Virus record (IMG/VR): IMGVR_UViG_3300024517_000021
Span: 1-54,779 of that record
DNA length: 54,779 nt
DNA from: a virus
Taxonomy: Duplodnaviria > Caudoviricetes
Strand: one strand, 5' to 3'
The translations under genes and the position numbers were made by a program. Shown here one piece after another: positions 1 through 54,779 of this stretch (the stretch's first letter is position 1; every line of letters begins with the position of its first letter). Under the pieces are notes generated by a model. That model had not been told where the DNA came from and did not search any database. It saw nothing but the letters and a program-made list of their open reading frames with translations.

Positions 1-183
1 CACCCAGATTCTGCGTCTGAATCAGATGTAAATCAAATTGAGATTAAGCTGGAACGGGTGGCAACGGATGTTGAACACAATAAGGTTTTACTGGGAGACT
101 TAAAGGAAGAGATTCGCGAGCTGAGGGCGGAGCAGCATGAGTCCAGCATTGAGATTTTAGAGGCAATTCGCAATGGCGATTAG
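1..183 (+). CDS. Partial (5'-truncated) coiled-coil hypothetical protein
   Basis: Open frame from base 1 (HPDSASESDVNQIEIKLERV...EAIRNGD) ending TAG at 181-183, overlapping the next start. Confidence 0.6.
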   Translation, partial: HPDSASESDVNQIEIKLERVATDVEHNKVLLGDLKEEIRELRAEQHESSIEILEAIRNGD

Positions 184-925
184 CGATAGTTACGCATTCA
201 ACCCCGATGTTGGGGAGATCATGGAGGAGGCATACGAACGTGCCGGGCTAGAGCTTCGGTCTGGCCATGACGTTCGGACTGCCAGGAGAAGCCTGAACTT
301 CCTTACATTGGAATGGCAAAACCGAGGCATCAATCTGTGGACGATTGAGGAGAAGTTCATTGAGACTGCTTCTGACGGCACAGGTCTGACTACGAATCTT
401 TTGATCAAGGACAATGCGGCATACAGGCTGGCTACGGGAACGATATCTCTCTTGGATATGGTCTTGCGGACTGGAGACGGGAATTCTACAACGCAAACTG
501 ATTATGCGTTGAACAGGGTTTCTGAGCCTACTTATGCGACGATCCCCAATAAGCTCTCTTCTGCAAGGCCACTTCAATTCTATCTTGAGCGAAAAGAAAT
601 TTTGAATATCGGCAGCTCGACTGATCAGTACGATGTAATCAACCTGTGGCCGCGTCCCGATAGCTCGACTAAGTACAAGATCAAGTATTGGAGAATGAAG
701 CGGATCGCGGATGCGGGGAATGCGGGTAATACGATGGAGATTCCTGCGCGTTTTCAGCCTGCCCTAGCGGCTGGGCTTGCTTACCACATTGCTTGCAAGC
801 GACCAGAAGTAGAGGGTCGCCTCCAGATGCTGAAGGCAAATTACGAGGAAACATTTTTACAGGCAGCCGAAGAGGATCGAGTGAAGGCATCCGCTCGCTT
901 CGTGCCTTTTATTCCGAGCTATTAG
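173..925 (+). CDS. Putative head-tail adaptor / tail tubular protein
   Basis: 250 aa; N-term EEAYERAG...ARRSLN..EWQNRGINLWT and C-term IPARF.PAL.AGLAY resemble podophage adaptor proteins; structural context. Confidence 0.65.
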   Translation: MAISDSYAFNPDVGEIMEEAYERAGLELRSGHDVRTARRSLNFLTLEWQNRGINLWTIEEKFIETASDGTGLTTNLLIKDNAAYRLATGTISLLDMVLRTGDGNSTTQTDYALNRVSEPTYATIPNKLSSARPLQFYLERKEILNIGSSTDQYDVINLWPRPDSSTKYKIKYWRMKRIADAGNAGNTMEIPARFQPALAAGLAYHIACKRPEVEGRLQMLKANYEETFLQAAEEDRVKASARFVPFIPSY

Positions 926-926
926 C

Positions 927-1724
927 TTGGGGCAGCCCTTTGCTTCTGCGAAAAATGCGGTTGGAATCTGTGATCGATGTGGGTTCCAGTACAAGCTTCA
1001 GGAGTTGAAGTCTGAAGTAGTTGACCTGCATGTTACGGGTCTTCTGGTTTGTTATGAATGCTGGGATCCAGACCAGCCGCAGCTTCAGTTGGGTCGTTGG
1101 CCGGTCAATGATCCGCAAGCGATCAGGAATCCTCGCCCTCCCCAGGGCTTGGAGCAGAGTCGTTACGGAGGGGCCATTCGCTACGACTTCACCGACAGTG
1201 CAGAGGACTTTACTCTGACTCGGAATACTGGCGGCGGTGACGTTTCTTACGGGTCGGTTACCCATGATTCTTCTGCCGGTACGATTGTTTCAAAGCCGAA
1301 TGATACGGCAGATGGTCGAACCCTGAATGGAATTGTCAGCCCCACGGTTAGTGTCCGAACCGCAGATCTAGTCGATGGAGTTCGTGTTCCAAGTTACGTC
1401 TATGTTCGCGTTCGTGTCAGGATTTCTGAGTCTGTTGATGGCTCTGCCCCATTGCCCGTTCCGTCTCCTAATGCGTCCTATGACGGGAAAATGTACTGGC
1501 GTACATCTTCTGGGGCGTATTCATTGAGTGCTAGCTCTGTTTCTAGTCCTGACTGGAATCAAATGGGAGAGCCGTATCAAGTTCTTACTTGGGATATGAG
1601 TGATAACGAGGATTGGCTGGGTTCAAGTGGCACTGTTGTGACTGGACTTTACTGGATATTTTTTACGGGACTTACGAAGTCTGGCGAGTATGAGATTGAT
1701 TATGTCCGATTCGAGAAGGAGTGA
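927..1724 (+). CDS. Zn-finger virion-associated protein with C-terminal beta-rich domain
   Basis: TTG start; CDRC...CYEC pairs then DQPQ; aromatic beta-rich C-terminal half. Confidence 0.6.
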   Translation: MGQPFASAKNAVGICDRCGFQYKLQELKSEVVDLHVTGLLVCYECWDPDQPQLQLGRWPVNDPQAIRNPRPPQGLEQSRYGGAIRYDFTDSAEDFTLTRNTGGGDVSYGSVTHDSSAGTIVSKPNDTADGRTLNGIVSPTVSVRTADLVDGVRVPSYVYVRVRVRISESVDGSAPLPVPSPNASYDGKMYWRTSSGAYSLSASSVSSPDWNQMGEPYQVLTWDMSDNEDWLGSSGTVVTGLYWIFFTGLTKSGEYEIDYVRFEKE

Positions 1725-1727
1725 GCG

Positions 1728-1943
1728 ATGCCGAAAGTAGATGGTACGAATTTTGGTTTTGGTCAGGCTGATAGGGCGAAGGCCCAGAAGAGATCGGAGG
1801 AAACGGGAGAGCCCATTTCATCGAACAAAAAGCCACACGAGTGGGATCTGGTTCATAGTTTTGGGGATCGTCGTATCCGGTCAAAGACTCGTGGTGTTGG
1901 CTCGGCGACTAGAGGTTTGGATTTTTACAGGGACAAGGATTGA
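1728..1943 (+). CDS. Small hypothetical protein with KTRGxGxAxRGLDFY motif
   Basis: AGGAG SD, ATG, tight packing; motif shared with next gene. Confidence 0.7.
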   Translation: MPKVDGTNFGFGQADRAKAQKRSEETGEPISSNKKPHEWDLVHSFGDRRIRSKTRGVGSATRGLDFYRDKD

Positions 1944-1946
1944 GAC

Positions 1947-2180
1947 ATGCCTAGAATGGTTGACAAAGTTACCGGCGAGTTGGTTGAAGAGCTTGATTAC
2001 AGTCCAGAGGGAATAGCCAGGGGCCAGCAGATGGAGGCAGAGAATGAAAATATTGTTATGGAGAAGACCCAGTACTACAGCACTGGTGGTCCCGTGAGCT
2101 TTTCAAATGAAAACAGGAAGCGGGTTAAAACTCGTGGAACTGGAGCTGCGATTAGGGGTTTGGACTTCTATGAGATTTAA
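1947..2180 (+). CDS. Small hypothetical protein with KTRGxGxAxRGLDFY motif
   Basis: ATG 3 nt after previous stop; motif shared with previous gene. Confidence 0.7.
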   Translation: MPRMVDKVTGELVEELDYSPEGIARGQQMEAENENIVMEKTQYYSTGGPVSFSNENRKRVKTRGTGAAIRGLDFYEI

Positions 2181-2183
2181 TTC

Positions 2184-2897
2184 ATGAATTACGGCGAACT
2201 GGTCACAGCAATAAAAGACTATTGCCAGAATTCAGAGACAACCTTTGTCAATCACATCAATGATTTCGTCATTGGTTCTGAAGACAAAGTGTTTATGTCG
2301 GTTCAGATGCCTTCCTTTTGGAAGAGTGAGAACATTGCTGTTTCGGATTCTGCTTCTTCCTACCAGTTGGAAGCTGGCGTGATCGATATTCTGTCTGTTC
2401 GTGTCAATGAGACGGATGGATCCACTGGTTTAGTTGATAAGGGGCCTGTCTTGTACTTGTATAGAAAGGATTATGACTTTCTATATGAGGCATACCCGGG
2501 GGACAGCTCGGCCCTGAGTACTGGAGTTCCTAAGTATTACGCAGTCTCTTCCGAGTCCGTCTCTTCTTCAAACCCGCGAATGACCATTTTGATTGCCCCG
2601 AGGCCAGCGACCGGTAAGTCATATGCGATGACTGTGGATTATTACGGAAAGGTGGATACCGATTCCATTACAAATGGTGGCGACTCAAAAGAGACTTGGC
2701 TTTCGGTTACAGCACCGGATGTTCTTTTGTACGGGTCACTTGTCCAGGCTTATACCTTCATGAAGGGAGAGCCGGATATTATCCAGATGTATGAGAAGCA
2801 GTTTATGGAGGGTCTTGCTCTTCTGAAAAATTTGGGAGAAGGAAGACAGACAACGGACGCTTATTCTCAGGGACAAATGAGAACCCCTTCCGCTTAG
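2184..2897 (+). CDS. Putative head-tail adaptor / tail tubular protein A-like
   Basis: MNYGEL..AIKDY, G.PKYYA, WLS..APD.LLYGSL..AY.FMKG motifs typical of podophage adaptors. Confidence 0.7.
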   Translation: MNYGELVTAIKDYCQNSETTFVNHINDFVIGSEDKVFMSVQMPSFWKSENIAVSDSASSYQLEAGVIDILSVRVNETDGSTGLVDKGPVLYLYRKDYDFLYEAYPGDSSALSTGVPKYYAVSSESVSSSNPRMTILIAPRPATGKSYAMTVDYYGKVDTDSITNGGDSKETWLSVTAPDVLLYGSLVQAYTFMKGEPDIIQMYEKQFMEGLALLKNLGEGRQTTDAYSQGQMRTPSA

Positions 2898-2906
2898 GAA
2901 CTAAAG

Positions 2907-4499
2907 ATGGCAACGACATTTACTGACAACTATCAAATCAAGCTGATTGGCACCGGCCTAGAAGCGGGTACTTGGGGTACATCCACGAATGAAAATCTGA
3001 AGCGCATCGAGCAGGCTTTGGGTGGAAGCTCGATTATAGATGTTGTTACCCCTGGTGGAACTTCCACCTATACGACTGGCAATTTGGAGTGGTGTACGGC
3101 AGATACGGCTGCTGCTGGTGCGACTGGTTCCGAGGGGAGAGATTGTTTCGTCGAGTTTACAAGTGCGGCGCAAGCCACCACAGTTCAGATTCGCGGTCCT
3201 GCCGGTGGGGATTATACGGAGAGGGTTTTCTTCGTTTATAACAGCTCTGGGCATACTCTTACATTTAACAGCCATTCTGGTACTACAGCTCAATATGATG
3301 TTCTAGACGAAAGCTATGCGGTTATCTGCACACAAGGTTCCGCTGGTTTGAAGAACATTCTTTCAAAGTTGCAGATTGATGACTTGGTCTTCCCTGCGGA
3401 AGCGGACATTTTGGTGCCTGCTAGCACAGCAGCCGCACTTGAGATTGCCAGTGGTGCGACCAAGTACCTGACTGTTAATACCAGTACGAATGTGGTTGAG
3501 TTGAATACCGCAAGTGTTATTACCGGAACTGGTTCAGCGCAGTCGGTGATCAAGTCTAGTGGAAACCAAGACTTGAAACTTGAGACTGGTAATTCGACTA
3601 CTGGAAGTATCTCCATTGTAGAAGGTGGTGGAGGGAATATATCGATTACTCCAGATGCTGCGGGGAAGTTAATTGTTGGAAATGCGAGCAATGCTGCGAC
3701 CATAACAACTGGTGGCACCCGTGATCTTGTTCTCAATACTCATTCTGGAACGGCTAGCGGTTCAATTACGATTACTGATGCTGCAGATCAGAACATCCTG
3801 ATTGCCCCGGATGGCTCTGGCAAGGTGATTGTCGGGAATTCCGGTGCTACCGGGAAGATCTCAACGGGTGGTGCCCAAAACCTAGTTCTTGATACCAACA
3901 ATAATGCTGGGGCTGGAGCGGAGGTAATTGTTGGAGATGGCACGAATGGCGGTATCTCCCTGACTCCAGCGGGTACTGGAGCTGTTACGATTGCGACCGA
4001 TGCCGTTATCTCTGGCACTGATGGATACATAGCGTTCAATACTTTGGCTGGTACGCCTTCAGATAGCTACGGAATAAGAAACAGTTCTGGAAAAGTCCAA
4101 TCAAAGAGCGATGGCGGGGCTTGGGGTGGAATTTATAGTTCCAATCAAGTCACTGGTGATGGAACTTACTTTGAACTGTCTGGTATTGCTCTTCCCGGTT
4201 CATACGGCACAGTAACTACCCCCCATGGTTTTACTACTGTTCCTAGAATTTTCCAAGTTAATTTCGTTAACGAATCGACCGATGCAGAATGGGATCCCGG
4301 TGATGAAGTCCCTGCCGGAAACATAATGGGGTCGGCAGAAAGTGATCAAGGCGTAACCTACGGAGCGGACGACGAGAATGTTTTTGTTGCGTTTGGAAAT
4401 GTTCTTTGGATCTTACAGAAAGAAGGCGCATTAACTTCGGGCAGATCCATTCAAATCGCTCGGGGTGATTGGACGTTTACTATAAGGGCATGGAAGTAG
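2907..4499 (+). CDS. Tail fibre protein
   Basis: N-term G...GTWG..TN.NL..IEQA anchor; Gly/Thr/Ser-rich with about three internal repeats (LxLxT...GSIxI....NIxIxP.GxGKxIVG). Confidence 0.75.
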   Translation: MATTFTDNYQIKLIGTGLEAGTWGTSTNENLKRIEQALGGSSIIDVVTPGGTSTYTTGNLEWCTADTAAAGATGSEGRDCFVEFTSAAQATTVQIRGPAGGDYTERVFFVYNSSGHTLTFNSHSGTTAQYDVLDESYAVICTQGSAGLKNILSKLQIDDLVFPAEADILVPASTAAALEIASGATKYLTVNTSTNVVELNTASVITGTGSAQSVIKSSGNQDLKLETGNSTTGSISIVEGGGGNISITPDAAGKLIVGNASNAATITTGGTRDLVLNTHSGTASGSITITDAADQNILIAPDGSGKVIVGNSGATGKISTGGAQNLVLDTNNNAGAGAEVIVGDGTNGGISLTPAGTGAVTIATDAVISGTDGYIAFNTLAGTPSDSYGIRNSSGKVQSKSDGGAWGGIYSSNQVTGDGTYFELSGIALPGSYGTVTTPHGFTTVPRIFQVNFVNESTDAEWDPGDEVPAGNIMGSAESDQGVTYGADDENVFVAFGNVLWILQKEGALTSGRSIQIARGDWTFTIRAWK

Positions 4500-4500
4500 C

Positions 4501-6906
4501 TTGCTAAAGAAGATCCAAATACCTCCCGGCATCAACAAAGAGTCCACCCAATACGCGGCGGCAGGCTCTTGGTATGACGCGAACAATGTTCGCTTCAGGA
4601 GAGGTAAGGCCGAGGTAGTCGGTGGGTGGTCACGAGATGGGACTTACGATCTGCAAGGATTTGGCAGAGCGAGCTTTACTTCGCGCGACTATTCTGGAAA
4701 TACTTACCAGTTTGTAGGTACGGACTGGAAGTATTATGCCATTGTTGGAGATCTTCCTTTTGACATTACTCCAGTGCGAGATAGTGGAACACTACCCGGT
4801 TCTACTCCGTTTTTTGCGGTTAAGGGAAATCCAGAGATTGTGGTTTCGGATGCATCTCATGGACTTTCTGTAAATGACTGGGTGGTCTTTACTTCTGTAA
4901 GTTCTGCCAGTGGCGGGATAACAGACGCTCAATTGACACAGTCTCACGGTTTTCAGGTTTCGACTGTTTACAGCGCAGATGTTTATAGTTTTTACCTTGT
5001 TGATTGGGATACGGGAAATCCAATTGAGCCAAGTTTTTCGGCTTCAATGGGTGGAACTGTTAATTATTCGTATAAAGAGCCATCTGGTGTGAGCACTCAG
5101 GTTTCTGGGCAGGGCTGGGGTGCTGGTGAGTACGGTTGGGATGCACCGGCAACTCCCTATGCTCTATCTACTTCAACCACTCCTGGGGAAAAAGCATTCG
5201 AGGGTACAGCGGATGGTAGTGGTCAGTTGGTTGTGCGTTTTTTGACCAGTGGTGTGCCTACGGTTGATGTGGATATTTCTGTTTATTTTACGGAGCTGGC
5301 TGGAACTGTTGGCGACTTGGATCTTCCATTGTTGAATAATAATTGGTGGAATGTCGATGCTATAGGCACCTCTGGCTCCTACACGGAAGTTACAATCACT
5401 GCCCCAATAGATCCCAATACCACGAATGAGGAGACGCTGACTGCTAGCGAAAATGAATTCTATGTTGCCGAGGCAGATGATGGTGGTTCTGTATTTGGTG
5501 CTTCGAGAGGTTGGGGGGATTCCTCTTCTTCTTCTACTGAGACCGGAACTATCCGCAGGGTGTTCATTGATAATTACGGTGAAGACGTAATTTTTTCAAA
5601 CAGTGGCGGCGAGATTTACTATTGGGATTCAAGTGCGAATACTTCATCTGGTGTTCCGGTTGGGACCGAAGCGGGTGTAGCAAAGAGGCTTTCCGACTTT
5701 TCTGGATCTACTGATACGCCGGTTGTTGTGGAGAGTGTTCTTGTTTCCAAGAAAGACGGTCACTGCGTTGCACTGGGTTGTAATGACATTGGCGTGACGG
5801 ATGGAACTTCAAATTCCCTCCTTGTCCGTTGGTCTGATCAAAATAATCCTTTTGATTGGACCCCATCTCCGACAAATACTTCTGGTGGTCAGGTTCTTCG
5901 TGTCGGCTCAAAGATCATTGGTGGGGTAAGTACCAAGGATGAGGTTGTAATATTCACAGACTCTGCTGTCTATTCGATGAGATTCATCGGTCCACCAGAT
6001 ATTTTTTCCTTCAACTTGATTACGCAGGGCGTAGAAATTTCTAGCCTCATGTCTGCGGTTAATGCGGCGAGTGCAGTTTTCTTTATGGGCACGGATGGTT
6101 TTTACCGATATACGGGATCTGTCTCACCGATTCCATGCTCTGTTGCTAATTATGTGTTTGATGATTTCAATGTTTCCCAAAGAGAGAAATGTTTTGGTGC
6201 AGTGAATTCCTCTTTCTCTGAAGTTATGTGGTTCTACCCGTCTGCCGATGCATTCGAGCCGGATCGCTTTGTGATTTTTAATTATGATAATAACTCTTGG
6301 TCTATCGGAAGTTTTGATATGTCCGAATTTTCTGAGGGTGCTTCAAGTTCAAATCCGTATTCGAGGACATCATGGAGGGATGCGATTATATTCTCGAATC
6401 CCATGTCCACATATATTACGGACTATGCCCCATCGACTTCTGCCGAGAACGATGCATTTGTTGGTGCTTCAGACTATGCCATTCCGATGGTTGAGAAATC
6501 TGCGGTCATGATTCATGAAAATGGAACTTCCGCCCAGGGGAATAGTTTGAGCGCGCACATTGAAAGTGGCGAGTTGGATATATCGGATGGAGAGAGGTTT
6601 TCCTTTTATTCTAGGGTGATCCCGGATTTGCAGTTGTTCAATGCCACGGATAGTTCTGCCCAGGTGACTGTATCCTTGGATAACAGGGATTTTCCGGGAG
6701 AGGCTTCTTCTGAGGGTTCTTCTACTAGTGTCGATTTTACGGTAGTTAGCCCGAACTCCAGTTCTACATTCACTCCAACTGGGAATTCAACAGCAATCCG
6801 GGGAAGGGCTCGTTCTGTCTCGATGAAGATCTCCAGTGATAGTTCTGGTTTTCAGTGGAGGCTTGGTGATATGAGGGTGGACATTAGGCCCGATGGTCGC
6901 CGCTGA
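4501..6906 (+). CDS. Tail nozzle / stabilisation protein (tail tubular B-like)
   Basis: TTG start, 801 aa; PGINKE.T.Y, W.DANNVRFR.G, LVRWSDQ, EVMWFYPS, C-term WRLG..R.D.RPDGRR. Confidence 0.7.
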   Translation: MLKKIQIPPGINKESTQYAAAGSWYDANNVRFRRGKAEVVGGWSRDGTYDLQGFGRASFTSRDYSGNTYQFVGTDWKYYAIVGDLPFDITPVRDSGTLPGSTPFFAVKGNPEIVVSDASHGLSVNDWVVFTSVSSASGGITDAQLTQSHGFQVSTVYSADVYSFYLVDWDTGNPIEPSFSASMGGTVNYSYKEPSGVSTQVSGQGWGAGEYGWDAPATPYALSTSTTPGEKAFEGTADGSGQLVVRFLTSGVPTVDVDISVYFTELAGTVGDLDLPLLNNNWWNVDAIGTSGSYTEVTITAPIDPNTTNEETLTASENEFYVAEADDGGSVFGASRGWGDSSSSSTETGTIRRVFIDNYGEDVIFSNSGGEIYYWDSSANTSSGVPVGTEAGVAKRLSDFSGSTDTPVVVESVLVSKKDGHCVALGCNDIGVTDGTSNSLLVRWSDQNNPFDWTPSPTNTSGGQVLRVGSKIIGGVSTKDEVVIFTDSAVYSMRFIGPPDIFSFNLITQGVEISSLMSAVNAASAVFFMGTDGFYRYTGSVSPIPCSVANYVFDDFNVSQREKCFGAVNSSFSEVMWFYPSADAFEPDRFVIFNYDNNSWSIGSFDMSEFSEGASSSNPYSRTSWRDAIIFSNPMSTYITDYAPSTSAENDAFVGASDYAIPMVEKSAVMIHENGTSAQGNSLSAHIESGELDISDGERFSFYSRVIPDLQLFNATDSSAQVTVSLDNRDFPGEASSEGSSTSVDFTVVSPNSSSTFTPTGNSTAIRGRARSVSMKISSDSSGFQWRLGDMRVDIRPDGRR

Positions 6907-7121
6907 TGCCCATTATTTTTCAGCCACTCCCTGTCGCAGAAAGTTCATATAGTCGAGAGTCGGAGTCTCTATTCCGAAGGGAAGTGGAGAACTACCTTCT
7001 CCAGCTCTCCTCGGTGGTTAACGAAGCTTCTTCTGCGAACGATGGGGAAGCATCTGCTGCGTCCAAGAGGGAAAGTCTTCTGGCTGTCCCGGGTGGTGCT
7101 GTGGCTTACGGGGCTACTTGA
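6906..7121 (+). CDS. Small hypothetical virion-region protein
   Basis: TGATG overlap with upstream gene; helical LP..Y...R..E.Y pattern. Confidence 0.6.
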   Translation: MPIIFQPLPVAESSYSRESESLFRREVENYLLQLSSVVNEASSANDGEASAASKRESLLAVPGGAVAYGAT

Positions 7122-7122
7122 G

Positions 7123-7566
7123 ATGGCAGATCGTTATAAGGTCTTGAATCTCTTGAAGCTACGGGTGCCCCCCACCCAGCTTTTGACGGATACTCTTTAT
7201 GAGGTTCCGGCTGCCGCGTTAACTCAAGTGGGTGGGGGATTGGGACCTGTAACTTCCCCGAAGGCTGTCTCTTCTCTTTATCAGACCTTGCTTACGAATA
7301 TAGTTGTCTGTGATTCGTCTGGTGTAGCTGGGGTTGCGACAACATTCGATATTACTTTGTTGTCAACGAATTCTTCTGGCGATGCGACCACGACGTACTT
7401 GTTCAGGGTTACTGAGTTAAAGGCAAATAACACTCAAGTCTTGACACTGAATGCAACTTTATCTGCGGGAGATAAGTTGGTTGCAACTATTCCTACAACT
7501 GTAGGGGCAGAGGTAGATTTTACAGTTTTTGGAATCGAGATGATTACGGGCAGTGGTCCGAGGTAA
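7123..7566 (+). CDS. Putative small tail/virion beta-sandwich protein
   Basis: Start re-called to ATG 7123 (MADRYK), right after previous stop; LY.VP...NIVVC...L.AGD....V.G.E pattern. Confidence 0.65.
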   Translation: MADRYKVLNLLKLRVPPTQLLTDTLYEVPAAALTQVGGGLGPVTSPKAVSSLYQTLLTNIVVCDSSGVAGVATTFDITLLSTNSSGDATTTYLFRVTELKANNTQVLTLNATLSAGDKLVATIPTTVGAEVDFTVFGIEMITGSGPR

Positions 7567-7569
7567 AAG

Positions 7570-8553
7570 ATGGCTGACGAATATTACGGTGGTATTGCGG
7601 ACGAGCTAGCAAGCAAGGGTCGTTACGGAGACTCCATGCTTATGCATGTGAATCCGATTGAAGTAGAGGGTCTTTCATCCCTGGTTCCGATTACGAGGAA
7701 TCCTCATACCGGTTTGCCAGAGGCTTTTTGGCCTTTGGTTATCGGAGCAGTAATCGGTGCTACCGTGGGTGGAGTTAGAGCCAAAAAGATGGATGTTCCT
7801 CTCTGGCAGGGAATTTTGGGCGGTGCAGCATTGGGAGCGACCGCTGGATCTGGTCTTGGTGCTATGGCTGCGCCTGCGGCAGTGGCTGCCCCGGTAGGTG
7901 GAGCTGGCACTGCTGCCGCGCTTACTGCACAAGGTGCAAGTGCTGCAAATGTTGCGGCTGCTAACGCAGCTTCGATGGCTAATATGAGTGGCGGTGTTTT
8001 GGGTGGGTCTGCTCTCCCTGGTGCTGGTGTTGTTGCACAGGGTAGCCCAGCTCTAACTGCCGCAGTTGTGGATTCGTTTGCTGGTGGTGCGAATGTTGCC
8101 CCTGCCGTGCAGGCTGCACAGGCTGCACAAGCTGCTCAGCCCTTGGTTGGTGCGCAGATGCAATCTGCGGCTGCTTCTGCTCCTGAGCTTGCAAGTACGT
8201 TGGGAGTAGACACTACGAGTAATCTTGTCGGGGGCAATGTGGATGTGCTCGCATCCCAGCCTCTGGCCACCCCCGGTGTGGACGTTTCACCTACGGGCGG
8301 TGGTATTGGGGATGTTGGTGGAATCAGGAGTGCAGTAAATTCTCTTGAGGCAAGTATGGGAGAGAATCCAATGAAGTGGGCAGCGGGCATCGCAGCAGCA
8401 AATGCTCTTGTGCCGCCGAAAGAAAAAAAGGAAGATTTCGGAGAGTCTTCGTTTGAGGGGGATCCCACTTGGAGGGATCGAAAACAACAGCCGCGTAGTT
8501 ATTCAGGGGCTTCTCCTGGCGGAAGACAGCGTAGCTATTTCGGGAGGGTGTGA
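7570..8553 (+). CDS. Putative internal virion / DNA-ejection protein
   Basis: N-term GRYGDSML.HVNP.E...T.NP.TGLPEAF followed by hydrophobic Gly/Ala-rich segments. Confidence 0.6.
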   Translation: MADEYYGGIADELASKGRYGDSMLMHVNPIEVEGLSSLVPITRNPHTGLPEAFWPLVIGAVIGATVGGVRAKKMDVPLWQGILGGAALGATAGSGLGAMAAPAAVAAPVGGAGTAAALTAQGASAANVAAANAASMANMSGGVLGGSALPGAGVVAQGSPALTAAVVDSFAGGANVAPAVQAAQAAQAAQPLVGAQMQSAAASAPELASTLGVDTTSNLVGGNVDVLASQPLATPGVDVSPTGGGIGDVGGIRSAVNSLEASMGENPMKWAAGIAAANALVPPKEKKEDFGESSFEGDPTWRDRKQQPRSYSGASPGGRQRSYFGRV

Positions 8554-9572
8554 TGGGAAAGAAAAAAAAGAGCAGAGCGCCTGCCTATTCGCCCCCCTCG
8601 TGGCGCAACCCAGATTTGGCGGATCGAGTTTTGGCTCGTCCTGTGAATGTCAGCACTGGCTTTGGATCGGATATATCTGAATCTCCATTCTCTGGATATA
8701 TTTCAGATTATAGTTTGCCGTATTCCAGTTCTATCGGTGCTTCAAATTATAGCTCACCATATTCTAGCCTGTTTGGTTTTGGTTCAGTTGAAAATTTGAA
8801 AGGTTCCTACACGCCTTATCCTACCAGTTCGTCTCCTGCCAGTTCTAGCAGACCGGCCCAGCCTGAGTTGTTGGAAACTTGGGAGTATCATCCTCAGATA
8901 GGCAGCCCGATGCAGGCATCGAACCGCAGGTGGAGACCAGCGGAGGAGAGATACCGGCCTGAGTCTTGGACTTCCAGTAGTGATGGTAGGAGAGTTTACG
9001 AGAAACCTGTAAATGTCGGTCCTTCTTGGACAAGGATGATGGAGGGTGGGATGGTTCGTAGGTATCAGGCTGGTGGGATTATGGATGCGATGGCTCCCCC
9101 TGTGGAGATGGAGGCAGGCTTTGCCGAAGAATCCATTGGAGGAAGGGAGATGGAGGCTGGATTCGCGGAGGAGTCTGTAGGCGGAAGAGAAGAAGCAGTG
9201 ATGATCTTCTCCGAGGCAGCAGAGGCTTTGCGTGGGGAGCATCCGAATCCCAATGATGCGTTGAAGAGATTTGTCGATGCCTTTGGGATTGATGCCCTGG
9301 AAAAGCTAAAGGTCACTCTTCAAACTGGTGACGGGATGAGCGACTCCATTCCCGGAAATATTGACGGAGTGGAGGATGTTGCTCTTTCAGAGGGGGAGTT
9401 CATTGTTCCAGCAGATGCAGTCAGTGGCATTGGGAATGGAAGTACGGATTCTGGTGCTCGCCGACTAATGGACATGATCGAGAATGTCAGGACGGCTCGC
9501 ACGGGTACGCCCGAGCAGGCACCAGCGATAGAGCCCCGGCAGATGGGACTGGGTGGTTTGATCCGGCGGTGA
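8550..9572 (+). CDS. Putative internal virion protein
   Basis: C-term GDGMSDSIP...LSEGEF.VPADAVS.IGNGS...GA..L motif; xxGGxV motifs. Confidence 0.6.
   Translation: MMGKKKKSRAPAYSPPSWRNPDLADRVLARPVNVSTGFGSDISESPFSGYISDYSLPYSSSIGASNYSSPYSSLFGFGSVENLKGSYTPYPTSSSPASSSRPAQPELLETWEYHPQIGSPMQASNRRWRPAEERYRPESWTSSSDGRRVYEKPVNVGPSWTRMMEGGMVRRYQAGGIMDAMAPPVEMEAGFAEESIGGREMEAGFAEESVGGREEAVMIFSEAAEALRGEHPNPNDALKRFVDAFGIDALEKLKVTLQTGDGMSDSIPGNIDGVEDVALSEGEFIVPADAVSGIGNGSTDSGARRLMDMIENVRTARTGTPEQAPAIEPRQMGLGGLIRR
9105..9188 (+). repeat. Tandem 42-bp duplication encoding EMEAGFAEES(I/V)GGR x2
   Basis: Two in-frame copies, 13/14 aa identical, many synonymous differences. Confidence 0.85.
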
Positions 9573-10015
9573 ACCCTTCGGACATTTCTATTACGCGGAT
9601 TCCTGTGGAACATGTAAGCGATTACTGGGATCAAGTTTCGCTGCTTCTGAAGAAGGGCGTTGATGAGTCCGGTGGTAGGTATGATCTTGCCTCTCTTTAT
9701 TCTCAGATCGTTCAAGGAGAGCAGCAGCTTTGGGTAGTTTTTGCCGTTTCTAACGAGATAGTAGCTGCGGTCACCACTCAGTTCTGCGTCTATCCATTGA
9801 AGACAAATCTTTCTGTGGTGTTCTGCGGGTCGAACGAAACGATGGGCGGGACTTCCGGTAATTGGAAAAAAGCTATGTCCGATCTTATTGATTGGGCTCG
9901 TCATCTTAACTGTGACTCTATCGAGTTCGATGGCAGGCGTGGCTGGCTAAAAGTATTTAAGTCTCTCGGTTTCAGGGAGAGCTACGTGGCAATCGAAAGA
10001 GAAGTTGGGGAGTAG
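9569..10015 (+). CDS. GNAT-fold acetyltransferase-like protein
   Basis: QLWV, AAVTT....YP, W..A...L..WA....C..IE..GR.GW.KV....GF pattern; GTG start overlapping upstream TGA. Confidence 0.6.
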   Translation: MNPSDISITRIPVEHVSDYWDQVSLLLKKGVDESGGRYDLASLYSQIVQGEQQLWVVFAVSNEIVAAVTTQFCVYPLKTNLSVVFCGSNETMGGTSGNWKKAMSDLIDWARHLNCDSIEFDGRRGWLKVFKSLGFRESYVAIEREVGE

Positions 10016-10018
10016 TGG

Positions 10019-10489
10019 TTGTCTATTTCAGAAAGTCAATACGTCGTACCCGATAAAGACGCTAGTTGCCTTCGCTCAGTTACGCCATATGACTTAAGCG
10101 AGGATGAGGTTGGTTATTTTTTGCGTGCTGTCAAAACGCATGATCATGCTGGCGGTGTTGACAAGGTCGTAGAAATTATAAATTCAGGTCGTATGAATCT
10201 TTGGGTATGGCGAGATGGTGACTCAGTAGGTGTATGGGTAACTGAAATTACTTGTCACTTCGATGGAGAGACGGAGATGCTCCTATCGATGTTGGCTGGT
10301 AACAATATGTTGCAAAGTTACTTTGTCGCTTCGGACTTGATGGTTGATAAGGCCAGGGAGGCTGGATGCAAGCGTCTCGTTGCCTATGTCAAGCCGAATA
10401 TTCTGAAGAATTTAAAGGAAGCTTCGTGGCGATCTGGAATTAATATGGATTTCAATGAACTCTATGTAGTGATTGCGAAGGAGGCTTAG
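10019..10489 (+). CDS. Second GNAT-like protein (distant paralogue of upstream gene)
   Basis: TTG start; I.SG...LWV, G..VTEI, L.G, A.EAGC..L pattern parallels upstream gene. Confidence 0.5.
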   Translation: MSISESQYVVPDKDASCLRSVTPYDLSEDEVGYFLRAVKTHDHAGGVDKVVEIINSGRMNLWVWRDGDSVGVWVTEITCHFDGETEMLLSMLAGNNMLQSYFVASDLMVDKAREAGCKRLVAYVKPNILKNLKEASWRSGINMDFNELYVVIAKEA

Positions 10490-10490
10490 G

Positions 10491-11411
10491 ATGGGTGGCG
10501 GTGGTGGTGGTGATACCTATCAAACGAATATGCCAAAGTGGGCGATGGGAGCGCATAGGAGGCTCATTAAAGAAGCTGAGGAAGAAGCGTATGGTCGGGA
10601 ATTCCCGGTCTATTCAGACCCTCGCGTCGCGGGCTTCAGCCCCTATGAGCAAGCTGCGATGGGTGCTCGTCAGCAGATGTTTGAGCTAGGCGATCCGCTT
10701 GGCGCTTTTGCGGCAGAGCGGGTAACTGCCCCTGGGTATCAGGCTTCGGAGTTTGATTTTGGGACGTTCAATGATGGGGCAAGGGAACAGTACATGTCCC
10801 CGTATATGCAGAATGTTGTTGAGGCGGAGAAGCAATCTGCATTGGATGAGTATGCCCGGCAGGGTATGAGATCGGATGCGGAGAGGATTTCTTCTGGTGC
10901 GCGAGGTGGATATCGGGAGGCTGTGGAGCAAGCGCTGGGCAGATCTCAGCAGGCCAAGGTGATGGGGGAGATCCAGGCAAGGGGATCTCAAGCTGCTTTC
11001 GAGAATGCTCAACAGCAATTTGAGAGGGATCGTGCATCCGCGATTCAAGCTGCCCAGATGGGTGATGCATCTGCTTTGGCGGCAGCGAAACATCGGATGT
11101 CCCAGGCGGCGGGTGCGAGTGATATTGCAACCACTGGTCAGGCAAGGGCTCAGGAAAGAATCAAGGATCTAGAGAGGACTGGAGCCTCGCAGAGGGAGAT
11201 GGAGCAATCGAAGCTTGATCTTGCCTACGAGGACTTCATGAGGGAGTTCCAGTATCCCAAGACGCAGATGAATTGGCTGGCTGGAATGCTTACTGGTGTC
11301 CCAAGTGGGATGATGCAACATACGAGGAGCCCAACTCCCGGTCTTGCTTCCCAGGCATTGGGTCTCGGTATCGGCGCAGCCGGTTTGCAGCGTCTATTTA
11401 GCGGAGAATAG
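10491..11411 (+). CDS. Putative DNA pilot / ejection protein
   Basis: AAGGAGG SD; starts MGGGGGG; Y...R.A.FSP.., YMSPYMQNV, Gln/Ala-rich helices, C-terminal hydrophobic GLGIGAAG. Confidence 0.65.
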   Translation: MGGGGGGDTYQTNMPKWAMGAHRRLIKEAEEEAYGREFPVYSDPRVAGFSPYEQAAMGARQQMFELGDPLGAFAAERVTAPGYQASEFDFGTFNDGAREQYMSPYMQNVVEAEKQSALDEYARQGMRSDAERISSGARGGYREAVEQALGRSQQAKVMGEIQARGSQAAFENAQQQFERDRASAIQAAQMGDASALAAAKHRMSQAAGASDIATTGQARAQERIKDLERTGASQREMEQSKLDLAYEDFMREFQYPKTQMNWLAGMLTGVPSGMMQHTRSPTPGLASQALGLGIGAAGLQRLFSGE

Positions 11412-11413
11412 TA

Positions 11414-13276
11414 ATGGCTAGATTGGGTATTGCTGGGGCTGGGAGTTCGATGGGCACCAATGCAGTGGATGTCCCTAAAAATATTATTGACCAGCAGGAG
11501 GAGTTGAAGTCTTGGCCGGATGACCGGCTGATTCAGGAGCTACAGTCTCCTTCCGGCTCGGCTCCTCAGTACCTGATCTTTACGGAAGTGGGCAGAAGGA
11601 AGGACGTTCGCGGCAAGTATCAGGCTGAGATGGCGAAGCAGCAGCAGCCTCAAATGTCCATGGCGCAAGAGGCGGTGATGGCAAGGATGGCTCCTCCCAT
11701 GCAGCCACCGATGCCACCCCCCGGTGGTCCGATGGGGCCTCCCCCTAGTGGATCGATGCCTCCGATGGGACCCGGTAGTCCGATGGGGCCTCCTCCCGGT
11801 GGCCCGATGGGTCCACCCCCTGGTGGGCCTATGCCCCCGATGACTCCCGGTGGTATTGCCGGAATGGCAGGAGGGGGACCAGTCCGAGGTTTTGCGAATG
11901 GGACGAGGTCTCCGCTTACGATTGGTGGTGTTTCGTATGGAACGTCATACCAGCCCTATGGTGGTGGGATGTTTGGTTTTGGCCCGCTCCTGACTGATCC
12001 AGAAGAGCTGGCGAGAGCTAGATCCAGGCTGGAGGAGCTAGAGGGGATAATTTTACCTGGGGCTGTTCGTGGCCACGACATGAGCAAGCTTGCTCACGAG
12101 AGGAATCTTTTAAGTGAGGCGATTGGTCGTTCCAGTCCATCGTGGATGAGGGCTCCGGGTACGTGGCTTGGCGAAGCGGGAGAGTCGATGGGGGCGAAGC
12201 GAGAGGCGTTTGCCCCAATCGTGGAGGAGATCACTTCTCCTGGGGTTCTTGCTAAGGAAGAGGAGGGGATTATTCGAGGTTTAGGTCTAACTCCGAGCAA
12301 GGCGGGATCGGAATTCGCCCCCTCTTTCCCGCTTGGGTGGTCGCCGGGTAGTGAGCCCTATATGACGGCAGAGGGTGAAATAGTCGGAGGCTCTTCCCCG
12401 GAGCAGCTAGAGTCTTTCCGGGGTCTAGCGGAAGAACTGACTCCGCAACTCACAGAGGCGGATGCACTGGCTGGTGTTGCTGGACTTGATCCCAACATAA
12501 GTATCCCACCCCCCGTCCTCGGGAACCCCTCCTCGAAACCCTCCTCGAAACCCAAGGCGGAAGCACCCACTAATGCTGATGCCCCCATGGTTCCTAGCAA
12601 TGTAACAAGAGAGACCCCGAGTGATATAGCAAGAATCAGGGAGCTTCTTGAGTCTAGAGAAAATCCTGGCAATGAATCTTGGAAGACGGCTGCGATGTTG
12701 AAGGCGGCTCAAGCTTTCCTGTCGAAGCCCACGTTCGCTGGTGCTGCTGGCGAAGCGTTTGGCGGAACTGCCGGTGTCATTGAGGACATGGAGAAGCGAG
12801 ATGAGTCGAGGCGTCTAGCAAATATTCAGAATCAGATTGCTTTGGCAGGTCTGGAGCAGACCGAGAGAAGGGATGCTGCATCCAGAGAGTTTACTGGAAG
12901 AGAGTCTGCGCTGGAACGCGATGCAAAACGCGATATAGCGAAGCTCAACAATAATGCTAGAAGGCTTCTTTATGCGGAAAACAATGATGCTCGCCTAGAG
13001 CAAATTGAAGAGCAGATGAAGATGACTCTTCGCTCCGAGGAAAGGCAGCAAGTTGCAAAAGCAGTTGCAGATTTCTACGAAGACAACAAAGATGTTTATG
13101 ACACGCTGGCCATGATGGAAGACGGGCCGGAAAAGCAACAACAGGAAGCCCTTATTGCCAGCAGGTACACGCAGTTGATTTCAGGTGTCAAGTCTGCTCT
13201 GAGTCCAAGGTCAGTCGGAATGAAGCGTGGAATGAAGCATGGTGGTGTAGTTCGTGGAGTATTGGGAAGACCGTAA
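11414..13276 (+). CDS. Putative internal virion / ejection protein
   Basis: 620 aa; L..E.Q.PSG..PQYL...E..RR N-term, Pro/Gly/Met low-complexity tract, coiled-coil C-term. Confidence 0.6.
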   Translation: MARLGIAGAGSSMGTNAVDVPKNIIDQQEELKSWPDDRLIQELQSPSGSAPQYLIFTEVGRRKDVRGKYQAEMAKQQQPQMSMAQEAVMARMAPPMQPPMPPPGGPMGPPPSGSMPPMGPGSPMGPPPGGPMGPPPGGPMPPMTPGGIAGMAGGGPVRGFANGTRSPLTIGGVSYGTSYQPYGGGMFGFGPLLTDPEELARARSRLEELEGIILPGAVRGHDMSKLAHERNLLSEAIGRSSPSWMRAPGTWLGEAGESMGAKREAFAPIVEEITSPGVLAKEEEGIIRGLGLTPSKAGSEFAPSFPLGWSPGSEPYMTAEGEIVGGSSPEQLESFRGLAEELTPQLTEADALAGVAGLDPNISIPPPVLGNPSSKPSSKPKAEAPTNADAPMVPSNVTRETPSDIARIRELLESRENPGNESWKTAAMLKAAQAFLSKPTFAGAAGEAFGGTAGVIEDMEKRDESRRLANIQNQIALAGLEQTERRDAASREFTGRESALERDAKRDIAKLNNNARRLLYAENNDARLEQIEEQMKMTLRSEERQQVAKAVADFYEDNKDVYDTLAMMEDGPEKQQQEALIASRYTQLISGVKSALSPRSVGMKRGMKHGGVVRGVLGRP

Positions 13277-16200
13277 TTGAGTAGAGATCTATATCGGGAT
13301 CTTGTCTATCGAATAGCGGAAGAGGAGGGGGTCTATGGACCCCTTGCCGAAGCTGTCATCCAGCAGGAATCCAACTGGGATCCTGCTGCCACATCCCATG
13401 CAGGCGCGCAGGGACTCATGCAGCTTATGCCTGGGACTGCATCAGATCTTGGGGTGGAGGATCCACTCGACCCCGAGCAGAATATCCGTGGTGGCGTTCG
13501 CTATCTCAGGCAGAATCTTGAGAAGTACGACAACGATATTGATCTCGCGTTGGCAGCCTACAATGCTGGCCCAGGCAATGTGGACAAGTATGGCGGGATC
13601 CCCCCATTCAAAGAAACCCAGGATTATGTTTCTCGTATCCGTGGCGAGAGACTCCCGATGTTCATGTCGGAGTACGGGGATTTCGAGGAAACTTCCGAGG
13701 AGGAGGTTTCCGCAGGAGTTGACCCTGCTGGCCTTGAAGATCAAGTAGTAGAGGAGGAAGTCGAAACAAGGACTGTCTTCCTTCCCGACAATACCTGGGT
13801 AGATGCCCCAGCGGATATGCCGGAAGAGGAAGCGCTTCAGCTTGCAAGGGAGAAATACCCAGAATCATTTAATGTCGTTGGAGTAGAAATACCACGAGGG
13901 GAATCCAATTCATGGGATGCGGCTGCCGCCGCCGCGTCACGCTCTACCTTCGGGCTGATCCCCGGCCTTCAGGCCGCTTTCGCCTCGGCCACCGGCAACG
14001 AAGATCTTTACGATCATGCCCAAGGCAGGCTTCGGGAAGAGTCCGAGGCTGCATATGACATTGCTCCGAATCTTGTTACGACAGAAGAGATCGGGAAGGT
14101 TTATGATGAAGAGGGCCTGATTCCTGCGGCAGCGAAAGCCATGGAGTTCGGGACCGAGCAAATATTCCAGTCCTTTGGATTCCAGGCTCCCTCTATTGCC
14201 GCCGGTCTTGGGGTGGCGGGTGCGGCACAGTTGGGAGTTCTCGCCGGATTGACAGGCCCGGTGGGAGTGGCGACTGCCGGTATGCTGGCTGGCCTGGGTA
14301 CGATGTTCTCAACCTTCTTGAGCGAGAACCTTGAGCGTTCTTACGAAGAAGGAAAGATCGATACCAAGGATGTGAACCTTCTCAGGCAGGCTGTCTCTGC
14401 TGGCGGTCAAACTGCCCTGAACTCTCTCACCTATTTGCTGGTTGGCGGCAAGGTGGGAACGAAGATGCTTCTTTCTCCGGCAGCCAGGGAAGAGGGCTTC
14501 AGCGCGCTCGGGAAGACACTCAATAGGCTAGAGGATCTGTCTCCCGTCAAAAGAATGCTGTCGGTTGTTGCAGAGGAAGAAGTTGCCGAGATCGGGCAGC
14601 AAGCACTGGAAAGGTATGCGGCTGGCTTGCCGGTAGATCCCCGGCACAAGGGTGCAGCAGAAGAGTATGCGGAGATTGCTTTGGCAACTCTTGCTCCGTC
14701 TCTTGGTTTCGCTGCATTGGGTGGTGTCTCATCCAGTCTTTCGAGGCGAGCAGCGGAGCGGAAGGATCTCGACAAAGAGACCGACGTAAAGAAAGCAATG
14801 ATGGAGCGGGTTACGGAAGCCCGTCTCAAGCTTGAAGAGAATCGAAGATCCGATGCGCTTCACAATCTAAGAGAGTCTGCTCAGTATCAAGCGGAAAGGG
14901 ATTTGTTTCTTTCGGAGGCAGGGGATCTTGCTGGAATCACTGCTGAAGATATCCATGCGCTCGCTAAAGAAAGAAATATTAATTCTGAAGACGTTGCGTT
15001 CCATGAATTTTCTAGAAAGGCAACTGCCGGGATTGAGGATAAGACTGGGAAGAAGGGTGGTCAGGCTTATCTAGATGGAATGTCTCCGAAGCAGCTCCAG
15101 AAGATGTATGCCGATATCAAGGCAATGCCGGTTCAGGAGCAGCCAACCAGTCTTCAGGTTGTTTCGGAGAAGGATGCCAGGAGTTTTGCTGGTGCGTTGG
15201 CTAAGGGCAGGAAGAAGCAGAAGGTCACGAAAAAGCAGGTTGAAGCAAAGCTTCGGGCTCTTGGCAAGATCGATGAAGGTCAGATGGAGGAGAACTTCCT
15301 CGGTGACCTAGCAGACCAGTACATCTTCAGGCTTGCTGAGTTTGGTCTGGGAACGAAATTGGATGATGGGAGCATCCAGCTCAAAAAGACTGACCGGACT
15401 TTAGTCAGCGAGTCGGACTACCAAAAAATTATGGATGCTTCCCGTGCAGACGCGGGCGGCAGATTCATTACGATGGGCCGCGCGAAAGAGCTTACTGGCG
15501 TTCGCGGCTTCAACCGCTATCGGGCGATCAGAGACGAAGCAATTAGACGTGGTGATATTGTCAAGACTGGCAAGCGTTACATGGTTGCTCCTGCCAAGGA
15601 GTTTACGAAGAGCTTCTCTTATCGCATTGATGAGGGTCCGCAGCATGTTGTAAGAAATGATCGCGGGGAAGTGGAGAGCACCCACGCTAACCAGAGAGCG
15701 GCAGACAAAGAAAAGAATAAGCTCGCAAGGAAGATTGGATATATTGCACGGGATGAGGGTGGCAACGCCATTGGTGGTGCAGGCACTAAGCAGGAAGCTC
15801 GCCAACATCTTTCTAGGTACTTTGCAAGGCTTCGACAGGAAGCCAAGAATGCTGTGCTCAATAACGGAGTGGGCAAACTGCCTCCGATTGATCAGGCTTC
15901 TGACTGGATTAAGCCCACGGTAGAGCGCCGAGCAGAAGAAGCTGGCGAGGCTGCTGTTCGTCGTGCGAAGGATAACGTCGTTGGGGTGAAGCCCATTCGC
16001 CGTGTTTATACGGTGGCCAAGGAAGATGGCTTTCTCATCCGAGAAGAAAAGACTGGCGCTGATGGAAGAGTCAGTCGTTCTGCCAGGAAAGATTTTCTCG
16101 CAGGAGAAGAAGAGGCTCGCGCCCGGCTGTCAGAGCTTGAAGGTCGCCGAGTGGGCAGGGCAGCGGTGGATCGAGGGGAAGAGGCAGAGCTTGTTCGGAG

Positions 16201-19200
16201 CTTGAGAGAAGATCCTGCCACTCCGTTGGATGAAGAGCTTCCCCTCCCTGCCCCGGAACAAGTCAGCGAACATGCTGCCCTGGAAGAGGAGCTGAACAAG
16301 GTTCTTGCAAGCCGAGGCTTGAGTGAATTCAGGACTGAGATTGTTGAAGGTCTCACTGTGGATGCGAGAGTGGATCCGCTCACTCTGACAATCCAAATTG
16401 CAATGACACCGGGTTTGCAATCGAAGAAGATAGAGGATCAAGTAAAGGCTCTGATGCCACTGTTGAATCATGAGAGTATTCATGCGTTCAGAAAGATGGG
16501 TCTGATTACAAAGGCGGAATGGAAGCAGCTCAAGAAGTGGGTCAAGACTACTCCTGTTCCCTCGGAGATTGTCAATGCATTTAACGAGAAGCAAACTGCC
16601 GCTGGGCTTGAGACGCTGCCAGATGGTGCGACCTACTATGACATGTCCCGAGTTCTTTACGCAGACCAGGGGAATGCGGACAACTGGATTGATGATTCCT
16701 ATGTAGAGGAGGCAGTTGCATTCCTCGGTCAGGATCTGACTAACATCGCGCCTGATCCAGAGGTGAAGGGAATCTTCCGAAAGATCGCTTCCGTTCTCAA
16801 GCGGGTGGGTCGAGCCCTTATGGGTAGGGGATATCGAACTCCAAAGGAAGCGTTCGACAAGCTTTATGGTCCCCAGATGGTTCAGAGGGCAAAGGCTGGT
16901 CGCTCGCTAGACACTTGGTGGACAGACCGAAGACTTGGGAATGATCAGATCAGGCCAGAGTATGAGTTCGCGGAGCTTGCTGGCTGGGCGGAAAGTCGAG
17001 GTCGAGTTCTCGGTGGAGAGCAAACAACAGAGGAGAAGGTTCTCGAAGCTCTTGATAGTGTCGAGAGTCCCGATGTTGATGTCTCCCCTGGTCGCGCTGC
17101 TGTTCCCCGCGCCGCCGAGGGTGCGCGTGTTGGTAATTGGGGGGAGTTGCCAAGAGGGGCGGACAACTGGGAGCAACTGCCAGATGGAAGGCTTGTCGGT
17201 TATCGCGTCTCAAGGAGTGTCGGCGGGCGTGCAGTATCGGGTGCCGATTCTCGTCAATCAGCGTCAATGGAACCGGGCGCACAGGTGGAATTTGAAGGGG
17301 ATGGCGTTTTCGTTACGAATGATTTGGAATATGCCAAGACCTACTACGGGGTACATGACGAAAATGCTTTGCAGCGTGTCGCGTTTTCGCGCGACGATGT
17401 TACCTCTGGACGCTTGGCAGATAGTGAGCCGGAAGTAAGTGTCAGGTCTGGCGAGGTAATTGGGTCTGATGTGTTTACTGACCCTGACCTAGACCCCACC
17501 CCCCGCGCCGCCGAGGGTTTTCCTCGCCACACAGATAGATCCTATCGAAATGCAGTCAATAGAGATGAGGCTGCCCGCGCAAATGCAGAGTTTGACGAAG
17601 ACACTCGCACTTGGTCTGATGGACAGTGGGAATCCGTTGGTGACTTTCCGAATACGCGACACATCGAGCTAACCAATCACTTGTCTCCAACCATAGAGGA
17701 GTTGAAGACCCAAGGCTTGGGTATGCACACGGATCACCAACGTAGTCTGGTTGGTAAGAACCGAGATATCCCAGAGGGAACGCCAGTTCGCTTGAGGATT
17801 GATGTAAGACTTTGGAAGGACTGGCTCAGGAAGATTGGAGAGGGGAAGTACGCTCAGACAGTACACGATATTTACAATAAGAAGGGGGAATATGTAAATA
17901 TCGAGAGTGCTACCCAGGTTGGCACTGCTCTTGGGTATGACAATATTGCTCGACTAGATGGGGATGTTGAGTTCAAAGTTAATTGGAACCAAGCTAACAA
18001 GATACGGTATGCGGATGGAAAGAAGACTCCCATTGCCGTTGTCGAGGGTGCGATATCCCAGGATAGAACTGATCCTCGGGATATCCCCGACTTCGATAGC
18101 TGGATCCCGGTTGGTTACAACCCACATAAGTCTGTCTTCTTTTATGACAAGAGGACTGGTCAAGAGGTAGTTGGTGGTAGGGATGCGATCTCTACTGGCA
18201 ACACTGTATTTGTAAGGGAAGCCAACTACGGGGATCGGAGTGTCCAGTCAGCTACCGAGGAGGGTGACCGGCAATTCGCACAGGATAGGCCGAGTCGCCG
18301 CGTGGGTAGGGCAGCGGTGGATCGAGGGGAAGCTGTAACTCACGCGCTCAGGATTATCGAGGGGATAGATTCCGCTTCTATCGACAGCAAGACTTCTAGT
18401 CCTACTGTGTTTGAGATTGCAAAGTATTTTTACGATTCAGTTGATGATCGAGTTGACCATAGGTCGGCCACTGATTCCCAGAATAAAGCTCTAGAAGATT
18501 TAATTTTTGACGAAGCTCTTTTTGCGGTAAAGAAAAACCCGTCTGCACTCGAATGGTATGATGAGAACCTGAATCTCACGATGTCTGTCCTTGAGGAGAT
18601 AGACCCGGATCTAAAAAATCCAGACAACCGATTTGTCTTGAGCGCCCTGTTGGCGGTTACGTCTAACGGCAATACGGTGGATGAGCAGTTTAAGCAGTCA
18701 TGGGATACTTACCGGCATTGGGTTGATAATGATGGGGAGTTGGTTGGCGATTATGCAGCGGGAGACAAGAAGAAATTTATCCAGAATCATATAGCCATCA
18801 TCTCTTCCCTTGTGGAGAACCTGGGCTATGCCGGTGCTGCTGAGTGGTTATCTTCCAAGAGTCCCGTTTCGGAAATACGAAAGTCCGCTAGTGATTGGGG
18901 CTACCCGAATGCGAAGAAAATTGCTACTACAGAATTTGTAGATGAGGTGGTTCCGCATTCTGTAATTTTCGGACCCAAGCTTGGCTCGTTTTTTAATAAC
19001 CTGTATGGGGACTACTCCACCTTAACCATGGACCGATGGTTCATGAGAATGCTGGGGCGGGTTGCAGGTAGCCAGCTAGATATAAATATACCTAAACTGA
19101 AACAAGCGGAGGCGCGAGGACGCAAGAGTTTAGGTGATCTCTCTTCTCAAGATCGCAAGATGCTCGGGCTGAATAAAAAGTCTTTTACTGGACCTAATAT

Positions 19201-22200
19201 TGTTTCAAGCGTCGGGCGAGTTAATAAATACTTTTCCTTGGCGAAAAACCGAGAAGGGATTGCGAAGGGAACTCCGCTTGATAATTTCAGGAAAGCTGTA
19301 AATAATTTATCAAAGAAATATGAGCCGCTAATTGAATCTCCGGTTTCCCCTGGTCACCGAAGATGGATTCGCGCTAGGTTTAACAATGTAATCAAGAGGC
19401 TTAGGGATGAAGGTCTAAGCATAGAGCCTGCGGATCTGCAAGCGTTGTTGTGGTATAATGAGAAGGCGCTCTTTAATGCGCTGAACTATCGCGAAAAGAA
19501 GGGGTCTGATGACTATGCGGGATCGGCAGAAGCCCTCCACCAACGAGTGGTTGGCAGACCATCGAGAGTCTATGCAACAGGCGCAGGACGAGTGGCAGGA
19601 GTCGGAGGAGGGCCAAGCGCTGAGCGAGTGGGCAGAGCGGCTGCCAACAGGGGTGAAACTCCCGAAGCCGTCCTCCGGGACTTCAGAAGCAGAACCGATG
19701 GACGTTCGCTCGTGGCTCAAGAGGCGCTTTCCCGGCCTTACAGACGAGGAACTAGAGGAACATCTAGCGCTCTACGGGGGCTAGGGGCACCAGATAGTGT
19801 TCAGGTAGTAAGGTATAAGTTTGACTCTCCGAGGTTCAAGGAATCTTTTGATTCTGCCGGAGTTCCGACAACTGATATACTTGAGATATCTGGCCCTGGA
19901 TCTAGCCAATTTTTCAGAGAGCGTATACAGAAATCAAAAGATGAAAACCGTTTTGGTTCTTCGGTTTACGTTTACGACGAACCCGAGTATTCGGGTATGC
20001 GGCTTTTCCTTTCTGATGATGGGCACTCTGGCATTGCGCTAAAGGGCGATGATATTGTAAGCGGATTTTCTACCCCGGAAGCTCCCAGGGGAAGTGTCTA
20101 CCCCCTCATGATGAAGGCAATTGACGAGGGCGGTAGGCGCGCGGACGCCTTTGATACGGTCCTCCCGCGACTCTATTCAAATATGGGGATGCGGGTAGTA
20201 GCGAGAGTTCCATGGGATGATCAGTACGCACCCCCAGGTTGGGACTATGACCTTTATTCTAGATTTAATTCTGGAAGACCAGACGTAACCTACCTTGTTT
20301 ATGATCCAGACTATTTGGGTTACTACGAGGGTACCGAGGGTTCGGTTGTTTCTTCTCCAGACGATGCAGTCTCGCTTCAGGATTCAGCGCTTGAAGAGAT
20401 TGATTCTCGCCCGATAGAGCGCGTTGGCAGAGCCGCGATGAGCCGGGGTATCCCAAGAGGTGCGGAGAATCCAGTTCTTCGGCCAGGGACAGATGGTCAG
20501 GTCACTCTTGCGAATGCAAGGTGGGGGCAGATTCCCTTTAACAAGGAAGGGAAGTTCGACAAGCGCGGAGTAGCCTATGACATATTTGTCAAGGAAGGTT
20601 ACGACGAAAGCGTTGAGGGCAAGAGCAGGGGATTCGGCGAACGGCACATCGAGAGGCATAACCCGGATATCCGAGACAACACCCCCTTCCGTGATTGGAA
20701 AGAACTTCTTTCAGAATTCACTAAAGCTTTGTCCAAGGGCAAGAAGCTTAGGAGCGGCGATATTTATCCAGCCCCGGATGGCGCAGGCCGGATGTCTTTC
20801 CTGTGGGACAGGGATGATTTCAAAGAGCCCGTTGTTGTCATCATGGAGTATGTGGACAGAGAGGGTGGCGAGAGTCTCCCCCCGAAAGCCCACCACTACA
20901 GCGTAGTCACTGCCTTTGCTTCGGACGATTACGGTGGAAATGTTCCTGATGGAAATCGGAGGAACAACACTCCGCTTCATGGGAGTCGGGTATCGACCGA
21001 GGCAATCAAGGCGTACCGGAGACCTTCCGTAGCGAGGAAATGGAACGAGAAGCAGCGTGGTAGATTTGCTCTCAGCAGGACGGACGGAGTTCCTTACACG
21101 CCAGCGCAGAGAGCTGCACAAGCGGATCTAAATGGAGGCATCCCCGAGACTGATAATTCTCTATGGGGGCAGGTTTCTAGTGCATTCCCTGTAATAGACA
21201 CCGCCTTCTGGTCTGAGATGCGTCGCAGGTTCCTTGAGAAGTTCAATCGTCTTAAGGAAATAGGGGAGATGAGGGGCGCTCGCGGGGATACGGTGGGTAG
21301 CCTAGCGAGTTCATCTGCCTGGGCCTTGGCAATGATGGTGGATCGAGCGGGAGCTTTTCTTTCTGCGAGCTTCAAGTATGGAGTAATGACATTTCGTGAT
21401 GGCATTCCGATGGTTGAGGATCTGGAGCTAACGGATACTGCTGAAAATGTTTTGATCTACAACACGCGGACTGGTGAGTACGAGAGAGTTACGAAGTCTG
21501 TCCCCAATATGTACGAAGGTGTGGGCGGGTTGCTCTCCATACTGGAGGCACTCGCAGTTCCGGGTAGAAACTTGGTCCCGAAGTTCTTCGCTTACTCCCG
21601 GGCGTTGCGTGGCTACAACCTGATGCAGGCAGGCAAGCTGGTTCCATTCGAGAATCCAGAGGAGTCAATCAAGCAGGGGTTGGCGTTCGCAGACGAACAC
21701 CCGGAAATTGCTATTGCTCATGCCAACCTGCAAAAGTGGAATGAGGGTATGGTTGAGTTCCTCGTTCAGACTGGCGTGATGACAAGGGATATGGCTGACG
21801 TTTGGTTGCAGCACTCAGACTACGTTCCCTTCTATCTGAATTTGGACGGCGAGACGAATGATGCGATGAGGCAGATCTTCACCGAGCAACTGGGTGAAGG
21901 TGCTGACTTCCAGATTCTAGACTCTTTGGTTTCAGGTATTCCTTCCAAGCGGTACAAGGGATTTAAGGGTCAGCTCATGGAGCCAGTCGAGGCTCTGAGC
22001 AAGAATGCATTTGCCCTGATTCAGGCCGGTCTGAAGAATGTCGCATCTGCTAAGGCTATCGATGAGGCGATGGATATTGCCGAGCCGATGGCTCGTGAGA
22101 CAACAAAGGATAAGTCCGACTTGACGGTGCGCCGTGAAGGGAAGGAATATTATTACGCAGTCAGTGATCCTGTTCTTTTGAATACATTGATTGGTGCATT

Positions 22201-23818
22201 CGAGGGAACGAACCCTGTGATAGAGGCGTTCGGTGCTCCTGCCAGATGGCTACGGGAGGCAGTGACTCGGAGCCCGGAGTTCATGGCTGCAAACATGCTT
22301 CGGGATTCGCTGTCTACTTGGGTGATTAGTGGTGGAAAAGCAGGTCCGTGGGATACGTTGTCTACGTTTGGAAAAGATCTGAAGAATTGGAAGATCGGGG
22401 AAACCTCCGAGACTCTTAAGATTCTTGAGAAGACAGGTGCAATTGGAGGGTATGATCTCCAGGGTACTTCTCCCAAGGCGTTGAAAAGATATTTCCTGAA
22501 GGCTTCTGGTGCTAAGTCTGGTGGTCCGATGGGACTAGGCTCAAAGCTATGGGGAGATCTTGGTGATATCTCTGGTTTGTCGGAAGCGGCTGCACGGCAG
22601 CGTGTCTACGAGCATGTCTACGAGATCACGATGGACAAGCTTGCTGCTGAAAACATTCGAGGCGAAAAGGCTGAGCGCATTGCGATGCGAGAGGCTGGAT
22701 TCCAGGCTCAGGAAGTGCTCAACTTTTCTAGGAAAGGAAGCTCTCCCTGGCTGAAAGTAATCACTGCCACCGTACCGTTTTTGAATGCTCGCTTGCAGGG
22801 CCTCGACCGCTTGGGCAGGTCGGCCTTTGGTCAAGATTCGATGGTTGGGATGAGCAAGGAAGAGGCGATTCGATCCTTCATTTTGCGTGGCAGCTTGATC
22901 GCAGGGATGACGATTGCCTATACGCTGATGAACTGGGAGGATGAGGAGTACCAGAATACTCGTCAGGAAATTAGAGATGATAACTGGTTGATTCCTACGG
23001 GTACTGGCAATTTCATTTCTATCCCGATTCCGTTTGAAGTGGGAGTCTTGTTCAAGGTGATTCCAGAAATGTTGACTGCTGCGGCACTGGGTCGAGCGCC
23101 GAGGGAGTTGGTTGATTCTGCACGACATGCCTTGGTCAATACCCTGAACTTCAATCCACTCCCGCAAGCGGTGAAGCCAATCATTGAGGGTTGGACAAAC
23201 TACAACTTCTTCACAGGTCGAGAGATCGTGCCCTTCTATATGGAGGATATGATTTCGGAGAAGCAGTACCGTCCGACAACAACAGCCCCAGCCAAGATGC
23301 TGGGTGCTGCATTCAATGTCAGCCCGATGAAGGTGGAGAACTTCATTCGAGGTCAGTTCGGAACGATTGGTTCCTATGCGATGTCTGCCACGGATGCAGT
23401 CTTACATAACCCGGCGTTCGGCTATACGAGTAGGCCAGACAGAAGGCTGACAGACTTCCCCTTCTTTAGACGATTCATGAAGGATGAGTTCGGTACTGGG
23501 AACAAGTCTCTCTACTACGATATGCGTGGGGAAGTAGATGGGATTGTTGCCACGATCAATGCCTTGTCTAAGACTGAGCCGATGGAGGCAATGAAGATTC
23601 GTAGGGAGTATGGAGGTCTGCTGCGGATGCGAGATGTGGTGAACTCGATGGACAAACAGATGCGTAGTCTCAGGAACCGTCGCATTCAGATCTATGTGAA
23701 TCCGTCTATGGATCCTGGGATGAAGAGGAAGTTGATTGACAACTTGGATAGAACTGAAAACCGTTTACTCAAGAATGTTCCGGCGATGCGGAAGATGGCT
23801 GACCTGGGGATCTTGTGA
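13277..23818 (+). CDS. Giant multi-domain (polyvalent-type) virion protein: N-terminal lytic transglycosylase, zincin-like metallopeptidase, ART-like, GNAT-like, nuclease-like and C-terminal LPD38-like domains
   Basis: 3513 aa; SLT motifs QES, GAQGLMQLMP, ALAAYNAG, ETQDYV; HESIH...EEAVA; C-term RDDNWLIP...IPIPFEVG.LFK..PE. Confidence 0.8.
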   Translation: MSRDLYRDLVYRIAEEEGVYGPLAEAVIQQESNWDPAATSHAGAQGLMQLMPGTASDLGVEDPLDPEQNIRGGVRYLRQNLEKYDNDIDLALAAYNAGPGNVDKYGGIPPFKETQDYVSRIRGERLPMFMSEYGDFEETSEEEVSAGVDPAGLEDQVVEEEVETRTVFLPDNTWVDAPADMPEEEALQLAREKYPESFNVVGVEIPRGESNSWDAAAAAASRSTFGLIPGLQAAFASATGNEDLYDHAQGRLREESEAAYDIAPNLVTTEEIGKVYDEEGLIPAAAKAMEFGTEQIFQSFGFQAPSIAAGLGVAGAAQLGVLAGLTGPVGVATAGMLAGLGTMFSTFLSENLERSYEEGKIDTKDVNLLRQAVSAGGQTALNSLTYLLVGGKVGTKMLLSPAAREEGFSALGKTLNRLEDLSPVKRMLSVVAEEEVAEIGQQALERYAAGLPVDPRHKGAAEEYAEIALATLAPSLGFAALGGVSSSLSRRAAERKDLDKETDVKKAMMERVTEARLKLEENRRSDALHNLRESAQYQAERDLFLSEAGDLAGITAEDIHALAKERNINSEDVAFHEFSRKATAGIEDKTGKKGGQAYLDGMSPKQLQKMYADIKAMPVQEQPTSLQVVSEKDARSFAGALAKGRKKQKVTKKQVEAKLRALGKIDEGQMEENFLGDLADQYIFRLAEFGLGTKLDDGSIQLKKTDRTLVSESDYQKIMDASRADAGGRFITMGRAKELTGVRGFNRYRAIRDEAIRRGDIVKTGKRYMVAPAKEFTKSFSYRIDEGPQHVVRNDRGEVESTHANQRAADKEKNKLARKIGYIARDEGGNAIGGAGTKQEARQHLSRYFARLRQEAKNAVLNNGVGKLPPIDQASDWIKPTVERRAEEAGEAAVRRAKDNVVGVKPIRRVYTVAKEDGFLIREEKTGADGRVSRSARKDFLAGEEEARARLSELEGRRVGRAAVDRGEEAELVRSLREDPATPLDEELPLPAPEQVSEHAALEEELNKVLASRGLSEFRTEIVEGLTVDARVDPLTLTIQIAMTPGLQSKKIEDQVKALMPLLNHESIHAFRKMGLITKAEWKQLKKWVKTTPVPSEIVNAFNEKQTAAGLETLPDGATYYDMSRVLYADQGNADNWIDDSYVEEAVAFLGQDLTNIAPDPEVKGIFRKIASVLKRVGRALMGRGYRTPKEAFDKLYGPQMVQRAKAGRSLDTWWTDRRLGNDQIRPEYEFAELAGWAESRGRVLGGEQTTEEKVLEALDSVESPDVDVSPGRAAVPRAAEGARVGNWGELPRGADNWEQLPDGRLVGYRVSRSVGGRAVSGADSRQSASMEPGAQVEFEGDGVFVTNDLEYAKTYYGVHDENALQRVAFSRDDVTSGRLADSEPEVSVRSGEVIGSDVFTDPDLDPTPRAAEGFPRHTDRSYRNAVNRDEAARANAEFDEDTRTWSDGQWESVGDFPNTRHIELTNHLSPTIEELKTQGLGMHTDHQRSLVGKNRDIPEGTPVRLRIDVRLWKDWLRKIGEGKYAQTVHDIYNKKGEYVNIESATQVGTALGYDNIARLDGDVEFKVNWNQANKIRYADGKKTPIAVVEGAISQDRTDPRDIPDFDSWIPVGYNPHKSVFFYDKRTGQEVVGGRDAISTGNTVFVREANYGDRSVQSATEEGDRQFAQDRPSRRVGRAAVDRGEAVTHALRIIEGIDSASIDSKTSSPTVFEIAKYFYDSVDDRVDHRSATDSQNKALEDLIFDEALFAVKKNPSALEWYDENLNLTMSVLEEIDPDLKNPDNRFVLSALLAVTSNGNTVDEQFKQSWDTYRHWVDNDGELVGDYAAGDKKKFIQNHIAIISSLVENLGYAGAAEWLSSKSPVSEIRKSASDWGYPNAKKIATTEFVDEVVPHSVIFGPKLGSFFNNLYGDYSTLTMDRWFMRMLGRVAGSQLDINIPKLKQAEARGRKSLGDLSSQDRKMLGLNKKSFTGPNIVSSVGRVNKYFSLAKNREGIAKGTPLDNFRKAVNNLSKKYEPLIESPVSPGHRRWIRARFNNVIKRLRDEGLSIEPADLQALLWYNEKALFNALNYREKKGSDDYAGSAEALHQRVVGRPSRVYATGAGRVAGVGGGPSAERVGRAAANRGETPEAVLRDFRSRTDGRSLVAQEALSRPYRRGTRGTSSALRGLGAPDSVQVVRYKFDSPRFKESFDSAGVPTTDILEISGPGSSQFFRERIQKSKDENRFGSSVYVYDEPEYSGMRLFLSDDGHSGIALKGDDIVSGFSTPEAPRGSVYPLMMKAIDEGGRRADAFDTVLPRLYSNMGMRVVARVPWDDQYAPPGWDYDLYSRFNSGRPDVTYLVYDPDYLGYYEGTEGSVVSSPDDAVSLQDSALEEIDSRPIERVGRAAMSRGIPRGAENPVLRPGTDGQVTLANARWGQIPFNKEGKFDKRGVAYDIFVKEGYDESVEGKSRGFGERHIERHNPDIRDNTPFRDWKELLSEFTKALSKGKKLRSGDIYPAPDGAGRMSFLWDRDDFKEPVVVIMEYVDREGGESLPPKAHHYSVVTAFASDDYGGNVPDGNRRNNTPLHGSRVSTEAIKAYRRPSVARKWNEKQRGRFALSRTDGVPYTPAQRAAQADLNGGIPETDNSLWGQVSSAFPVIDTAFWSEMRRRFLEKFNRLKEIGEMRGARGDTVGSLASSSAWALAMMVDRAGAFLSASFKYGVMTFRDGIPMVEDLELTDTAENVLIYNTRTGEYERVTKSVPNMYEGVGGLLSILEALAVPGRNLVPKFFAYSRALRGYNLMQAGKLVPFENPEESIKQGLAFADEHPEIAIAHANLQKWNEGMVEFLVQTGVMTRDMADVWLQHSDYVPFYLNLDGETNDAMRQIFTEQLGEGADFQILDSLVSGIPSKRYKGFKGQLMEPVEALSKNAFALIQAGLKNVASAKAIDEAMDIAEPMARETTKDKSDLTVRREGKEYYYAVSDPVLLNTLIGAFEGTNPVIEAFGAPARWLREAVTRSPEFMAANMLRDSLSTWVISGGKAGPWDTLSTFGKDLKNWKIGETSETLKILEKTGAIGGYDLQGTSPKALKRYFLKASGAKSGGPMGLGSKLWGDLGDISGLSEAAARQRVYEHVYEITMDKLAAENIRGEKAERIAMREAGFQAQEVLNFSRKGSSPWLKVITATVPFLNARLQGLDRLGRSAFGQDSMVGMSKEEAIRSFILRGSLIAGMTIAYTLMNWEDEEYQNTRQEIRDDNWLIPTGTGNFISIPIPFEVGVLFKVIPEMLTAAALGRAPRELVDSARHALVNTLNFNPLPQAVKPIIEGWTNYNFFTGREIVPFYMEDMISEKQYRPTTTAPAKMLGAAFNVSPMKVENFIRGQFGTIGSYAMSATDAVLHNPAFGYTSRPDRRLTDFPFFRRFMKDEFGTGNKSLYYDMRGEVDGIVATINALSKTEPMEAMKIRREYGGLLRMRDVVNSMDKQMRSLRNRRIQIYVNPSMDPGMKRKLIDNLDRTENRLLKNVPAMRKMADLGIL

Positions 23819-24276
23819 GACTCTCTCCCCACTTTGTTCTTAGAGAGTTGACGAAATCCCAGACGGCAACTCGAATGGGAATCGACAATAGTCCAAACGA
23901 TACGGAGATAGAATCTCTTCGTGTTGTATGTGAAAATATTTTAGAGCCAGTCAGGGCTAACTTTAAGGTTCCATTTAGTCCGTCTTCTGGATTTAGATGC
24001 AAAGAGTTGAACGAAGCAATTGGTGGTTCCCCTACGAGCCAGCATTCTTTGGGTCAAGCTGCGGACTTTGAGATCTTTGGTGTCTCTAATCTAGAGATTG
24101 CATTGTGGATTAAATACAATCTAGATTTTGACCAGTTGATACTAGAGTATTATTACAATGACGATCCTTCTTCTGGTTGGGTTCATGCGTCCATCCTGAC
24201 TCACGGCAACAGGAAGGAGTGTTTTACTTTTGATGGGAAGATTTACTGGGGTGGTATTGAAGGGAAAGGTTCTTAA
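23815..24276 (+). CDS. Endolysin, peptidase M15A family
   Basis: LSPHF.L.E, SSGFRC..LN.AIGG...SQH..GQAADF, WVH Zn-binding motifs. Confidence 0.9.
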   Translation: MRLSPHFVLRELTKSQTATRMGIDNSPNDTEIESLRVVCENILEPVRANFKVPFSPSSGFRCKELNEAIGGSPTSQHSLGQAADFEIFGVSNLEIALWIKYNLDFDQLILEYYYNDDPSSGWVHASILTHGNRKECFTFDGKIYWGGIEGKGS

Positions 24277-24492
24277 TTGATCATCGATCAGTTGGCACAT
24301 TTTGGATTCGCGTTCTTGGTATCTGGGCTAGGAACAGATACTGGATTGGAGGGTCTCTATGTTGGTTTTGCGCTGGGCGTTGTCAGAGAGCATGCACAGA
24401 TGCAGGCTTCCGGTGATCAGACAATCGGTAAGAATCGAGTAATCGATGTACTCATGTGGTCATTGGGCGGATGCTTAGGAGGTATGCTTTGA
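24277..24492 (+). CDS. Small membrane protein (lysis cassette)
   Basis: TTG directly after TAA; hydrophobic segments; DQLAH...REH motif. Confidence 0.55.
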   Translation: MIIDQLAHFGFAFLVSGLGTDTGLEGLYVGFALGVVREHAQMQASGDQTIGKNRVIDVLMWSLGGCLGGML

Positions 24493-24803
24493 AAGTTTTA
24501 AAAGAATGGATAGACAAGTTGGCGACGCAGTATGTGGTCGGCAGGTTTCGGACTGCGTTTGCCGGGAAGAAAAGATGGCTGACGGCTTTGGCGTATAGCG
24601 TGGTAATCTCGGGTACGCTTGCTGGTGTTCCCGTGGAAAATCTACTAGGGGAACTTGTCGGGGATCCAACGGTAGATAAGGAAGAGACCGTCGCCGCCTT
24701 GGTTGCTGCGGCAGTCGCGCAGTTTCGGTTCTTCCAAAACATGGGAGTTAACCGAGATCTCAAACAAAAGGTCAAGAGCCTTGAGGAGAAAAGTGATGGT
24801 TAG
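24489..24803 (+). CDS. Putative holin-like membrane protein
   Basis: Start re-called to TTG 24489 (GGAGG 6 nt upstream, TTGA overlap); GKKRW followed by two hydrophobic helices and a charged C-term. Confidence 0.5.
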   Translation: MKVLKEWIDKLATQYVVGRFRTAFAGKKRWLTALAYSVVISGTLAGVPVENLLGELVGDPTVDKEETVAALVAAAVAQFRFFQNMGVNRDLKQKVKSLEEKSDG

Positions 24804-25005
24804 TAGAACGCTTGCTTGCTTTATTGCCCTGGGTTTTGTTGGTTGTGCTTCGGTTGGTGCGCGGATAGATCCCGGGTCGGGAACTTACGAGTTGGTGATT
24901 GGTGCAACGGACTGCATTGACCAGAAAAATATTCTGGGATCTGCCGTTACGGCGATACCCGGTCTTGGTCCCTGGGCGGTTTCCAACTTTGGTTGCAATA
25001 ACTAG
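24796..25005 (+). CDS. Small lipoprotein (possible spanin component)
   Basis: ATG 24796 with GAGGAG SD; MVSRTLACFIALGFVG-C lipobox; end of lysis cassette. Confidence 0.55.
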   Translation: MVSRTLACFIALGFVGCASVGARIDPGSGTYELVIGATDCIDQKNILGSAVTAIPGLGPWAVSNFGCNN

Positions 25006-25376
25006 GCTGTTGGCTCTTCGATTGGGAACAAGGGTACTTGTTTGATCTGGTCAAGGAGGAATGCTTCCTCCCCTTCCATGGTAAGAGTACGGAAGATTTG
25101 CATTTCCGGGCACTTCTTGTTCCACATCCTGGCGTAGAATGGTCCCATCCTTCCTGGGATGTTCCTTTTGTCTTCCGGGTTGGCGTTAAACAGGCTCCAC
25201 CGGACAGCTCCCAGAACTAATGATGTGGGTATTGATGGGTATCTTCCATTTGCACTGCGAGACTTGGTTACTGCTGCCCATGTAAATTTCTGGAACAGAA
25301 CCCATACATCTTTATTTTCCCTATGAAATACGAGGAACTCTTCGCGGAGTTCCTCGTATTTTGTTTTAGGGATCAT
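25002..25376 (-). CDS. Hypothetical phage protein
   Basis: 124 aa; F..FH.EN..VW..F, RW, FYAR pattern; ATGA coupling. Confidence 0.65.
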   Translation of the reverse strand: MIPKTKYEELREEFLVFHRENKDVWVLFQKFTWAAVTKSRSANGRYPSIPTSLVLGAVRWSLFNANPEDKRNIPGRMGPFYARMWNKKCPEMQIFRTLTMEGEEAFLLDQIKQVPLFPIEEPTA

Positions 25377-25759
25377 TCCTTCTGTTCCTGCTCTTCGTGA
25401 AGCTTCAGGTATTCCTCCCCCGTTAGGCTGGGATGATTCGCCTCACTCCTGCATTCGTTCATAACCCATGCATACCCAGCGAGATCTTTTATTGAGTCTT
25501 CCAGGGATGCATCCTCTGGGGCTTGTGCAATCCTGGCAATTTTTAGAAGTGCCATCATTGTCCCTACATCGAAAGCTTCTAGCTTTCTCACTTCACGATG
25601 AGAGAGATACCAGTTCCATACCTCGGCGATTGCTTCTTGCATCCGGTAGGCAGACCCGTAGGTTCCCTCCCTGGATTCTTCGCAAGTCTCCCTCACCTCA
25701 TCCAAGAATGATTTAGATGTCAATTTCCATATCCCCCTTCCATTCCTTGATGATTTCAT
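25373..25759 (-). CDS. DUF6378-like protein
   Basis: R...YG......IA..W..YL...DV..MM.LLKIAR.....DS..D.AGYA; true start probably TTG at 25723. Confidence 0.75.
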   Translation of the reverse strand: MKSSRNGRGIWKLTSKSFLDEVRETCEESREGTYGSAYRMQEAIAEVWNWYLSHREVRKLEAFDVGTMMALLKIARIAQAPEDASLEDSIKDLAGYAWVMNECRSEANHPSLTGEEYLKLHEEQEQKE

Positions 25760-26198
25760 CCAGCCGGTTCCTTGCCCTCTTGTTGGTTGCGAGAGCAGAC
25801 CGACTTGTAATTTCCAGTTCCTCCCTGAGAAGTTGGGCGCAAAGTTCCTCCGGCTTGTAGCCAGCCATCAGGTGATGGGGCTTGGCCATATCACCAATGA
25901 ATCTGTCTTGGAAGCTTTCATTCCGGCAAAGCTGACCGGCCTTTGCCACATAGCTGGCACCTTCTGTTTCGGGAAGTGTGGGGTTTTCATCGTCTCCGAT
26001 TTGGACTGCGACGATCTGATACCTAGTACCTAGCCTTGCCTGCATCATAAGATCGGGCGCTTCGTCTGGATGTACGCTGAACCCCACCACCCATCCATTC
26101 TTGTCCATGCGAAGGATCATCAGTGAACCCTCAAATTTCTGGATCGTGTCTTCCAGTTTCATTTTCCCACCTTTCGTGAAAAATATTTGCCCATTCAA
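25713..26198 (-). CDS. Hypothetical phage protein
   Basis: VHPDE.P, G.RY....V.I.DDE.P, AG.LCR...FQ, I.SR..L pattern; start may be ATG 26163. Confidence 0.7.
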   Translation of the reverse strand: MNGQIFFTKGGKMKLEDTIQKFEGSLMILRMDKNGWVVGFSVHPDEAPDLMMQARLGTRYQIVAVQIGDDENPTLPETEGASYVAKAGQLCRNESFQDRFIGDMAKPHHLMAGYKPEELCAQLLREELEITSRSALATNKRARNRLDEIIKEWKGDMEIDI

Positions 26199-26451
26199 TC
26201 GGGTCTATCAGCCTGTCATTCCACCAGTCTGCTTCATCCCCACGGGTGTGGCATTTCATGTGGCACTCCGCACAGAGGGGAACTGCCCAACGGTCGGAAT
26301 TCTTTCTGCCCATCCCTCTTCGTTCTGCGTGTCTGAGATGGTGAGCTTGAACGGAAAAGGGGGAGGCACACACAAGGCATACCTCCCCCCGCACCCGCTT
26401 GAGGTAGGCGGCTGACCGCCACGGGCGAGACTTAAAACGGGATGTCGTCAT
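26131..26451 (-). CDS. DUF968 / HNH-like Zn-binding nuclease
   Basis: YL..VR...CLVC....AHH....GMG.K.SD...VPLC..CH...H. Confidence 0.8.
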   Translation of the reverse strand: MTTSRFKSRPWRSAAYLKRVRGEVCLVCASPFSVQAHHLRHAERRGMGRKNSDRWAVPLCAECHMKCHTRGDEADWWNDRLIDPIEWANIFHERWENETGRHDPEI

Positions 26452-26698
26452 CCACCTGGGTGGGAAGCTCCTCCTCCTTAAGCTCGATGGTAATGAACGT
26501 GTAGGGGTTGCCTTTCTTGGATGTTCGCTCCCAAGCGGCGCACCTCACCTTGAGTTCATCACCGGGTGCTTTCTTCAACGCCTCGACCAGATCCTTGAGG
26601 GATTGTCTGCTGAATTCCCCGGTGCCCGTCTTCACCGGGTGATTGGGCCCGGCTTGATACTTGTTGGGATACAGCCACAGTTTGGGTTTATTGTCCAT
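26432..26698 (-). CDS. Putative single-stranded DNA-binding protein
   Basis: P..TG, AAW...SK.G.PY and acidic C-terminal DDDIPF tail; adjacent to annealase. Confidence 0.65.
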   Translation of the reverse strand: MDNKPKLWLYPNKYQAGPNHPVKTGTGEFSRQSLKDLVEALKKAPGDELKVRCAAWERTSKKGNPYTFITIELKEEELPTQVDDDIPF

Positions 26699-27374
26699 CG
26701 GTTTCCTCCTGTCGTAGGACTTCTTTGCGTGCCGTGAAGACTCCGAGAATTTCCCGGTAAGTCGCAGGCTCGCTTCTCTCTAGCTTCTTGAGTTCTTCCA
26801 GATTCTCTCGCCACCAATCTCGCAACTGGGAAGTGTTCTTCTTGTCTTCCGCGAATGCTCGATAAGCGTTGACCACTCCATCCACAACGTCCTCGGACTT
26901 GCCGTTTGGCTTTTCCTTGGTCTCAGTGGTTGGCTGGCTCGATGCGGCAGGGAGATCCTCGCCAGCATAGAGGTAGTGACCAAGGCCGAAGAGCGCGATG
27001 CACTTCGTCAGGCAGCGCATCTTTGCATTCGAGATTGCCAGACTGTCGGGGTTTTGGATTGCCTTGTTTCGGTGATCCATTACGGGAAGCCACATGGTTC
27101 GTGCGACGGGCTCTTCACCTTCGGTGTTAAGGTCGATGAAGATCGTGCATTCCACGGATGCAGTCCCGTCTTTTCCGATATGGGCGGGGGATCCATCCCA
27201 GTCTTTGAACTCAAATTGAGATTCTGGGTAGTAGTCCATGAGTGTGCCCCATGCCCATGCCCAGCTTAGGTAACTCAGGTTCCCTTTCTTCTCGACGTGA
27301 TCGGAAACATCCACCTTGGACAACTGTTCCCAGATCAGTTTCGCTGCGGTCTCTTTCGTATCGTGATCTCTCAT
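26688..27374 (-). CDS. Sak-like (DUF1071 / Rad52-like) ssDNA annealing protein
   Basis: EKKGNLSYLSWAWAW, MWLPVMD.RN.AI, RCL.K.IALFGLG.YLYAGEDLP; start re-called to ATG 27374 (AGGAGG SD). Confidence 0.88.
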   Translation of the reverse strand: MRDHDTKETAAKLIWEQLSKVDVSDHVEKKGNLSYLSWAWAWGTLMDYYPESQFEFKDWDGSPAHIGKDGTASVECTIFIDLNTEGEEPVARTMWLPVMDHRNKAIQNPDSLAISNAKMRCLTKCIALFGLGHYLYAGEDLPAASSQPTTETKEKPNGKSEDVVDGVVNAYRAFAEDKKNTSQLRDWWRENLEELKKLERSEPATYREILGVFTARKEVLRQEETDGQ

Positions 27375-28231
27375 TTGTTCCTCCTGTTTTTCTGTTCGCA
27401 AAACTGCGCGACCTCGCAGTACCGGTCGCACCTCAAGTACTCGGCTTCAGTCTCCACAATAGTGGCAGGTTTTCCCAACTCTAGAGAGAACATCTCTGCG
27501 TCTGTCATGTTGGAGAAGACGCGGGTAGCCCTTGTCTTTGGAGTACCCTTCTGGGTGAGTTCGTAGACCTTCACCTTCCCGTCTCGCTTCCACATCTCCT
27601 CATCGGTGCATTCGGACTGTGGCAAATTATGACAAGCAACTCTTCCCATGATGTAGTCGAGACATTCGGTCGGTCTCCACAAGGGAAGTGCGATTTTTAC
27701 AACAGGGTGTTGTGGGTAGTTCGTATAGTGGGTGCGTGCAGCCGACCAATCTCGGATGATGGCAACGACCTCGATCCCGCTTATGTCGAAGTGGTTAGCT
27801 CTGGCAATTGCAGCGTAAAGATTGAGCTGGTTGATCCACTCCCTCTTCCCTTCTGGGTTGTAGCGAAGGGTCGCTGCGGAGGTGGTCTTGTAATCGGTCA
27901 GTGTGCGAGTGCCATTCTTGTGCAGGGTTTGCAGATCAATCTGGCCGCCGATGAGCTTGCCGCCGAATTCTGCATAGAGACGCTCTTCCACGATTGTGTC
28001 AGGCGCTTCGGCAGTTTCGAGAATTGCGTGGACAGCAGTGCCGAGAATTGAGAAGATGCGATCTGCAACATCCTCTTCAAGTTCTTCGCTATACTGCTCT
28101 TTTAGCCGGAAGATTTGGGGGCTATCGATCAGCGAGGTGACGCTGATCTCGGCTCCTCCCCTCGAATACTTGTTCGCTTCTTCAAACATTACGAAGGGCT
28201 CGGGAAGTCCATGTCGGTTGGTGAGTTTCAA
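27371..28231 (-). CDS. PD-(D/E)XK (Cas4-like) exonuclease
   Basis: GTAVH..LE, GQIDL, DYKTT, QLN.Y, C-terminal RC..YC....C cluster. Confidence 0.85.
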   Translation of the reverse strand: MKLTNRHGLPEPFVMFEEANKYSRGGAEISVTSLIDSPQIFRLKEQYSEELEEDVADRIFSILGTAVHAILETAEAPDTIVEERLYAEFGGKLIGGQIDLQTLHKNGTRTLTDYKTTSAATLRYNPEGKREWINQLNLYAAIARANHFDISGIEVVAIIRDWSAARTHYTNYPQHPVVKIALPLWRPTECLDYIMGRVACHNLPQSECTDEEMWKRDGKVKVYELTQKGTPKTRATRVFSNMTDAEMFSLELGKPATIVETEAEYLRCDRYCEVAQFCEQKNRRNK

Positions 28232-28262
28232 TTGTTCTCCTTGTGAATTCGGATAGTATGAT

Positions 28263-28694
28263 ATGACAGAAACGATTGCAAGTGAGGGATGGGATTTCGA
28301 CGCGACGATCTTGGGAGAGCCAGCGAGTGCGAAGAATCAGAGGCGGATTGTTTCGATTGGTGGCAAGCCACGTTTGATCAAGTCGGCAAAGGCGCTTGCT
28401 TACTGTAAGACTTTCGAGGCTCAATGTCCCAAAATTGATCTCATCGAGGAGGATTGCATCATTCGTCTAGATGTCTGGTATGCGAGTCGTAGGCCAGATC
28501 TGGCGGCTATGGATTTGGTGATGGACTTGTTGCAGGGACACGTCTATTCCAATGATCGACAAGTGAAGGGGACAATGTCACTATGGAATTTGGATCGCGT
28601 AAACCCTCGGATCCGGGTGAGAGTTTCGAGGGTCTGCGAAAGCTCAGTCGGCATGTCCTCGTTCAAGCTGTCAGAGATCTGGCCAGGAATCTGA
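28263..28694 (+). CDS. rusA: Holliday junction resolvase, RusA-like
   Basis: GEPAS.KN.R, RRPDL....MD.LQG..Y.ND.QV, NPR..V.V. Confidence 0.8.
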   Translation: MTETIASEGWDFDATILGEPASAKNQRRIVSIGGKPRLIKSAKALAYCKTFEAQCPKIDLIEEDCIIRLDVWYASRRPDLAAMDLVMDLLQGHVYSNDRQVKGTMSLWNLDRVNPRIRVRVSRVCESSVGMSSFKLSEIWPGI

Positions 28695-28882
28695 AGGACA
28701 AGGAGCAGATTGTATTGTGGATGACCACCCAGAATTATGTGGACTGGGTCCAGTGGGCTGGGTGGGAGAGAGAATGGGTTGATGAATTCTTCCAGGGGAT
28801 TATCGACTTGCGCCCTGCTGTGAGGAGAGAGGTGGGGATCCAATGTGCTCGGGGTCTCATGGCGATTTCGCATTTGGATTAA
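28583..28882 (+). CDS. Hypothetical phage protein (overlaps rusA 3' end)
   Basis: L.R.VL.QAVRDL...W......V..AG helical pattern; purine-rich SD-like sequence upstream. Confidence 0.55.
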   Translation: MEFGSRKPSDPGESFEGLRKLSRHVLVQAVRDLARNLKDKEQIVLWMTTQNYVDWVQWAGWEREWVDEFFQGIIDLRPAVRREVGIQCARGLMAISHLD

Positions 28883-28893
28883 TAAAGAATTTG

Positions 28894-29045
28894 TTAACTG
28901 AAAATATTTTTCTGGCCAGTCCATCAAGGATCAATGCAATCGTGCAATCGGTCGAGACTACTTTCGGTGACGCGCGTGACGCGGGTGACGCGGATTTCGG
29001 AGAACGTCCCCCTCTGATTAACTGAAAAAATATTTTCCTGGCCAG
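28894..29045. repeat. Repeat-rich intergenic region (candidate origin or regulatory locus)
   Basis: Near-identical TTAACTGAAAA(AA)TATTTTYCTGGCCAG at 28894-28919 and 29018-29045 flank TGCAATCG x2 and GTGACGCG x3. Confidence 0.7.
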
Positions 29046-29092
29046 ATAACTTAGATAAGCTTTGTCCGGCCATTGCACTGGGTGTTCAAGAC

Positions 29093-29227
29093 GTGCGCTG
29101 TTTTAACTGCGGGGAAGAGATGATTGACCGCCGGGGGAAAGCTATCTGTTTGAAGTGTGGTGTTTTCGAGTCATGTTGCGAGGGAGAATGTGGCAGAGAA
29201 GTGGAGGAAGAATCACACACTGGATGA
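29093..29227 (+). CDS. Small Zn-ribbon protein (44 aa, not in ORF track)
   Basis: Manual translation VRCFNCGEEMIDRRGKAICLKCGVFESCCEGEC... Confidence 0.5.
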   Translation: MRCFNCGEEMIDRRGKAICLKCGVFESCCEGECGREVEEESHTG

Positions 29228-29268
29228 AGACAGCCTCTGTTGTAAGCTAGCCCGCACAGGGGGTCATT

Positions 29269-30933
29269 ATGGAATCTATTGTTCAGGAGTTTCTCTCGAA
29301 ACAATCTCTTCGCTCTCAGGGGAGGACGCTGTGCCCGGCATGTGGCCCGGAGCGGCGCAAGAAAAACGACCGCAGCTTGTCCGTCAAACTCGACGGGGAC
29401 ACTGCCATCTATCACTGCCACCACTGTGAGATTTCTGGTGCAGTCCAGCTCTGGGAGCCAATGCCAGAGGCAGCTCCTCCGAAGAATCTGAGTCCCTTGT
29501 CGGGGGCACAGCTTGAATACCTCGATGGTCGGGGCATCTCTGGGCGGGCAGCCGAAGAATGCGGGCTGATCTCGGGGGAAGTCTATGTCCAGTCAAGGGG
29601 GAAGGAAGTCCCTGCCATTGGCTGGGTCTATCGGAATGCCGATGGATCACACGCGACCAAGTGGAGAGATGGGACCAAGTCTTTCACTCAAACCGGTGCT
29701 GCCCGGTCACTCTGGAGGATCGATCAGTGGGATGGTGGTGACCTGATCATTTGTGAGGGAGAGATGGACGCTACTTCTTTTGCTGAGATCGGGGTGTTTG
29801 CCACGTCCGTCCCCAACGGAGCCCCATCTGCGAGGGTTGAGGATCTGGACTCAACCAAATTCTCTTATCTGTGGGATGCCCAGGATGCTTTCAAGCGGGC
29901 AGATCGGGTCATCCTTGCCACTGATGGTGATGCTCCGGGCAAACTCTTGTCAGAGGAGATTGCACGCCGCGTAGGAAAGGCTCGCTGCTGGCAGGTCGAG
30001 TGGCCAGATGGGTGCAAGGATGCGAACGACACGCTGATCTTCCATGGCGAGGAGGGTCTAAGGAAAGCACTTGATGATTCCACACCGTGGCCTGTCTCTG
30101 GACTTCGGGATGCCTCCGCTTTTCGAGAGAAGGCATTGGATCTTTTTCGAGATGGGATGGATCATGGTGTGGGGATTGGCCTACTAGAGCTGGACATGCT
30201 TTACAGGACGAATCCTCAGACATTGACTGTCTGGACAGGGATTCCCGGCTCGGGGAAAACTGCGATCCAGACTTGGATGGCTTCTTGCTTGGCTGACAAG
30301 GGCTGGAATGTTGCTGTGTTCTCTGCGGAGACTCCGACTGAGATCCATTTGCTCCAGTTGGCCGCGTGTCATGTTGGAAAACCCTACGAGGGTGTGAAGA
30401 AAATGTCTGAGGCTGAGCTGGGAGATGCCTTGGACTGGGTGGATACTCGATTTGTTTTCCTAGATGAGTCGGAGACAAATATCTCTTCGATTCTGGACCG
30501 AGCCCACGCTGCTGTCATGCGAAACGGAGTTCGGCTTTTGGTCATCGATCCCTACAATTTCATCTCGCTGCCGGAGGAGGGAGTGGGGGGTATCAACAAG
30601 ATGCTCGTGTCCCTGAAAAATTTCTGCGTTGAGCATGGGGTTGCAATCTGGTTGACTGCCCATCCACAGAAACAATTTCGCCAGCATGATGGATCAACCC
30701 CACCGATCACCGGTTACTCCATTAGCGGGAGCGCGGGATTCTTCAACACTGCGGACGCTGGTCTAACCGTGTCACGTTTGTCAGATGGCAAGACGATGGT
30801 GAGCAACTGGAAGTCTCGCTTCCCATGGGTAGGGAAGCTGGGTGATTGCATTCTGGACTTTGATTTTCGTAGCGGGGTGTTTTCCTCGCAGCAATTCTCG
30901 GGGGGGAGTGATGATGGATTCGATGATTTTTGA
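29269..30933 (+). CDS. Primase-helicase (T7 gp4 / Twinkle-like)
   Basis: CPAC...CHHC Zn finger, TOPRIM CEGEMD and D.D..G, KDAND, Walker A GIPGSGKT, Walker B LLVIDP, AHP. Confidence 0.92.
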   Translation: MESIVQEFLSKQSLRSQGRTLCPACGPERRKKNDRSLSVKLDGDTAIYHCHHCEISGAVQLWEPMPEAAPPKNLSPLSGAQLEYLDGRGISGRAAEECGLISGEVYVQSRGKEVPAIGWVYRNADGSHATKWRDGTKSFTQTGAARSLWRIDQWDGGDLIICEGEMDATSFAEIGVFATSVPNGAPSARVEDLDSTKFSYLWDAQDAFKRADRVILATDGDAPGKLLSEEIARRVGKARCWQVEWPDGCKDANDTLIFHGEEGLRKALDDSTPWPVSGLRDASAFREKALDLFRDGMDHGVGIGLLELDMLYRTNPQTLTVWTGIPGSGKTAIQTWMASCLADKGWNVAVFSAETPTEIHLLQLAACHVGKPYEGVKKMSEAELGDALDWVDTRFVFLDESETNISSILDRAHAAVMRNGVRLLVIDPYNFISLPEEGVGGINKMLVSLKNFCVEHGVAIWLTAHPQKQFRQHDGSTPPITGYSISGSAGFFNTADAGLTVSRLSDGKTMVSNWKSRFPWVGKLGDCILDFDFRSGVFSSQQFSGGSDDGFDDF

Positions 30934-31438
30934 CCTGCTGACAGAGGAGCAGAGGGAAAAGTTCACGTTGATCAAGGAAGATGAAGACCTTCGCGGGGTG
31001 ATCCAGCGTAATCGGATCCAAGACCAGACAGTCTTCGACTCGATGCTGATTGATTACTTGATCGAGAGTCCACAGCATGAGGCTGCCCATGAGTTCATGG
31101 ATGCAACATCTCGGTCAGGGATGGGGACGCGCAGTCCATCTTTGGATCCGGGGAATGCGACTCCGGCCTATGCGGTGGCAGCGCAGATGGGTCAGCGCCG
31201 GATGGCTTTCTCTGTTGGATACCGAGCGATGGTCGATTCGGCGGGAAAGGATCCGGCAGACCTGACCTTGTTTTGTGTGAATAATATTTATTATTTTGAT
31301 AGAGCGAGAGGGCAGCACCAGATCGGCAAGCTGGCAAAGGCAATCTCGAAAGCACTTTGGGCATTGGCGAAGTGTTACGGGATCTCAGCCCGGAGAGATC
31401 CGAGAAGGATTCTCCGGGCTCAAGTGGGCGCTAGGTAA
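30911..31438 (+). CDS. Hypothetical protein
   Basis: Start re-called near ATG 30911 (GGGGAG SD); R.R..DQ...D..L....I...QH.AA pattern. Confidence 0.65.
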   Translation: MMDSMIFDLLTEEQREKFTLIKEDEDLRGVIQRNRIQDQTVFDSMLIDYLIESPQHEAAHEFMDATSRSGMGTRSPSLDPGNATPAYAVAAQMGQRRMAFSVGYRAMVDSAGKDPADLTLFCVNNIYYFDRARGQHQIGKLAKAISKALWALAKCYGISARRDPRRILRAQVGAR

Positions 31439-31479
31439 AAAAAAAGACGGGGCCAGGGCGTTAGCCCCAACCCCGTCTT
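31437..31479 (-). terminator. Intrinsic terminator for leftward transcript at convergent junction
   Basis: AAGACGGGG...CCCCGTCTT stem preceded by an A9 run on + strand. Confidence 0.65.
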
Positions 31480-31505
31480 CACAGGAGGACACATAATGTC
31501 CTCTA

Positions 31506-31745
31506 TTAGAATACCATCGGTCCATATTCTGTCGAGTCGATGTCGAATTCTTCACATGGAGGCGGGAGACCCTCATAATTCCCAAGGTCTGCCCCAGTGA
31601 AATGCTCCATGGATTCCCAGTTGGGGAAGTAGAGAAGAGCCGGGGCAATGCCCCCAGCTATACACCCACCATCTTGCATCATGAATATCCATGGAGGACC
31701 GGGTAGATCTTCGTTCTCCGCTGACCAAGTGAGAGCGATTGCCAT
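31506..31745 (-). CDS. Hypothetical protein
   Basis: ORF in leftward operon; start re-called to MAIALTW. Confidence 0.45.
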   Translation of the reverse strand: MAIALTWSAENEDLPGPPWIFMMQDGGCIAGGIAPALLYFPNWESMEHFTGADLGNYEGLPPPCEEFDIDSTEYGPMVF

Positions 31746-31770
31746 CTTGGCTCGACCCTTCCGATGCACG

Positions 31771-31941
31771 TCAAACATTGGGTCCACGCTCTCTCTTGAT
31801 GACAGAGTTCACTTGTCTCTCGATCCACTCTGGATCCTCCGCTCCGAGTCTGCGGAGTTCTTCCGCAACATCTCGCATCGCCTCCTCTTGGCTCGTTGCT
31901 TCGCAAGCAATCTGCCGAAGGTGGAGGTCGATGTCTGACAT
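31771..31941 (-). CDS. Small hypothetical protein (56 aa, not in ORF track)
   Basis: Manual translation MSDIDLHLRQIACEATSQEEAMRDVAEELRRLG...; tight packing. Confidence 0.55.
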   Translation of the reverse strand: MSDIDLHLRQIACEATSQEEAMRDVAEELRRLGAEDPEWIERQVNSVIKRERGPNV

Positions 31942-31946
31942 GACGC

Positions 31947-32090
31947 TCACTTCTTTCCCTTGAGATGTTTCCTGAGTATTGTGCAGATCAGGTTGCTCAA
32001 GCTTCGTTCGCTTCGCTCGGCTTCTTTTCGCAGATCATCTTTGAGCGTGTCCCCCTTGGGTACGCTGATCACGATCTGATTCCACTCCAT
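31947..32090 (-). CDS. Small ribbon-helix-helix (Arc-like) DNA-binding protein (47 aa, not in ORF track)
   Basis: MEWNQIVISVPKGDTLKDDLRKEAERSERSLSNLICTILRKHL matches the beta-strand + L...A....RS.S..I..IL RHH pattern. Confidence 0.6.
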   Translation of the reverse strand: MEWNQIVISVPKGDTLKDDLRKEAERSERSLSNLICTILRKHLKGKK

Positions 32091-32092
32091 TG

Positions 32093-32236
32093 CTACTTTC
32101 CTTTCTGGTCGCAGAGAATGCATTGCTCTCTCGCTACCTCTCCATCTGAATCAAGTGCGACCCAGACACGTCCACTACCATCACACATCGGGCACTCTTC
32201 TGTCTTCGCGGCTTCCATGGATTTCACCTCTTCCAC
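32093..32236 (-). CDS. Small DnaJ-type Zn-finger protein (47 aa, not in ORF track)
   Basis: GGAGG SD + GTG; CPMCDGSG...CILCDQKG. Confidence 0.55.
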   Translation of the reverse strand: MEEVKSMEAAKTEECPMCDGSGRVWVALDSDGEVAREQCILCDQKGK

Positions 32237-32344
32237 CGTCTTGTTCCTCCTACTTTTCCGCCACTCTGGTGGTGGAGTCCTTCTTCATGCTGTGACCCAC
32301 GGATCCTAAATCCGCATGACTTGCATTTGGGTTTCCCCTTGTGC

Positions 32345-32512
32345 TCATTCTTTTCCGAAGAGGATTTCCGTTGCTTCTCCAAGTGACCTCCTTGCAAATG
32401 CTGCCTTTTCTCTAGTTTTCATGCTCATAAAGGAATTGGTTGCAATCTCATCGAGAGTGTGGATTGCGGAGATGATCGCTGCCGTGATGAAGTCCTTCTC
32501 CTGTTCGCTCAC
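32345..32512 (-). CDS. Small hypothetical protein (55 aa, not in ORF track)
   Basis: GTGA overlap with upstream stop; VSEQEKDFITAAIISAIHTLDEIA... Confidence 0.5.
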   Translation of the reverse strand: MSEQEKDFITAAIISAIHTLDEIATNSFMSMKTREKAAFARRSLGEATEILFGKE

Positions 32513-32721
32513 AGTATTTCTTTTTCCCTGAGTGCTTCCAGCAGGATTGATTTCAGATAGGGACCAACTTGAATCCCAAGCAGGTCTGCCTCTTCTCTCA
32601 CGGCATGATAGGCAGCCACCGGCATCCGCAGCACCACCTGATGATGATTTCCGATAGGCTTATTGCCTCGTTTGCGATGCAATTCAGCGCCCCGTATGAC
32701 AGTTTTCTTTTTGTTCGGCAT
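32509..32721 (-). CDS. Putative RHH-type DNA-binding protein
   Basis: GAGG SD; QVVLRMP....AVREEA...G......LKSIL. Confidence 0.55.
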   Translation of the reverse strand: MPNKKKTVIRGAELHRKRGNKPIGNHHQVVLRMPVAAYHAVREEADLLGIQVGPYLKSILLEALREKEIL

Positions 32722-33055
32722 ATTTCCTCTTTAAATTACTTCGTGAATGATTGCTTCGATTGTGAAAAATGCGAGCACCAAGGTGGAGAGAGAGATGATT
32801 GTCCCAAGCACGACAATGATCAGCTTACTTATCATGTTCAATGAATTCCTCTCGGAATGCTTCCAAAAAAGTGTGATCTTGTCCTAGATCCCCAATATTA
32901 ATCTCCCCTCGTCCGTACTTCTGGACAGCTTCGGCGAGAAGATCTGCTGCCTTTAGTATTTTTACCATCTCTTCCATTTTTACCATCTCTTTGTACACGG
33001 GGTTTACTCCAGTTTAAGTGTGTTCTTCTCTACCAGCAGAAGACCCGAGAGATCT

Positions 33056-33403
33056 CTAAAACTTGCCCTCACGTCTCGAAAGAATCTGATTGATGAATTC
33101 GATTATCTGGACTTGAAGCACGGTCTTAGTCTCCTTCCATTCCTTCGAGTAAATCTTCGAGTAAATTCCGTGCGGACACCAACGATGAATCATCTTGTCG
33201 AGATCAGCGAGTTCCGTTTCGTCCATCTGCCCGTCCCTCTTCACCGATTCTCGCGCCAGCCGATAGGCTTCGCTCGCATTCGTATCACCCTCTCGGTTAA
33301 CGAAGAGTCCGTAAAGCTTATCCGCCTTCTCCACCACCTCTCGCAGCGCGGCGTTCTCCTCACGGTATGCCTGGATGCTTGTGTCCTTGACTTGCGGTCT
33401 CAT
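33056..33403 (-). CDS. Hypothetical protein (cassette array member)
   Basis: ATG supplied by junction motif copy at 33401-33417. Confidence 0.7.
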   Translation of the reverse strand: MRPQVKDTSIQAYREENAALREVVEKADKLYGLFVNREGDTNASEAYRLARESVKRDGQMDETELADLDKMIHRWCPHGIYSKIYSKEWKETKTVLQVQIIEFINQILSRREGKF

Positions 33404-33649
33404 CTACTTGTCCTCCTCAAGCATTCTGACAGATTCTTCCTTCGCTCTAATCAACTCGATCCCTTTGTGGATGGAGTCGATTAGAGTGAAGGCAGCCACC
33501 TTGTCTTGGATGTGAATGGAGTGGTGATGGTCGTAGTCCTTGGGATCGATCCTGAGAGTGATGCTCTGCTTCTCGCTATCGCCCGGATAAATATCTCGGA
33601 CCTCGATATCTGTTGCTCTTCCTACATGGAAATTTACAGTCGTAATCAT
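33404..33649 (-). CDS. Hypothetical protein (cassette array member)
   Basis: AGGAGGACGACATG start; ends EEDK-TAG inside junction motif. Confidence 0.7.
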   Translation of the reverse strand: MITTVNFHVGRATDIEVRDIYPGDSEKQSITLRIDPKDYDHHHSIHIQDKVAAFTLIDSIHKGIELIRAKEESVRMLEEDK

Positions 33650-33835
33650 GTCGTCCTCCTGTTAGGCCAGTATTGCACACTGGCATTGAAAAGCAACAGC
33701 AACACCTCGTTACTGTTATCGTGGTGGGCGATGGGCCAATAACCCTTCTTGGCCCACGGCCCATTCTCATTCAGCGGGGAAAAACCCAGTGAATTCAATG
33801 AGTAGGGAGAAGCCCCTCAAAAATGGGAGCAACTA

Positions 33836-33907
33836 CCCGCAATATTTTTTCAGTCAAATAGCCAAGATTCTTACAACGATTGACTACAAAATATTTTTCC
33901 CTAGTCT
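33836..33907. promoter_or_regulatory. Back-to-back promoter/operator-like motifs TTGACT-N-AAATATT
   Basis: TTGACTGAAAAAATATT on - strand (33857-33841) and TTGACTACAAAATATTTTTCCCTAGTCT on + strand (33880-33907). Confidence 0.5.
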
Positions 33908-34296
33908 TCGATCAGCCGACGGTCGAACTCCTCTTCTAGTTCTTCCTGCGTGCAGTCGCCTTGCCTCTCTCCAACCTGCTTCTCTCTGAGGTTTTGCACG
34001 AATCGGTCGGCGTCTATCTCGTCCCGGGACCATCGCTTCTCTCTCCAGACAGAGAGTCGGTCCTGCTTCTCTCTTCGGAATGCTTCCGCATCGTGAGGTC
34101 GAGTCTTGGCTGACCCGCAGGTTCGGCATCGGCTCAACTCCACCGTTTCTTGAATCACAGTCACAACCACAAGCCAGCCATCATCTCTCTCTCCCTCAAC
34201 CCTGTACTCTCCAATCGTGTCATCCCTTCCCGTGCCTCGGGTGTTCCTATCCCACCTAGGTCTGGTGCTTGTAAATGAGAAGTCCCGATACTTCAT
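33901..34296 (-). CDS. Hypothetical protein with CxxC
   Basis: GGGGGAG SD, ATGA overlap, 131 aa. Confidence 0.6.
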   Translation of the reverse strand: MKYRDFSFTSTRPRWDRNTRGTGRDDTIGEYRVEGERDDGWLVVVTVIQETVELSRCRTCGSAKTRPHDAEAFRREKQDRLSVWREKRWSRDEIDADRFVQNLREKQVGERQGDCTQEELEEEFDRRLIED

Positions 34297-34862
34297 GTCT
34301 CCCCCCTTCTCTTCTTTGAGGTTTGAATTTTCTCATTGAGTTCTCTCGTGAAGTATATCAGTGCAGCGTCAACACTTCTGCTTGAACGTGAGTCGAAGAG
34401 TGCGTGAGGAATTGTTACATCGGACCATGCGCCGCAATTCCTCGCAAACTGAATCGCTCGTGGATTTGACACAGGGATCAGTCCAATCAGAACATCCCAC
34501 ACAAATTCCCCTTCATCGTTAGTCGTGTTGATGATTTTGTCCAGGGCATATTGCATGATGGGGACTGACCCCCTCCCCCAGAACTTACTGAAGCAAGTCC
34601 AATGCATCTGGACACTCTTCCCCTGGAAGTTATTCAGCCAGCAAGCGATGGCTGGTTCATTGTCTGCCATCACAAGGTAGAGGATGTTGTGGCCAGAAGT
34701 GACTGAGAAGAGGAACTCCTCCCTGGAGTTGACGGTTCCATCCTGAAAGATCGACGCAGCGACTCCGTCTGACACCATCCGGTCGTAGAGATCCATGACA
34801 TGCGAGTCCTTGAGAGTGGGAACACCGTCAATTTTTGTATAGGGAATCAGGTTGACTCTCAA
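34293..34862 (-). CDS. GNAT-family N-acetyltransferase-like protein (cassette array member)
   Basis: WLN......H...F..FWG.G, LIG.IP..N.RA..F....G; TTG start in junction motif. Confidence 0.65.
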   Translation of the reverse strand: MRVNLIPYTKIDGVPTLKDSHVMDLYDRMVSDGVAASIFQDGTVNSREEFLFSVTSGHNILYLVMADNEPAIACWLNNFQGKSVQMHWTCFSKFWGRGSVPIMQYALDKIINTTNDEGEFVWDVLIGLIPVSNPRAIQFARNCGAWSDVTIPHALFDSRSSRSVDAALIYFTRELNEKIQTSKKRRGET

Positions 34863-34875
34863 TCTACTTGTCCTC

Positions 34876-35094
34876 CTAAGTGCATTCGTATCTGTCTTTT
34901 CGATATTGATTTATCTCATGCTTCTTATCATTCCAAGTCCGACAGACTGCGCACCAGAGGTCAAGATGAACGAGATCTTCTCTAGCCCAGTCAGCAGCGC
35001 ATCGTTGTCGGCAAAAGGGTGGCGTGTGATTCAACTTCAAAATCCTCTTGCATTTGATGCATCTCGGATTGGATAACTCCACGCACTTCCCCAT
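34876..35094 (-). CDS. Small Cys-rich Zn-binding protein (cassette array member)
   Basis: CIKC, CRQRC, CAVC; flanked by two exact junction motifs. Confidence 0.65.
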   Translation of the reverse strand: MGKCVELSNPRCIKCKRILKLNHTPPFCRQRCAADWAREDLVHLDLWCAVCRTWNDKKHEINQYRKDRYECT

Positions 35095-35421
35095 CTACTT
35101 GTCCTCCTGTGTGATGTTTGTGATGGTGCCCAGGTTGGCGGCTCCCCGCATCAAAAAACCCCAGGGACCGTGAGCGCTTAGAAGAATGTCAATCCTTCCA
35201 CCCTTCGGTCCTTTTAGTTCGACTGTGAACGTGCCAACCTCTACAACGGTCAAGGAATAAGGCTTTTCCCAGTCGCTGAGGCGGTCTGTTTTGATGGTGA
35301 CATGCTCGCCGGGTTCAAGGTCAGGGAGTCCATCTTTAAAATAAGTGCGTCCGTCTCCGCTCACTCGCAACCCCCACCTGAGAAGTTTCCCCCACCTGAT
35401 GAGGTCATTCGGTTTGACCAT
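35095..35421 (-). CDS. Hypothetical protein (cassette array member)
   Basis: 108 aa, ends QEDK-TAG in junction motif. Confidence 0.65.
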   Translation of the reverse strand: MVKPNDLIRWGKLLRWGLRVSGDGRTYFKDGLPDLEPGEHVTIKTDRLSDWEKPYSLTVVEVGTFTVELKGPKGGRIDILLSAHGPWGFLMRGAANLGTITNITQEDK

Positions 35422-35430
35422 GTCATCTAC

Positions 35431-35631
35431 TTATCCTCCTAGGATATCTTTGTAGCGGCCCAGCATTCCCCATATCTTCGCCACGGTTTCATCGTCCATC
35501 TCGTGATACACATCAGTGAGTCCCTCACTTTTAACAATGATAGAGAACTCGTGACCATTGAACCCGTTGTCTAGCATGTCCTCCACTCTGTTCTCCAATG
35601 CCCGCTGCGCTTCGTTTAGCTTCACGCTCAT
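35431..35631 (-). CDS. Hypothetical protein (cassette array member)
   Basis: 66 aa, flanked by variant junction motifs. Confidence 0.65.
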   Translation of the reverse strand: MSVKLNEAQRALENRVEDMLDNGFNGHEFSIIVKSEGLTDVYHEMDDETVAKIWGMLGRYKDILGG

Positions 35632-35922
35632 CTACTTGTTTCCAGCCTTCGTCCGTTGCATCCCAAACTTCGCCCCCTGATTGTCCATCATCAATTTTAT
35701 GCACAGCTCCTTTTCCACTTCGGCGTAGTGGACATACTCAAAAAAGTATTCAACTCGTACATACTCATCCCGGCACCACTTCACGCGATAGAGATAGAAC
35801 AGGAGTCCACGAATCCAGTTGGGGCCGAAGTCCTTGCCTGCAATTCCGTCCTGATCCTCCACGTTCCAGCCGGGGCCGATGCGAAGTAGGTAAAGAACTC
35901 GGTAAAGAATATTTTTAATCAT
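35632..35922 (-). CDS. Hypothetical protein (cassette array member)
   Basis: 96 aa, aromatic-rich, ends GNK-TAG in variant motif. Confidence 0.6.
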   Translation of the reverse strand: MIKNILYRVLYLLRIGPGWNVEDQDGIAGKDFGPNWIRGLLFYLYRVKWCRDEYVRVEYFFEYVHYAEVEKELCIKLMMDNQGAKFGMQRTKAGNK

Positions 35923-36263
35923 CTACTTGTCCTCCTTGATTTGGAATAAATGAATGCAAGAAACACAATCGATACAGTCAACATGATGGCAATCGAAGGT
36001 TCCGGCACGTTAACTGGAGATCCCCAATGGGATATCTCTCCTCCTTCTCCGATAGATCTAGCTCTCACCAGTGCAACAGCGCCGGGTAGTTCTAGTTCTA
36101 CTTCAAAGCAGTCGTTGCAGCTTTGGACTGTATTGGTCTGGCCTGCTGGCTCCCAAATTTTAGGACGATGCGCTGGTCCTCCGGGTAGATACTCAAATTC
36201 CCAACCCGTAATGTTTTCGTTGTCAGGCTGATACCAGTGGATAGTGTGTCTATGATCTGTCAC
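35919..36263 (-). CDS. PEP-CTERM sorting-domain protein (cassette array member)
   Basis: C-term VPEP + SIAIMLTVSIVFLAFIY transmembrane helix + basic tail SKSRRTSR. Confidence 0.75.
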   Translation of the reverse strand: MTDHRHTIHWYQPDNENITGWEFEYLPGGPAHRPKIWEPAGQTNTVQSCNDCFEVELELPGAVALVRARSIGEGGEISHWGSPVNVPEPSIAIMLTVSIVFLAFIYSKSRRTSR

Positions 36264-36267
36264 TTAT

Positions 36268-36528
36268 CTACTTTTCCTCCTCTTCTCGACGCTTGGCAAT
36301 GCACCAAGCGCATACCGTATCGGCCTCGAACTCTACGCAGTTGACGCGACACTCCTCGCACAGTCGGTTCCTTGTACTTCCAACTCTCATCAGCTTGGAG
36401 TCCTTGTCTAGTGCTTCTTGCACTCTTTCCACGTCTCCGGGTCTTCCAATCTTCCTCGCAATGGAATCGTGGCTGAGACCTTTTCTGGCTAGCTTGATGA
36501 TTCTTTCATGGGTGTGATGCTTGCTCAT
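36268..36528 (-). CDS. HTH-like plus Zn-finger small protein (cassette array member)
   Basis: I.KLA.KGLS...IARKIG helix-turn-helix-like; CEEC...CAWC. Confidence 0.6.
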   Translation of the reverse strand: MSKHHTHERIIKLARKGLSHDSIARKIGRPGDVERVQEALDKDSKLMRVGSTRNRLCEECRVNCVEFEADTVCAWCIAKRREEEEK

Positions 36529-36852
36529 CTACTTGTCCTCCTTGAGTGCCAAGGCGTCTTTCGTGAGGTCAGTGAGCAGGAGGGATTTGGCCCTCTGGAT
36601 TTCCCGCCTGGGAACATAGTTAGACTTCGTGTCCGGGATTGGCGTCGATAGCGTGACGATGTCATTAAGCACCTGTGCCATTTCTACGTAGCTTTCGCGC
36701 AGATATTTGACATCTTCGACTACTCCACGCTTCGGTCCAGTCACTTCGCCAACGGCAGCAGCGTGCATCTTCGCAATGAGGTGGCAAGCGTCCTTATGCT
36801 CACCCTTGAGCCACGCCACTTCCGTCTTCAGATATTCAATTTCCTTGTCCAT
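36529..36852 (-). CDS. Hypothetical coiled-coil protein (first cassette array member)
   Basis: AC..IA.MHAAAVGE..GP.RGVVEDV; ends KEDK-TAG. Confidence 0.7.
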   Translation of the reverse strand: MDKEIEYLKTEVAWLKGEHKDACHLIAKMHAAAVGEVTGPKRGVVEDVKYLRESYVEMAQVLNDIVTLSTPIPDTKSNYVPRREIQRAKSLLLTDLTKDALALKEDK

Positions 36853-36876
36853 CTACTTGTCCTCCTGTGTGTGAGA

Positions 36877-36905
36877 GAGGGGAGGGGGGCTATCCCCCTC
36901 CCCTC
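36877..36905. promoter_or_regulatory. Perfect 12-bp GC hairpin upstream of the cassette array
   Basis: GAGGGGAGGGGG-GCTAT-CCCCCTCCCCTC; no clear U-tail. Confidence 0.7.
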
Positions 36906-36909
36906 CGGC

Positions 36910-38220
36910 TCAGATATCGATCTGCACTGCATCCCCAAAGGGAGGCTTGTTCTTCGTCCACCTTCCACCCGTCTCGAAAACTTCCTCCGAAGATGCCCAG
37001 AGGATCGGGTGTCGAGTCGGCTCACCGTAGCTTCGGCATTCGAGGTCGGTGAAGATGATCACCGCATCGGGCCTTGCGTTGGTGTGTCGGAGCCAGTGGA
37101 AGATGGGCTCGTAGTTCGTTCCGCCACCGCACTCCATATCAGTGGGCAACTTTTCCTTCGGTCCCAACTCGATGATCATCTCCTGCTGGATGACATGATT
37201 GAAGGGGACGATGGTGATCTTCTGGATCGTAGTAGCCCCCCGGATCTTCTCCAGATGAGAGAAGAATGCCTGATGCTCAGCCCTTCCAACTGATGAGGAA
37301 ATATCCTCGAAGATCATCAGATGCTGGAGTCCCTCCCGGATCTCGCCCGGCAGGTACTGTCGGTAGGACAGTGCGCGCCGATCCAGTCGAGACCAAGTCC
37401 TCCCGATGGGCTTGCCCACCTTGTGGATCCACTTGGCGAGGTAAGCTGACCAGTCCATCTTGGGTCGGGTGATCCGATCAAGCGCCCGCCTTTCATCGGG
37501 GCTGCCCATCTTCCCTACATCCTTCGCAGCCATCTCTCCCTGAGAAATTGTGTCAGCTAGATCTCGGAGACCTTCCTGCTTCTGGCCTTCGGTGAGTTCC
37601 TTCCCGTCTTCGTCGGTGGCATCCCAAACTTCGCCGGGTGCTTTCTTCGGTGAGGGAGGAGCTGACTCTGGGGGGGCAGGTGCGCCGGGCTTTCCCCCAT
37701 CGATCTCATCTCCCGGCTCATCCCCCGGCCCATCCCCGGACTCCGGGAATGAGCCATTGCCGGGCTCATCACCGGGCTCATCTGGAGAATCGGGGGGCGG
37801 CGGCGGCGGGTCACTTACGATGCGACCGAAGACCTTCTCTTCTGACCAACCCCGGTACTTTTCATCGCAGTACCAGTCACCGGGGATGGGGAAGCCCGCA
37901 TCCTTGAGAAGGAGGTTGATCACATAATCACAGGCAATATTCCAGAGATAGTGGTCACGGTTGCCACGCCGGAACTGATGCCCCAGCGCAACGTGCGCCA
38001 CCTCGTGGAGGATGAGCGTGTGTCGCGTGTACTTGGGGAGGCTCAGGCAATACTCAGGGTTGGCGAAGATCCTGCGACCATCTGTTGCGGCAGTCTCGAC
38101 CGGCCTCCCCCCGTGGCTGGTGCAGACCAGCAGCTCCAGCTTCATGGCGACCAGTGCCCAGAAGGGCTGTTCGTCCAGTGCTTTGATTCGGATTGATTCG
38201 AGTTCAGTTTGGAAGTCCAT
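36910..38220 (-). CDS. DUF2201-like metallopeptidase + vWA domain protein
   Basis: TAATDG, HEVAH (HExxH), WNIACDYVIN, Pro/acidic linker, MIDAS-like DISSS, GGGT, IFTD. Confidence 0.88.
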   Translation of the reverse strand: MDFQTELESIRIKALDEQPFWALVAMKLELLVCTSHGGRPVETAATDGRRIFANPEYCLSLPKYTRHTLILHEVAHVALGHQFRRGNRDHYLWNIACDYVINLLLKDAGFPIPGDWYCDEKYRGWSEEKVFGRIVSDPPPPPPDSPDEPGDEPGNGSFPESGDGPGDEPGDEIDGGKPGAPAPPESAPPSPKKAPGEVWDATDEDGKELTEGQKQEGLRDLADTISQGEMAAKDVGKMGSPDERRALDRITRPKMDWSAYLAKWIHKVGKPIGRTWSRLDRRALSYRQYLPGEIREGLQHLMIFEDISSSVGRAEHQAFFSHLEKIRGATTIQKITIVPFNHVIQQEMIIELGPKEKLPTDMECGGGTNYEPIFHWLRHTNARPDAVIIFTDLECRSYGEPTRHPILWASSEEVFETGGRWTKNKPPFGDAVQIDI

Positions 38221-38271
38221 TGTGTCTCCTGTGTTGAGAAGGAAGGGGGGGCACTCGCCCCCCCCTCTGCA

Positions 38272-39375
38272 TCATCCGATGACTAGATCCTCATTATCCT
38301 TGAGGAACTGGGCGTACTCTGCTGACGCATTGGCGAAGTCCTTGTGAGAGTTCGCTGCCTGCTTGAATCCGAAGACTGCGAACGCCCCGTCCAGTCTGCG
38401 GAGGTACGTGATGACTGCATCCACCCGTTGAGTAGTGAGTGTCTCACCCTTCCTAGCCTGAAGGTCCGCGCAGATGTTGCTGATCACTGCGTAGTTCGCC
38501 GAGAGTGCCCCATCTCCAGAGGGGATATGAGCCGTTTCGGGTGACTCATAAATGTCCTCGACGCTGGCCAGCTCCCCTCCGAGTCGGACATATCCAGAGA
38601 ACTCGATGTATGCAGCTCTCCCGACCAGCCCCTCGCCGTGTCGCCTCATCGTGCCATCGGACAGACCCTGCCAGAGTAGGCCGGACAATTTGTGCCAGCT
38701 TCGGAGGCTCGGCCTAGCAAGTTCCTTCGAGTTGTAATCAGAGCAGTGGATGAAGTTCCTCTGCCCTTCGGGCTCCGACTTCACCCATCGCAGGAATCCA
38801 GTAATGAGGGGGTGGATCTTCCCGTCTGCCCATTCCAGCCAGCGAGGAAAGATCTCGGTGATGATATCCTCATGAGTGATCTCGATGATGCTGAATCGAT
38901 CCAGCAGTGACCAAGTGATCGGGTTGCTCCCGCAGTTGGCTTCGGGCGGGTTCGTTGCGGCGACGAACCAGACATGATCGGGGATCTTGTGACCTTCCAG
39001 CTCACGATCTTGGATCAGGCTCTGGATGGCAGTCTGCTGATCGTCGAGACTGTTGCCGATCTCATCGAAGAAGACGCAGACCCCGTCATAATTCTCTGCG
39101 CCGGGAACGTCCCCAAGCAGCGTCCGTTTAATCATCGTTACCAGTTCCCCCTTCTCAAAGTCGGGGACGTTGATTCCTCCAACATCGATGGAAGGCGTGC
39201 GGCCAAGGATGATCGTGATCAGCAGGTTATTGATCGGCTCGCAGAAGCCGCGAACCTGGGCAGTCTTGGAGATGCCCCGGTCCCCGATGAAGAGACAAGG
39301 CGTCCCCTCCCCGTAGATCCCGTTCGTCTGGGTCTTCCGAGAGGAGGCGAGCAGTTCGTTAAAATCGAGTGACAT
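38272..39375 (-). CDS. MoxR-like AAA+ ATPase
   Basis: Walker A-like GDRGISKT, Walker B VFFDE, AATN, L.DRF, RSW; adjacent to vWA gene. Confidence 0.85.
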   Translation of the reverse strand: MSLDFNELLASSRKTQTNGIYGEGTPCLFIGDRGISKTAQVRGFCEPINNLLITIILGRTPSIDVGGINVPDFEKGELVTMIKRTLLGDVPGAENYDGVCVFFDEIGNSLDDQQTAIQSLIQDRELEGHKIPDHVWFVAATNPPEANCGSNPITWSLLDRFSIIEITHEDIITEIFPRWLEWADGKIHPLITGFLRWVKSEPEGQRNFIHCSDYNSKELARPSLRSWHKLSGLLWQGLSDGTMRRHGEGLVGRAAYIEFSGYVRLGGELASVEDIYESPETAHIPSGDGALSANYAVISNICADLQARKGETLTTQRVDAVITYLRRLDGAFAVFGFKQAANSHKDFANASAEYAQFLKDNEDLVIG

Positions 39376-39412
39376 ATGTTCTCCTGTAAGTTGTGGGCGC
39401 TATGCCCCCTGG

Positions 39413-40297
39413 CTAGCTGCGGTTCCCGAAGTTCCCAATCCGGGAGAGCAGGTCCTTGGCATCTCGGTGGACTTTCTCCCGGAGGTGAGAGTCTTCCCGG
39501 AGATCCTGAGCATCCACGGTGCAGATCTCCCGGATCATCTTCTGCCGGACCTCCTCGACCACCGGATCATCGAGCAGGTTGAAGTCGCTAAGCAGGTCTG
39601 CGATCTCCCTGGCATTGGTGATGATGGAGTCTCGGAAGGATCCCTCCCTACCCCCATCATATTTGTTGACCTCCACCAGCCGCTTGAGGACTCCCTCGAC
39701 ACGCTCGGTGACGTGAGCCACCGCTTTGCGGACCTTCGAGGCGGACTGCTCTTCCAGTGCCTGACGCACCCGATCCGCATGATCTGCGGAGAATCCAGCT
39801 CGGATATCCCGGCTGGCATCGGGGACTACGTTGATCTCGTAAGAGAACACGCACTTGGAGATGAACTCATCTCTCGTCGGGTAGTCCGAAGCGTCGAAGA
39901 GTTCGCCCATCCCTCCATCGGCTGCGCCCATCGCATCGCGTCGGATGATTCCCTGGAGTCGGTCGGCAGCCTCGATGGCGAGCCTCTCGCACTCACGTCC
40001 ATGCATATCGAGGACGCTGAGCAGCTCCGGCAGTCGGGAGTTCAGGCAAAGACGATCCGCGCCTTCGGTCCAGGGGAGGGTGACTGCCACCCATTTCTTC
40101 CGGCCCGTTGCCCGGTTCGCCGAGAGTTCCGCGAGTGCCTCCTTGAAAGTGTGCGTCACCACTTTGGTGCGCCGCTTGTCGGAGTCCTTCTGGTCAGCCA
40201 GCTCCCTGCTGGCATTTTTCTTGGTGCGGATTCCACCCGGCATTTTCGTGTGGACATTCACCAGAGTTGCACGATCCGCGAGTCCCTTACTAGGCAT
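39413..40297 (-). CDS. DUF3150-like helical protein of the AAA/vWA module
   Basis: TLPW, F..SDYP....., FRDS, FNL.DDP, LRED..LR; start re-called to ATG 40297 (AGGAGG SD). Confidence 0.7.
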   Translation of the reverse strand: MPSKGLADRATLVNVHTKMPGGIRTKKNASRELADQKDSDKRRTKVVTHTFKEALAELSANRATGRKKWVAVTLPWTEGADRLCLNSRLPELLSVLDMHGRECERLAIEAADRLQGIIRRDAMGAADGGMGELFDASDYPTRDEFISKCVFSYEINVVPDASRDIRAGFSADHADRVRQALEEQSASKVRKAVAHVTERVEGVLKRLVEVNKYDGGREGSFRDSIITNAREIADLLSDFNLLDDPVVEEVRQKMIREICTVDAQDLREDSHLREKVHRDAKDLLSRIGNFGNRS

Positions 40298-40590
40298 GTT
40301 GCCTCCTGTTTTGTCTCGCTGTAACACGGCGAGACGGTGGGTGTAGTTGTAGGGAAAAATATTTACTGGTCAGGTGAGCATCTAGGGGATCAGCGATCCA
40401 TCACCCCTTCCCTTGTGCTTACGCTTCCGCGTGTAGCCCTTGGCACCCTTCTTGGTGCCATGCTTCCCGCCCCGAGGTAGCCGCACCTTGCGACTCTCCC
40501 GGCGCAGGAACTTCGCCAGATCGATTTCGATTTTCATCGTGTAACCCTTCTGCGAGAGAGGGGGGGGGCACCCCCCTCCCCTGCTCCTAC

Positions 40591-41016
40591 CTAGTTCCTG
40601 GCATACTCCCGATCGCTGGGTGCCGATTCATGAGGGGAGATGCTATCGCGACCTGCGAGAACATCGGCGGCATAAGCCACCCCCTCAGCGGGGATCGAGA
40701 AGAGCGCGGATACCGCGCAAGTCCCTCCACTGATGAGTGTCACCGGGAGTCGGAAGATCAGGCCCACGATGGTATTTCCAACGCTGGGCGTGCGATCCCG
40801 CCGATCTCCCACTGCCCATCGGGCCAGCTTGCAACCTGCCCAGCTCACATTGTCGAGCGAGTCGGCAGTTGCGTGTGAAGTGATGGCAACTCCATTTGCC
40901 ACCTCCTGCGATCCAGCGATGACTACATCGCCGATCACCTCACCAGCCGAGGGCTGGTATCCATCGGCACTCGCCACCGTAGCGAGCACCATCGAGAGAA
41001 GAGTGAGTCGGTACAT
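40591..41016 (-). CDS. Exported/membrane hypothetical protein
   Basis: AGGAGG SD; signal peptide MYRLTLLSMVLATVASA; internal hydrophobic segment. Confidence 0.65.
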   Translation of the reverse strand: MYRLTLLSMVLATVASADGYQPSAGEVIGDVVIAGSQEVANGVAITSHATADSLDNVSWAGCKLARWAVGDRRDRTPSVGNTIVGLIFRLPVTLISGGTCAVSALFSIPAEGVAYAADVLAGRDSISPHESAPSDREYARN

Positions 41017-41088
41017 GTTTCCTCCTGTTTTGGGTTTCCACTGAAGCCCTCGGAAGGGCTTTTCGGCGGGTCACCAGCCCGCTGCTCG

Positions 41089-41319
41089 TCAGAGTGGATC
41101 GGATGCTCTCGCCAGCTCGGCAGCTTCCCGCCAAACCGTCCCCAGTTTCCCGGCCATGGCTTCGACCCCCCGTTGGACTGCCTGTCCAGCGTCCGGGTCG
41201 GAGAGGTCTGCCCGGTCGAACTTCTCGAAAGTCGCCTCCAGCTCCACCGAGAGATCGTGGAGCGCATCGTGTACCGCGATGCTGGCGTCGGAGAGTTCGT
41301 CGAGTTGGGTTTGGTTCAT
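41089..41319 (-). CDS. Small acidic helical hypothetical protein
   Basis: GGAGG SD; followed by twin hairpins at 41044-41082. Confidence 0.6.
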   Translation of the reverse strand: MNQTQLDELSDASIAVHDALHDLSVELEATFEKFDRADLSDPDAGQAVQRGVEAMAGKLGTVWREAAELARASDPL

Positions 41320-42061
41320 CGGATTTCATCCTCCAAGTGTTGACTATCCAAGAATCGGATAGCCTCGTCTTCGTCAGTTGCCATCTTCCATTGCAGTCCG
41401 GTAGCCAGCCGGTGGTGATGGAATCCCTCCATCGGGGTGCCGCGCCCTGGGCATGTGATTTGAGTGGCTTGAGTGTCTCCTGGCAGCTCGCCCCGAAGGG
41501 GTCATGGCCCGCCATGCGGTGTTTCGTTTCGCGCCTACTTGATGGCTCTCCCCGCCCAGCGCGGCGGGGGTCATGGCCCACTGAGGAAGGGTCGCAGCGT
41601 GTCACCATTCAGGGTTTGCATCTCGCCCCGACTGCCACTGCCATCACCGCCGCTCGCCTTCCCTGTCACCATCGCCCTCCGAGGAGTAAGCGACCTTGCC
41701 CGCATCTCCCGGGTTCATAATCCCCGAGAGGTAGAGGGAGCGTGACATCCCCGGCGAGCGCCGGGTTTGCTTCCACCGATTCCACCATCTTCGCGAAGTC
41801 GCCGATCCGGTCGAGTTCGCCGCGAGTCGCCTCGCGTTGGGTCTGCCATGTGAGAGGTCTGGAGGAGGGTCGGTGCGTGCCAACGGCATTGGGGGCCGAG
41901 TGAGAGATCGAGCCCCGTGCCTTCGCACCTTCCCTGCCAGCGTGAGCGGGCAGTCGCTGTCTCGGTGTGTCCTCCGCGGCGCGATCCGGGTATCGCCGCG
42001 TGGCCGAGTCCGTTCTGTTTTCCCCCTCTCTCCCCGAGAACCTCGCCCCGGTGACACAGTC

Positions 42062-42089
42062 AGTATCGGTCATAGGAGACAGAAGTCAA
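42062..42089 (-). promoter_or_regulatory. Candidate sigma70-like leftward early promoter
   Basis: TTGACT-N16-GATACT in an AT-richer patch at the strand switch. Confidence 0.4.
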
Positions 42090-42176
42090 TAGAAATCGTT
42101 ACAACAGGTAATAATAATTCGTAGGTATCGACCCGCGTCGGGGGCTGAGCGAAACTCAGCGTAAGAGGTAGGGGCG

Positions 42177-42755
42177 ATGGCAGGGGTCGAAGCCAGGGTC
42201 CGGGGAGGCAAGTCCATGGTGGAGCAGGGGAAGGCGAGGTTGACCGAGAGGCAGAGGGCTTTCGCGGATAAGGTGATTGGGGGAAGCCCAACACTGGCGC
42301 AGGCTTACCTCGAAACCTACGGCGACAAGGATGGGACCAGAAAGGCGACGAAGGGGCAGAAGAATGAGGCTTCGAGGCTCTGGAGGAGCCCTTCTGTGGT
42401 CTCCTACGTGGAGAGCATCCGCTCCAGGGTCGAATCTGCCCAGTCCAGGCGAGCCCTCGGTCAGCGCCAACGGATCACCGAGGCCCTCTGGGTGGAGGCG
42501 CAACATGCGGGCAAGGCCAGCGACCGCATCGCAGCGCTCAGATTGTTGGGGCAGCAGAGTGACGTGGGAATGTTCAGCGAGAAGCTGGAGGTCTCGCACC
42601 GTGAAAGTGAGATCTCCGACGCCGAGATGGTTTCTGAGATCGAGAACACGTTGCGGGAAGCACTGGCAGATCGTGAGACCAACACCATCGACGTAACGCC
42701 AGCACACGCTGAGCAGGTGGAAGCAACGAGCCAGCAGCAGGCTGAATCCACCTAG
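42177..42755 (+). CDS. terS: Terminase small subunit
   Basis: LTERQRAF......AY...Y, ASRL...P.V..Y, DRIAAL.LLG....GMF; upstream of TerL. Confidence 0.82.
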   Translation: MAGVEARVRGGKSMVEQGKARLTERQRAFADKVIGGSPTLAQAYLETYGDKDGTRKATKGQKNEASRLWRSPSVVSYVESIRSRVESAQSRRALGQRQRITEALWVEAQHAGKASDRIAALRLLGQQSDVGMFSEKLEVSHRESEISDAEMVSEIENTLREALADRETNTIDVTPAHAEQVEATSQQQAEST

Positions 42756-42924
42756 CATTTGTCATGTCGGGCCTCAGCCCATGGCGGCTAGCACTGGTCA
42801 ACCTGGGCTAACACCAGCAATGTACGTGCAGGGCTAACGCAACAAGTGTGATGCTACCCCCCGGGGATGCACCACCCCCCACCCCCCCTTACGCGCAGGC
42901 CCGGGGTCGTCACCCTTACACACT

Positions 42925-42999
42925 ATTTCACACGTACAATTCTGATTTCACACGTACGATTCTGGATTTCACACATACAATTCTGATTTCACACATACA
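42925..42999 (+). repeat. Tandem 20-21 bp repeat ATTTCACAC(G/A)TAC(A/G)ATTCTG, about 3.7 copies
   Basis: Units at 42925, 42945, 42966, 42986; followed by AT-rich tract near 43059-43083. Confidence 0.9.
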
Positions 43000-43378
43000 C
43001 TAAAATTTTCTTCATTTCGCGAAAGCGAAACTTTCCCGGTGAAACTGCCCCAAAGCCGAAATTATTTTTATTTTTTTTTAATTCCAAACCATGGTGTAAG
43101 TATGGGTCCCCTATAGGTTTTTAGGAGACTGCCCCCAGGGGTACACCGTTTAGGGACAAATTTATAGCGTGTCAAGGTACCGAATGTGCTATGGATACCT
43201 ACGGTTCTGACCCAATGGTCGCGTAGCTACTAGGTCGATCCGGTAATAACTACACAGGGTAGTAACTTGTAGTTTTCCAGTAGCGACTACACAAGGGCAG
43301 GCTAGAGCCTGCCCTCATTAGCCAAGAGCGATCTGGATTAAGGGGTGTTACCGGTTAGAAAGAGGCCGGAGGTACGCC

Positions 43379-44866
43379 TTGGATCCGCTGGATCGTATTC
43401 ATGAATTGGACCCCGAGACTTTAAGAAAAGTCCATGGGTTGGTTCAGAGGCTACAGGAGCTTCGGAAGAGAGAGAAATCCCAGAAGGACTACTTGGATTT
43501 CGTTGGCAGAGCTTGGCCTGCTTTTATTAAGGGCCGTCATCATGAAATGATGGCAGATGCCTTTGAGCGAGTTTCCAATGGGAAGTTGAAGAGACTCATT
43601 ATCAACATGCCACCCAGGCATACCAAGAGTGAGTTTGCTTCTTATCTTCTACCTGCATGGTTCCTTGGGAGGAACCCGGACAAGAAAGTCATTCAGACTG
43701 CCCACACGGCCGAGTTGGCAGTTGGCTTCGGTCGGAAGGTGAGGAATCTCGTAGGCGCGGAGGAGTATCAGGAGATATTCCCTGGTGTGGCTCTCCAGCA
43801 AGACTCCAAGGCTGCCGGTCGGTGGAACACTTCCGCTGGCGGGGAATACTTCGCGATTGGAGTGGGTGGGGCGGTTACAGGGAAGGGCGCTGACCTTCTG
43901 ATTATTGATGACCCACATAGTGAGCAGGAGGGTCAGTCTATAGATCCCTCGGTATTTGACCGGACGTATGAATGGTACACGTCTGGACCGAGGCAGAGAC
44001 TCCAGCCGGGTGGGGCGATTGTTATCGTCATGACTCGTTGGCATAAGAGAGATCTCACCGGTCAGATCATCCAGTCTTCTATTCAGAGAGATGGGTCGGA
44101 TGAATGGGAAGTCATCGAACTCCCCGCCATACTTCCTTCTGGGAATCCGCTGTGGCCCGGATTCTGGTCAAAGGATGAATTGGAGAAGCTCCGAGTCGAG
44201 CTTCCCGTTTCCAAATGGTCCGCTCAGTACCAACAGGATCCGACATCCGAAGAAGGCGCGATTGTAAAGAGGGATTGGTGGAAGACATGGGAGAGAGAGA
44301 AGCCTCCCGAATGTGAATTCATCATCCAGTCATGGGATACGGCTTTCCTCAAGACTCAGCGGGCAGATTTCTCTGCCTGTACAACATGGGGAATATTCTA
44401 CAGAGAAGACGATATGGGGAAGAACACCGCCCAGCTTGTCTTGCTCCACGCCTATAAGGAGAGACTGGAGTTCCCCGATCTCAAAAAGAAGGCGTTCGAT
44501 TTGTGGCAGAGATGGACCCCGGATGCATTCATCATCGAGGGGAAGGCTGCCGGGATGCCGCTGATATTTGAACTGAGAAATATGGGAATCCCCGTTCAGG
44601 AGTACACTCCCTCTAGAGGGAATGACAAGATTGCCCGAGTCAATGCTGTGGCAGATCTCTTCGCATCGGGAATGATCTGGGCACCGGATAGAAGATTCTC
44701 GGAAGAAGTCATTGAAGAGTTTGCTTCCTTCCCTTCTGGTGATCACGATGACTTGGTGGACTCCTCGACTCAAGCCCTACTGAGATTCCGTCAGGGTGGA
44801 TTCATTCCCCTGCATACGGATGAGAACGAAGAACCCTTCCGTTCAGTGAAGGCAGATTATTATTAG
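43379..44866 (+). CDS. terL: Terminase large subunit
   Basis: GGAGG + TTG; NMPPRHTKS, GKGADLLIIDDP, MTRWH..DL.G, QSWDTA, HDDLVDS. Confidence 0.96.
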   Translation: MDPLDRIHELDPETLRKVHGLVQRLQELRKREKSQKDYLDFVGRAWPAFIKGRHHEMMADAFERVSNGKLKRLIINMPPRHTKSEFASYLLPAWFLGRNPDKKVIQTAHTAELAVGFGRKVRNLVGAEEYQEIFPGVALQQDSKAAGRWNTSAGGEYFAIGVGGAVTGKGADLLIIDDPHSEQEGQSIDPSVFDRTYEWYTSGPRQRLQPGGAIVIVMTRWHKRDLTGQIIQSSIQRDGSDEWEVIELPAILPSGNPLWPGFWSKDELEKLRVELPVSKWSAQYQQDPTSEEGAIVKRDWWKTWEREKPPECEFIIQSWDTAFLKTQRADFSACTTWGIFYREDDMGKNTAQLVLLHAYKERLEFPDLKKKAFDLWQRWTPDAFIIEGKAAGMPLIFELRNMGIPVQEYTPSRGNDKIARVNAVADLFASGMIWAPDRRFSEEVIEEFASFPSGDHDDLVDSSTQALLRFRQGGFIPLHTDENEEPFRSVKADYY

Positions 44867-44869
44867 TCT

Positions 44870-45403
44870 ATGCCGGGAGAAGAAAAACTCGATCCGACTT
44901 TGGGTGGCATGTTGTACTACCACCCGGATACACCGGTAGAAATTTCGGATCAGTTCTCCGCTCCAGAGGGGCAGCAGTATCTGAGGAACATGCAGCAGTT
45001 CCTCGGTCTATTAAACCGGGCGACTCCAGAAGGTTATGTGTGGAGGAATAATTCTGCTTATCGAGATTGGGGAAAGGCTCATCCCGTAAAGCCTTCTCAT
45101 GATTTCGTAGTCAGGAGATCCGACTCGATAGATTCCGATTCCCCTCCGAAGGAGCTTTCTGATTTGCTCCCGGGAATATATGAGAGCGCAATGCGCTTGG
45201 CCCAGCACTCAGGAATGAGGGCACAGGGAACTGCCCATGGAAGCGGCCCTCACTTGCATACCAATGCGGGTCCTACGGCAGGATCGAGATTGGATGATGA
45301 GGAGTTGGAAGCTTACCTAGAAAATATACGCTCTCGATTTTCCCAAGGGAAGTACCGTAGCGGTGGTCTGATCCGTGATGGTTACGGAAGAAACCTTTTT
45401 TGA
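44870..45403 (+). CDS. Hypothetical protein, possible M15-like Zn peptidase fold
   Basis: SAYR....H.....HDF...GPHLH; C-terminal YRSGGLI motif. Confidence 0.5.
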   Translation: MPGEEKLDPTLGGMLYYHPDTPVEISDQFSAPEGQQYLRNMQQFLGLLNRATPEGYVWRNNSAYRDWGKAHPVKPSHDFVVRRSDSIDSDSPPKELSDLLPGIYESAMRLAQHSGMRAQGTAHGSGPHLHTNAGPTAGSRLDDEELEAYLENIRSRFSQGKYRSGGLIRDGYGRNLF

Positions 45404-45481
45404 AAAAGGATGAACCGTGGCAGGCATACCGAAGAAAATTGCCGATCCTCTGAATCTTCATAAGATGAGTTCCCGTAGCTC

Positions 45482-45709
45482 TTGACCGACAGTGGCCCCA
45501 CGGGTCGGGAGTGGGGAGATCTATCTCGCCACGTAGAAGAAATCCGTCACGATATTCGTAATATGCGAACGATACTTGATGGATATGTAGAGTTGATCAT
45601 CGATTTAGAAAGGCGTTGTGCAAATTTGGAGACGAAGATCTACACGTCTGTTGGTGTTTGTGCAGTTTTATTTGGATTGGTTGGTTCCTTAATTAATTGG
45701 TTTTTCTAG
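45482..45709 (+). CDS. Coiled-coil protein with C-terminal transmembrane helix
   Basis: TTG start; heptad pattern then IYTSVGVCAVLFGLVGSLINWFF. Confidence 0.6.
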   Translation: MTDSGPTGREWGDLSRHVEEIRHDIRNMRTILDGYVELIIDLERRCANLETKIYTSVGVCAVLFGLVGSLINWFF

Positions 45710-45727
45710 GAGCAATAGGAGGAAGTA

Positions 45728-46261
45728 ATGGGTAGAGGGGCAAAAGAGCAGTACAGTTCACAACCCCGTTGGGAAGGGTTGATTCAGAGAGGAGGGCAGC
45801 TACAAGCTCCCCTTCCTGGCCCGCGGATGCCCGGTATCGTGCACGATCCGACTTTGCATGAAGGGCAGCAACAAGCTCCGGCTTCTCCTTGGTCTGGATT
45901 TGATCCTGGGCTGAGTCGAGATCAGTTCAATCAGCAGATGATGAATCGGCCCGTTATGACTCGGATGTATGACACTTATTCTGGGAATGATGTTTATTCC
46001 CAGCAAAGAGATTTAACGGATGCATTCAAGGCTGGAGAAATCAATTCCAATCAGTGGCTCCAGAGCGCACAAGCGCTGCAAGATACTTATGGAGTTGAGA
46101 CTGCTGCTCCCAATCAATTCGAGTATCTAGATCCTGCTGCTCAATTGTCGCAGCAACAGGGAATTATGAACCAGTACCAGCCGTTCAATCCGCAGGGCAA
46201 TTATCGAGATCAAATGCGTGGCCAGCATGGCGGCAAGCGTGGCGGGAAGGGCGGTGGTTAG
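45728..46261 (+). CDS. Gln/Pro-rich hypothetical protein
   Basis: AGGAGG SD; ends GGKRGGKGGG. Confidence 0.65.
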   Translation: MGRGAKEQYSSQPRWEGLIQRGGQLQAPLPGPRMPGIVHDPTLHEGQQQAPASPWSGFDPGLSRDQFNQQMMNRPVMTRMYDTYSGNDVYSQQRDLTDAFKAGEINSNQWLQSAQALQDTYGVETAAPNQFEYLDPAAQLSQQQGIMNQYQPFNPQGNYRDQMRGQHGGKRGGKGGG

Positions 46262-46263
46262 AA

Positions 46264-48804
46264 TTGGCGATTGAGAAGGCTCTCTCTGAAACAATATTTT
46301 CTCCAGATTTTGAGGAGGAACGAGTTGAAGTTGAGATCCTGAATCCAGAAGCAATCTCTGTTAATACAGAAGAGGGCGGGATCCTTATCGACTTTGATCC
46401 AGAAGAGGAGCACGTGGAGTTCGGTGCAAATCTTGCCGAACACATGGGCGAGCGAGAGCTGGGCCGACTCTCCTCGAATCTGATTGGTTCGTTTAATTCG
46501 GACAAGTCTTCCAGAAAAGATTGGGAAGACTCTTACCGGAAGGGACTCGATCAGCTTGGATTGACATTTGATGAGAGAACAAGTCCATGGCAAGGGGCTT
46601 GTGGGGTCACTCATCCGATCCTCTCTGAAGCAGTGGTTCGTTTCCAGAGCCAAGCTATTGGAGAGATCTTCCCATCGGGGGGTCCGGTTAAAACCAAGAT
46701 CGTTGGTCAGATGACCAGCGAGAAGACCAAGCAGTCTCACCGCATTGAAAATTTCATGAACTATCTGGTGACAGAAGTCATGACGGAGTATCGGCCAGAG
46801 ACGGAGAAGCTTCTCTTCAGCCTCCCGCTTGCTGGCTCTGCCTTCAGAAAAGTTTACTGGGATCCGAATTTGAATCGCCCTTGTGCGATGTTCATCCCTT
46901 CCGAAGATCTCGTAGTTTCTTACGGAGCATCTTCTCTAGATACATGCGAGCGTGTCACGCATGTGATGAAGAGGAATCGAAACGATATTCGGAAGCTACA
47001 GTTCAGTGGCTTCTACAAAGATATTGATCTCGGAGAATCCCTTCATACAATGGGGGAGATCCAAGAAAAGTACGACCAGCTCACTGGAGAGAACCCTAGT
47101 TACGAGTCGGACAATCGACACACTATCCTTGAGATGCATGTAGATCTGGATCTGGAGGGATTCGAGGATGAATGTGGTGGAGAGGAGACGGGGATTGCAC
47201 TTCCCTATGTAGTTACGATTGACGATTCGAGTAGGAATATTCTTTCGATCCGAAGGAATTGGTTTGAGGAGGACGAGAAGAAGCTCCGAAGGAATCACTT
47301 CGTCCATTATGAATATGTTCCTGGCCTTGGATTTTATGGCTTTGGTTTGATTCATATGATTGGCGGGCTTGCAAAGTCCGCTACTTCCCTCCTCCGTCAG
47401 TTGGTAGATGCAGGCACCTTGAGCAATCTCCCTGGCGGCTTGAAGGCTCGCGGTCTTCGGATTAGGGGCGACGATACACCTATTTCACCGGGTGAGTTCC
47501 GAGATGTGGATGTACCGGGGGGTGCTATTCGGGACAATATTTCTTTCCTCCCGTACAAAGAGCCCTCGAATGTCCTCTATCAGCTTCTCGGAAATATCGT
47601 TGAGGAGGGAAGGCGCTTCGCTTCGCTGACGGATTTGCAGATCAGCGACATGAACCAGCAGGCTCCGGTGGGTACGACGCTGGCTTTGCTGGAAAGATCC
47701 ATGAAAGTCATGGCTGCGGTTCAGGCCAGACTCCATGCTTCCATGAAGAGGGAGTTCAAAATCCTTGCGGACATTGTCAAGGATCATGCCCCACATGACT
47801 ACCCTTATGATTTGAAGGGCAATGAAGTCATGAAGATGGATGACTTCGATGACCGAATTGATGTCATTCCGGTATCGGATCCAAACTCCGCGACGATGGC
47901 TCAAAGGATCATGCAGTACCAAGCGGCATTGCAGCTCGCGAATACTTCCCCGCAGATGTACGACCTCCCTCAGTTGCATCGGCAGATGCTTGAAGTTCTT
48001 GGGATCCAAGATGCGGACAAGATCATTCCCTTGGAGGATGAGATACCTGCGAGAGATCCTGTTGAAGAAAACATGGATATCATGAATGGTGAGCCGGTGA
48101 GGGCTGCGATGTGGCAGGATCAAGAAGCTCACATTCAAGTTCATATGGCTGCCATCCAAGATCCTAAGATGATGGAGTTGCTGAGTAAGTCTCCAAATGC
48201 AAATTCGATCCAGGCTTCCGCCGCTGCCCACATTACAGAGCATGTTTCATTCCAGTATCGGAAGGAAATCGAGAAGCAGCTTGGGGTGGCCCTTCCGCCT
48301 CCGGGCCAGCCTTTGCCGGATGATTTGGAGGTTCAGCTTTCTAGGCTAGTAGCAGATGCGGCAGGCCGGTTGCTCTTGAAGTCTCAAGCGGAGCAGCAGC
48401 AGCAAGTTGCTCAACAGCAGGCGCAAGATCCTATTCTCCAGATGCGAAGAGAAGAGCTGGAGATTCGCAAGGCAGAGACTCAGGCCAAGATCATGGAGTC
48501 TGCGGAGCGTCTCAAGTTCGACCGGCAGAAGTCGGAAGAGCGAAACGAAGTCGAGAGAGAGCGCATTGATTCTCGCGAGCGAGTTGAGGGTGCGAAGATT
48601 GGTGCAGAGCTTTCATTGGAAGCCCAGAAAGCAATTGCTGAAGGTGAAGAGATCTCTTCCCGAGAAAGAATCGAGGGCGCAAAGATTAGCGCCAAGGTCT
48701 CTGAGCTTTTGATGAAAGAAGACGACCGCGATTCCAAGGAAAGAATCGAGGGGGCAAAGATCGGTGTCAAGCTTGGTGAGAGGTTGAGCAACCCAAGTGG
48801 ATAA
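46264..48804 (+). CDS. Portal protein
   Basis: SR.DWE..Y.KGL..LG, PW.GACGV.HP.L.EAVVRFQ, PGLGFYGFGLIH, LVDAGTLSNLPGG, PVGTTLALLE; 846 aa after TerL. Confidence 0.92.
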   Translation: MAIEKALSETIFSPDFEEERVEVEILNPEAISVNTEEGGILIDFDPEEEHVEFGANLAEHMGERELGRLSSNLIGSFNSDKSSRKDWEDSYRKGLDQLGLTFDERTSPWQGACGVTHPILSEAVVRFQSQAIGEIFPSGGPVKTKIVGQMTSEKTKQSHRIENFMNYLVTEVMTEYRPETEKLLFSLPLAGSAFRKVYWDPNLNRPCAMFIPSEDLVVSYGASSLDTCERVTHVMKRNRNDIRKLQFSGFYKDIDLGESLHTMGEIQEKYDQLTGENPSYESDNRHTILEMHVDLDLEGFEDECGGEETGIALPYVVTIDDSSRNILSIRRNWFEEDEKKLRRNHFVHYEYVPGLGFYGFGLIHMIGGLAKSATSLLRQLVDAGTLSNLPGGLKARGLRIRGDDTPISPGEFRDVDVPGGAIRDNISFLPYKEPSNVLYQLLGNIVEEGRRFASLTDLQISDMNQQAPVGTTLALLERSMKVMAAVQARLHASMKREFKILADIVKDHAPHDYPYDLKGNEVMKMDDFDDRIDVIPVSDPNSATMAQRIMQYQAALQLANTSPQMYDLPQLHRQMLEVLGIQDADKIIPLEDEIPARDPVEENMDIMNGEPVRAAMWQDQEAHIQVHMAAIQDPKMMELLSKSPNANSIQASAAAHITEHVSFQYRKEIEKQLGVALPPPGQPLPDDLEVQLSRLVADAAGRLLLKSQAEQQQQVAQQQAQDPILQMRREELEIRKAETQAKIMESAERLKFDRQKSEERNEVERERIDSRERVEGAKIGAELSLEAQKAIAEGEEISSRERIEGAKISAKVSELLMKEDDRDSKERIEGAKIGVKLGERLSNPSG

Positions 48805-48982
48805 TTGGGCGGAAGCCTTCGTATCCAGAATCACCGAGCTTCGCGACCAGCACGCAGACCACTTGATAAGTGGCAGTGTGGACTCCTTTGAAGACTACCG
48901 TCATTTGTGCGGAGTCTTGAAGGGTCTGGACGTAGCAGTGCGTGAACTGAAGGATCTTCTTTCGCAAGTGGAGGATGACTGA
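48797..48982 (+). CDS. Small conserved head-module protein
   Basis: L..G....FE.Y....G...GL pattern between portal and GroES. Confidence 0.7.
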   Translation: MDNWAEAFVSRITELRDQHADHLISGSVDSFEDYRHLCGVLKGLDVAVRELKDLLSQVEDD

Positions 48983-49068
48983 TTTTATTAAATGGAAAAA
49001 CGTCTAGCCAAAATAGACGCACGGGGAACGATGGCACCCGTTAATCGCCGTCTGCAAAGGAAAAAAAA

Positions 49069-49446
49069 ATGACTGAAGCGATCCAATACAGTGATCGTGA
49101 ACCGGAACGAACTGCAACGAAACTTCCTGATCCTTCCGGTTATCGATTGTTGGTTGCATTGCCCGAAGTGGAGGAGACGACAGGGGGAGGCATTTACATT
49201 CCCGAGGAGAGGCGCGATGCGGAAACGGTCGCAAGTATCACGGGATTTGTTTTGAAGTCTGGCCCCGATGCTTATTCCGATGAGAAGAGATTCCCAAATG
49301 GTCCCTGGTGCAAAGAAGGGGATTGGATTGTGATGCGCGCATATTCAGGAACGCGACTCAATATCCACGGAAAGGAATTTCGGATTATCAATGATGATTC
49401 GGTGGAAGCCGTAGTCGAAGACCCGAGAGGAGTGTCGAGAGCATGA
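49069..49446 (+). CDS. groES: Co-chaperonin GroES-like protein
   Basis: P.GYRLLV, T.GGI.IP, V...GPDAY, PWCKEGD.....YSG, E.RIINDD.V.AVV. Confidence 0.9.
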   Translation: MTEAIQYSDREPERTATKLPDPSGYRLLVALPEVEETTGGGIYIPEERRDAETVASITGFVLKSGPDAYSDEKRFPNGPWCKEGDWIVMRAYSGTRLNIHGKEFRIINDDSVEAVVEDPRGVSRA

Positions 49447-50363
49447 GTGCGCCGCTTGACGATCTTATGGGGAATTCACTTACGGAGCCCATTGTCAAAG
49501 ATTCCGGCGAAGAGATTGAGGTCTCTATCGTTGAGGATTCTCCTGACGAGGATGTATCCGGGAGTCATGATGACGAGATCCAAGAAGTTGGGGGTCGGGT
49601 CTCAAAGCGAATCAACAAGCTCAAGTACGAGTTTCATGAGGAGAGGCGTTCCAAGGAATCCGCCGAGCGGATGCGCGAAGAAGCTGTCAGTCATGCACAG
49701 CGATTGGCGAACGAGAACGAAGAACTCAAGGGGTTGATTCAGAGAGGAGAGAAGGTTCTTCTTTCTGAAATTAAATCTCGTACAGAGTCGGACCTAACGA
49801 AGGCAAGGGAAGAGTACCGGCAGGCATACGAGGCTGGGGATACTGACGCCATTTTGAAGGCGCAGGAGTCCTTGACTCGCTCTCAGTATGAAACTGAAAT
49901 GGCCTCTCAGTACCAGCCCGAAGTCTCACAAAGGATCCAGCAGCAGCAAGCTCAGCAGCAAGCTCAGCAGCAAGCTCAGCAGCAAGAGAAGCCTGTAGAT
50001 CCGAAGCTTCAGTCATGGCTGAAAGAAAATGATTGGTTTGGAAAAGACGAGGAATTGACCTCGTTTGCTTACGGGGTTCACGAGAAGCTCGTAGCGAGAG
50101 AGGGTGTAGACCCTCGTTCGGAAGAATACTACAAACGGATTAATGATCGGATGCGTAGTGTTTTTCCAGAAAAGTTTGGAGTTGAACCGGGCGAGGAGGA
50201 GCCCTCTGCCAACTCCAGAACTTCGACGGTAGTTGCCTCGGCCAGTCGGTCTTCAGGCAAGCCGCGCAAAGTGCAGATGACCTCTACCCAAGTTGCTCTC
50301 GCGAAGCGGCTGGGTATTACGCCAGAGCAATACGCCAAACAGCTCCTGAAGGAGGTTCGGTAA
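49443..50363 (+). CDS. Putative scaffolding protein
   Basis: Acidic N-term, V.KRI.KL, coiled coil, W...N.WFG.D, C-term Q.ALAKRLG.T.EQYAK; CAGCAGCAAGCT tandem at 49941-49986. Confidence 0.7.
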   Translation: MSAPLDDLMGNSLTEPIVKDSGEEIEVSIVEDSPDEDVSGSHDDEIQEVGGRVSKRINKLKYEFHEERRSKESAERMREEAVSHAQRLANENEELKGLIQRGEKVLLSEIKSRTESDLTKAREEYRQAYEAGDTDAILKAQESLTRSQYETEMASQYQPEVSQRIQQQQAQQQAQQQAQQQEKPVDPKLQSWLKENDWFGKDEELTSFAYGVHEKLVAREGVDPRSEEYYKRINDRMRSVFPEKFGVEPGEEEPSANSRTSTVVASASRSSGKPRKVQMTSTQVALAKRLGITPEQYAKQLLKEVR

Positions 50364-50812
50364 TGCCGCGCACCGAGGATACTCGGAGTCGAGAGACTCG
50401 CGAGGAATCAAAACGTGAAACACCGTGGAGCCCCGCTCCTCTCTTGCCGCAGCCTGATCCCAGACCGGGATTGGATCATCGGTATGTGAGGGCGTCTATG
50501 AGGGGCGAAGCCGACAACATCAATGTCTCTCAAGCTTTGAGAGATGGATGGGAGCCGGTACTCGCAACTGACTATCCCGAGCTGATGATTGTGTCAGATC
50601 GTGGCAGTCAGTATCCCGATAACGTCCTGATAGGTGGTTTGCTTCTTTGTTCTCGCCCTTCCGAAATCGGAGAGCAGATCAGAGCGCATTCCAACAGAGA
50701 GATCGCGCAACAAATGGACGCGGTAGATCGCAACTACTTCAGAGAGCAAGATCCGCGTATGCCGATGCTCAAGCCTGAGCGAAGCTCGCGGGTTACGTTT
50801 GGCGATGACTAA
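50363..50812 (+). CDS. Conserved head-module hypothetical protein
   Basis: W.P...LP.P.P..G...R.VR, N.S..LR.GWEPV, GGLLLC. Confidence 0.75.
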   Translation: MPRTEDTRSRETREESKRETPWSPAPLLPQPDPRPGLDHRYVRASMRGEADNINVSQALRDGWEPVLATDYPELMIVSDRGSQYPDNVLIGGLLLCSRPSEIGEQIRAHSNREIAQQMDAVDRNYFREQDPRMPMLKPERSSRVTFGDD

Positions 50813-50863
50813 CGGTAGAAGGTCTACTGAAGGCTATCGTCATATCTTTTAGGAGATAGCCAA

Positions 50864-51436
50864 ATGGCTTATGGATTTCGTCCTGTCCAGATGGGCGGGT
50901 CTCAATACAACACTGGGGGGTTTGTGAAACTTCCCATCGAGGATGCCCTCGTGGGGACTCCCATTTATAATGGTGGTCCGCTTGCCTACACGGTTGCTAC
51001 GGCGACTGCGGATACAGGCATTAGTGCCAACGACACTCCGCTCGACAACGATTTGTCGGTTGGGATTCTTGTTGGTGCTACCTGGGTCAATGCTGACAAT
51101 GAGCAGAAGTGGGGACAGTATTACGACGGCAATTCCGGCAACAAGACCGGTAAGGCTTTCGCTTTTGTTGCTCCGCTGGAGAATACTATTTTCCAAGTTC
51201 AGGGCAGTGCTGCATGGGATAGGAAATATATTGGTTGGTTGAATCTGGTTGCGGGATCGACTGGATCAACCGCAACTGGCAATTCCAATATTTCCCTGAC
51301 TCTCGCTACGGCAAATGGGGGCAATGCGTGTGTTATTCCCATTGGTGTTCTTGAGAATGGGAACGAGACGACTACAACCCCTGACGTGCTTGTTCGGTTT
51401 GCCGCTATTGGCATCTCGACAGTCCCGTTGATCTAG
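50864..51436 (+). CDS. Putative capsid decoration / cement protein
   Basis: AGGAG SD; YGFRPV...G, GST.TG.S; directly upstream of major capsid gene. Confidence 0.65.
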   Translation: MAYGFRPVQMGGSQYNTGGFVKLPIEDALVGTPIYNGGPLAYTVATATADTGISANDTPLDNDLSVGILVGATWVNADNEQKWGQYYDGNSGNKTGKAFAFVAPLENTIFQVQGSAAWDRKYIGWLNLVAGSTGSTATGNSNISLTLATANGGNACVIPIGVLENGNETTTTPDVLVRFAAIGISTVPLI

Positions 51437-51451
51437 GAAAGGAGGTTAATC

Positions 51452-52369
51452 ATGGCTATTTCACGAGCACAAATGATGAAAGAACTCCTTCCTGGGCTGA
51501 ACGCTTTGTTCGGGCTGGAGTATCAGACTTATGAAGATGAGTCTGCGGTGATCTACGAGACGGAATCTTCAGAGAGAGCCTTTGAAGAGGAAGTCAAGCT
51601 GTCTGGTTTCGGTGCTGCGCCAGTGAAGAGTGAGGGGTCGGCTATCACTTATGATACCGCCCAGGAGCATTTCACGGCTCGGTACACGCACGAAACCGTA
51701 GCGATGGGCTTTGCGATCACGGAGGAAGCAGTCGAAGATAATCTCTACGACTCGGTTTCTGCGCGATACACGAAGGCTCTCGCGCGGGCGATGGCTCACA
51801 CCAAGCAGGTAAAGGCAGCGTACCCTCTGAACAATGCCTACACATCCGGCAACTTTGCCGCTGGGGATGCGCTTGCTTTGTGTGATACACACCTGACGGT
51901 TGATGGGGGAAATAACAAAAACCTCCTGACTGTTGCATCGGATCTCAACGAGACTTCCCTGGAGCAAGCCGTGATTGATATCGCGGCCTTCACGGATGAT
52001 CGTGGTCTTCTGATCGCAGCGCGCCCCAGGAAGCTGATCGTGGCTCCCTACAACCAGTTCGTTGCTACGCGAATTCTGGACACGGAACTCCGTCCCGGAA
52101 CCGCAGACAACGACATCAACGCCATGCGGACGAATGGCACTATTCCCGATGGGTACAGTGTCAATCACTTCCTCACTACCGCGAACAAGAAGCGATGGTT
52201 CTTGATGACGGATGTTCCGAATGGCATGAAGCACTTCTCCCGTACCGCTCTTCAGACTGGTATGGATGGTGACTTCGATACCGGCAATGTTCGGTACAAG
52301 GCTCGGGAACGCTATAGCTTCGGCGTCAGCGACTTCCTGGGTATCTTCGGAAGTGGCGACATCTCTTAG
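51452..52369 (+). CDS. Major capsid protein
   Basis: AAAGGAGGT SD; MAISRAQ..KEL.PGLNALFG.EY, S.RAFEEEV.LSGF..A..K.EG, DFDTGN.RYKARERYSFG.SD. Confidence 0.92.
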   Translation: MAISRAQMMKELLPGLNALFGLEYQTYEDESAVIYETESSERAFEEEVKLSGFGAAPVKSEGSAITYDTAQEHFTARYTHETVAMGFAITEEAVEDNLYDSVSARYTKALARAMAHTKQVKAAYPLNNAYTSGNFAAGDALALCDTHLTVDGGNNKNLLTVASDLNETSLEQAVIDIAAFTDDRGLLIAARPRKLIVAPYNQFVATRILDTELRPGTADNDINAMRTNGTIPDGYSVNHFLTTANKKRWFLMTDVPNGMKHFSRTALQTGMDGDFDTGNVRYKARERYSFGVSDFLGIFGSGDIS

Positions 52370-52375
52370 TTGCCT

Positions 52376-52412
52376 GGGGGGGGCGGGGTAAAACCCGCCC
52401 CCTTCTTTCTTT
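52376..52412 (+). terminator. Intrinsic terminator after major capsid gene
   Basis: GGGGGCGGG-GTAAAA-CCCGCCCCC + TTCTTTCTTT. Confidence 0.75.
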
Positions 52413-52481
52413 ACAACCAAACTCGCCAGACTTAATCAGACAGCACGCGGACTGGCGAGGTAGATGCGTGCATCGAGGTAA

Positions 52482-52937
52482 ATGAAAATGGGACAGACTA
52501 CGTTCAGTGGTCCGATCAAAGCTGGGAACATCTTCAATACGAGCGGTACGACTCTTGGCGAGGACGTTGCCAATGTTGGATCGGTTATCATGGCGCAGAG
52601 TGCTGCTATTACAGAAGCCGCTGCGTCTGCCAGTGTTGACATCGTAATCCCTGCGAATAGTCAGATTGTAGATATGTTTGTTTTGATACAAACTGCGTGG
52701 GACGGTGGTACGAATACGATTGACGTTGGTGATCGTTCTGATACCGACCTTTTCGTTGATGGACTTCCGGCCACTGTCGTCGGAAACCACAGGGTAACTG
52801 CTGCGACTACGGGAACTGAGGCGAACTGGAAGGATGTTGGGACAACCGATGTGGGTCTTTCGGTAGATTCCGTTGCCAACGGATCGGGCACTGGCGTTCT
52901 CACTGTTCTCTACATCCAGAACAATAACCTGTCGTAA
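52482..52937 (+). CDS. Putative minor capsid / decoration protein
   Basis: TTFSGP.KAG, NVG.V.MAQ, IPANSQI.D, G.G.LTV.Y.QNN. Confidence 0.7.
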   Translation: MKMGQTTFSGPIKAGNIFNTSGTTLGEDVANVGSVIMAQSAAITEAAASASVDIVIPANSQIVDMFVLIQTAWDGGTNTIDVGDRSDTDLFVDGLPATVVGNHRVTAATTGTEANWKDVGTTDVGLSVDSVANGSGTGVLTVLYIQNNNLS

Positions 52938-52943
52938 TCCACT

Positions 52944-52975
52944 GGGGGCACCTTCGGGTGCCCCCTTCCTTCTTT
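52944..52975 (+). terminator. Intrinsic terminator with cUUCGg tetraloop
   Basis: GGGGGCACC-TTCG-GGTGCCCCC + TTCCTTCTTT. Confidence 0.75.
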
Positions 52976-52987
52976 AGGGGTTCAACG

Positions 52988-53491
52988 GTGAAACTTCTTG
53001 TTTTGATTCTGTCGGTGGTGTTTGCTTCTCCAGCATTTGGGGGTGCCGATGCCGATTCTGGCAAGTCTTGTTCGGATGCTGGTATCACTGACTTCAAAAC
53101 TTGGATGGAGGGAGATTGTACTGTTCTTTGCGAAGCTCATACTTCTAGTGATGCTTGTACTCCAGATGAAGGAGTTTTGGTTGGATACGGTAGACATAGA
53201 AGAATTAGAAGTGTTTCTATAGAGCTTCAGGAGAGCGACTGTACTGCCGGTGATGGAAAAATTTACGCTCGGTCTAAAAGTGCCGAATGTTCGACCCCGG
53301 CTGATTGCCCTTGGCACTATATCGGGAATCTAGATTTGGATGCGACGGATGATACTGGAATATCGTTGATTTCCATTGATGGTATTGCGGCTGCTCCTCT
53401 TCCGTACATGAAGGCTGTTTTTTCTAGTGCTGTGTGTAGTAGTGGTGCGACGATCTTGGTTCACAGGAGAGGTGCGCTCCAAAATGACTAG
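52988..53491 (+). CDS. Signal-peptide, Cys-rich beta protein
   Basis: Start re-called to GTG 52988: MKLLVLILSVVFASPAFG; 8 Cys in the mature part. Confidence 0.7.
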   Translation: MKLLVLILSVVFASPAFGGADADSGKSCSDAGITDFKTWMEGDCTVLCEAHTSSDACTPDEGVLVGYGRHRRIRSVSIELQESDCTAGDGKIYARSKSAECSTPADCPWHYIGNLDLDATDDTGISLISIDGIAAAPLPYMKAVFSSAVCSSGATILVHRRGALQND

Positions 53492-54512
53492 GATGTTTTC
53501 GATTGTTCTGATTGTTGCTTTTTGTTTGGTTTTCTCTGCTTATGCTGGGGATATATTGGTTATACCTAGCACTAGCAGTTCATCTACTGATGCAGCAAGC
53601 CGTTCTAGTTTGCTCCAATTGCGAGAGGTTGCGGTTCTTCCTAAGCATAATTGGAATGTTGACAGAAACGCTGTTCCATGGTCTTCGCTGCCAAGGCTGT
53701 CTAACGTGGCGATAGATGCAGATGATGCTACGGACAATACGGTTACAATTACTTCGCATGATATGCAGACCGGAGATGGTCCGTTTACTTTTTCGTTGAT
53801 TCAGGGTTCCAATGCAAGCGGAATTGCTGGCAATGTAAATTATTATCTTAGAGTTTTAGATGCGAATAGAGTCCAGCTATATATGGATTACGCAACTGCG
53901 ATGTTGGGTGTCAATTCCGTTTTGGATCCAAACGGTCAGTTGACTGCGGGTTCCAATGCGATTGAGGGTGTTACGTCAAACACCTGCACGCATGATGGGA
54001 CTACGGTTTGCACTGAGCATACGACTTGTAGTGCTGCTGCTCCCAGCGCCCCGAATGATCCTCCATCTATTTGTTATATGGCACCCCAACCCATTGCGTT
54101 CCAATCACCCGGAGATCAGGGTGAGTTTGTGATTTATCCTACCAATATGTCCCAGTCGAGGGGTATGAATAACAATACTGGTGGAACAGGCAGGGATGGG
54201 AGCGATTGTTCTCCAACCGGTTCTAACTGTTTTTGGGGTGCGAGTTTCACTACAGGATCTGCATCGGACACTACTTCATTTGGGACTATTGCATATGCTG
54301 GCGGCAAGGATGGATATCACAATGGTGATATTGCCTGTGGATTGCAGGGTCTCCATTGCCGTGGCTCTATGACTATAGAGGCTACAAGTGCAACCCAATT
54401 TGGTGGTAGGCTGATGAATTGCGATGCTGGTTATGCTGGCTGTGGATCTCAATCCGTAACTTGTAATGCTAACAATGAATTGGTTATTGCTTTTTGCGGG
54501 ACAACAGATTGA
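53484..54512 (+). CDS. Signal-peptide, Cys-rich protein with tail-fibre-like module
   Basis: Start re-called to ATG 53484 (AGGAG SD): MTRMFSIVLIVAFCLVFSAYA; DNTVTI.SH...TGD...G......YY....DAN...L module. Confidence 0.7.
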   Translation: MTRMFSIVLIVAFCLVFSAYAGDILVIPSTSSSSTDAASRSSLLQLREVAVLPKHNWNVDRNAVPWSSLPRLSNVAIDADDATDNTVTITSHDMQTGDGPFTFSLIQGSNASGIAGNVNYYLRVLDANRVQLYMDYATAMLGVNSVLDPNGQLTAGSNAIEGVTSNTCTHDGTTVCTEHTTCSAAAPSAPNDPPSICYMAPQPIAFQSPGDQGEFVIYPTNMSQSRGMNNNTGGTGRDGSDCSPTGSNCFWGASFTTGSASDTTSFGTIAYAGGKDGYHNGDIACGLQGLHCRGSMTIEATSATQFGGRLMNCDAGYAGCGSQSVTCNANNELVIAFCGTTD

Positions 54513-54525
54513 TGGTGGTTAAAAA

Positions 54526-54779
54526 ATGAAATTCTTCCTAATCGCGATTTCTGTGGTTTTCCTTTTGTTCCCAGCATCTTCTGTTGCTCAAGGGTATTTC
54601 ACTATTGGTCTAATTCCTGATACCCAGAATTACAAAGGCATCGGTTCAACTGACGATGGTGTGAATTCGATCAAAGAGCAGATGAAATACCTCGTGAGGA
54701 ATAGGGATCGTCTTCATCTTGCCGGTGTATTTGGTCTTGGTGACATTGTGAGTTCTGATTGCACGGGAAATGTGGAGTG
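54526..54779 (+). CDS. Partial (3'-truncated) exported calcineurin-like metallophosphoesterase
   Basis: Manual translation MKFFLIAISVVFLLFPASSVA-QGYFTIGLIPDTQNY...GLGDIV; PDTQ and GDIV match the first two metal-binding motifs. Confidence 0.7.
   Translation, partial: MKFFLIAISVVFLLFPASSVAQGYFTIGLIPDTQNYKGIGSTDDGVNSIKEQMKYLVRNRDRLHLAGVFGLGDIVSSDCTGNVE

Follow-up and report, generated by a model that had tools for sequence, protein, structure and literature searches.

In RNA-virus polyproteins, a single chain contains its own protease, and a short consensus recurs at the borders between domains. In Vibrio MARTX toxins, an exchangeable effector array lies in a conserved backbone, a built-in protease cuts the linkers between effectors, and the repertoire varies by recombination; this protease is of the cysteine type, and a eukaryotic cofactor activates it. 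Among phage proteins, the main text of Iyer, Burroughs, Anand, de Souza, and Aravind (2017; PMC5512222) predicts that polyvalent proteins have their domains set free by embedded MPTase domains, already draws the analogy to RNA-virus polyproteins, and also covers the phage N4 virion RNA polymerase, which has an MPTase domain and is packaged unprocessed. The main-text passages of that paper on cleavage, processing, repeats, and boundaries do not describe a junction or cleavage-site motif, and the word "linker" occurs 0 times in its main text. In the jumbo phage SPN3US, head and ejection proteins are described as being trimmed by a prohead protease at a short consensus common to many sites.

Here we describe a marine phage protein (P0001) that is a chain of separate enzyme modules linked via a short repeated peptide, encoded in a 54,779-nt stretch of viral DNA that was analyzed as a whole (the window). 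Unlike RNA-virus polyproteins, to which it has no sequence or fold relation, it belongs to a dsDNA tailed phage in which only one virion protein is so organized. Like MARTX toxins, it has variable effector cassettes inside a conserved backbone, but its embedded peptidase is zincin-like, its carrier is a phage particle, its target is a bacterium, and its cleavage is predicted; cysteine-protease Pfam families gave no match to the whole protein (E≤0.1) or to ten segments over residues 160-3513 (E≤5), and the resemblance would be functional only. With T7 gp16-type internal virion proteins it shares an N-terminal SLT domain, an ejection-gene neighborhood, and PHROG 342, but that match is limited to the first 342 of 3513 residues, and T7 gp16 is not known to have a cassette array, zincin, or repeated junction peptide. 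It is like the polyvalent proteins in being giant, multi-domain, and virion-associated and in carrying lysozyme-type, GNAT, MPTase, and LPD38 domains, but differs from their main-text description (Iyer et al. 2017) in its defined repeated junction peptide and in the DNA repeats at two junctions. In contrast to the account of SPN3US, where a separate head-assembly protease acts at sites across many proteins, the motif here occurs in one protein, which itself bears the peptidase.

Domain content of the giant protein

Residues 6-342 match PHROG 342, "internal virion protein with endolysin domain". Upstream of the gene are a PHROG "DNA ejection protein" gene and a 620-aa ORF, and downstream is an endolysin gene. 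The SLT domain, the "internal virion protein" match, and the gene position suggest that the protein is delivered into the host with the DNA. By the definition of Iyer et al. (2017), it is a polyvalent protein: one polypeptide combines many globular domains that are unrelated to one another (SLT, zincin, glycosylase-like, GNAT, and LPD38, plus at least three more homology blocks), and an LPD-type domain is accompanied by virion, ejection, and endolysin gene neighbors. The conserved backbone comprises the SLT lysozyme-like N-terminus, the N-terminal region, the zincin peptidase, module M9, and the C-terminal region with LPD38; between the peptidase and M9 are four inserted cassettes, namely module B, M6, the glycosylase-like M7, and the GNAT-containing M8.

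13277-23818, + strand: single open frame of the 3513-aa virion (ejection-type) polyvalent protein
13316-13624, + strand: SLT lytic transglycosylase domain, residues 14-116 (Pfam PF01464, E 1e-27)
16256-16903, + strand: zincin-like metallopeptidase module, residues 994-1209 (homology and AlphaFold model)
16469-16483, + strand: HESIH, residues 1065-1069, with EEA downstream at residues 1144-1146
17123-17500, + strand: mobile 132-aa module B, residues 1283-1408 (homology to giant proteins P0009, P0011, and P0015)
17600-18265, + strand: module M6, residues 1442-1663 (BLAST block common to P0003, P0007, and P0016)
18464-19576, + strand: module M7, residues 1730-2100, candidate HhH-GPD DNA-glycosylase-like fold (covered by 25 homologs)
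19658-20416, + strand: module M8, residues 2128-2380, containing a GNAT acetyltransferase fold (high pLDDT)
20450-21052, + strand: module M9, residues 2392-2592, part of the backbone (aligned in P0036, P0037, P0038, P0044-P0046, P0049, and P0060)
21134-23815, + strand: conserved C-terminal region (PHROG 9854; aligned in >30 relatives)
22940-23464, + strand: LPD38, residues 3222-3396 (Pfam PF18857, E 7.9e-36, over the 27-bit cut-off)

An earlier note on this DNA held that the protein has its own HExxH peptidase, and conservation, predicted fold, and structural matches bear this out. The module has 66 homologs at E≤1e-3, nearly all with xNHExIHAxR, and E1066, H1069, and E1144-E1145-A1146 (E127, H130, E205, E206, and A207 in segment numbering) are each at least 90% conserved in 51 aligned sequences. 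The AlphaFold model (mean pLDDT 77.7) contains a helix (H61-73), three strands (E80-84, E91-94, and E99-103), the HExxH helix (H113-134), and the Glu helix (H200-213). Structural matches are almost all zincin peptidases, with middling scores (Foldseek E 0.03, VIA Z 5-6.6); they include abylysin and selecase in Foldseek (probability 0.99-1.0) and lethal factor (Z 6.6), PprI (Z 5.9), and PPEP-2 (Z 5.2) in VIA, and also ArdC and Wss1. These observations support the HExxH region as a real zincin-type domain and predicted peptidase. Because residues 968-1262 match no Pfam family, and hence no zincin family, at E≤5, we term it zincin-like without assigning it to a named Pfam family.

Module B has a weak Atlas lead to ADP-ribosyltransferase clusters, and M6 has a weak Pfam match to Phage_L5_gp82 (E 1.7e-4, under the curated cut-off). 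M7 is modeled with high pLDDT at residues 1730-1933 and 2018-2100, and its VIA matches are the Tm1821 8-oxoguanine glycosylase (Z 12.7, rmsd 3.8, 196 aligned), NTHL1 (Z 10.6), and MagIII (Z 9.4); as the fold is helical, the glycosylase-like match is taken as a lead only. M8 aligns with GNAT chains over about 130 residues in VIA (Z 9-10.6, rmsd 2.2-3.0), GNAT chains fill the top of its Foldseek list, and a precomputed PF00583 is present on the relative P0003. M9 has neither a Pfam match nor a PDB sequence match.

Junction peptides at the module borders

The following peptides were located in the giant protein:

16145-16180, + strand: junction A, RRVGRAAVDRGE, residues 957-968, in a 39-nt DNA repeat (16143-16181)
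17087-17122, + strand: junction B, PGRAAV-PRAAEG, residues 1271-1282, a weak copy with the left 18-nt repeat (17105-17122)
17501-17518, + strand: junction B', second PRAAEG, residues 1409-1414, right-hand member of the exact 18-nt direct-repeat pair
18296-18331, + strand: junction C, RRVGRAAVDRGE, a peptide identical to A, residues 1674-1685, in a 39-nt DNA repeat (18294-18332)
19622-19657, + strand: junction D, ERVGRAAANRGE, residues 2116-2127
20417-20449, + strand: junction E, ERVGRAAMSRG, residues 2381-2391
21053-21076, + strand: junction F, RGRFALSR, residues 2593-2600, a weak copy
16802-16831, + strand: look-alike RVGRALMGRG, residues 1176-1185, within the peptidase fold and not a linker

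RVGRAAxxRG occurs four times (A, C, D, and E), and the weaker copies are PRAAEG, present twice (B and B'), and GRFALSR, present once (F). All are centered on R-[A/F]-A, which is found at each junction from the peptidase through the C-terminal region. The earlier note had placed copies at A, C, D, and E and weaker ones at B and F, with correct coordinates and sequences, including the 37 of 39 identical nucleotides of A and C; B' and the look-alike are additional to its list.

The recurrence exceeds chance. Ten-residue windows with a BLOSUM62 score of at least 39 fall on 7 diagonals (mean 0.05, maximum 1 in 100 composition shuffles), and R[AF]A occurs 11 times in the protein (mean 3.6, maximum 10 in 2000 shuffles). 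The pattern [RK]xGR[AF][AL] has 5 matches, all inside ORF 13277-23818, and is absent from all other stop-to-stop frames >100 aa in the six frames of the whole window.

Each of the six inter-junction intervals, proposed in the earlier note to be self-contained domains, corresponds to a single unit, either a BLAST homology block or a domain that AlphaFold folds with confidence: the zincin peptidase, itself bounded by junctions A and B, module B, the L5-gp82-like block, the HhH-GPD-glycosylase-like module, GNAT, and the backbone module. At A, C, D, and E, the sites with informative models, pLDDT is 30-45, and the segments are predicted to be unstructured, between flanking domains at ≥85; the values are <50 at A (model residues 20-30), 34-39 at C, 37-42 at D, and 30-40 at E, where the low-confidence stretch begins right behind the last confident GNAT residue. 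BLAST homology-block ends cluster right after C, right before D, and at E. The junction peptides mark the module borders, and A, C, D, and E lie between folded domains; the finding that the earlier note would have taken as refuting, a linker within a folded domain, applies only to the look-alike, which sits at the end of a helix (222-244 in model numbering, pLDDT 87-89) and is kept in peptidase homologs as GxAxRGxG[YF], indicating that such a sequence can also be an ordinary structural element.

Each of the two longest direct repeats of the gene is in frame and falls within junctions. One is the A/C repeat (95% identity), in which 9 of 11 identical-residue positions have identical codons (2.8 expected, P about 0.0002); the other is the B/B' repeat, identical at 18 of 18 nt with a spacing of 396 nt. 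The exact 37-nt A/C pattern was not found in the viral contig collection. In the nine remaining pairwise comparisons of A, C, D, E, and the look-alike, codon sharing is at chance level, although D, E, and the A/C pair have 8-9 of 12 residues in common. Hence the description of the linker as DNA-conserved fits A/C and B/B' but not the remaining copies, which share the peptide and not the codons; four junctions retain the peptide despite differing codons.

Cassette variation among relatives

Alignment restarts 1-25 residues past E (2392-2416) in 9 of 13 backbone relatives, and 9-76 residues past F in 13 other relatives, in agreement with the proposal that homologs vary by module presence and absence at the linkers. 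What distinguishes the backbone-sharing relatives is entire modules, bordered at E and F, and the variable stretch among them extends from about 1218-1286 to 2392-2416. In P0042, the peptidase and M9 are 28 residues apart (subject 515 to 543); our protein has residues 1286-2365 in that place. A point against the reading proposed below is that linker breakpoints would be expected whatever the model, since no other recombinants keep their domains intact.

In amino acids, module B is 82-87% identical to its counterparts in P0009 and P0011 and 73% identical to that in P0015, giant proteins unrelated to ours outside this module. Its DNA is 88.7% identical to phage contig L004 and 85% to another, L005, and the homology runs from repeat to repeat (17107-17511 and 17123-17504, respectively). 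For module B, then, the linker behaves as the recombination joint that the earlier note had envisaged, but it is not a general DNA-homology joint, since D, E, and the A/C pair differ in codons. The 18-nt and 39-nt repeats are plain coding repeats, and we do not file the array with integron-like cassette systems.

Other giant proteins carry the same modules between motifs that are different and specific to their lineage. In P0009, module B is bracketed by copies of PDLDDSVGMA, and in P0007 an M6-like block (1929-2136) is bracketed by PKFSRKQ copies at about 1915 and 2141. Of 80 related giant proteins, 20 have lineage-specific junction motifs of a similar kind.

The multi-copy RVGRAA form is limited to the lineage of our protein; the A-site peptides of P0035, P0036, P0041, and P0044 are single within their own proteins. 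Three features indicate that the junction positions are old: R-[VI]-G is kept at the A site of the close relatives P0035, P0036, and P0041, the D alignment column has Arg in 23 of 24 non-gap rows (28 rows in all), and 18 of 31 relatives have an F-type motif, [RKP]x[FY][STA][LRK], at a distance of 16-52 residues before the C-terminal domain (mean 1.7 and maximum 6 for random windows).

Possible roles of the junctions

We consider it possible, with a probability of roughly 0.45, that the junctions are selected peptides of a cassette array and probable cleavage sites of the protein's own zincin, and that their DNA served as in-frame crossover points. Speaking for this reading are the position of the peptides at module borders, their retention despite divergent codons, the age of the junction positions, the lineage-specific motifs around the same modules elsewhere, the conserved zincin in the same chain, the arrangement in P0042, the in-frame DNA repeats, and the prediction of Iyer et al. 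(2017). The zincin would recognize the junction peptides and divide the chain into individual effectors, either inside the capsid or once it has been ejected, similar to viral polyprotein processing. The junction-coding DNA would act as the crossover point when a cassette is gained, as seen for module B and as may apply to the others, and this gain would have left module B flanked by the exact 18-nt direct repeat and A/C with the 39-nt repeat. The earlier note, which took the linker to be a recombination joint, a proteolytic site freeing effectors after injection, or both, is as a whole partly supported.

It is unlikely that the junctions are only recombination scars, duplicated at each splicing and merely tolerated as flexible spacers. 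Scars would be consistent with the exact repeat around the recently transferred module B, the repeat at A/C, and the confinement of the multi-copy form to one lineage, and the conserved peptidase segment 1176-1185, which the motif resembles, could be the source of the copies. However, D, E, and A/C retain the peptide though their codons have drifted to chance-level identity, and the D Arg and F-type motif are held across proteins <35% identical; neutral spacers would not remain so conserved.

Several points weigh against cleavage by the zincin: the RVGRAAxxRG-type consensus of 10-12 residues is longer than many protease sites, its multi-copy form is that of a single lineage, a look-alike lies within the peptidase fold, and the peptidase lacks a Pfam zincin match at E≤5. 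In addition, the N4 virion RNA polymerase, which contains an MPTase domain but is uncut in the virion (Iyer et al. 2017; PMC5512222), indicates that an embedded zincin need not imply processing. The N4 case and the long consensus are also consistent with the peptides serving uncut as docking motifs, bound by a capsid-core or portal protein that organizes the chain in the head or by a host factor after ejection, as is the recurrence in another clade of D[IL]P[TL]FSR every ~60-110 residues between small, unlike segments. We nevertheless regard docking as improbable: the motif is missing from all the other reading frames of the phage, and the motif type differs between lineages with the same modules, a change that fits a co-evolving phage-encoded enzyme or partner and not a conserved host target.

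Cleavage by another protease (prohead or host), with the zincin acting on host proteins instead, is very unlikely: jumbo phages such as SPN3US are described as trimming many ejection proteins at a short consensus via a prohead protease, P22 gp20 may require a host enzyme (PMC8954989), and MPTase domains as effectors are also allowed by Iyer et al. (2017; PMC5512222), but PHROG or Pfam scans of 29 other ORFs gave no match to a prohead protease family, the sole peptidase-labeled match is weak (phrog_17373, E 7.7e-4) and lies beneath the endolysin match of ORF 23815-24276, the 305-aa capsid protein matches a capsid family over residues 41-298, most of its length, and no further phage protein contains the junction motif.

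If the zincin does cut at the junctions, tailed phages may have a true polyprotein system, a broader proposal that we consider doubtful, in which an injected giant protein carries exchangeable anti-host enzymes, the protein's own zincin reads and cuts a lineage-specific "junction code" peptide bounding each enzyme, and the same junction-coding DNA is the splice point. Effector cassettes could then be swapped in frame between unrelated phages via junction-coding DNA, and about one quarter of the related giant proteins would use variants of the code, including RVGRAA, D[IL]P[TL]FSR, PKFSRKQ, LFSPR, and others. P0033, a 98%-identical variant of the protein, carries the substitution F2597S in junction F.

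The giant protein and its repeated junction peptide

The ORF for the giant protein P0001 (13277–23818, 3513 residues) is carried by a record of 54,779 bases that is classed as linear and is 93% complete by CheckV estimate; four seawater metagenome runs contain this phage at 99% identity or more. On its 5' side are virion structural genes, a gene for a PHROG 'DNA ejection protein' (10473–11411), and a 620-aa ORF, and on its 3' side is an endolysin gene; terminase, portal, capsid protein, and primase-helicase are encoded elsewhere in the window. P0001 has an SLT transglycosylase (PF01464, E 1e-27) at its N-terminal end and the polyvalent-protein domain LPD38 (PF18857, E 7.9e-36) at its C-terminal end; with a further match to the PHROG 'internal virion protein with endolysin domain', these indicate a packaged, ejection-type polyvalent protein. 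On these matches, P0001 joins the polyvalent family as a new member. Megablast with the giant gene found no match among phage records, and tblastn with residues 901–2700 found nine records, led by Limnohabitans phage DC33 (30% identity); a scan of viral contigs with the C-terminal 713 residues gave no match.

Junction peptides (centred on R-[A/F]-A) and modules of P0001, by residue
957–968: junction A
994–1209: zincin peptidase module
1176–1185 (window 16802–16831): look-alike RVGRALMGRG, inside the peptidase fold
1271–1282: junction B
1283–1408: module B
1409–1414: junction B', a second PRAAEG
1442–1663: module M6
1674–1685: junction C
1730–2100 (window 18464–19576): module M7
2116–2127: junction D
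2128–2380: module M8
2381–2391: junction E
2392–2592: module M9
2593–2600: junction F

The cultured phage DC33 (L003, PQ492659.1; 39 kb) has a 9378-nt CDS (22242–31619, 3125 aa) homologous to M7–M8. Its record is labelled Inoviridae, which looks inconsistent with the record size and a giant ejection-type gene.

An earlier note had described junctions A to F as copies of one linker, and every copy was found where it had been placed; B' and the look-alike were absent from its list. Seven diagonals have 10-mer scores of at least 39, against a mean of 0.05 and a maximum of 1 in 100 shuffles, and R[AF]A occurs 11 times (shuffle mean 3.6). In a six-frame scan, all five matches to [RK]xGR[AF][AL] fall inside the giant ORF and none in other long frames. 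The repeat is thus far beyond chance, and the shuffles exclude chance or low complexity as its source. In P0033, a 98%-identical variant from a different assembly, residue 2597 (21065–21067) is Ser in place of Phe, so that junction F reads GRSALSR. A second motif, [IL]PRG[AE]xN, occurs in three copies at residues ~205, 1291, and 2392 (window ~13889, 17147, and 20450), two of which directly follow junctions B and E.

The linker had also been called DNA-conserved, which holds for the pairs A/C and B/B' but not for the others. Nine of the 11 residues identical between A and C use the identical codon (2.8 expected, P ~0.0002), whereas the nine other pairings of A, C, D, E, and the look-alike share codons at chance level. 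The R-V-G-R-A-A-x-x-R-G core has therefore persisted at the peptide level despite drift at silent sites, showing that the junction peptides are under peptide-level constraint. Two direct repeats are outstanding in the gene, both in-frame and both at junctions: the 39-nt A/C repeat, with a spacing of 2151 nt, and an exact 18-mer at B and B' (17105–17122 and 17501–17518), with a spacing of 396 nt. The exact 37-nt A/C pattern has no match in viral contigs.

Internal translation starts at the linkers were rejected, as the fifth residue after Gly is encoded by GTG in A and C and by ATG in E, but by GCC in D. Compared by eye with the usual motif definitions, the consensus does not fit Tat signals, AT-hooks, or 2A-like skipping motifs.

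Junctions as module borders and, for module B, as crossover points

BLASTP of P0001 against the 30 other giant proteins returned for query residues 900–2700 resolves blocks at 964–1216, 1265–1422, 1442–1663, ~1700/1746 to 2081/2128 (25 proteins), 2196–2378 (12 proteins), and 2646–3506. Block ends cluster directly after C, directly before D, and at E. An AlphaFold model of residues 1640–2640 (28-sequence alignment, mean pLDDT 64) is confident at 1730–1933, 2018–2100, and 2128–2380 and falls to pLDDT 30–42 at C, D, and E; because the alignment is shallow around F, pLDDT is low throughout that region and the model is uninformative there. In a model of 940–1270 (51 sequences, mean pLDDT 77.7), residues 994–1209 are folded, and around junction A the pLDDT drops to less than 50. 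Both the homology blocks and the predicted domains support the proposal that each inter-linker interval is one unit.

Relatives found via the peptidase module have the N-terminal part and peptidase in common with P0001 up to ~1218–1286 and then resume at M9 or in the C-terminal region. Nine of the 13 that restart between 2300 and 2800 do so at 2392–2416, 1–25 residues past the end of E, and 13 further relatives restart at 2609–2676, past F. P0042 restarts at 2365, with only 28 residues in place of P0001 residues 1286–2365, and in P0017 an M8-like block precedes an M7-like block. The homologue comparison suggested in the earlier note thus favours borders at the linkers, and we conclude that the junction peptides mark module borders.

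Among the modules themselves, M8 contains a GNAT fold (Z 9–10.6). By its model, M7 is similar to HhH-GPD DNA glycosylases (Z 12.7 to Tm1821) and to a queuine-salvage enzyme, with Z ranging from 9 to 12.7; because the fold is helical, this glycosylase likeness is a lead only. If M7 did prove to be a base-excision-like enzyme, its injection would be of interest for phage counter-defence. M7 is the most widespread module, present in 25 of 30 relatives; its motifs are strongly conserved, and it usually accompanies the GNAT module. Module B has a weak language-model lead to ADP-ribosyltransferases and nothing more, the match of M6 to L5 gp82 falls below threshold, and M9 has no match in Pfam or in a PDB sequence search. 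Pfam searches with ten separate modules returned LPD38 and the weak L5 gp82 match only, and PDB sequence searches with M7 and with B plus M6 returned none.

The earlier note read the linker as a recombination joint for in-frame domain swapping, and for module B the data bear this out. At the protein level, module B shares 82–87% identity with P0009 and P0011 and 73% with P0015; outside this module, these three giant proteins have no similarity to P0001 detectable by BLASTP. At the DNA level, the viral record L004 is 88.7% identical to window 17107–17511 over 406 nt and L005 is 85% identical to 17123–17504; this homology starts and stops inside or at the two 18-nt repeats, and the 18-mer itself is absent from both records. 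In P0009, module B is flanked on both sides by PDLDDSVGMA, the linker proper to that protein. Together, the repeat-bounded homology and the P0009 linkers indicate that module B is mobile, that its flanks are those of the recipient, and that crossovers occurred in junction-coding DNA; on these alignments, the crossover point for this one module is shown to be junction DNA. The 18-nt repeats round a shared module offer a concrete picture of how marine phages could trade single effector modules in-frame.

Contigs of the four seawater runs (X4–X7) over 15900–18700 are pieces at least 99% alike, at low depth and with no joint; because contigs drop rare variants, this speaks neither for nor against deletion variants. 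A synonymous C>A change at 17113, within the left 18-mer, is present in a single contig of low depth. P0043, a backbone relative without module B, reads TPRAAEG-TGRAAEV at ~1660–1675 in its variable region; its PRAAEG is identical to the peptide on either side of module B in P0001, and by its sequence this site could be an unoccupied junction.

The embedded peptidase and proposed processing at the junctions

The HExxH peptidase previously noticed in P0001 is a conserved zincin at 994–1209. Nearly all of its 66 homologues (E≤1e-3) have xNHExIHAxR, and there is almost no variation at the HExxH Glu, at its second His, or in an EEA further downstream. Its fold matches are almost all zincin peptidases, with middling scores, and its secondary-structure order agrees with the MPTase (metallopeptidase) core as described by Iyer et al. 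2017 (PMC5512222). No Pfam model matches the module, an Atlas search with it gave nothing informative, and there are no shorter proteins with the HExxH module among 8000 candidates. The look-alike lies at the end of a confident helix in the model, and its conserved form across the family is GxAxRGxG[YF], so we assign it, on the predicted structure, to the peptidase fold and not to the linkers. This segment resembles the junction peptide RVGRAAxxRG; it may be the sequence from which the junctions evolved, a pseudo-substrate, or a coincidental likeness.

The earlier note also proposed that the linker is a proteolytic site. Borders at the linkers, the conserved zincin, and the crossover at module B support its interpretation in part, whereas the proteolytic part, putative cutting of the junctions by the zincin, is one that we infer. 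Iyer et al. 2017 (PMC5512222) predicted that embedded peptidases cut polyvalent phage proteins and compared them with RNA-virus polyproteins; their main text does not use the word 'linker', and its passages on cleavage, processing, repeats, and boundaries name no cleavage-site motif. Two points argue against cutting at the junctions: the consensus is long, and the MPTase-bearing N4 polymerase is described there as packaged uncut. When the peptidase domain was modelled together with Zn and a 40-residue stretch around junction C, the predicted complex scored 0.01, which speaks neither for nor against binding. The repeated peptide provides exact sites at which neo-termini could be sought and exact residues to mutate, making the prediction of polyvalent-protein processing directly testable.

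Junction motifs in other giant proteins

Its defined peptides, together with repeated DNA at two of the junctions, set P0001 apart as a new variant among polyvalent proteins; a literature search found no description of these motifs, with RVGRAA, PTFSR, PLFSR, and DIPTFSR occurring in unrelated papers only. Comparison of relatives indicates that the junctions are older than the P0001 lineage. At the M7–M8 junction, in a gappy and otherwise unconserved stretch, one column is Arg in 23 of 24 non-gap rows (28 rows), usually with D/E/G before and A/S/T/G after, and P0004–P0006 read EGRAAP. In 18 of 31 relatives, a [RKP]x[FY][STA][LRK] motif precedes the C-terminal domain by 16–52 residues, against a mean of 1.7 and a maximum of 6 in random windows; GRFALSR in P0001 and GRFSLNR in P0003 are local forms of it. 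At the A site, R-[VI]-G is kept in P0035, P0036, and P0041. The four-fold RVGRAA form is special to P0001; in four relatives, the peptide at the A site has no further copy in the same chain.

We surveyed 80 giant proteins, each 1000 residues or longer, leaving out shorter hits and P0002, P0033, and P0034 (copies or fragments of P0001). A short motif in at least three copies was found in 20 of the 80 (shuffles 1–3 of 80 in five replicates) and in at least four copies in 11 (shuffles 0); three of the motif families, those of P0015, P0082, and P0089, consist of low-complexity sequence rich in Pro and Ala, for which composition shuffles are no control. Repeated motifs include PKFSRKQ (P0007), [LV]FSPR (P0031), QFMPAE (P0008), and PDLDDSVGMA (P0009). 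Eight proteins with such motif families have 39 copies in total, 21 of which are no more than 30 residues from the end of a homology block (9.9 expected; HSPs of at least 70% identity dropped). Should the junction code prove general, it would offer an easy means of dividing thousands of unannotated giant phage proteins into functional units.

Among 10 proteins with the peptidase sequence [IL]DHE[ML][IV]HA, eight have D[IL]P[TL]FSR, a link between motif type and peptidase clade that could reflect shared ancestry alone. In this clade of relatives from outside the window (P0056, P0058, P0059, P0068, P0069, P0072, P0080, and P0093), there are 2–5 copies of D[IL]P[TL]FSR spaced ~60–110 residues apart (often ~70), with small unlike segments between them, and one copy lies ~28–44 residues upstream of the C-terminal domain. 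The D-I-P-x-F core of the motif has a possible resemblance to the acidic C-terminal tip of bacterial SSB.

Follow-up and report, generated by a model that had tools for sequence, protein, structure and literature searches.

A repeated 17-nt stop–start element joins small accessory genes of an uncultured marine phage and probably doubles as recombination homology

Why should a run of small, mostly unrelated phage genes be joined again and again by the same short sequence? This question is raised by the minus strand of a 54,779-nt stretch of DNA, a single virus record, which was analysed at its full length and is called the window here. Between 33056 and 36852 it carries an array of 11 small ORFs (66–189 aa), none belonging to a family at curated thresholds, and a non-coding gap of about 250 nt at 33650–33900. 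No PHROG match was found for any of ten array ORFs compared. The sequence-only reading had described the cargo as GNAT, PEP-CTERM, Zn-finger and HTH-like proteins; these labels correspond only to Pfam matches at E 0.03–0.05, under the curated cut-offs. The array is preceded by a VWA / putative metallopeptidase gene (36910–38220, minus strand; PF13203 and PF09967). Between its stop codon and the first copy of the element lies a GC-rich hairpin of 13 bp (36870–36905, minus strand; -34.6 kcal/mol, z -2.68), which is the only stable fold and is located outside the element.

The element, AGGAGGACAAGTAGATG, comprises 17 nt on the minus strand. A scan for this 17-mer allowing up to two mismatches found eight minus-strand matches, at 33401, 34861, 35092, 35424, 35920, 36265, 36526 and 36850, compared to a mean of 0.15 and a maximum of 2 in shuffled sequences; nine were reached in none of 100 shuffles. 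A ninth copy, CTGGAAACAAGTAGATG at 35629–35645, is degenerate, with 12 of 17 positions identical, including all of the final 11. The reversed control pattern of the 16-mer had no match in the record, and an unrelated match with three mismatches occurs on the plus strand at 47267. The nine minus-strand copies claimed earlier are thus present, six of them exact over 16 nt, two with one mismatch and one degenerate, and pattern scans place them between 33401 and 36866 and nowhere else in the record. An assembly artefact was considered as source of the array and rejected, as contigs of three other studies (X4, X7, X8) span the copies with 0 differences. We think it probable that the element is a standardised translation-coupling joint that doubles as recombination homology.

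Three parts make up the element: the consensus SD AGGAGG, a spacer of 8 nt, in which the final three bases serve as stop codon for the upstream gene, and the codon at which the next gene starts. Following the minus strand, copy 1 (36850–36866, exact) lies in non-coding sequence behind the VWA stop and the GC hairpin, and its ATG starts ORF 36529–36852. The TAG of copy 2 (36526–36542, exact) ends an upstream ORF terminating in KEDK, and its ATG starts ORF 36268–36528. Copy 3 (36265–36281) reads AGGAGGAAAAGTAGATA, with two mismatches, and the next gene (35919–36263) has a GTG start 4 nt downstream. At copy 4 (35920–35936, exact) the upstream ORF, ending in RRTSR, stops on a TGA that overlaps the ATG. 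The degenerate copy 5 (35629–35645) has a weak SD, but its ATG starts ORF 35431–35631. In copy 6 (35424–35440) a C-to-T change provides a TAA for the upstream ORF, which ends in GG, and the next start (ATG, 35421) lies 5 nt past the element's ATG. Copy 7 (35092–35108, exact) ends an ORF terminating in QEDK and starts ORF 34876–35094. ATT replaces ATG in copy 8 (34861–34877), and gene 34293–34862 begins at a TTG 1 nt on. Finally, copy 9 (33401–33417, exact) closes an ORF ending in EEDK and opens ORF 33056–33403.

The translations across these nine junctions bear out the claim that upstream genes cross the element in differing frames: three frames are used, or no ORF crosses at all. In five copies the TAG of the element is the upstream stop (after EDK, EEK or GNK), in one each the stop is the overlapping TGA or the TAA of the variant, in one the upstream TAG overlaps the first two bases of the element, and one copy has the non-coding upstream side described above. 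That the element usually holds the next start is true for the six of nine copies whose own ATG is used; the remaining three genes start 1, 4 or 5 nt downstream. With the upstream stop inside the element in seven of nine copies, these stop–start junctions have the layout of predicted translational coupling sites, in which an SD 4–12 nt ahead of the start falls within the end of the upstream ORF and the stop adjoins or overlaps the start. Among 21 copies from six contigs the information content is 1.0–2.0 bits per position over the 17 nt and at most 0.5 bits in the flanks, so conservation drops sharply outside the element. In this set, ACAAG in the spacer and the use of TAG as stop codon hardly vary, though neither SD nor stop nor start requires them. 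Conservation at the nucleic-acid level, extending well past the SD, had been noted from the sequence alone.

Relatives were searched with the VWA gene as anchor. The 16-mer, in some cases with one or two mismatches, recurs in an IMG/VR genome and at least five metagenome contigs, with only 36–72% identity of their proteins to those of the window. It is exact in L055, L077 and L097 (VWA proteins 40%, 51% over a partial sequence and 44% identical) and has one or two mismatches in L048 (46%) and L052 (44%). The IMG/VR record G001, with the same type A of joint, has four joints in succession, and its TerL, portal and MCP are 48%, 55% and 72% identical to those of the window. Other relatives use a variant shorter by one base in the same role, and separate relatives bear separate, internally uniform variants. 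A relaxed joint pattern was found 59 times on the VWA strand and once on the opposite strand in 759,761 nt. The cargo behind the joints is mostly unrelated: 52 ORFs gave only nine blastp pairs, five of them between near-identical contigs and two inside L059. One cargo family follows a type-A joint in L055 but a type-B joint in L050, from which it follows that the joint goes with the phage and not with the cassette. These comparisons show the element conserved in phages that are divergent and carry mostly unrelated cargo. That all 16 bases stay identical in phages so far apart points to purifying selection on the sequence itself; recombination alone does not account for it.

Alternatively, the element could chiefly serve a sequence-specific factor acting in trans as its binding site, which would define a regulon of accessory genes with recombination as a by-product. 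The factor might bind RNA and repress or activate translation by covering ribosome site and start codon, as T4 RegA does, or be an endoribonuclease cutting at ribosome sites, as T4 RegB does, or a DNA-binding protein at oriented sites near gene starts, comparable to the stoperators of mycobacteriophages. The near-invariance of the dispensable ACAAG and TAG, the retention of the 16-mer at 36–72% protein identity and the strict orientation (59 versus 1) would fit this explanation. So would the uniform variant in each relative, as predicted for co-evolution of site and factor, and a joint type tracking the phage instead of its cargo. Nevertheless, our analysis found no candidate for the factor. 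Nor is a co-inherited factor obvious, as the type-A carriers (the window, L048 and L055, only these three rows) lie far apart in a quick VWA tree, whose starred branches force at least two changes. The element has no Rfam match and no shared RNA fold, the folds of four junctions not surpassing those of shuffled sequences (z -0.25 to +1.40). Moreover, the ATG has drifted in three copies and the SD in one while the ORFs were retained, and a register exact to one base with the start codon would be unnecessary for an operator acting purely as DNA. In favour of a factor, the closest look-alike of the element, the start-associated sequences (SAS) of Cluster K mycobacteriophages, is likewise suspected of binding a host or phage product, according to the available text of one source (PMC3203893). 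Altogether we regard a trans-acting factor as a serious but rather unlikely explanation.

The element could also be no more than a strong ribosome site that is favoured locally. Selection for efficient re-initiation would then have produced it independently at each junction of coupled genes, and its identity would have no further meaning. It does combine a consensus SD, a workable spacer length and a stop abutting the start; the variants in the relatives are graded and follow the form AGGAGGA-N-R-AGT-(AG/G)-ATG, and the core genes of the clade likewise possess unusually uniform, A/C-rich ribosome sites. However, the core-gene site is a different one, ACAGGAG(A/G)ACA with a 4–6 nt spacer, and the element is absent from core-gene starts, where a generally preferred site should be equally common. 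According to our own ORF model, 22 of 70 junctions are tight (gap -8 to +3); the element is used at five of these and not at the other 17, which include all 14 on the plus strand. It is also absent from the small minus-strand genes beyond 33.4–36.9 kb and thus confined to accessory genes. Furthermore, positions that are synonymous or free of constraint are fixed, and the upstream ORFs use three frames across the element, or do not cross it. The sequence is kept in three copies despite a start moved by 1–5 nt, which argues for common descent rather than convergence. Independent origin as a preferred ribosome site is therefore very improbable.

If the element is a joint that also provides homology, gene content should change at its copies. 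In a strain of about 95% identity from another seawater sample (run X10) two genes are absent. The missing segment of 496 nt (35434–35929, minus strand) holds ORFs 35431–35631 and 35632–35922 and ends within copy 4, upstream, and copy 6, downstream. A contig of 2,233 nt (depth 19) joins 35433 to 35930 with seven shared bases at the joint, and its mapped parts end at 36281 and 35091, at the edges of copies 3 and 7. Another contig of this strain breaks at 33401, at copy 9, and a loose end is found at 33419. This evidence consists of Logan contigs of one run, not reads, and is compatible with insertion as well as with deletion. Among the contig joints listed, one leads backwards (39500 to 36870, at the end of the stretch) and no other does so between copies, as an excised mini-circle with one chimeric repeat would.

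An exchange between different phages is indicated by a cassette at 36536–36866 (minus strand), which has 88.8% DNA identity over 331 nt to positions 4453–4783 of L055 and extends from base 1 of copy 1 to base 7 of copy 2. The blastn search that found it gave no VWA match to L055, whose VWA protein is the one only 40% identical to that of the window. Over the 3' end of VWA, L055 and L097 share 84% identity, a similarity that ceases inside the first element of L055. Over all joint-bearing metagenome loci, 3 of 16 internal ends of homology blocks fall in a joint; the remaining 13 lie 473–5643 nt from the closest joint, outside the arrays. Gene order differs among the relatives, and the end points of indels and exchanges lie inside the element. 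This much of the earlier proposal, a plug-in joint by which genes are gained, lost or reordered with translation signals intact, is supported by the comparison. Some caution comes from the three resolvable crossovers, all in or just past the AGGAGGA heptamer, so that any strong ribosome site might serve. In addition, 17 bases are short for efficient homologous recombination, and whole-gene indels end at gene boundaries under any mechanism after selection; with a functional element at every boundary, breakpoints would coincide with it even if it did not cause them.

A predicted recombination toolkit is encoded in the window, consisting of a Sak single-strand annealing protein (26688–27374, minus strand; E 9.2e-45), a PD-(D/E)XK exonuclease (27371–28231, minus strand), which overlaps the start of the Sak gene, and a RusA-type Holliday-junction resolvase (28263–28694, plus strand; E 6.6e-05, 24.0 bits versus a cut-off of 22.8). 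In the type-A genome G001 no match to Sak was found in the 55,000 of 58,515 nt searched. As remarked before, an integrase is not visible: 50 ORFs scanned with Pfam and/or PHROGs, covering those below about 120 aa outside the array in part, contained neither a tyrosine or serine recombinase nor an RNA polymerase. A dedicated site-specific system (integron-like or another cassette integrase) or a phage RNA polymerase promoter, suggested by the oriented, sharply bounded repeat at every cassette boundary and by strains differing by whole cassettes, is hardly credible given these absences, the lack of an attC-like inverted repeat, hairpin or other internal symmetry in 21 copies, and the near-chance numbers of sigma-70-like (7 versus 6.2 expected in 31500–43500, none at a copy) and terminator-like sites (12 versus 10.8), all the more as the element ends at the start codon and a transcript initiated there would be without its own ribosome site.

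Among known systems, the integron-cassette analogy of the sequence-only reading fails on structure and enzyme. Integrons share arrays of unrelated small genes with a repeated site at each boundary, but they depend on the integrase IntI and on attC sites folded into hairpins, and have no translation joint of their own; neither an attC-like hairpin nor, in the 50 ORFs scanned, IntI/attI was found. The lambdoid modular theory, which Susskind and Botstein in 1978 and Clark et al. in 2001 are said to have put forward, has short boundary sequences guiding homologous exchange of modules. Such linkers are likewise short, conserved and placed at gene boundaries for exchange between phages, yet they are few and boundary-specific, whereas here one sequence occupies up to nine consecutive boundaries and recurs across distantly related genomes. 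Stoperators, asymmetric sites of 13 bp, are present in many copies that follow the direction of transcription and occupy short intergenic spaces close to stops and starts. They resemble the element as oriented multi-copy sites, but are repressor-bound DNA sites of temperate phage without fixed register to ribosome site and start, a register that the element keeps. In the available text, the stoperators of Cluster A mycobacteriophages are named beside SAS (PMC3203893).

The element is a new form of known kinds of repeat, SAS and PeSL. As far as the available text of the sources goes, SAS have a 13-bp consensus, GGGATAGGAGCCC, and occur in 11–19 copies per genome, in a single orientation and at non-structural genes only (Pope et al. 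2011, PMC3203893; PMC12699233); their function was still unverified in a 2025 survey (PMC12699233). SAS and the element are both short asymmetric repeats with an SD core that adjoin ATG starts, sometimes include the upstream stop and are conserved beyond what pairing with rRNA explains. All nine copies here stand at minus-strand gene starts in a non-structural block, and the joint is kept in related phages before genes of different families, as are SAS across subclusters. In contrast, AGGAGGACAAGTAGATG shares just the GGAG core with GGGATAGGAGCCC (up to two mismatches allowed). SAS sit 3–7 bp ahead of the start, whereas the element includes stop and start; they belong to temperate actinobacteriophages and not to uncultured marine phages; about half carry, in addition, an inverted repeat of 17 bp (ESAS), to which nothing here corresponds; and the available text of PMC3203893 and PMC12699233 does not describe them as end points of indels or exchanges.

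The promoter-early stem-loop cassettes (PeSL) of T4-type phages (Arbiol et al. 2010, PMC2839356; Comeau et al. 2014, PMC4122927) consist, in the text available, of a sigma-70-like promoter and a terminator stem-loop, with about 100 bp conserved, and their mini-circles were physically demonstrated, while the element is known from sequence. In both, small ORFan genes of variable regions lie between repeats of a regulatory motif, the differences between relatives are indels or replacements of whole genes bounded by the repeats (here 35433 to 35930, the breaks at 33401, 35091 and 36281, and the L055 cassette), and recombination between repeats is proposed to move expression signals together with the gene. 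But PeSL are transcription signals and the element a predicted translation signal of 17 nt, with no sigma-70-like promoter at any copy and no terminator stem-loop within it.

The reading as a coupling joint with recombination homology brings these observations together as follows. An uncultured clade of marine tailed phages would string its small accessory genes with the joint or its one-base-shorter variant, which probably acts as ribosome site and coupling signal. As identical direct repeats exactly at gene boundaries, the copies also offer short homology, and recombination between them, within one genome and among co-infecting phages, could delete, insert or exchange whole genes, each retaining a working ribosome site, stop and start. 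Candidate agents of the recombination are the phage's own Sak, exonuclease and RusA, host RecA, or replication slippage. The constancy of ACAAG in the spacer may be due to a binding factor, or to shared ancestry together with homogenisation by recombination.

Going further, we tentatively suggest, as a possibility we would not yet favour, that a lytic marine phage clade runs an integrase-free gene-cassette system with a portable 17-nt linker as common currency. A small gene with the linker at both ends would be moved by general recombination between distant co-infecting phages and expressed immediately, and the linker would stay identical since only exact copies can move. If this is true, the array would be a pool of accessory genes, perhaps for host takeover or anti-defence, that is shared and turns over fast, and the old model in which linker sequences underlie modular phage evolution would have a working example.

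The repeated element of the small-gene array, AGGAGGACAAGTAGATG, was found eight times on the minus strand with at most two mismatches, all within 33401–36866, and a ninth, degenerate copy at 35629–35645 keeps the final 11 bases identical. Over 16 nt, six copies show no mismatch and two show a single one. Copies 1–8 (numbered from 36866 downwards) mark eight successive gene boundaries, and copy 9, at 33401, follows two genes beyond. Shuffled sequences contained a mean of 0.15 matches and nine copies were reached in none of 100 shuffles, far below the real number; no further copy exists in the rest of the 54,779-nt genome. All this agrees with the sequence-only reading, which had counted nine copies, six of them exact and eight at consecutive boundaries, and had seen none elsewhere. 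In an alignment of 21 copies from six contigs, one degenerate row of which stands two bases off register, the information content is 1.0–2.0 bits at precisely 17 positions and at most 0.5 bits in either flank. Upstream ORFs end in three different frames inside the element, or just ahead of it, or there is none, and the element's own ATG is the start of six of the nine downstream genes, the remaining three starting 1, 4 or 5 nt later. Because upstream frames differ and some downstream starts are shifted, the conservation is at the nucleic-acid level, as had been proposed. At copy 6 (35419–35440, minus strand) the element's ATG opens a frame of only 21 codons and a 108-aa gene starts 5 nt further on in another frame; an old junction that was made imprecisely, or a frameshift, may explain this.

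The arrangement of the array is real, as its junctions are spanned with 0 differences by contigs of three other studies. Its genes had been labelled as GNAT, PEP-CTERM, Zn-finger and HTH-like proteins. These labels could not be confirmed, since the Pfam matches (Acetyltransf_3, PEP-CTERM, YacG and DUF2802) have E values of 0.03–0.05, under the curated cut-offs, and none of ten array ORFs matched a PHROG. The otherwise tight array contains an ORF-free gap of about 250 nt (33650–33900, minus strand) with an AT-rich stretch and an 11-pair stem (33694–33718); it may hold a promoter, a terminator or a small RNA.

The window is the whole of a linear record from a tailed phage, with a CheckV completeness of 93%, and the runs holding its sequence come from seawater or marine metagenomes. 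According to gene models based on ORF heuristics, it encodes a large terminase (43379–44866), a portal (46264–48804), a major head protein (51452–52369), SU10-type adaptor proteins together with an M15 peptidase, a primase/helicase, an AAA ATPase on the minus strand and a VWA/metallopeptidase gene (36910–38220, minus strand), immediately downstream of which the array starts. A recombination set consists of a Sak annealase (26688–27374), a PD-(D/E)XK exonuclease (27371–28231) and RusA (28263–28694). The 3,513-aa ORF at 13277–23818 (plus strand) has an N-terminal lytic transglycosylase domain, its C-terminal part matches solely PHROGs of unknown function, and its product is probably an ejected internal virion protein; the alternative of an N4-type virion RNA polymerase was rejected, as the PHROGs give transglycosylase or internal virion protein and no polymerase family. 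A gene for a Cpn10 (GroES-like) co-chaperonin lies between the portal and head genes (49069–49446, plus strand; Pfam E 1.2e-10). At three TTG-start genes, 24489 (plus), 26375 (minus) and 43379 (plus, the large terminase), GGAGGTAYGCY stands directly before the TTG.

Searches of IMG/VR with single proteins (VWA, ATPase and the 107-aa and 189-aa cargo ORFs) identified no close relatives. Among GenBank phages the array DNA had no match, and VWA found only relatives less than 60% identical, N4-like coliphages and Pseudomonas phages included (best among the matches listed approximately 32%). An exact 17-mer scan of IMG/VR returned 39 stretches with a single match each and no other large array; with a relaxed pattern second copies appeared only in L014, a stretch of the IMG/VR record G001, and in L034, and a whole-record search of five IMG/VR contigs similar in size to the window found an array in G001 only. 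This record, whose TerL, portal and head protein are 48%, 55% and 72% identical to those of the window, has four consecutive joints at 44550–45320, with cargo unrelated to the window's. L034, a contig of 131,711 nt, carries two exact and one diverged joint of the window's form (type A) at small-gene starts (6811–7156, minus strand).

When an alignment of VWA homologues was used as query, 80 metagenome loci were obtained. The identical type-A 16-mer occurs at small-gene starts in L055 (VWA 40% identical), L077 (51%, partial) and L097 (44%), and copies with one or two mismatches in L048 (46%) and L052 (44%). A second form, type B (AGGAGGA-Y-R-AGTG-ATG), is one base shorter, its stop being a TGA that overlaps the ATG, and is often identical over 15–27 nt within one genome (L059, L062, L067 and L068). 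Over 759,761 nt the relaxed pattern found 59 joints on the VWA strand, 20 of type A and 39 of type B, versus one on the other. The 52 ORFs of at least 30 aa behind joints form only nine blastp pairs: five between near-identical contigs, two within L059 and two between different phages. One cargo family follows a joint of type B in L050 and one of type A in L055, and a homologue of window 35919–36263 follows an ordinary ribosome site in L087. Judged from these sequences, the joint type tracks the phage and not the cargo. The three full-length type-A carriers do not form one group in a quick VWA tree, which with only these three rows proves little. Other repeats were observed as well: a palindrome, GGATAAATTTATCC, at 13 sites in L073, TAATGTCCAATGGACA at 7 sites in L082, CCCTGGAGGCATAGAAA five times ahead of starts in L069 (279–2447) and, as another SD-stop-start joint, GGAGAACTAGCATGA four times in L080 (758–1585).

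A strain differing from the window in about 3.5–6% of aligned bases was found in X10, a seawater metagenome run from a study other than those of the possible source samples; the evidence consists of the Logan contigs of this one run. One contig (2,233 nt, depth 19) follows the window from 36281 to 35930 and resumes from 35433 to 35091, lacking 496 nt with the ORFs 35431–35631 and 35632–35922. Its joint lies inside copies 4 and 6, at seven common bases (AGGAGGA), and carries copy 6's T variant. The mapped part of this contig has its two ends at copies 3 (36281, first base) and 7 (35091, edge), with 1,325 and 213 unaligned bases beyond them, respectively. A second contig matches 33401–34861, preceded by 254 bases unlike the window; copy 9 has its last base at 33401. 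The comparison also gave a loose end at 33419, and the edges of copies 8, 7 and 1 are ends of short contigs. Stretches without X10 cover (36573–36839, 35505–35771 and 32835–33368) were excluded as stand-alone evidence, and the joints 33421>36850 (side 22) and 33112>35919 (side 30, depth 2) were discarded as too short for trust. Contigs of three further runs, X4, X7 and X8, have about 36 nt in common with the window at 36829–36864, i.e. most of copy 1 and the first bases of the next gene, followed on both sides by unlike, AT-richer DNA; these loose ends may belong to a different phage that shares this joint and gene start.

Between window 36866–36536 and L055 4453–4783, 88.8% of bases are identical over 331 nt (80% at the protein level), in a block whose limits are base 1 of copy 1 and base 7 of copy 2. 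This cassette gene is the first after VWA in the window and the third after VWA in L055, and the search that found the block gave no blastn match between the two VWA genes. L055 and L097 are 84% identical at the VWA 3' end, and their homology stops inside the first element of L055, just past AGGAGGA. Homology blocks (150 nt or more, with at least 80% identity) between loci of which one or both bear joints have 16 internal ends in all: three lie inside a joint, the other 13 being 473–5643 nt from the nearest joint, in array-free parts of type-B loci; this count covers L048–L097 and the window, as the version with all loci was swamped by a joint-less soil clade. From the natural indel and the exchanged cassette it follows that element copies are places where genes are removed, added or swapped. 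The indel ends inside copies 4 and 6 and the other breaks in the X10 strain fall at copy edges; the idea of a plug-in joint for gene gain, loss or reordering is backed by these events and, as an overall interpretation, is partly supported.

With its consensus SD, workable spacer and stop abutting the start, the element almost certainly works as a joint for ribosome binding and translational coupling. This function alone does not explain the exact reuse, because 17 other junctions are coupled without the element and three copies were kept despite a moved start. This makes the copies look homologous, the result of copying and not of convergence. It is fairly probable that the element is a standard joint which doubles as recombination homology: genes would be lost, gained or swapped where copies recombine, with the phage's Sak, exonuclease and RusA as candidate actors. 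Rad52-like annealases recombine short, diverged phage sequences (PMC3945230). No match to Sak was found in the 55,000 nt of G001 searched, and the homology, at 17 or 7 nt, is very short, which speaks against easy recombination. The main rival, to our judgement rather unlikely, is a putative sequence-specific factor that would bind the element and hold ACAAG constant in spite of such divergence between the phages. The recombination footprints fit this rival too, and computation cannot separate the two readings. ACAAG after AGGAGG does not extend the complement to what we take to be the 3' end of 16S rRNA.

The element is not merely the general ribosome site of the phage. Core genes (VWA, ATPase, a 294-aa gene, Sak and exonuclease) do not carry it at their starts and use ACAGGAG(A/G)ACA with a spacer of 4–6 nt instead. 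Of 70 same-strand junctions in the ORF-based gene model, 22 count as tight (gap –8 to +3); the element is present at five of these and absent from 17, including all 14 on the plus strand, and from small minus-strand genes outside 33.4–36.9 kb. The core genes of the clade (a protein of about 300 aa, ATPase and VWA) have a second uniform context, an A/C-rich leader and ACACAGGAG(A/G)ACA with a 4–6 nt spacer, seen at window 36910–40297 (minus strand) and in core blocks of L048, L053, L068 and L069, and kept between phages at about 40% protein identity. Promoter and terminator signals around the array are at background level, four junctions have no common RNA fold, the element region gave no Rfam match at E up to 0.1, and the spacer complement, as expected of an antisense RNA, is absent from the plus strand. 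A 13-bp GC hairpin (–34.6 kcal/mol) between the VWA stop and copy 1 lies outside the element. G-run/C-run hairpins followed by CT-rich tracts flank the VWA gene just after (36870–36905) and just before it (38246–38265, both minus strand) and could be terminators, processing sites or RNA stabilisers; a similar C/T-rich tract precedes the first element of L077 (780–811). The suggested analogy to integron cassettes fails, with no integrase among 50 ORFs scanned and no attC-like fold.

By appearance, the closest known system is the SAS of Cluster K mycobacteriophages, a 13-bp SD-containing repeat beside non-structural gene starts (PMC3203893), whose function was still given as unverified in 2025 (PMC12699233). 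By behaviour, it is PeSL, the repeated cassettes of promoter and terminator at which T4-type phages shuffle ORFans (PMC2839356). Neither has sequence in common with the element, and the element lacks both the promoter and the stem-loop of PeSL. A full-text literature search found, within that library's limits, no prior description of the element. The 13-letter motif core occurred in no phage paper, the match being an unrelated human periodontal stem-cell study, and conserved intergenic SD sequences at phage gene cassettes matched a single paper, on archaeal viruses.

Summarizing, the element is a minimal, translation-only linker of accessory-gene cassettes, common to a clade of uncultured marine phages. 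Marine viromes can be searched at low cost with the motif for accessory genes, probably early ones, without annotated function, for which the discovery of anti-defence genes guided by regulatory sequences is a precedent (PMC11065993). In polycistronic constructs, too, it could be used as a joint that is compact and self-contained. There are two views on the long-standing question of how phages exchange genes, rare illegitimate recombination followed by selection, or homologous exchange at conserved linkers, and to our knowledge clear linkers have been scarce so far. Here, one minimal linker made of translation signals alone marks up to nine consecutive gene boundaries, is common to phages whose proteins have diverged to 36–72% identity, and matches to the base both a natural indel of two genes and a cassette that distant phages have exchanged.
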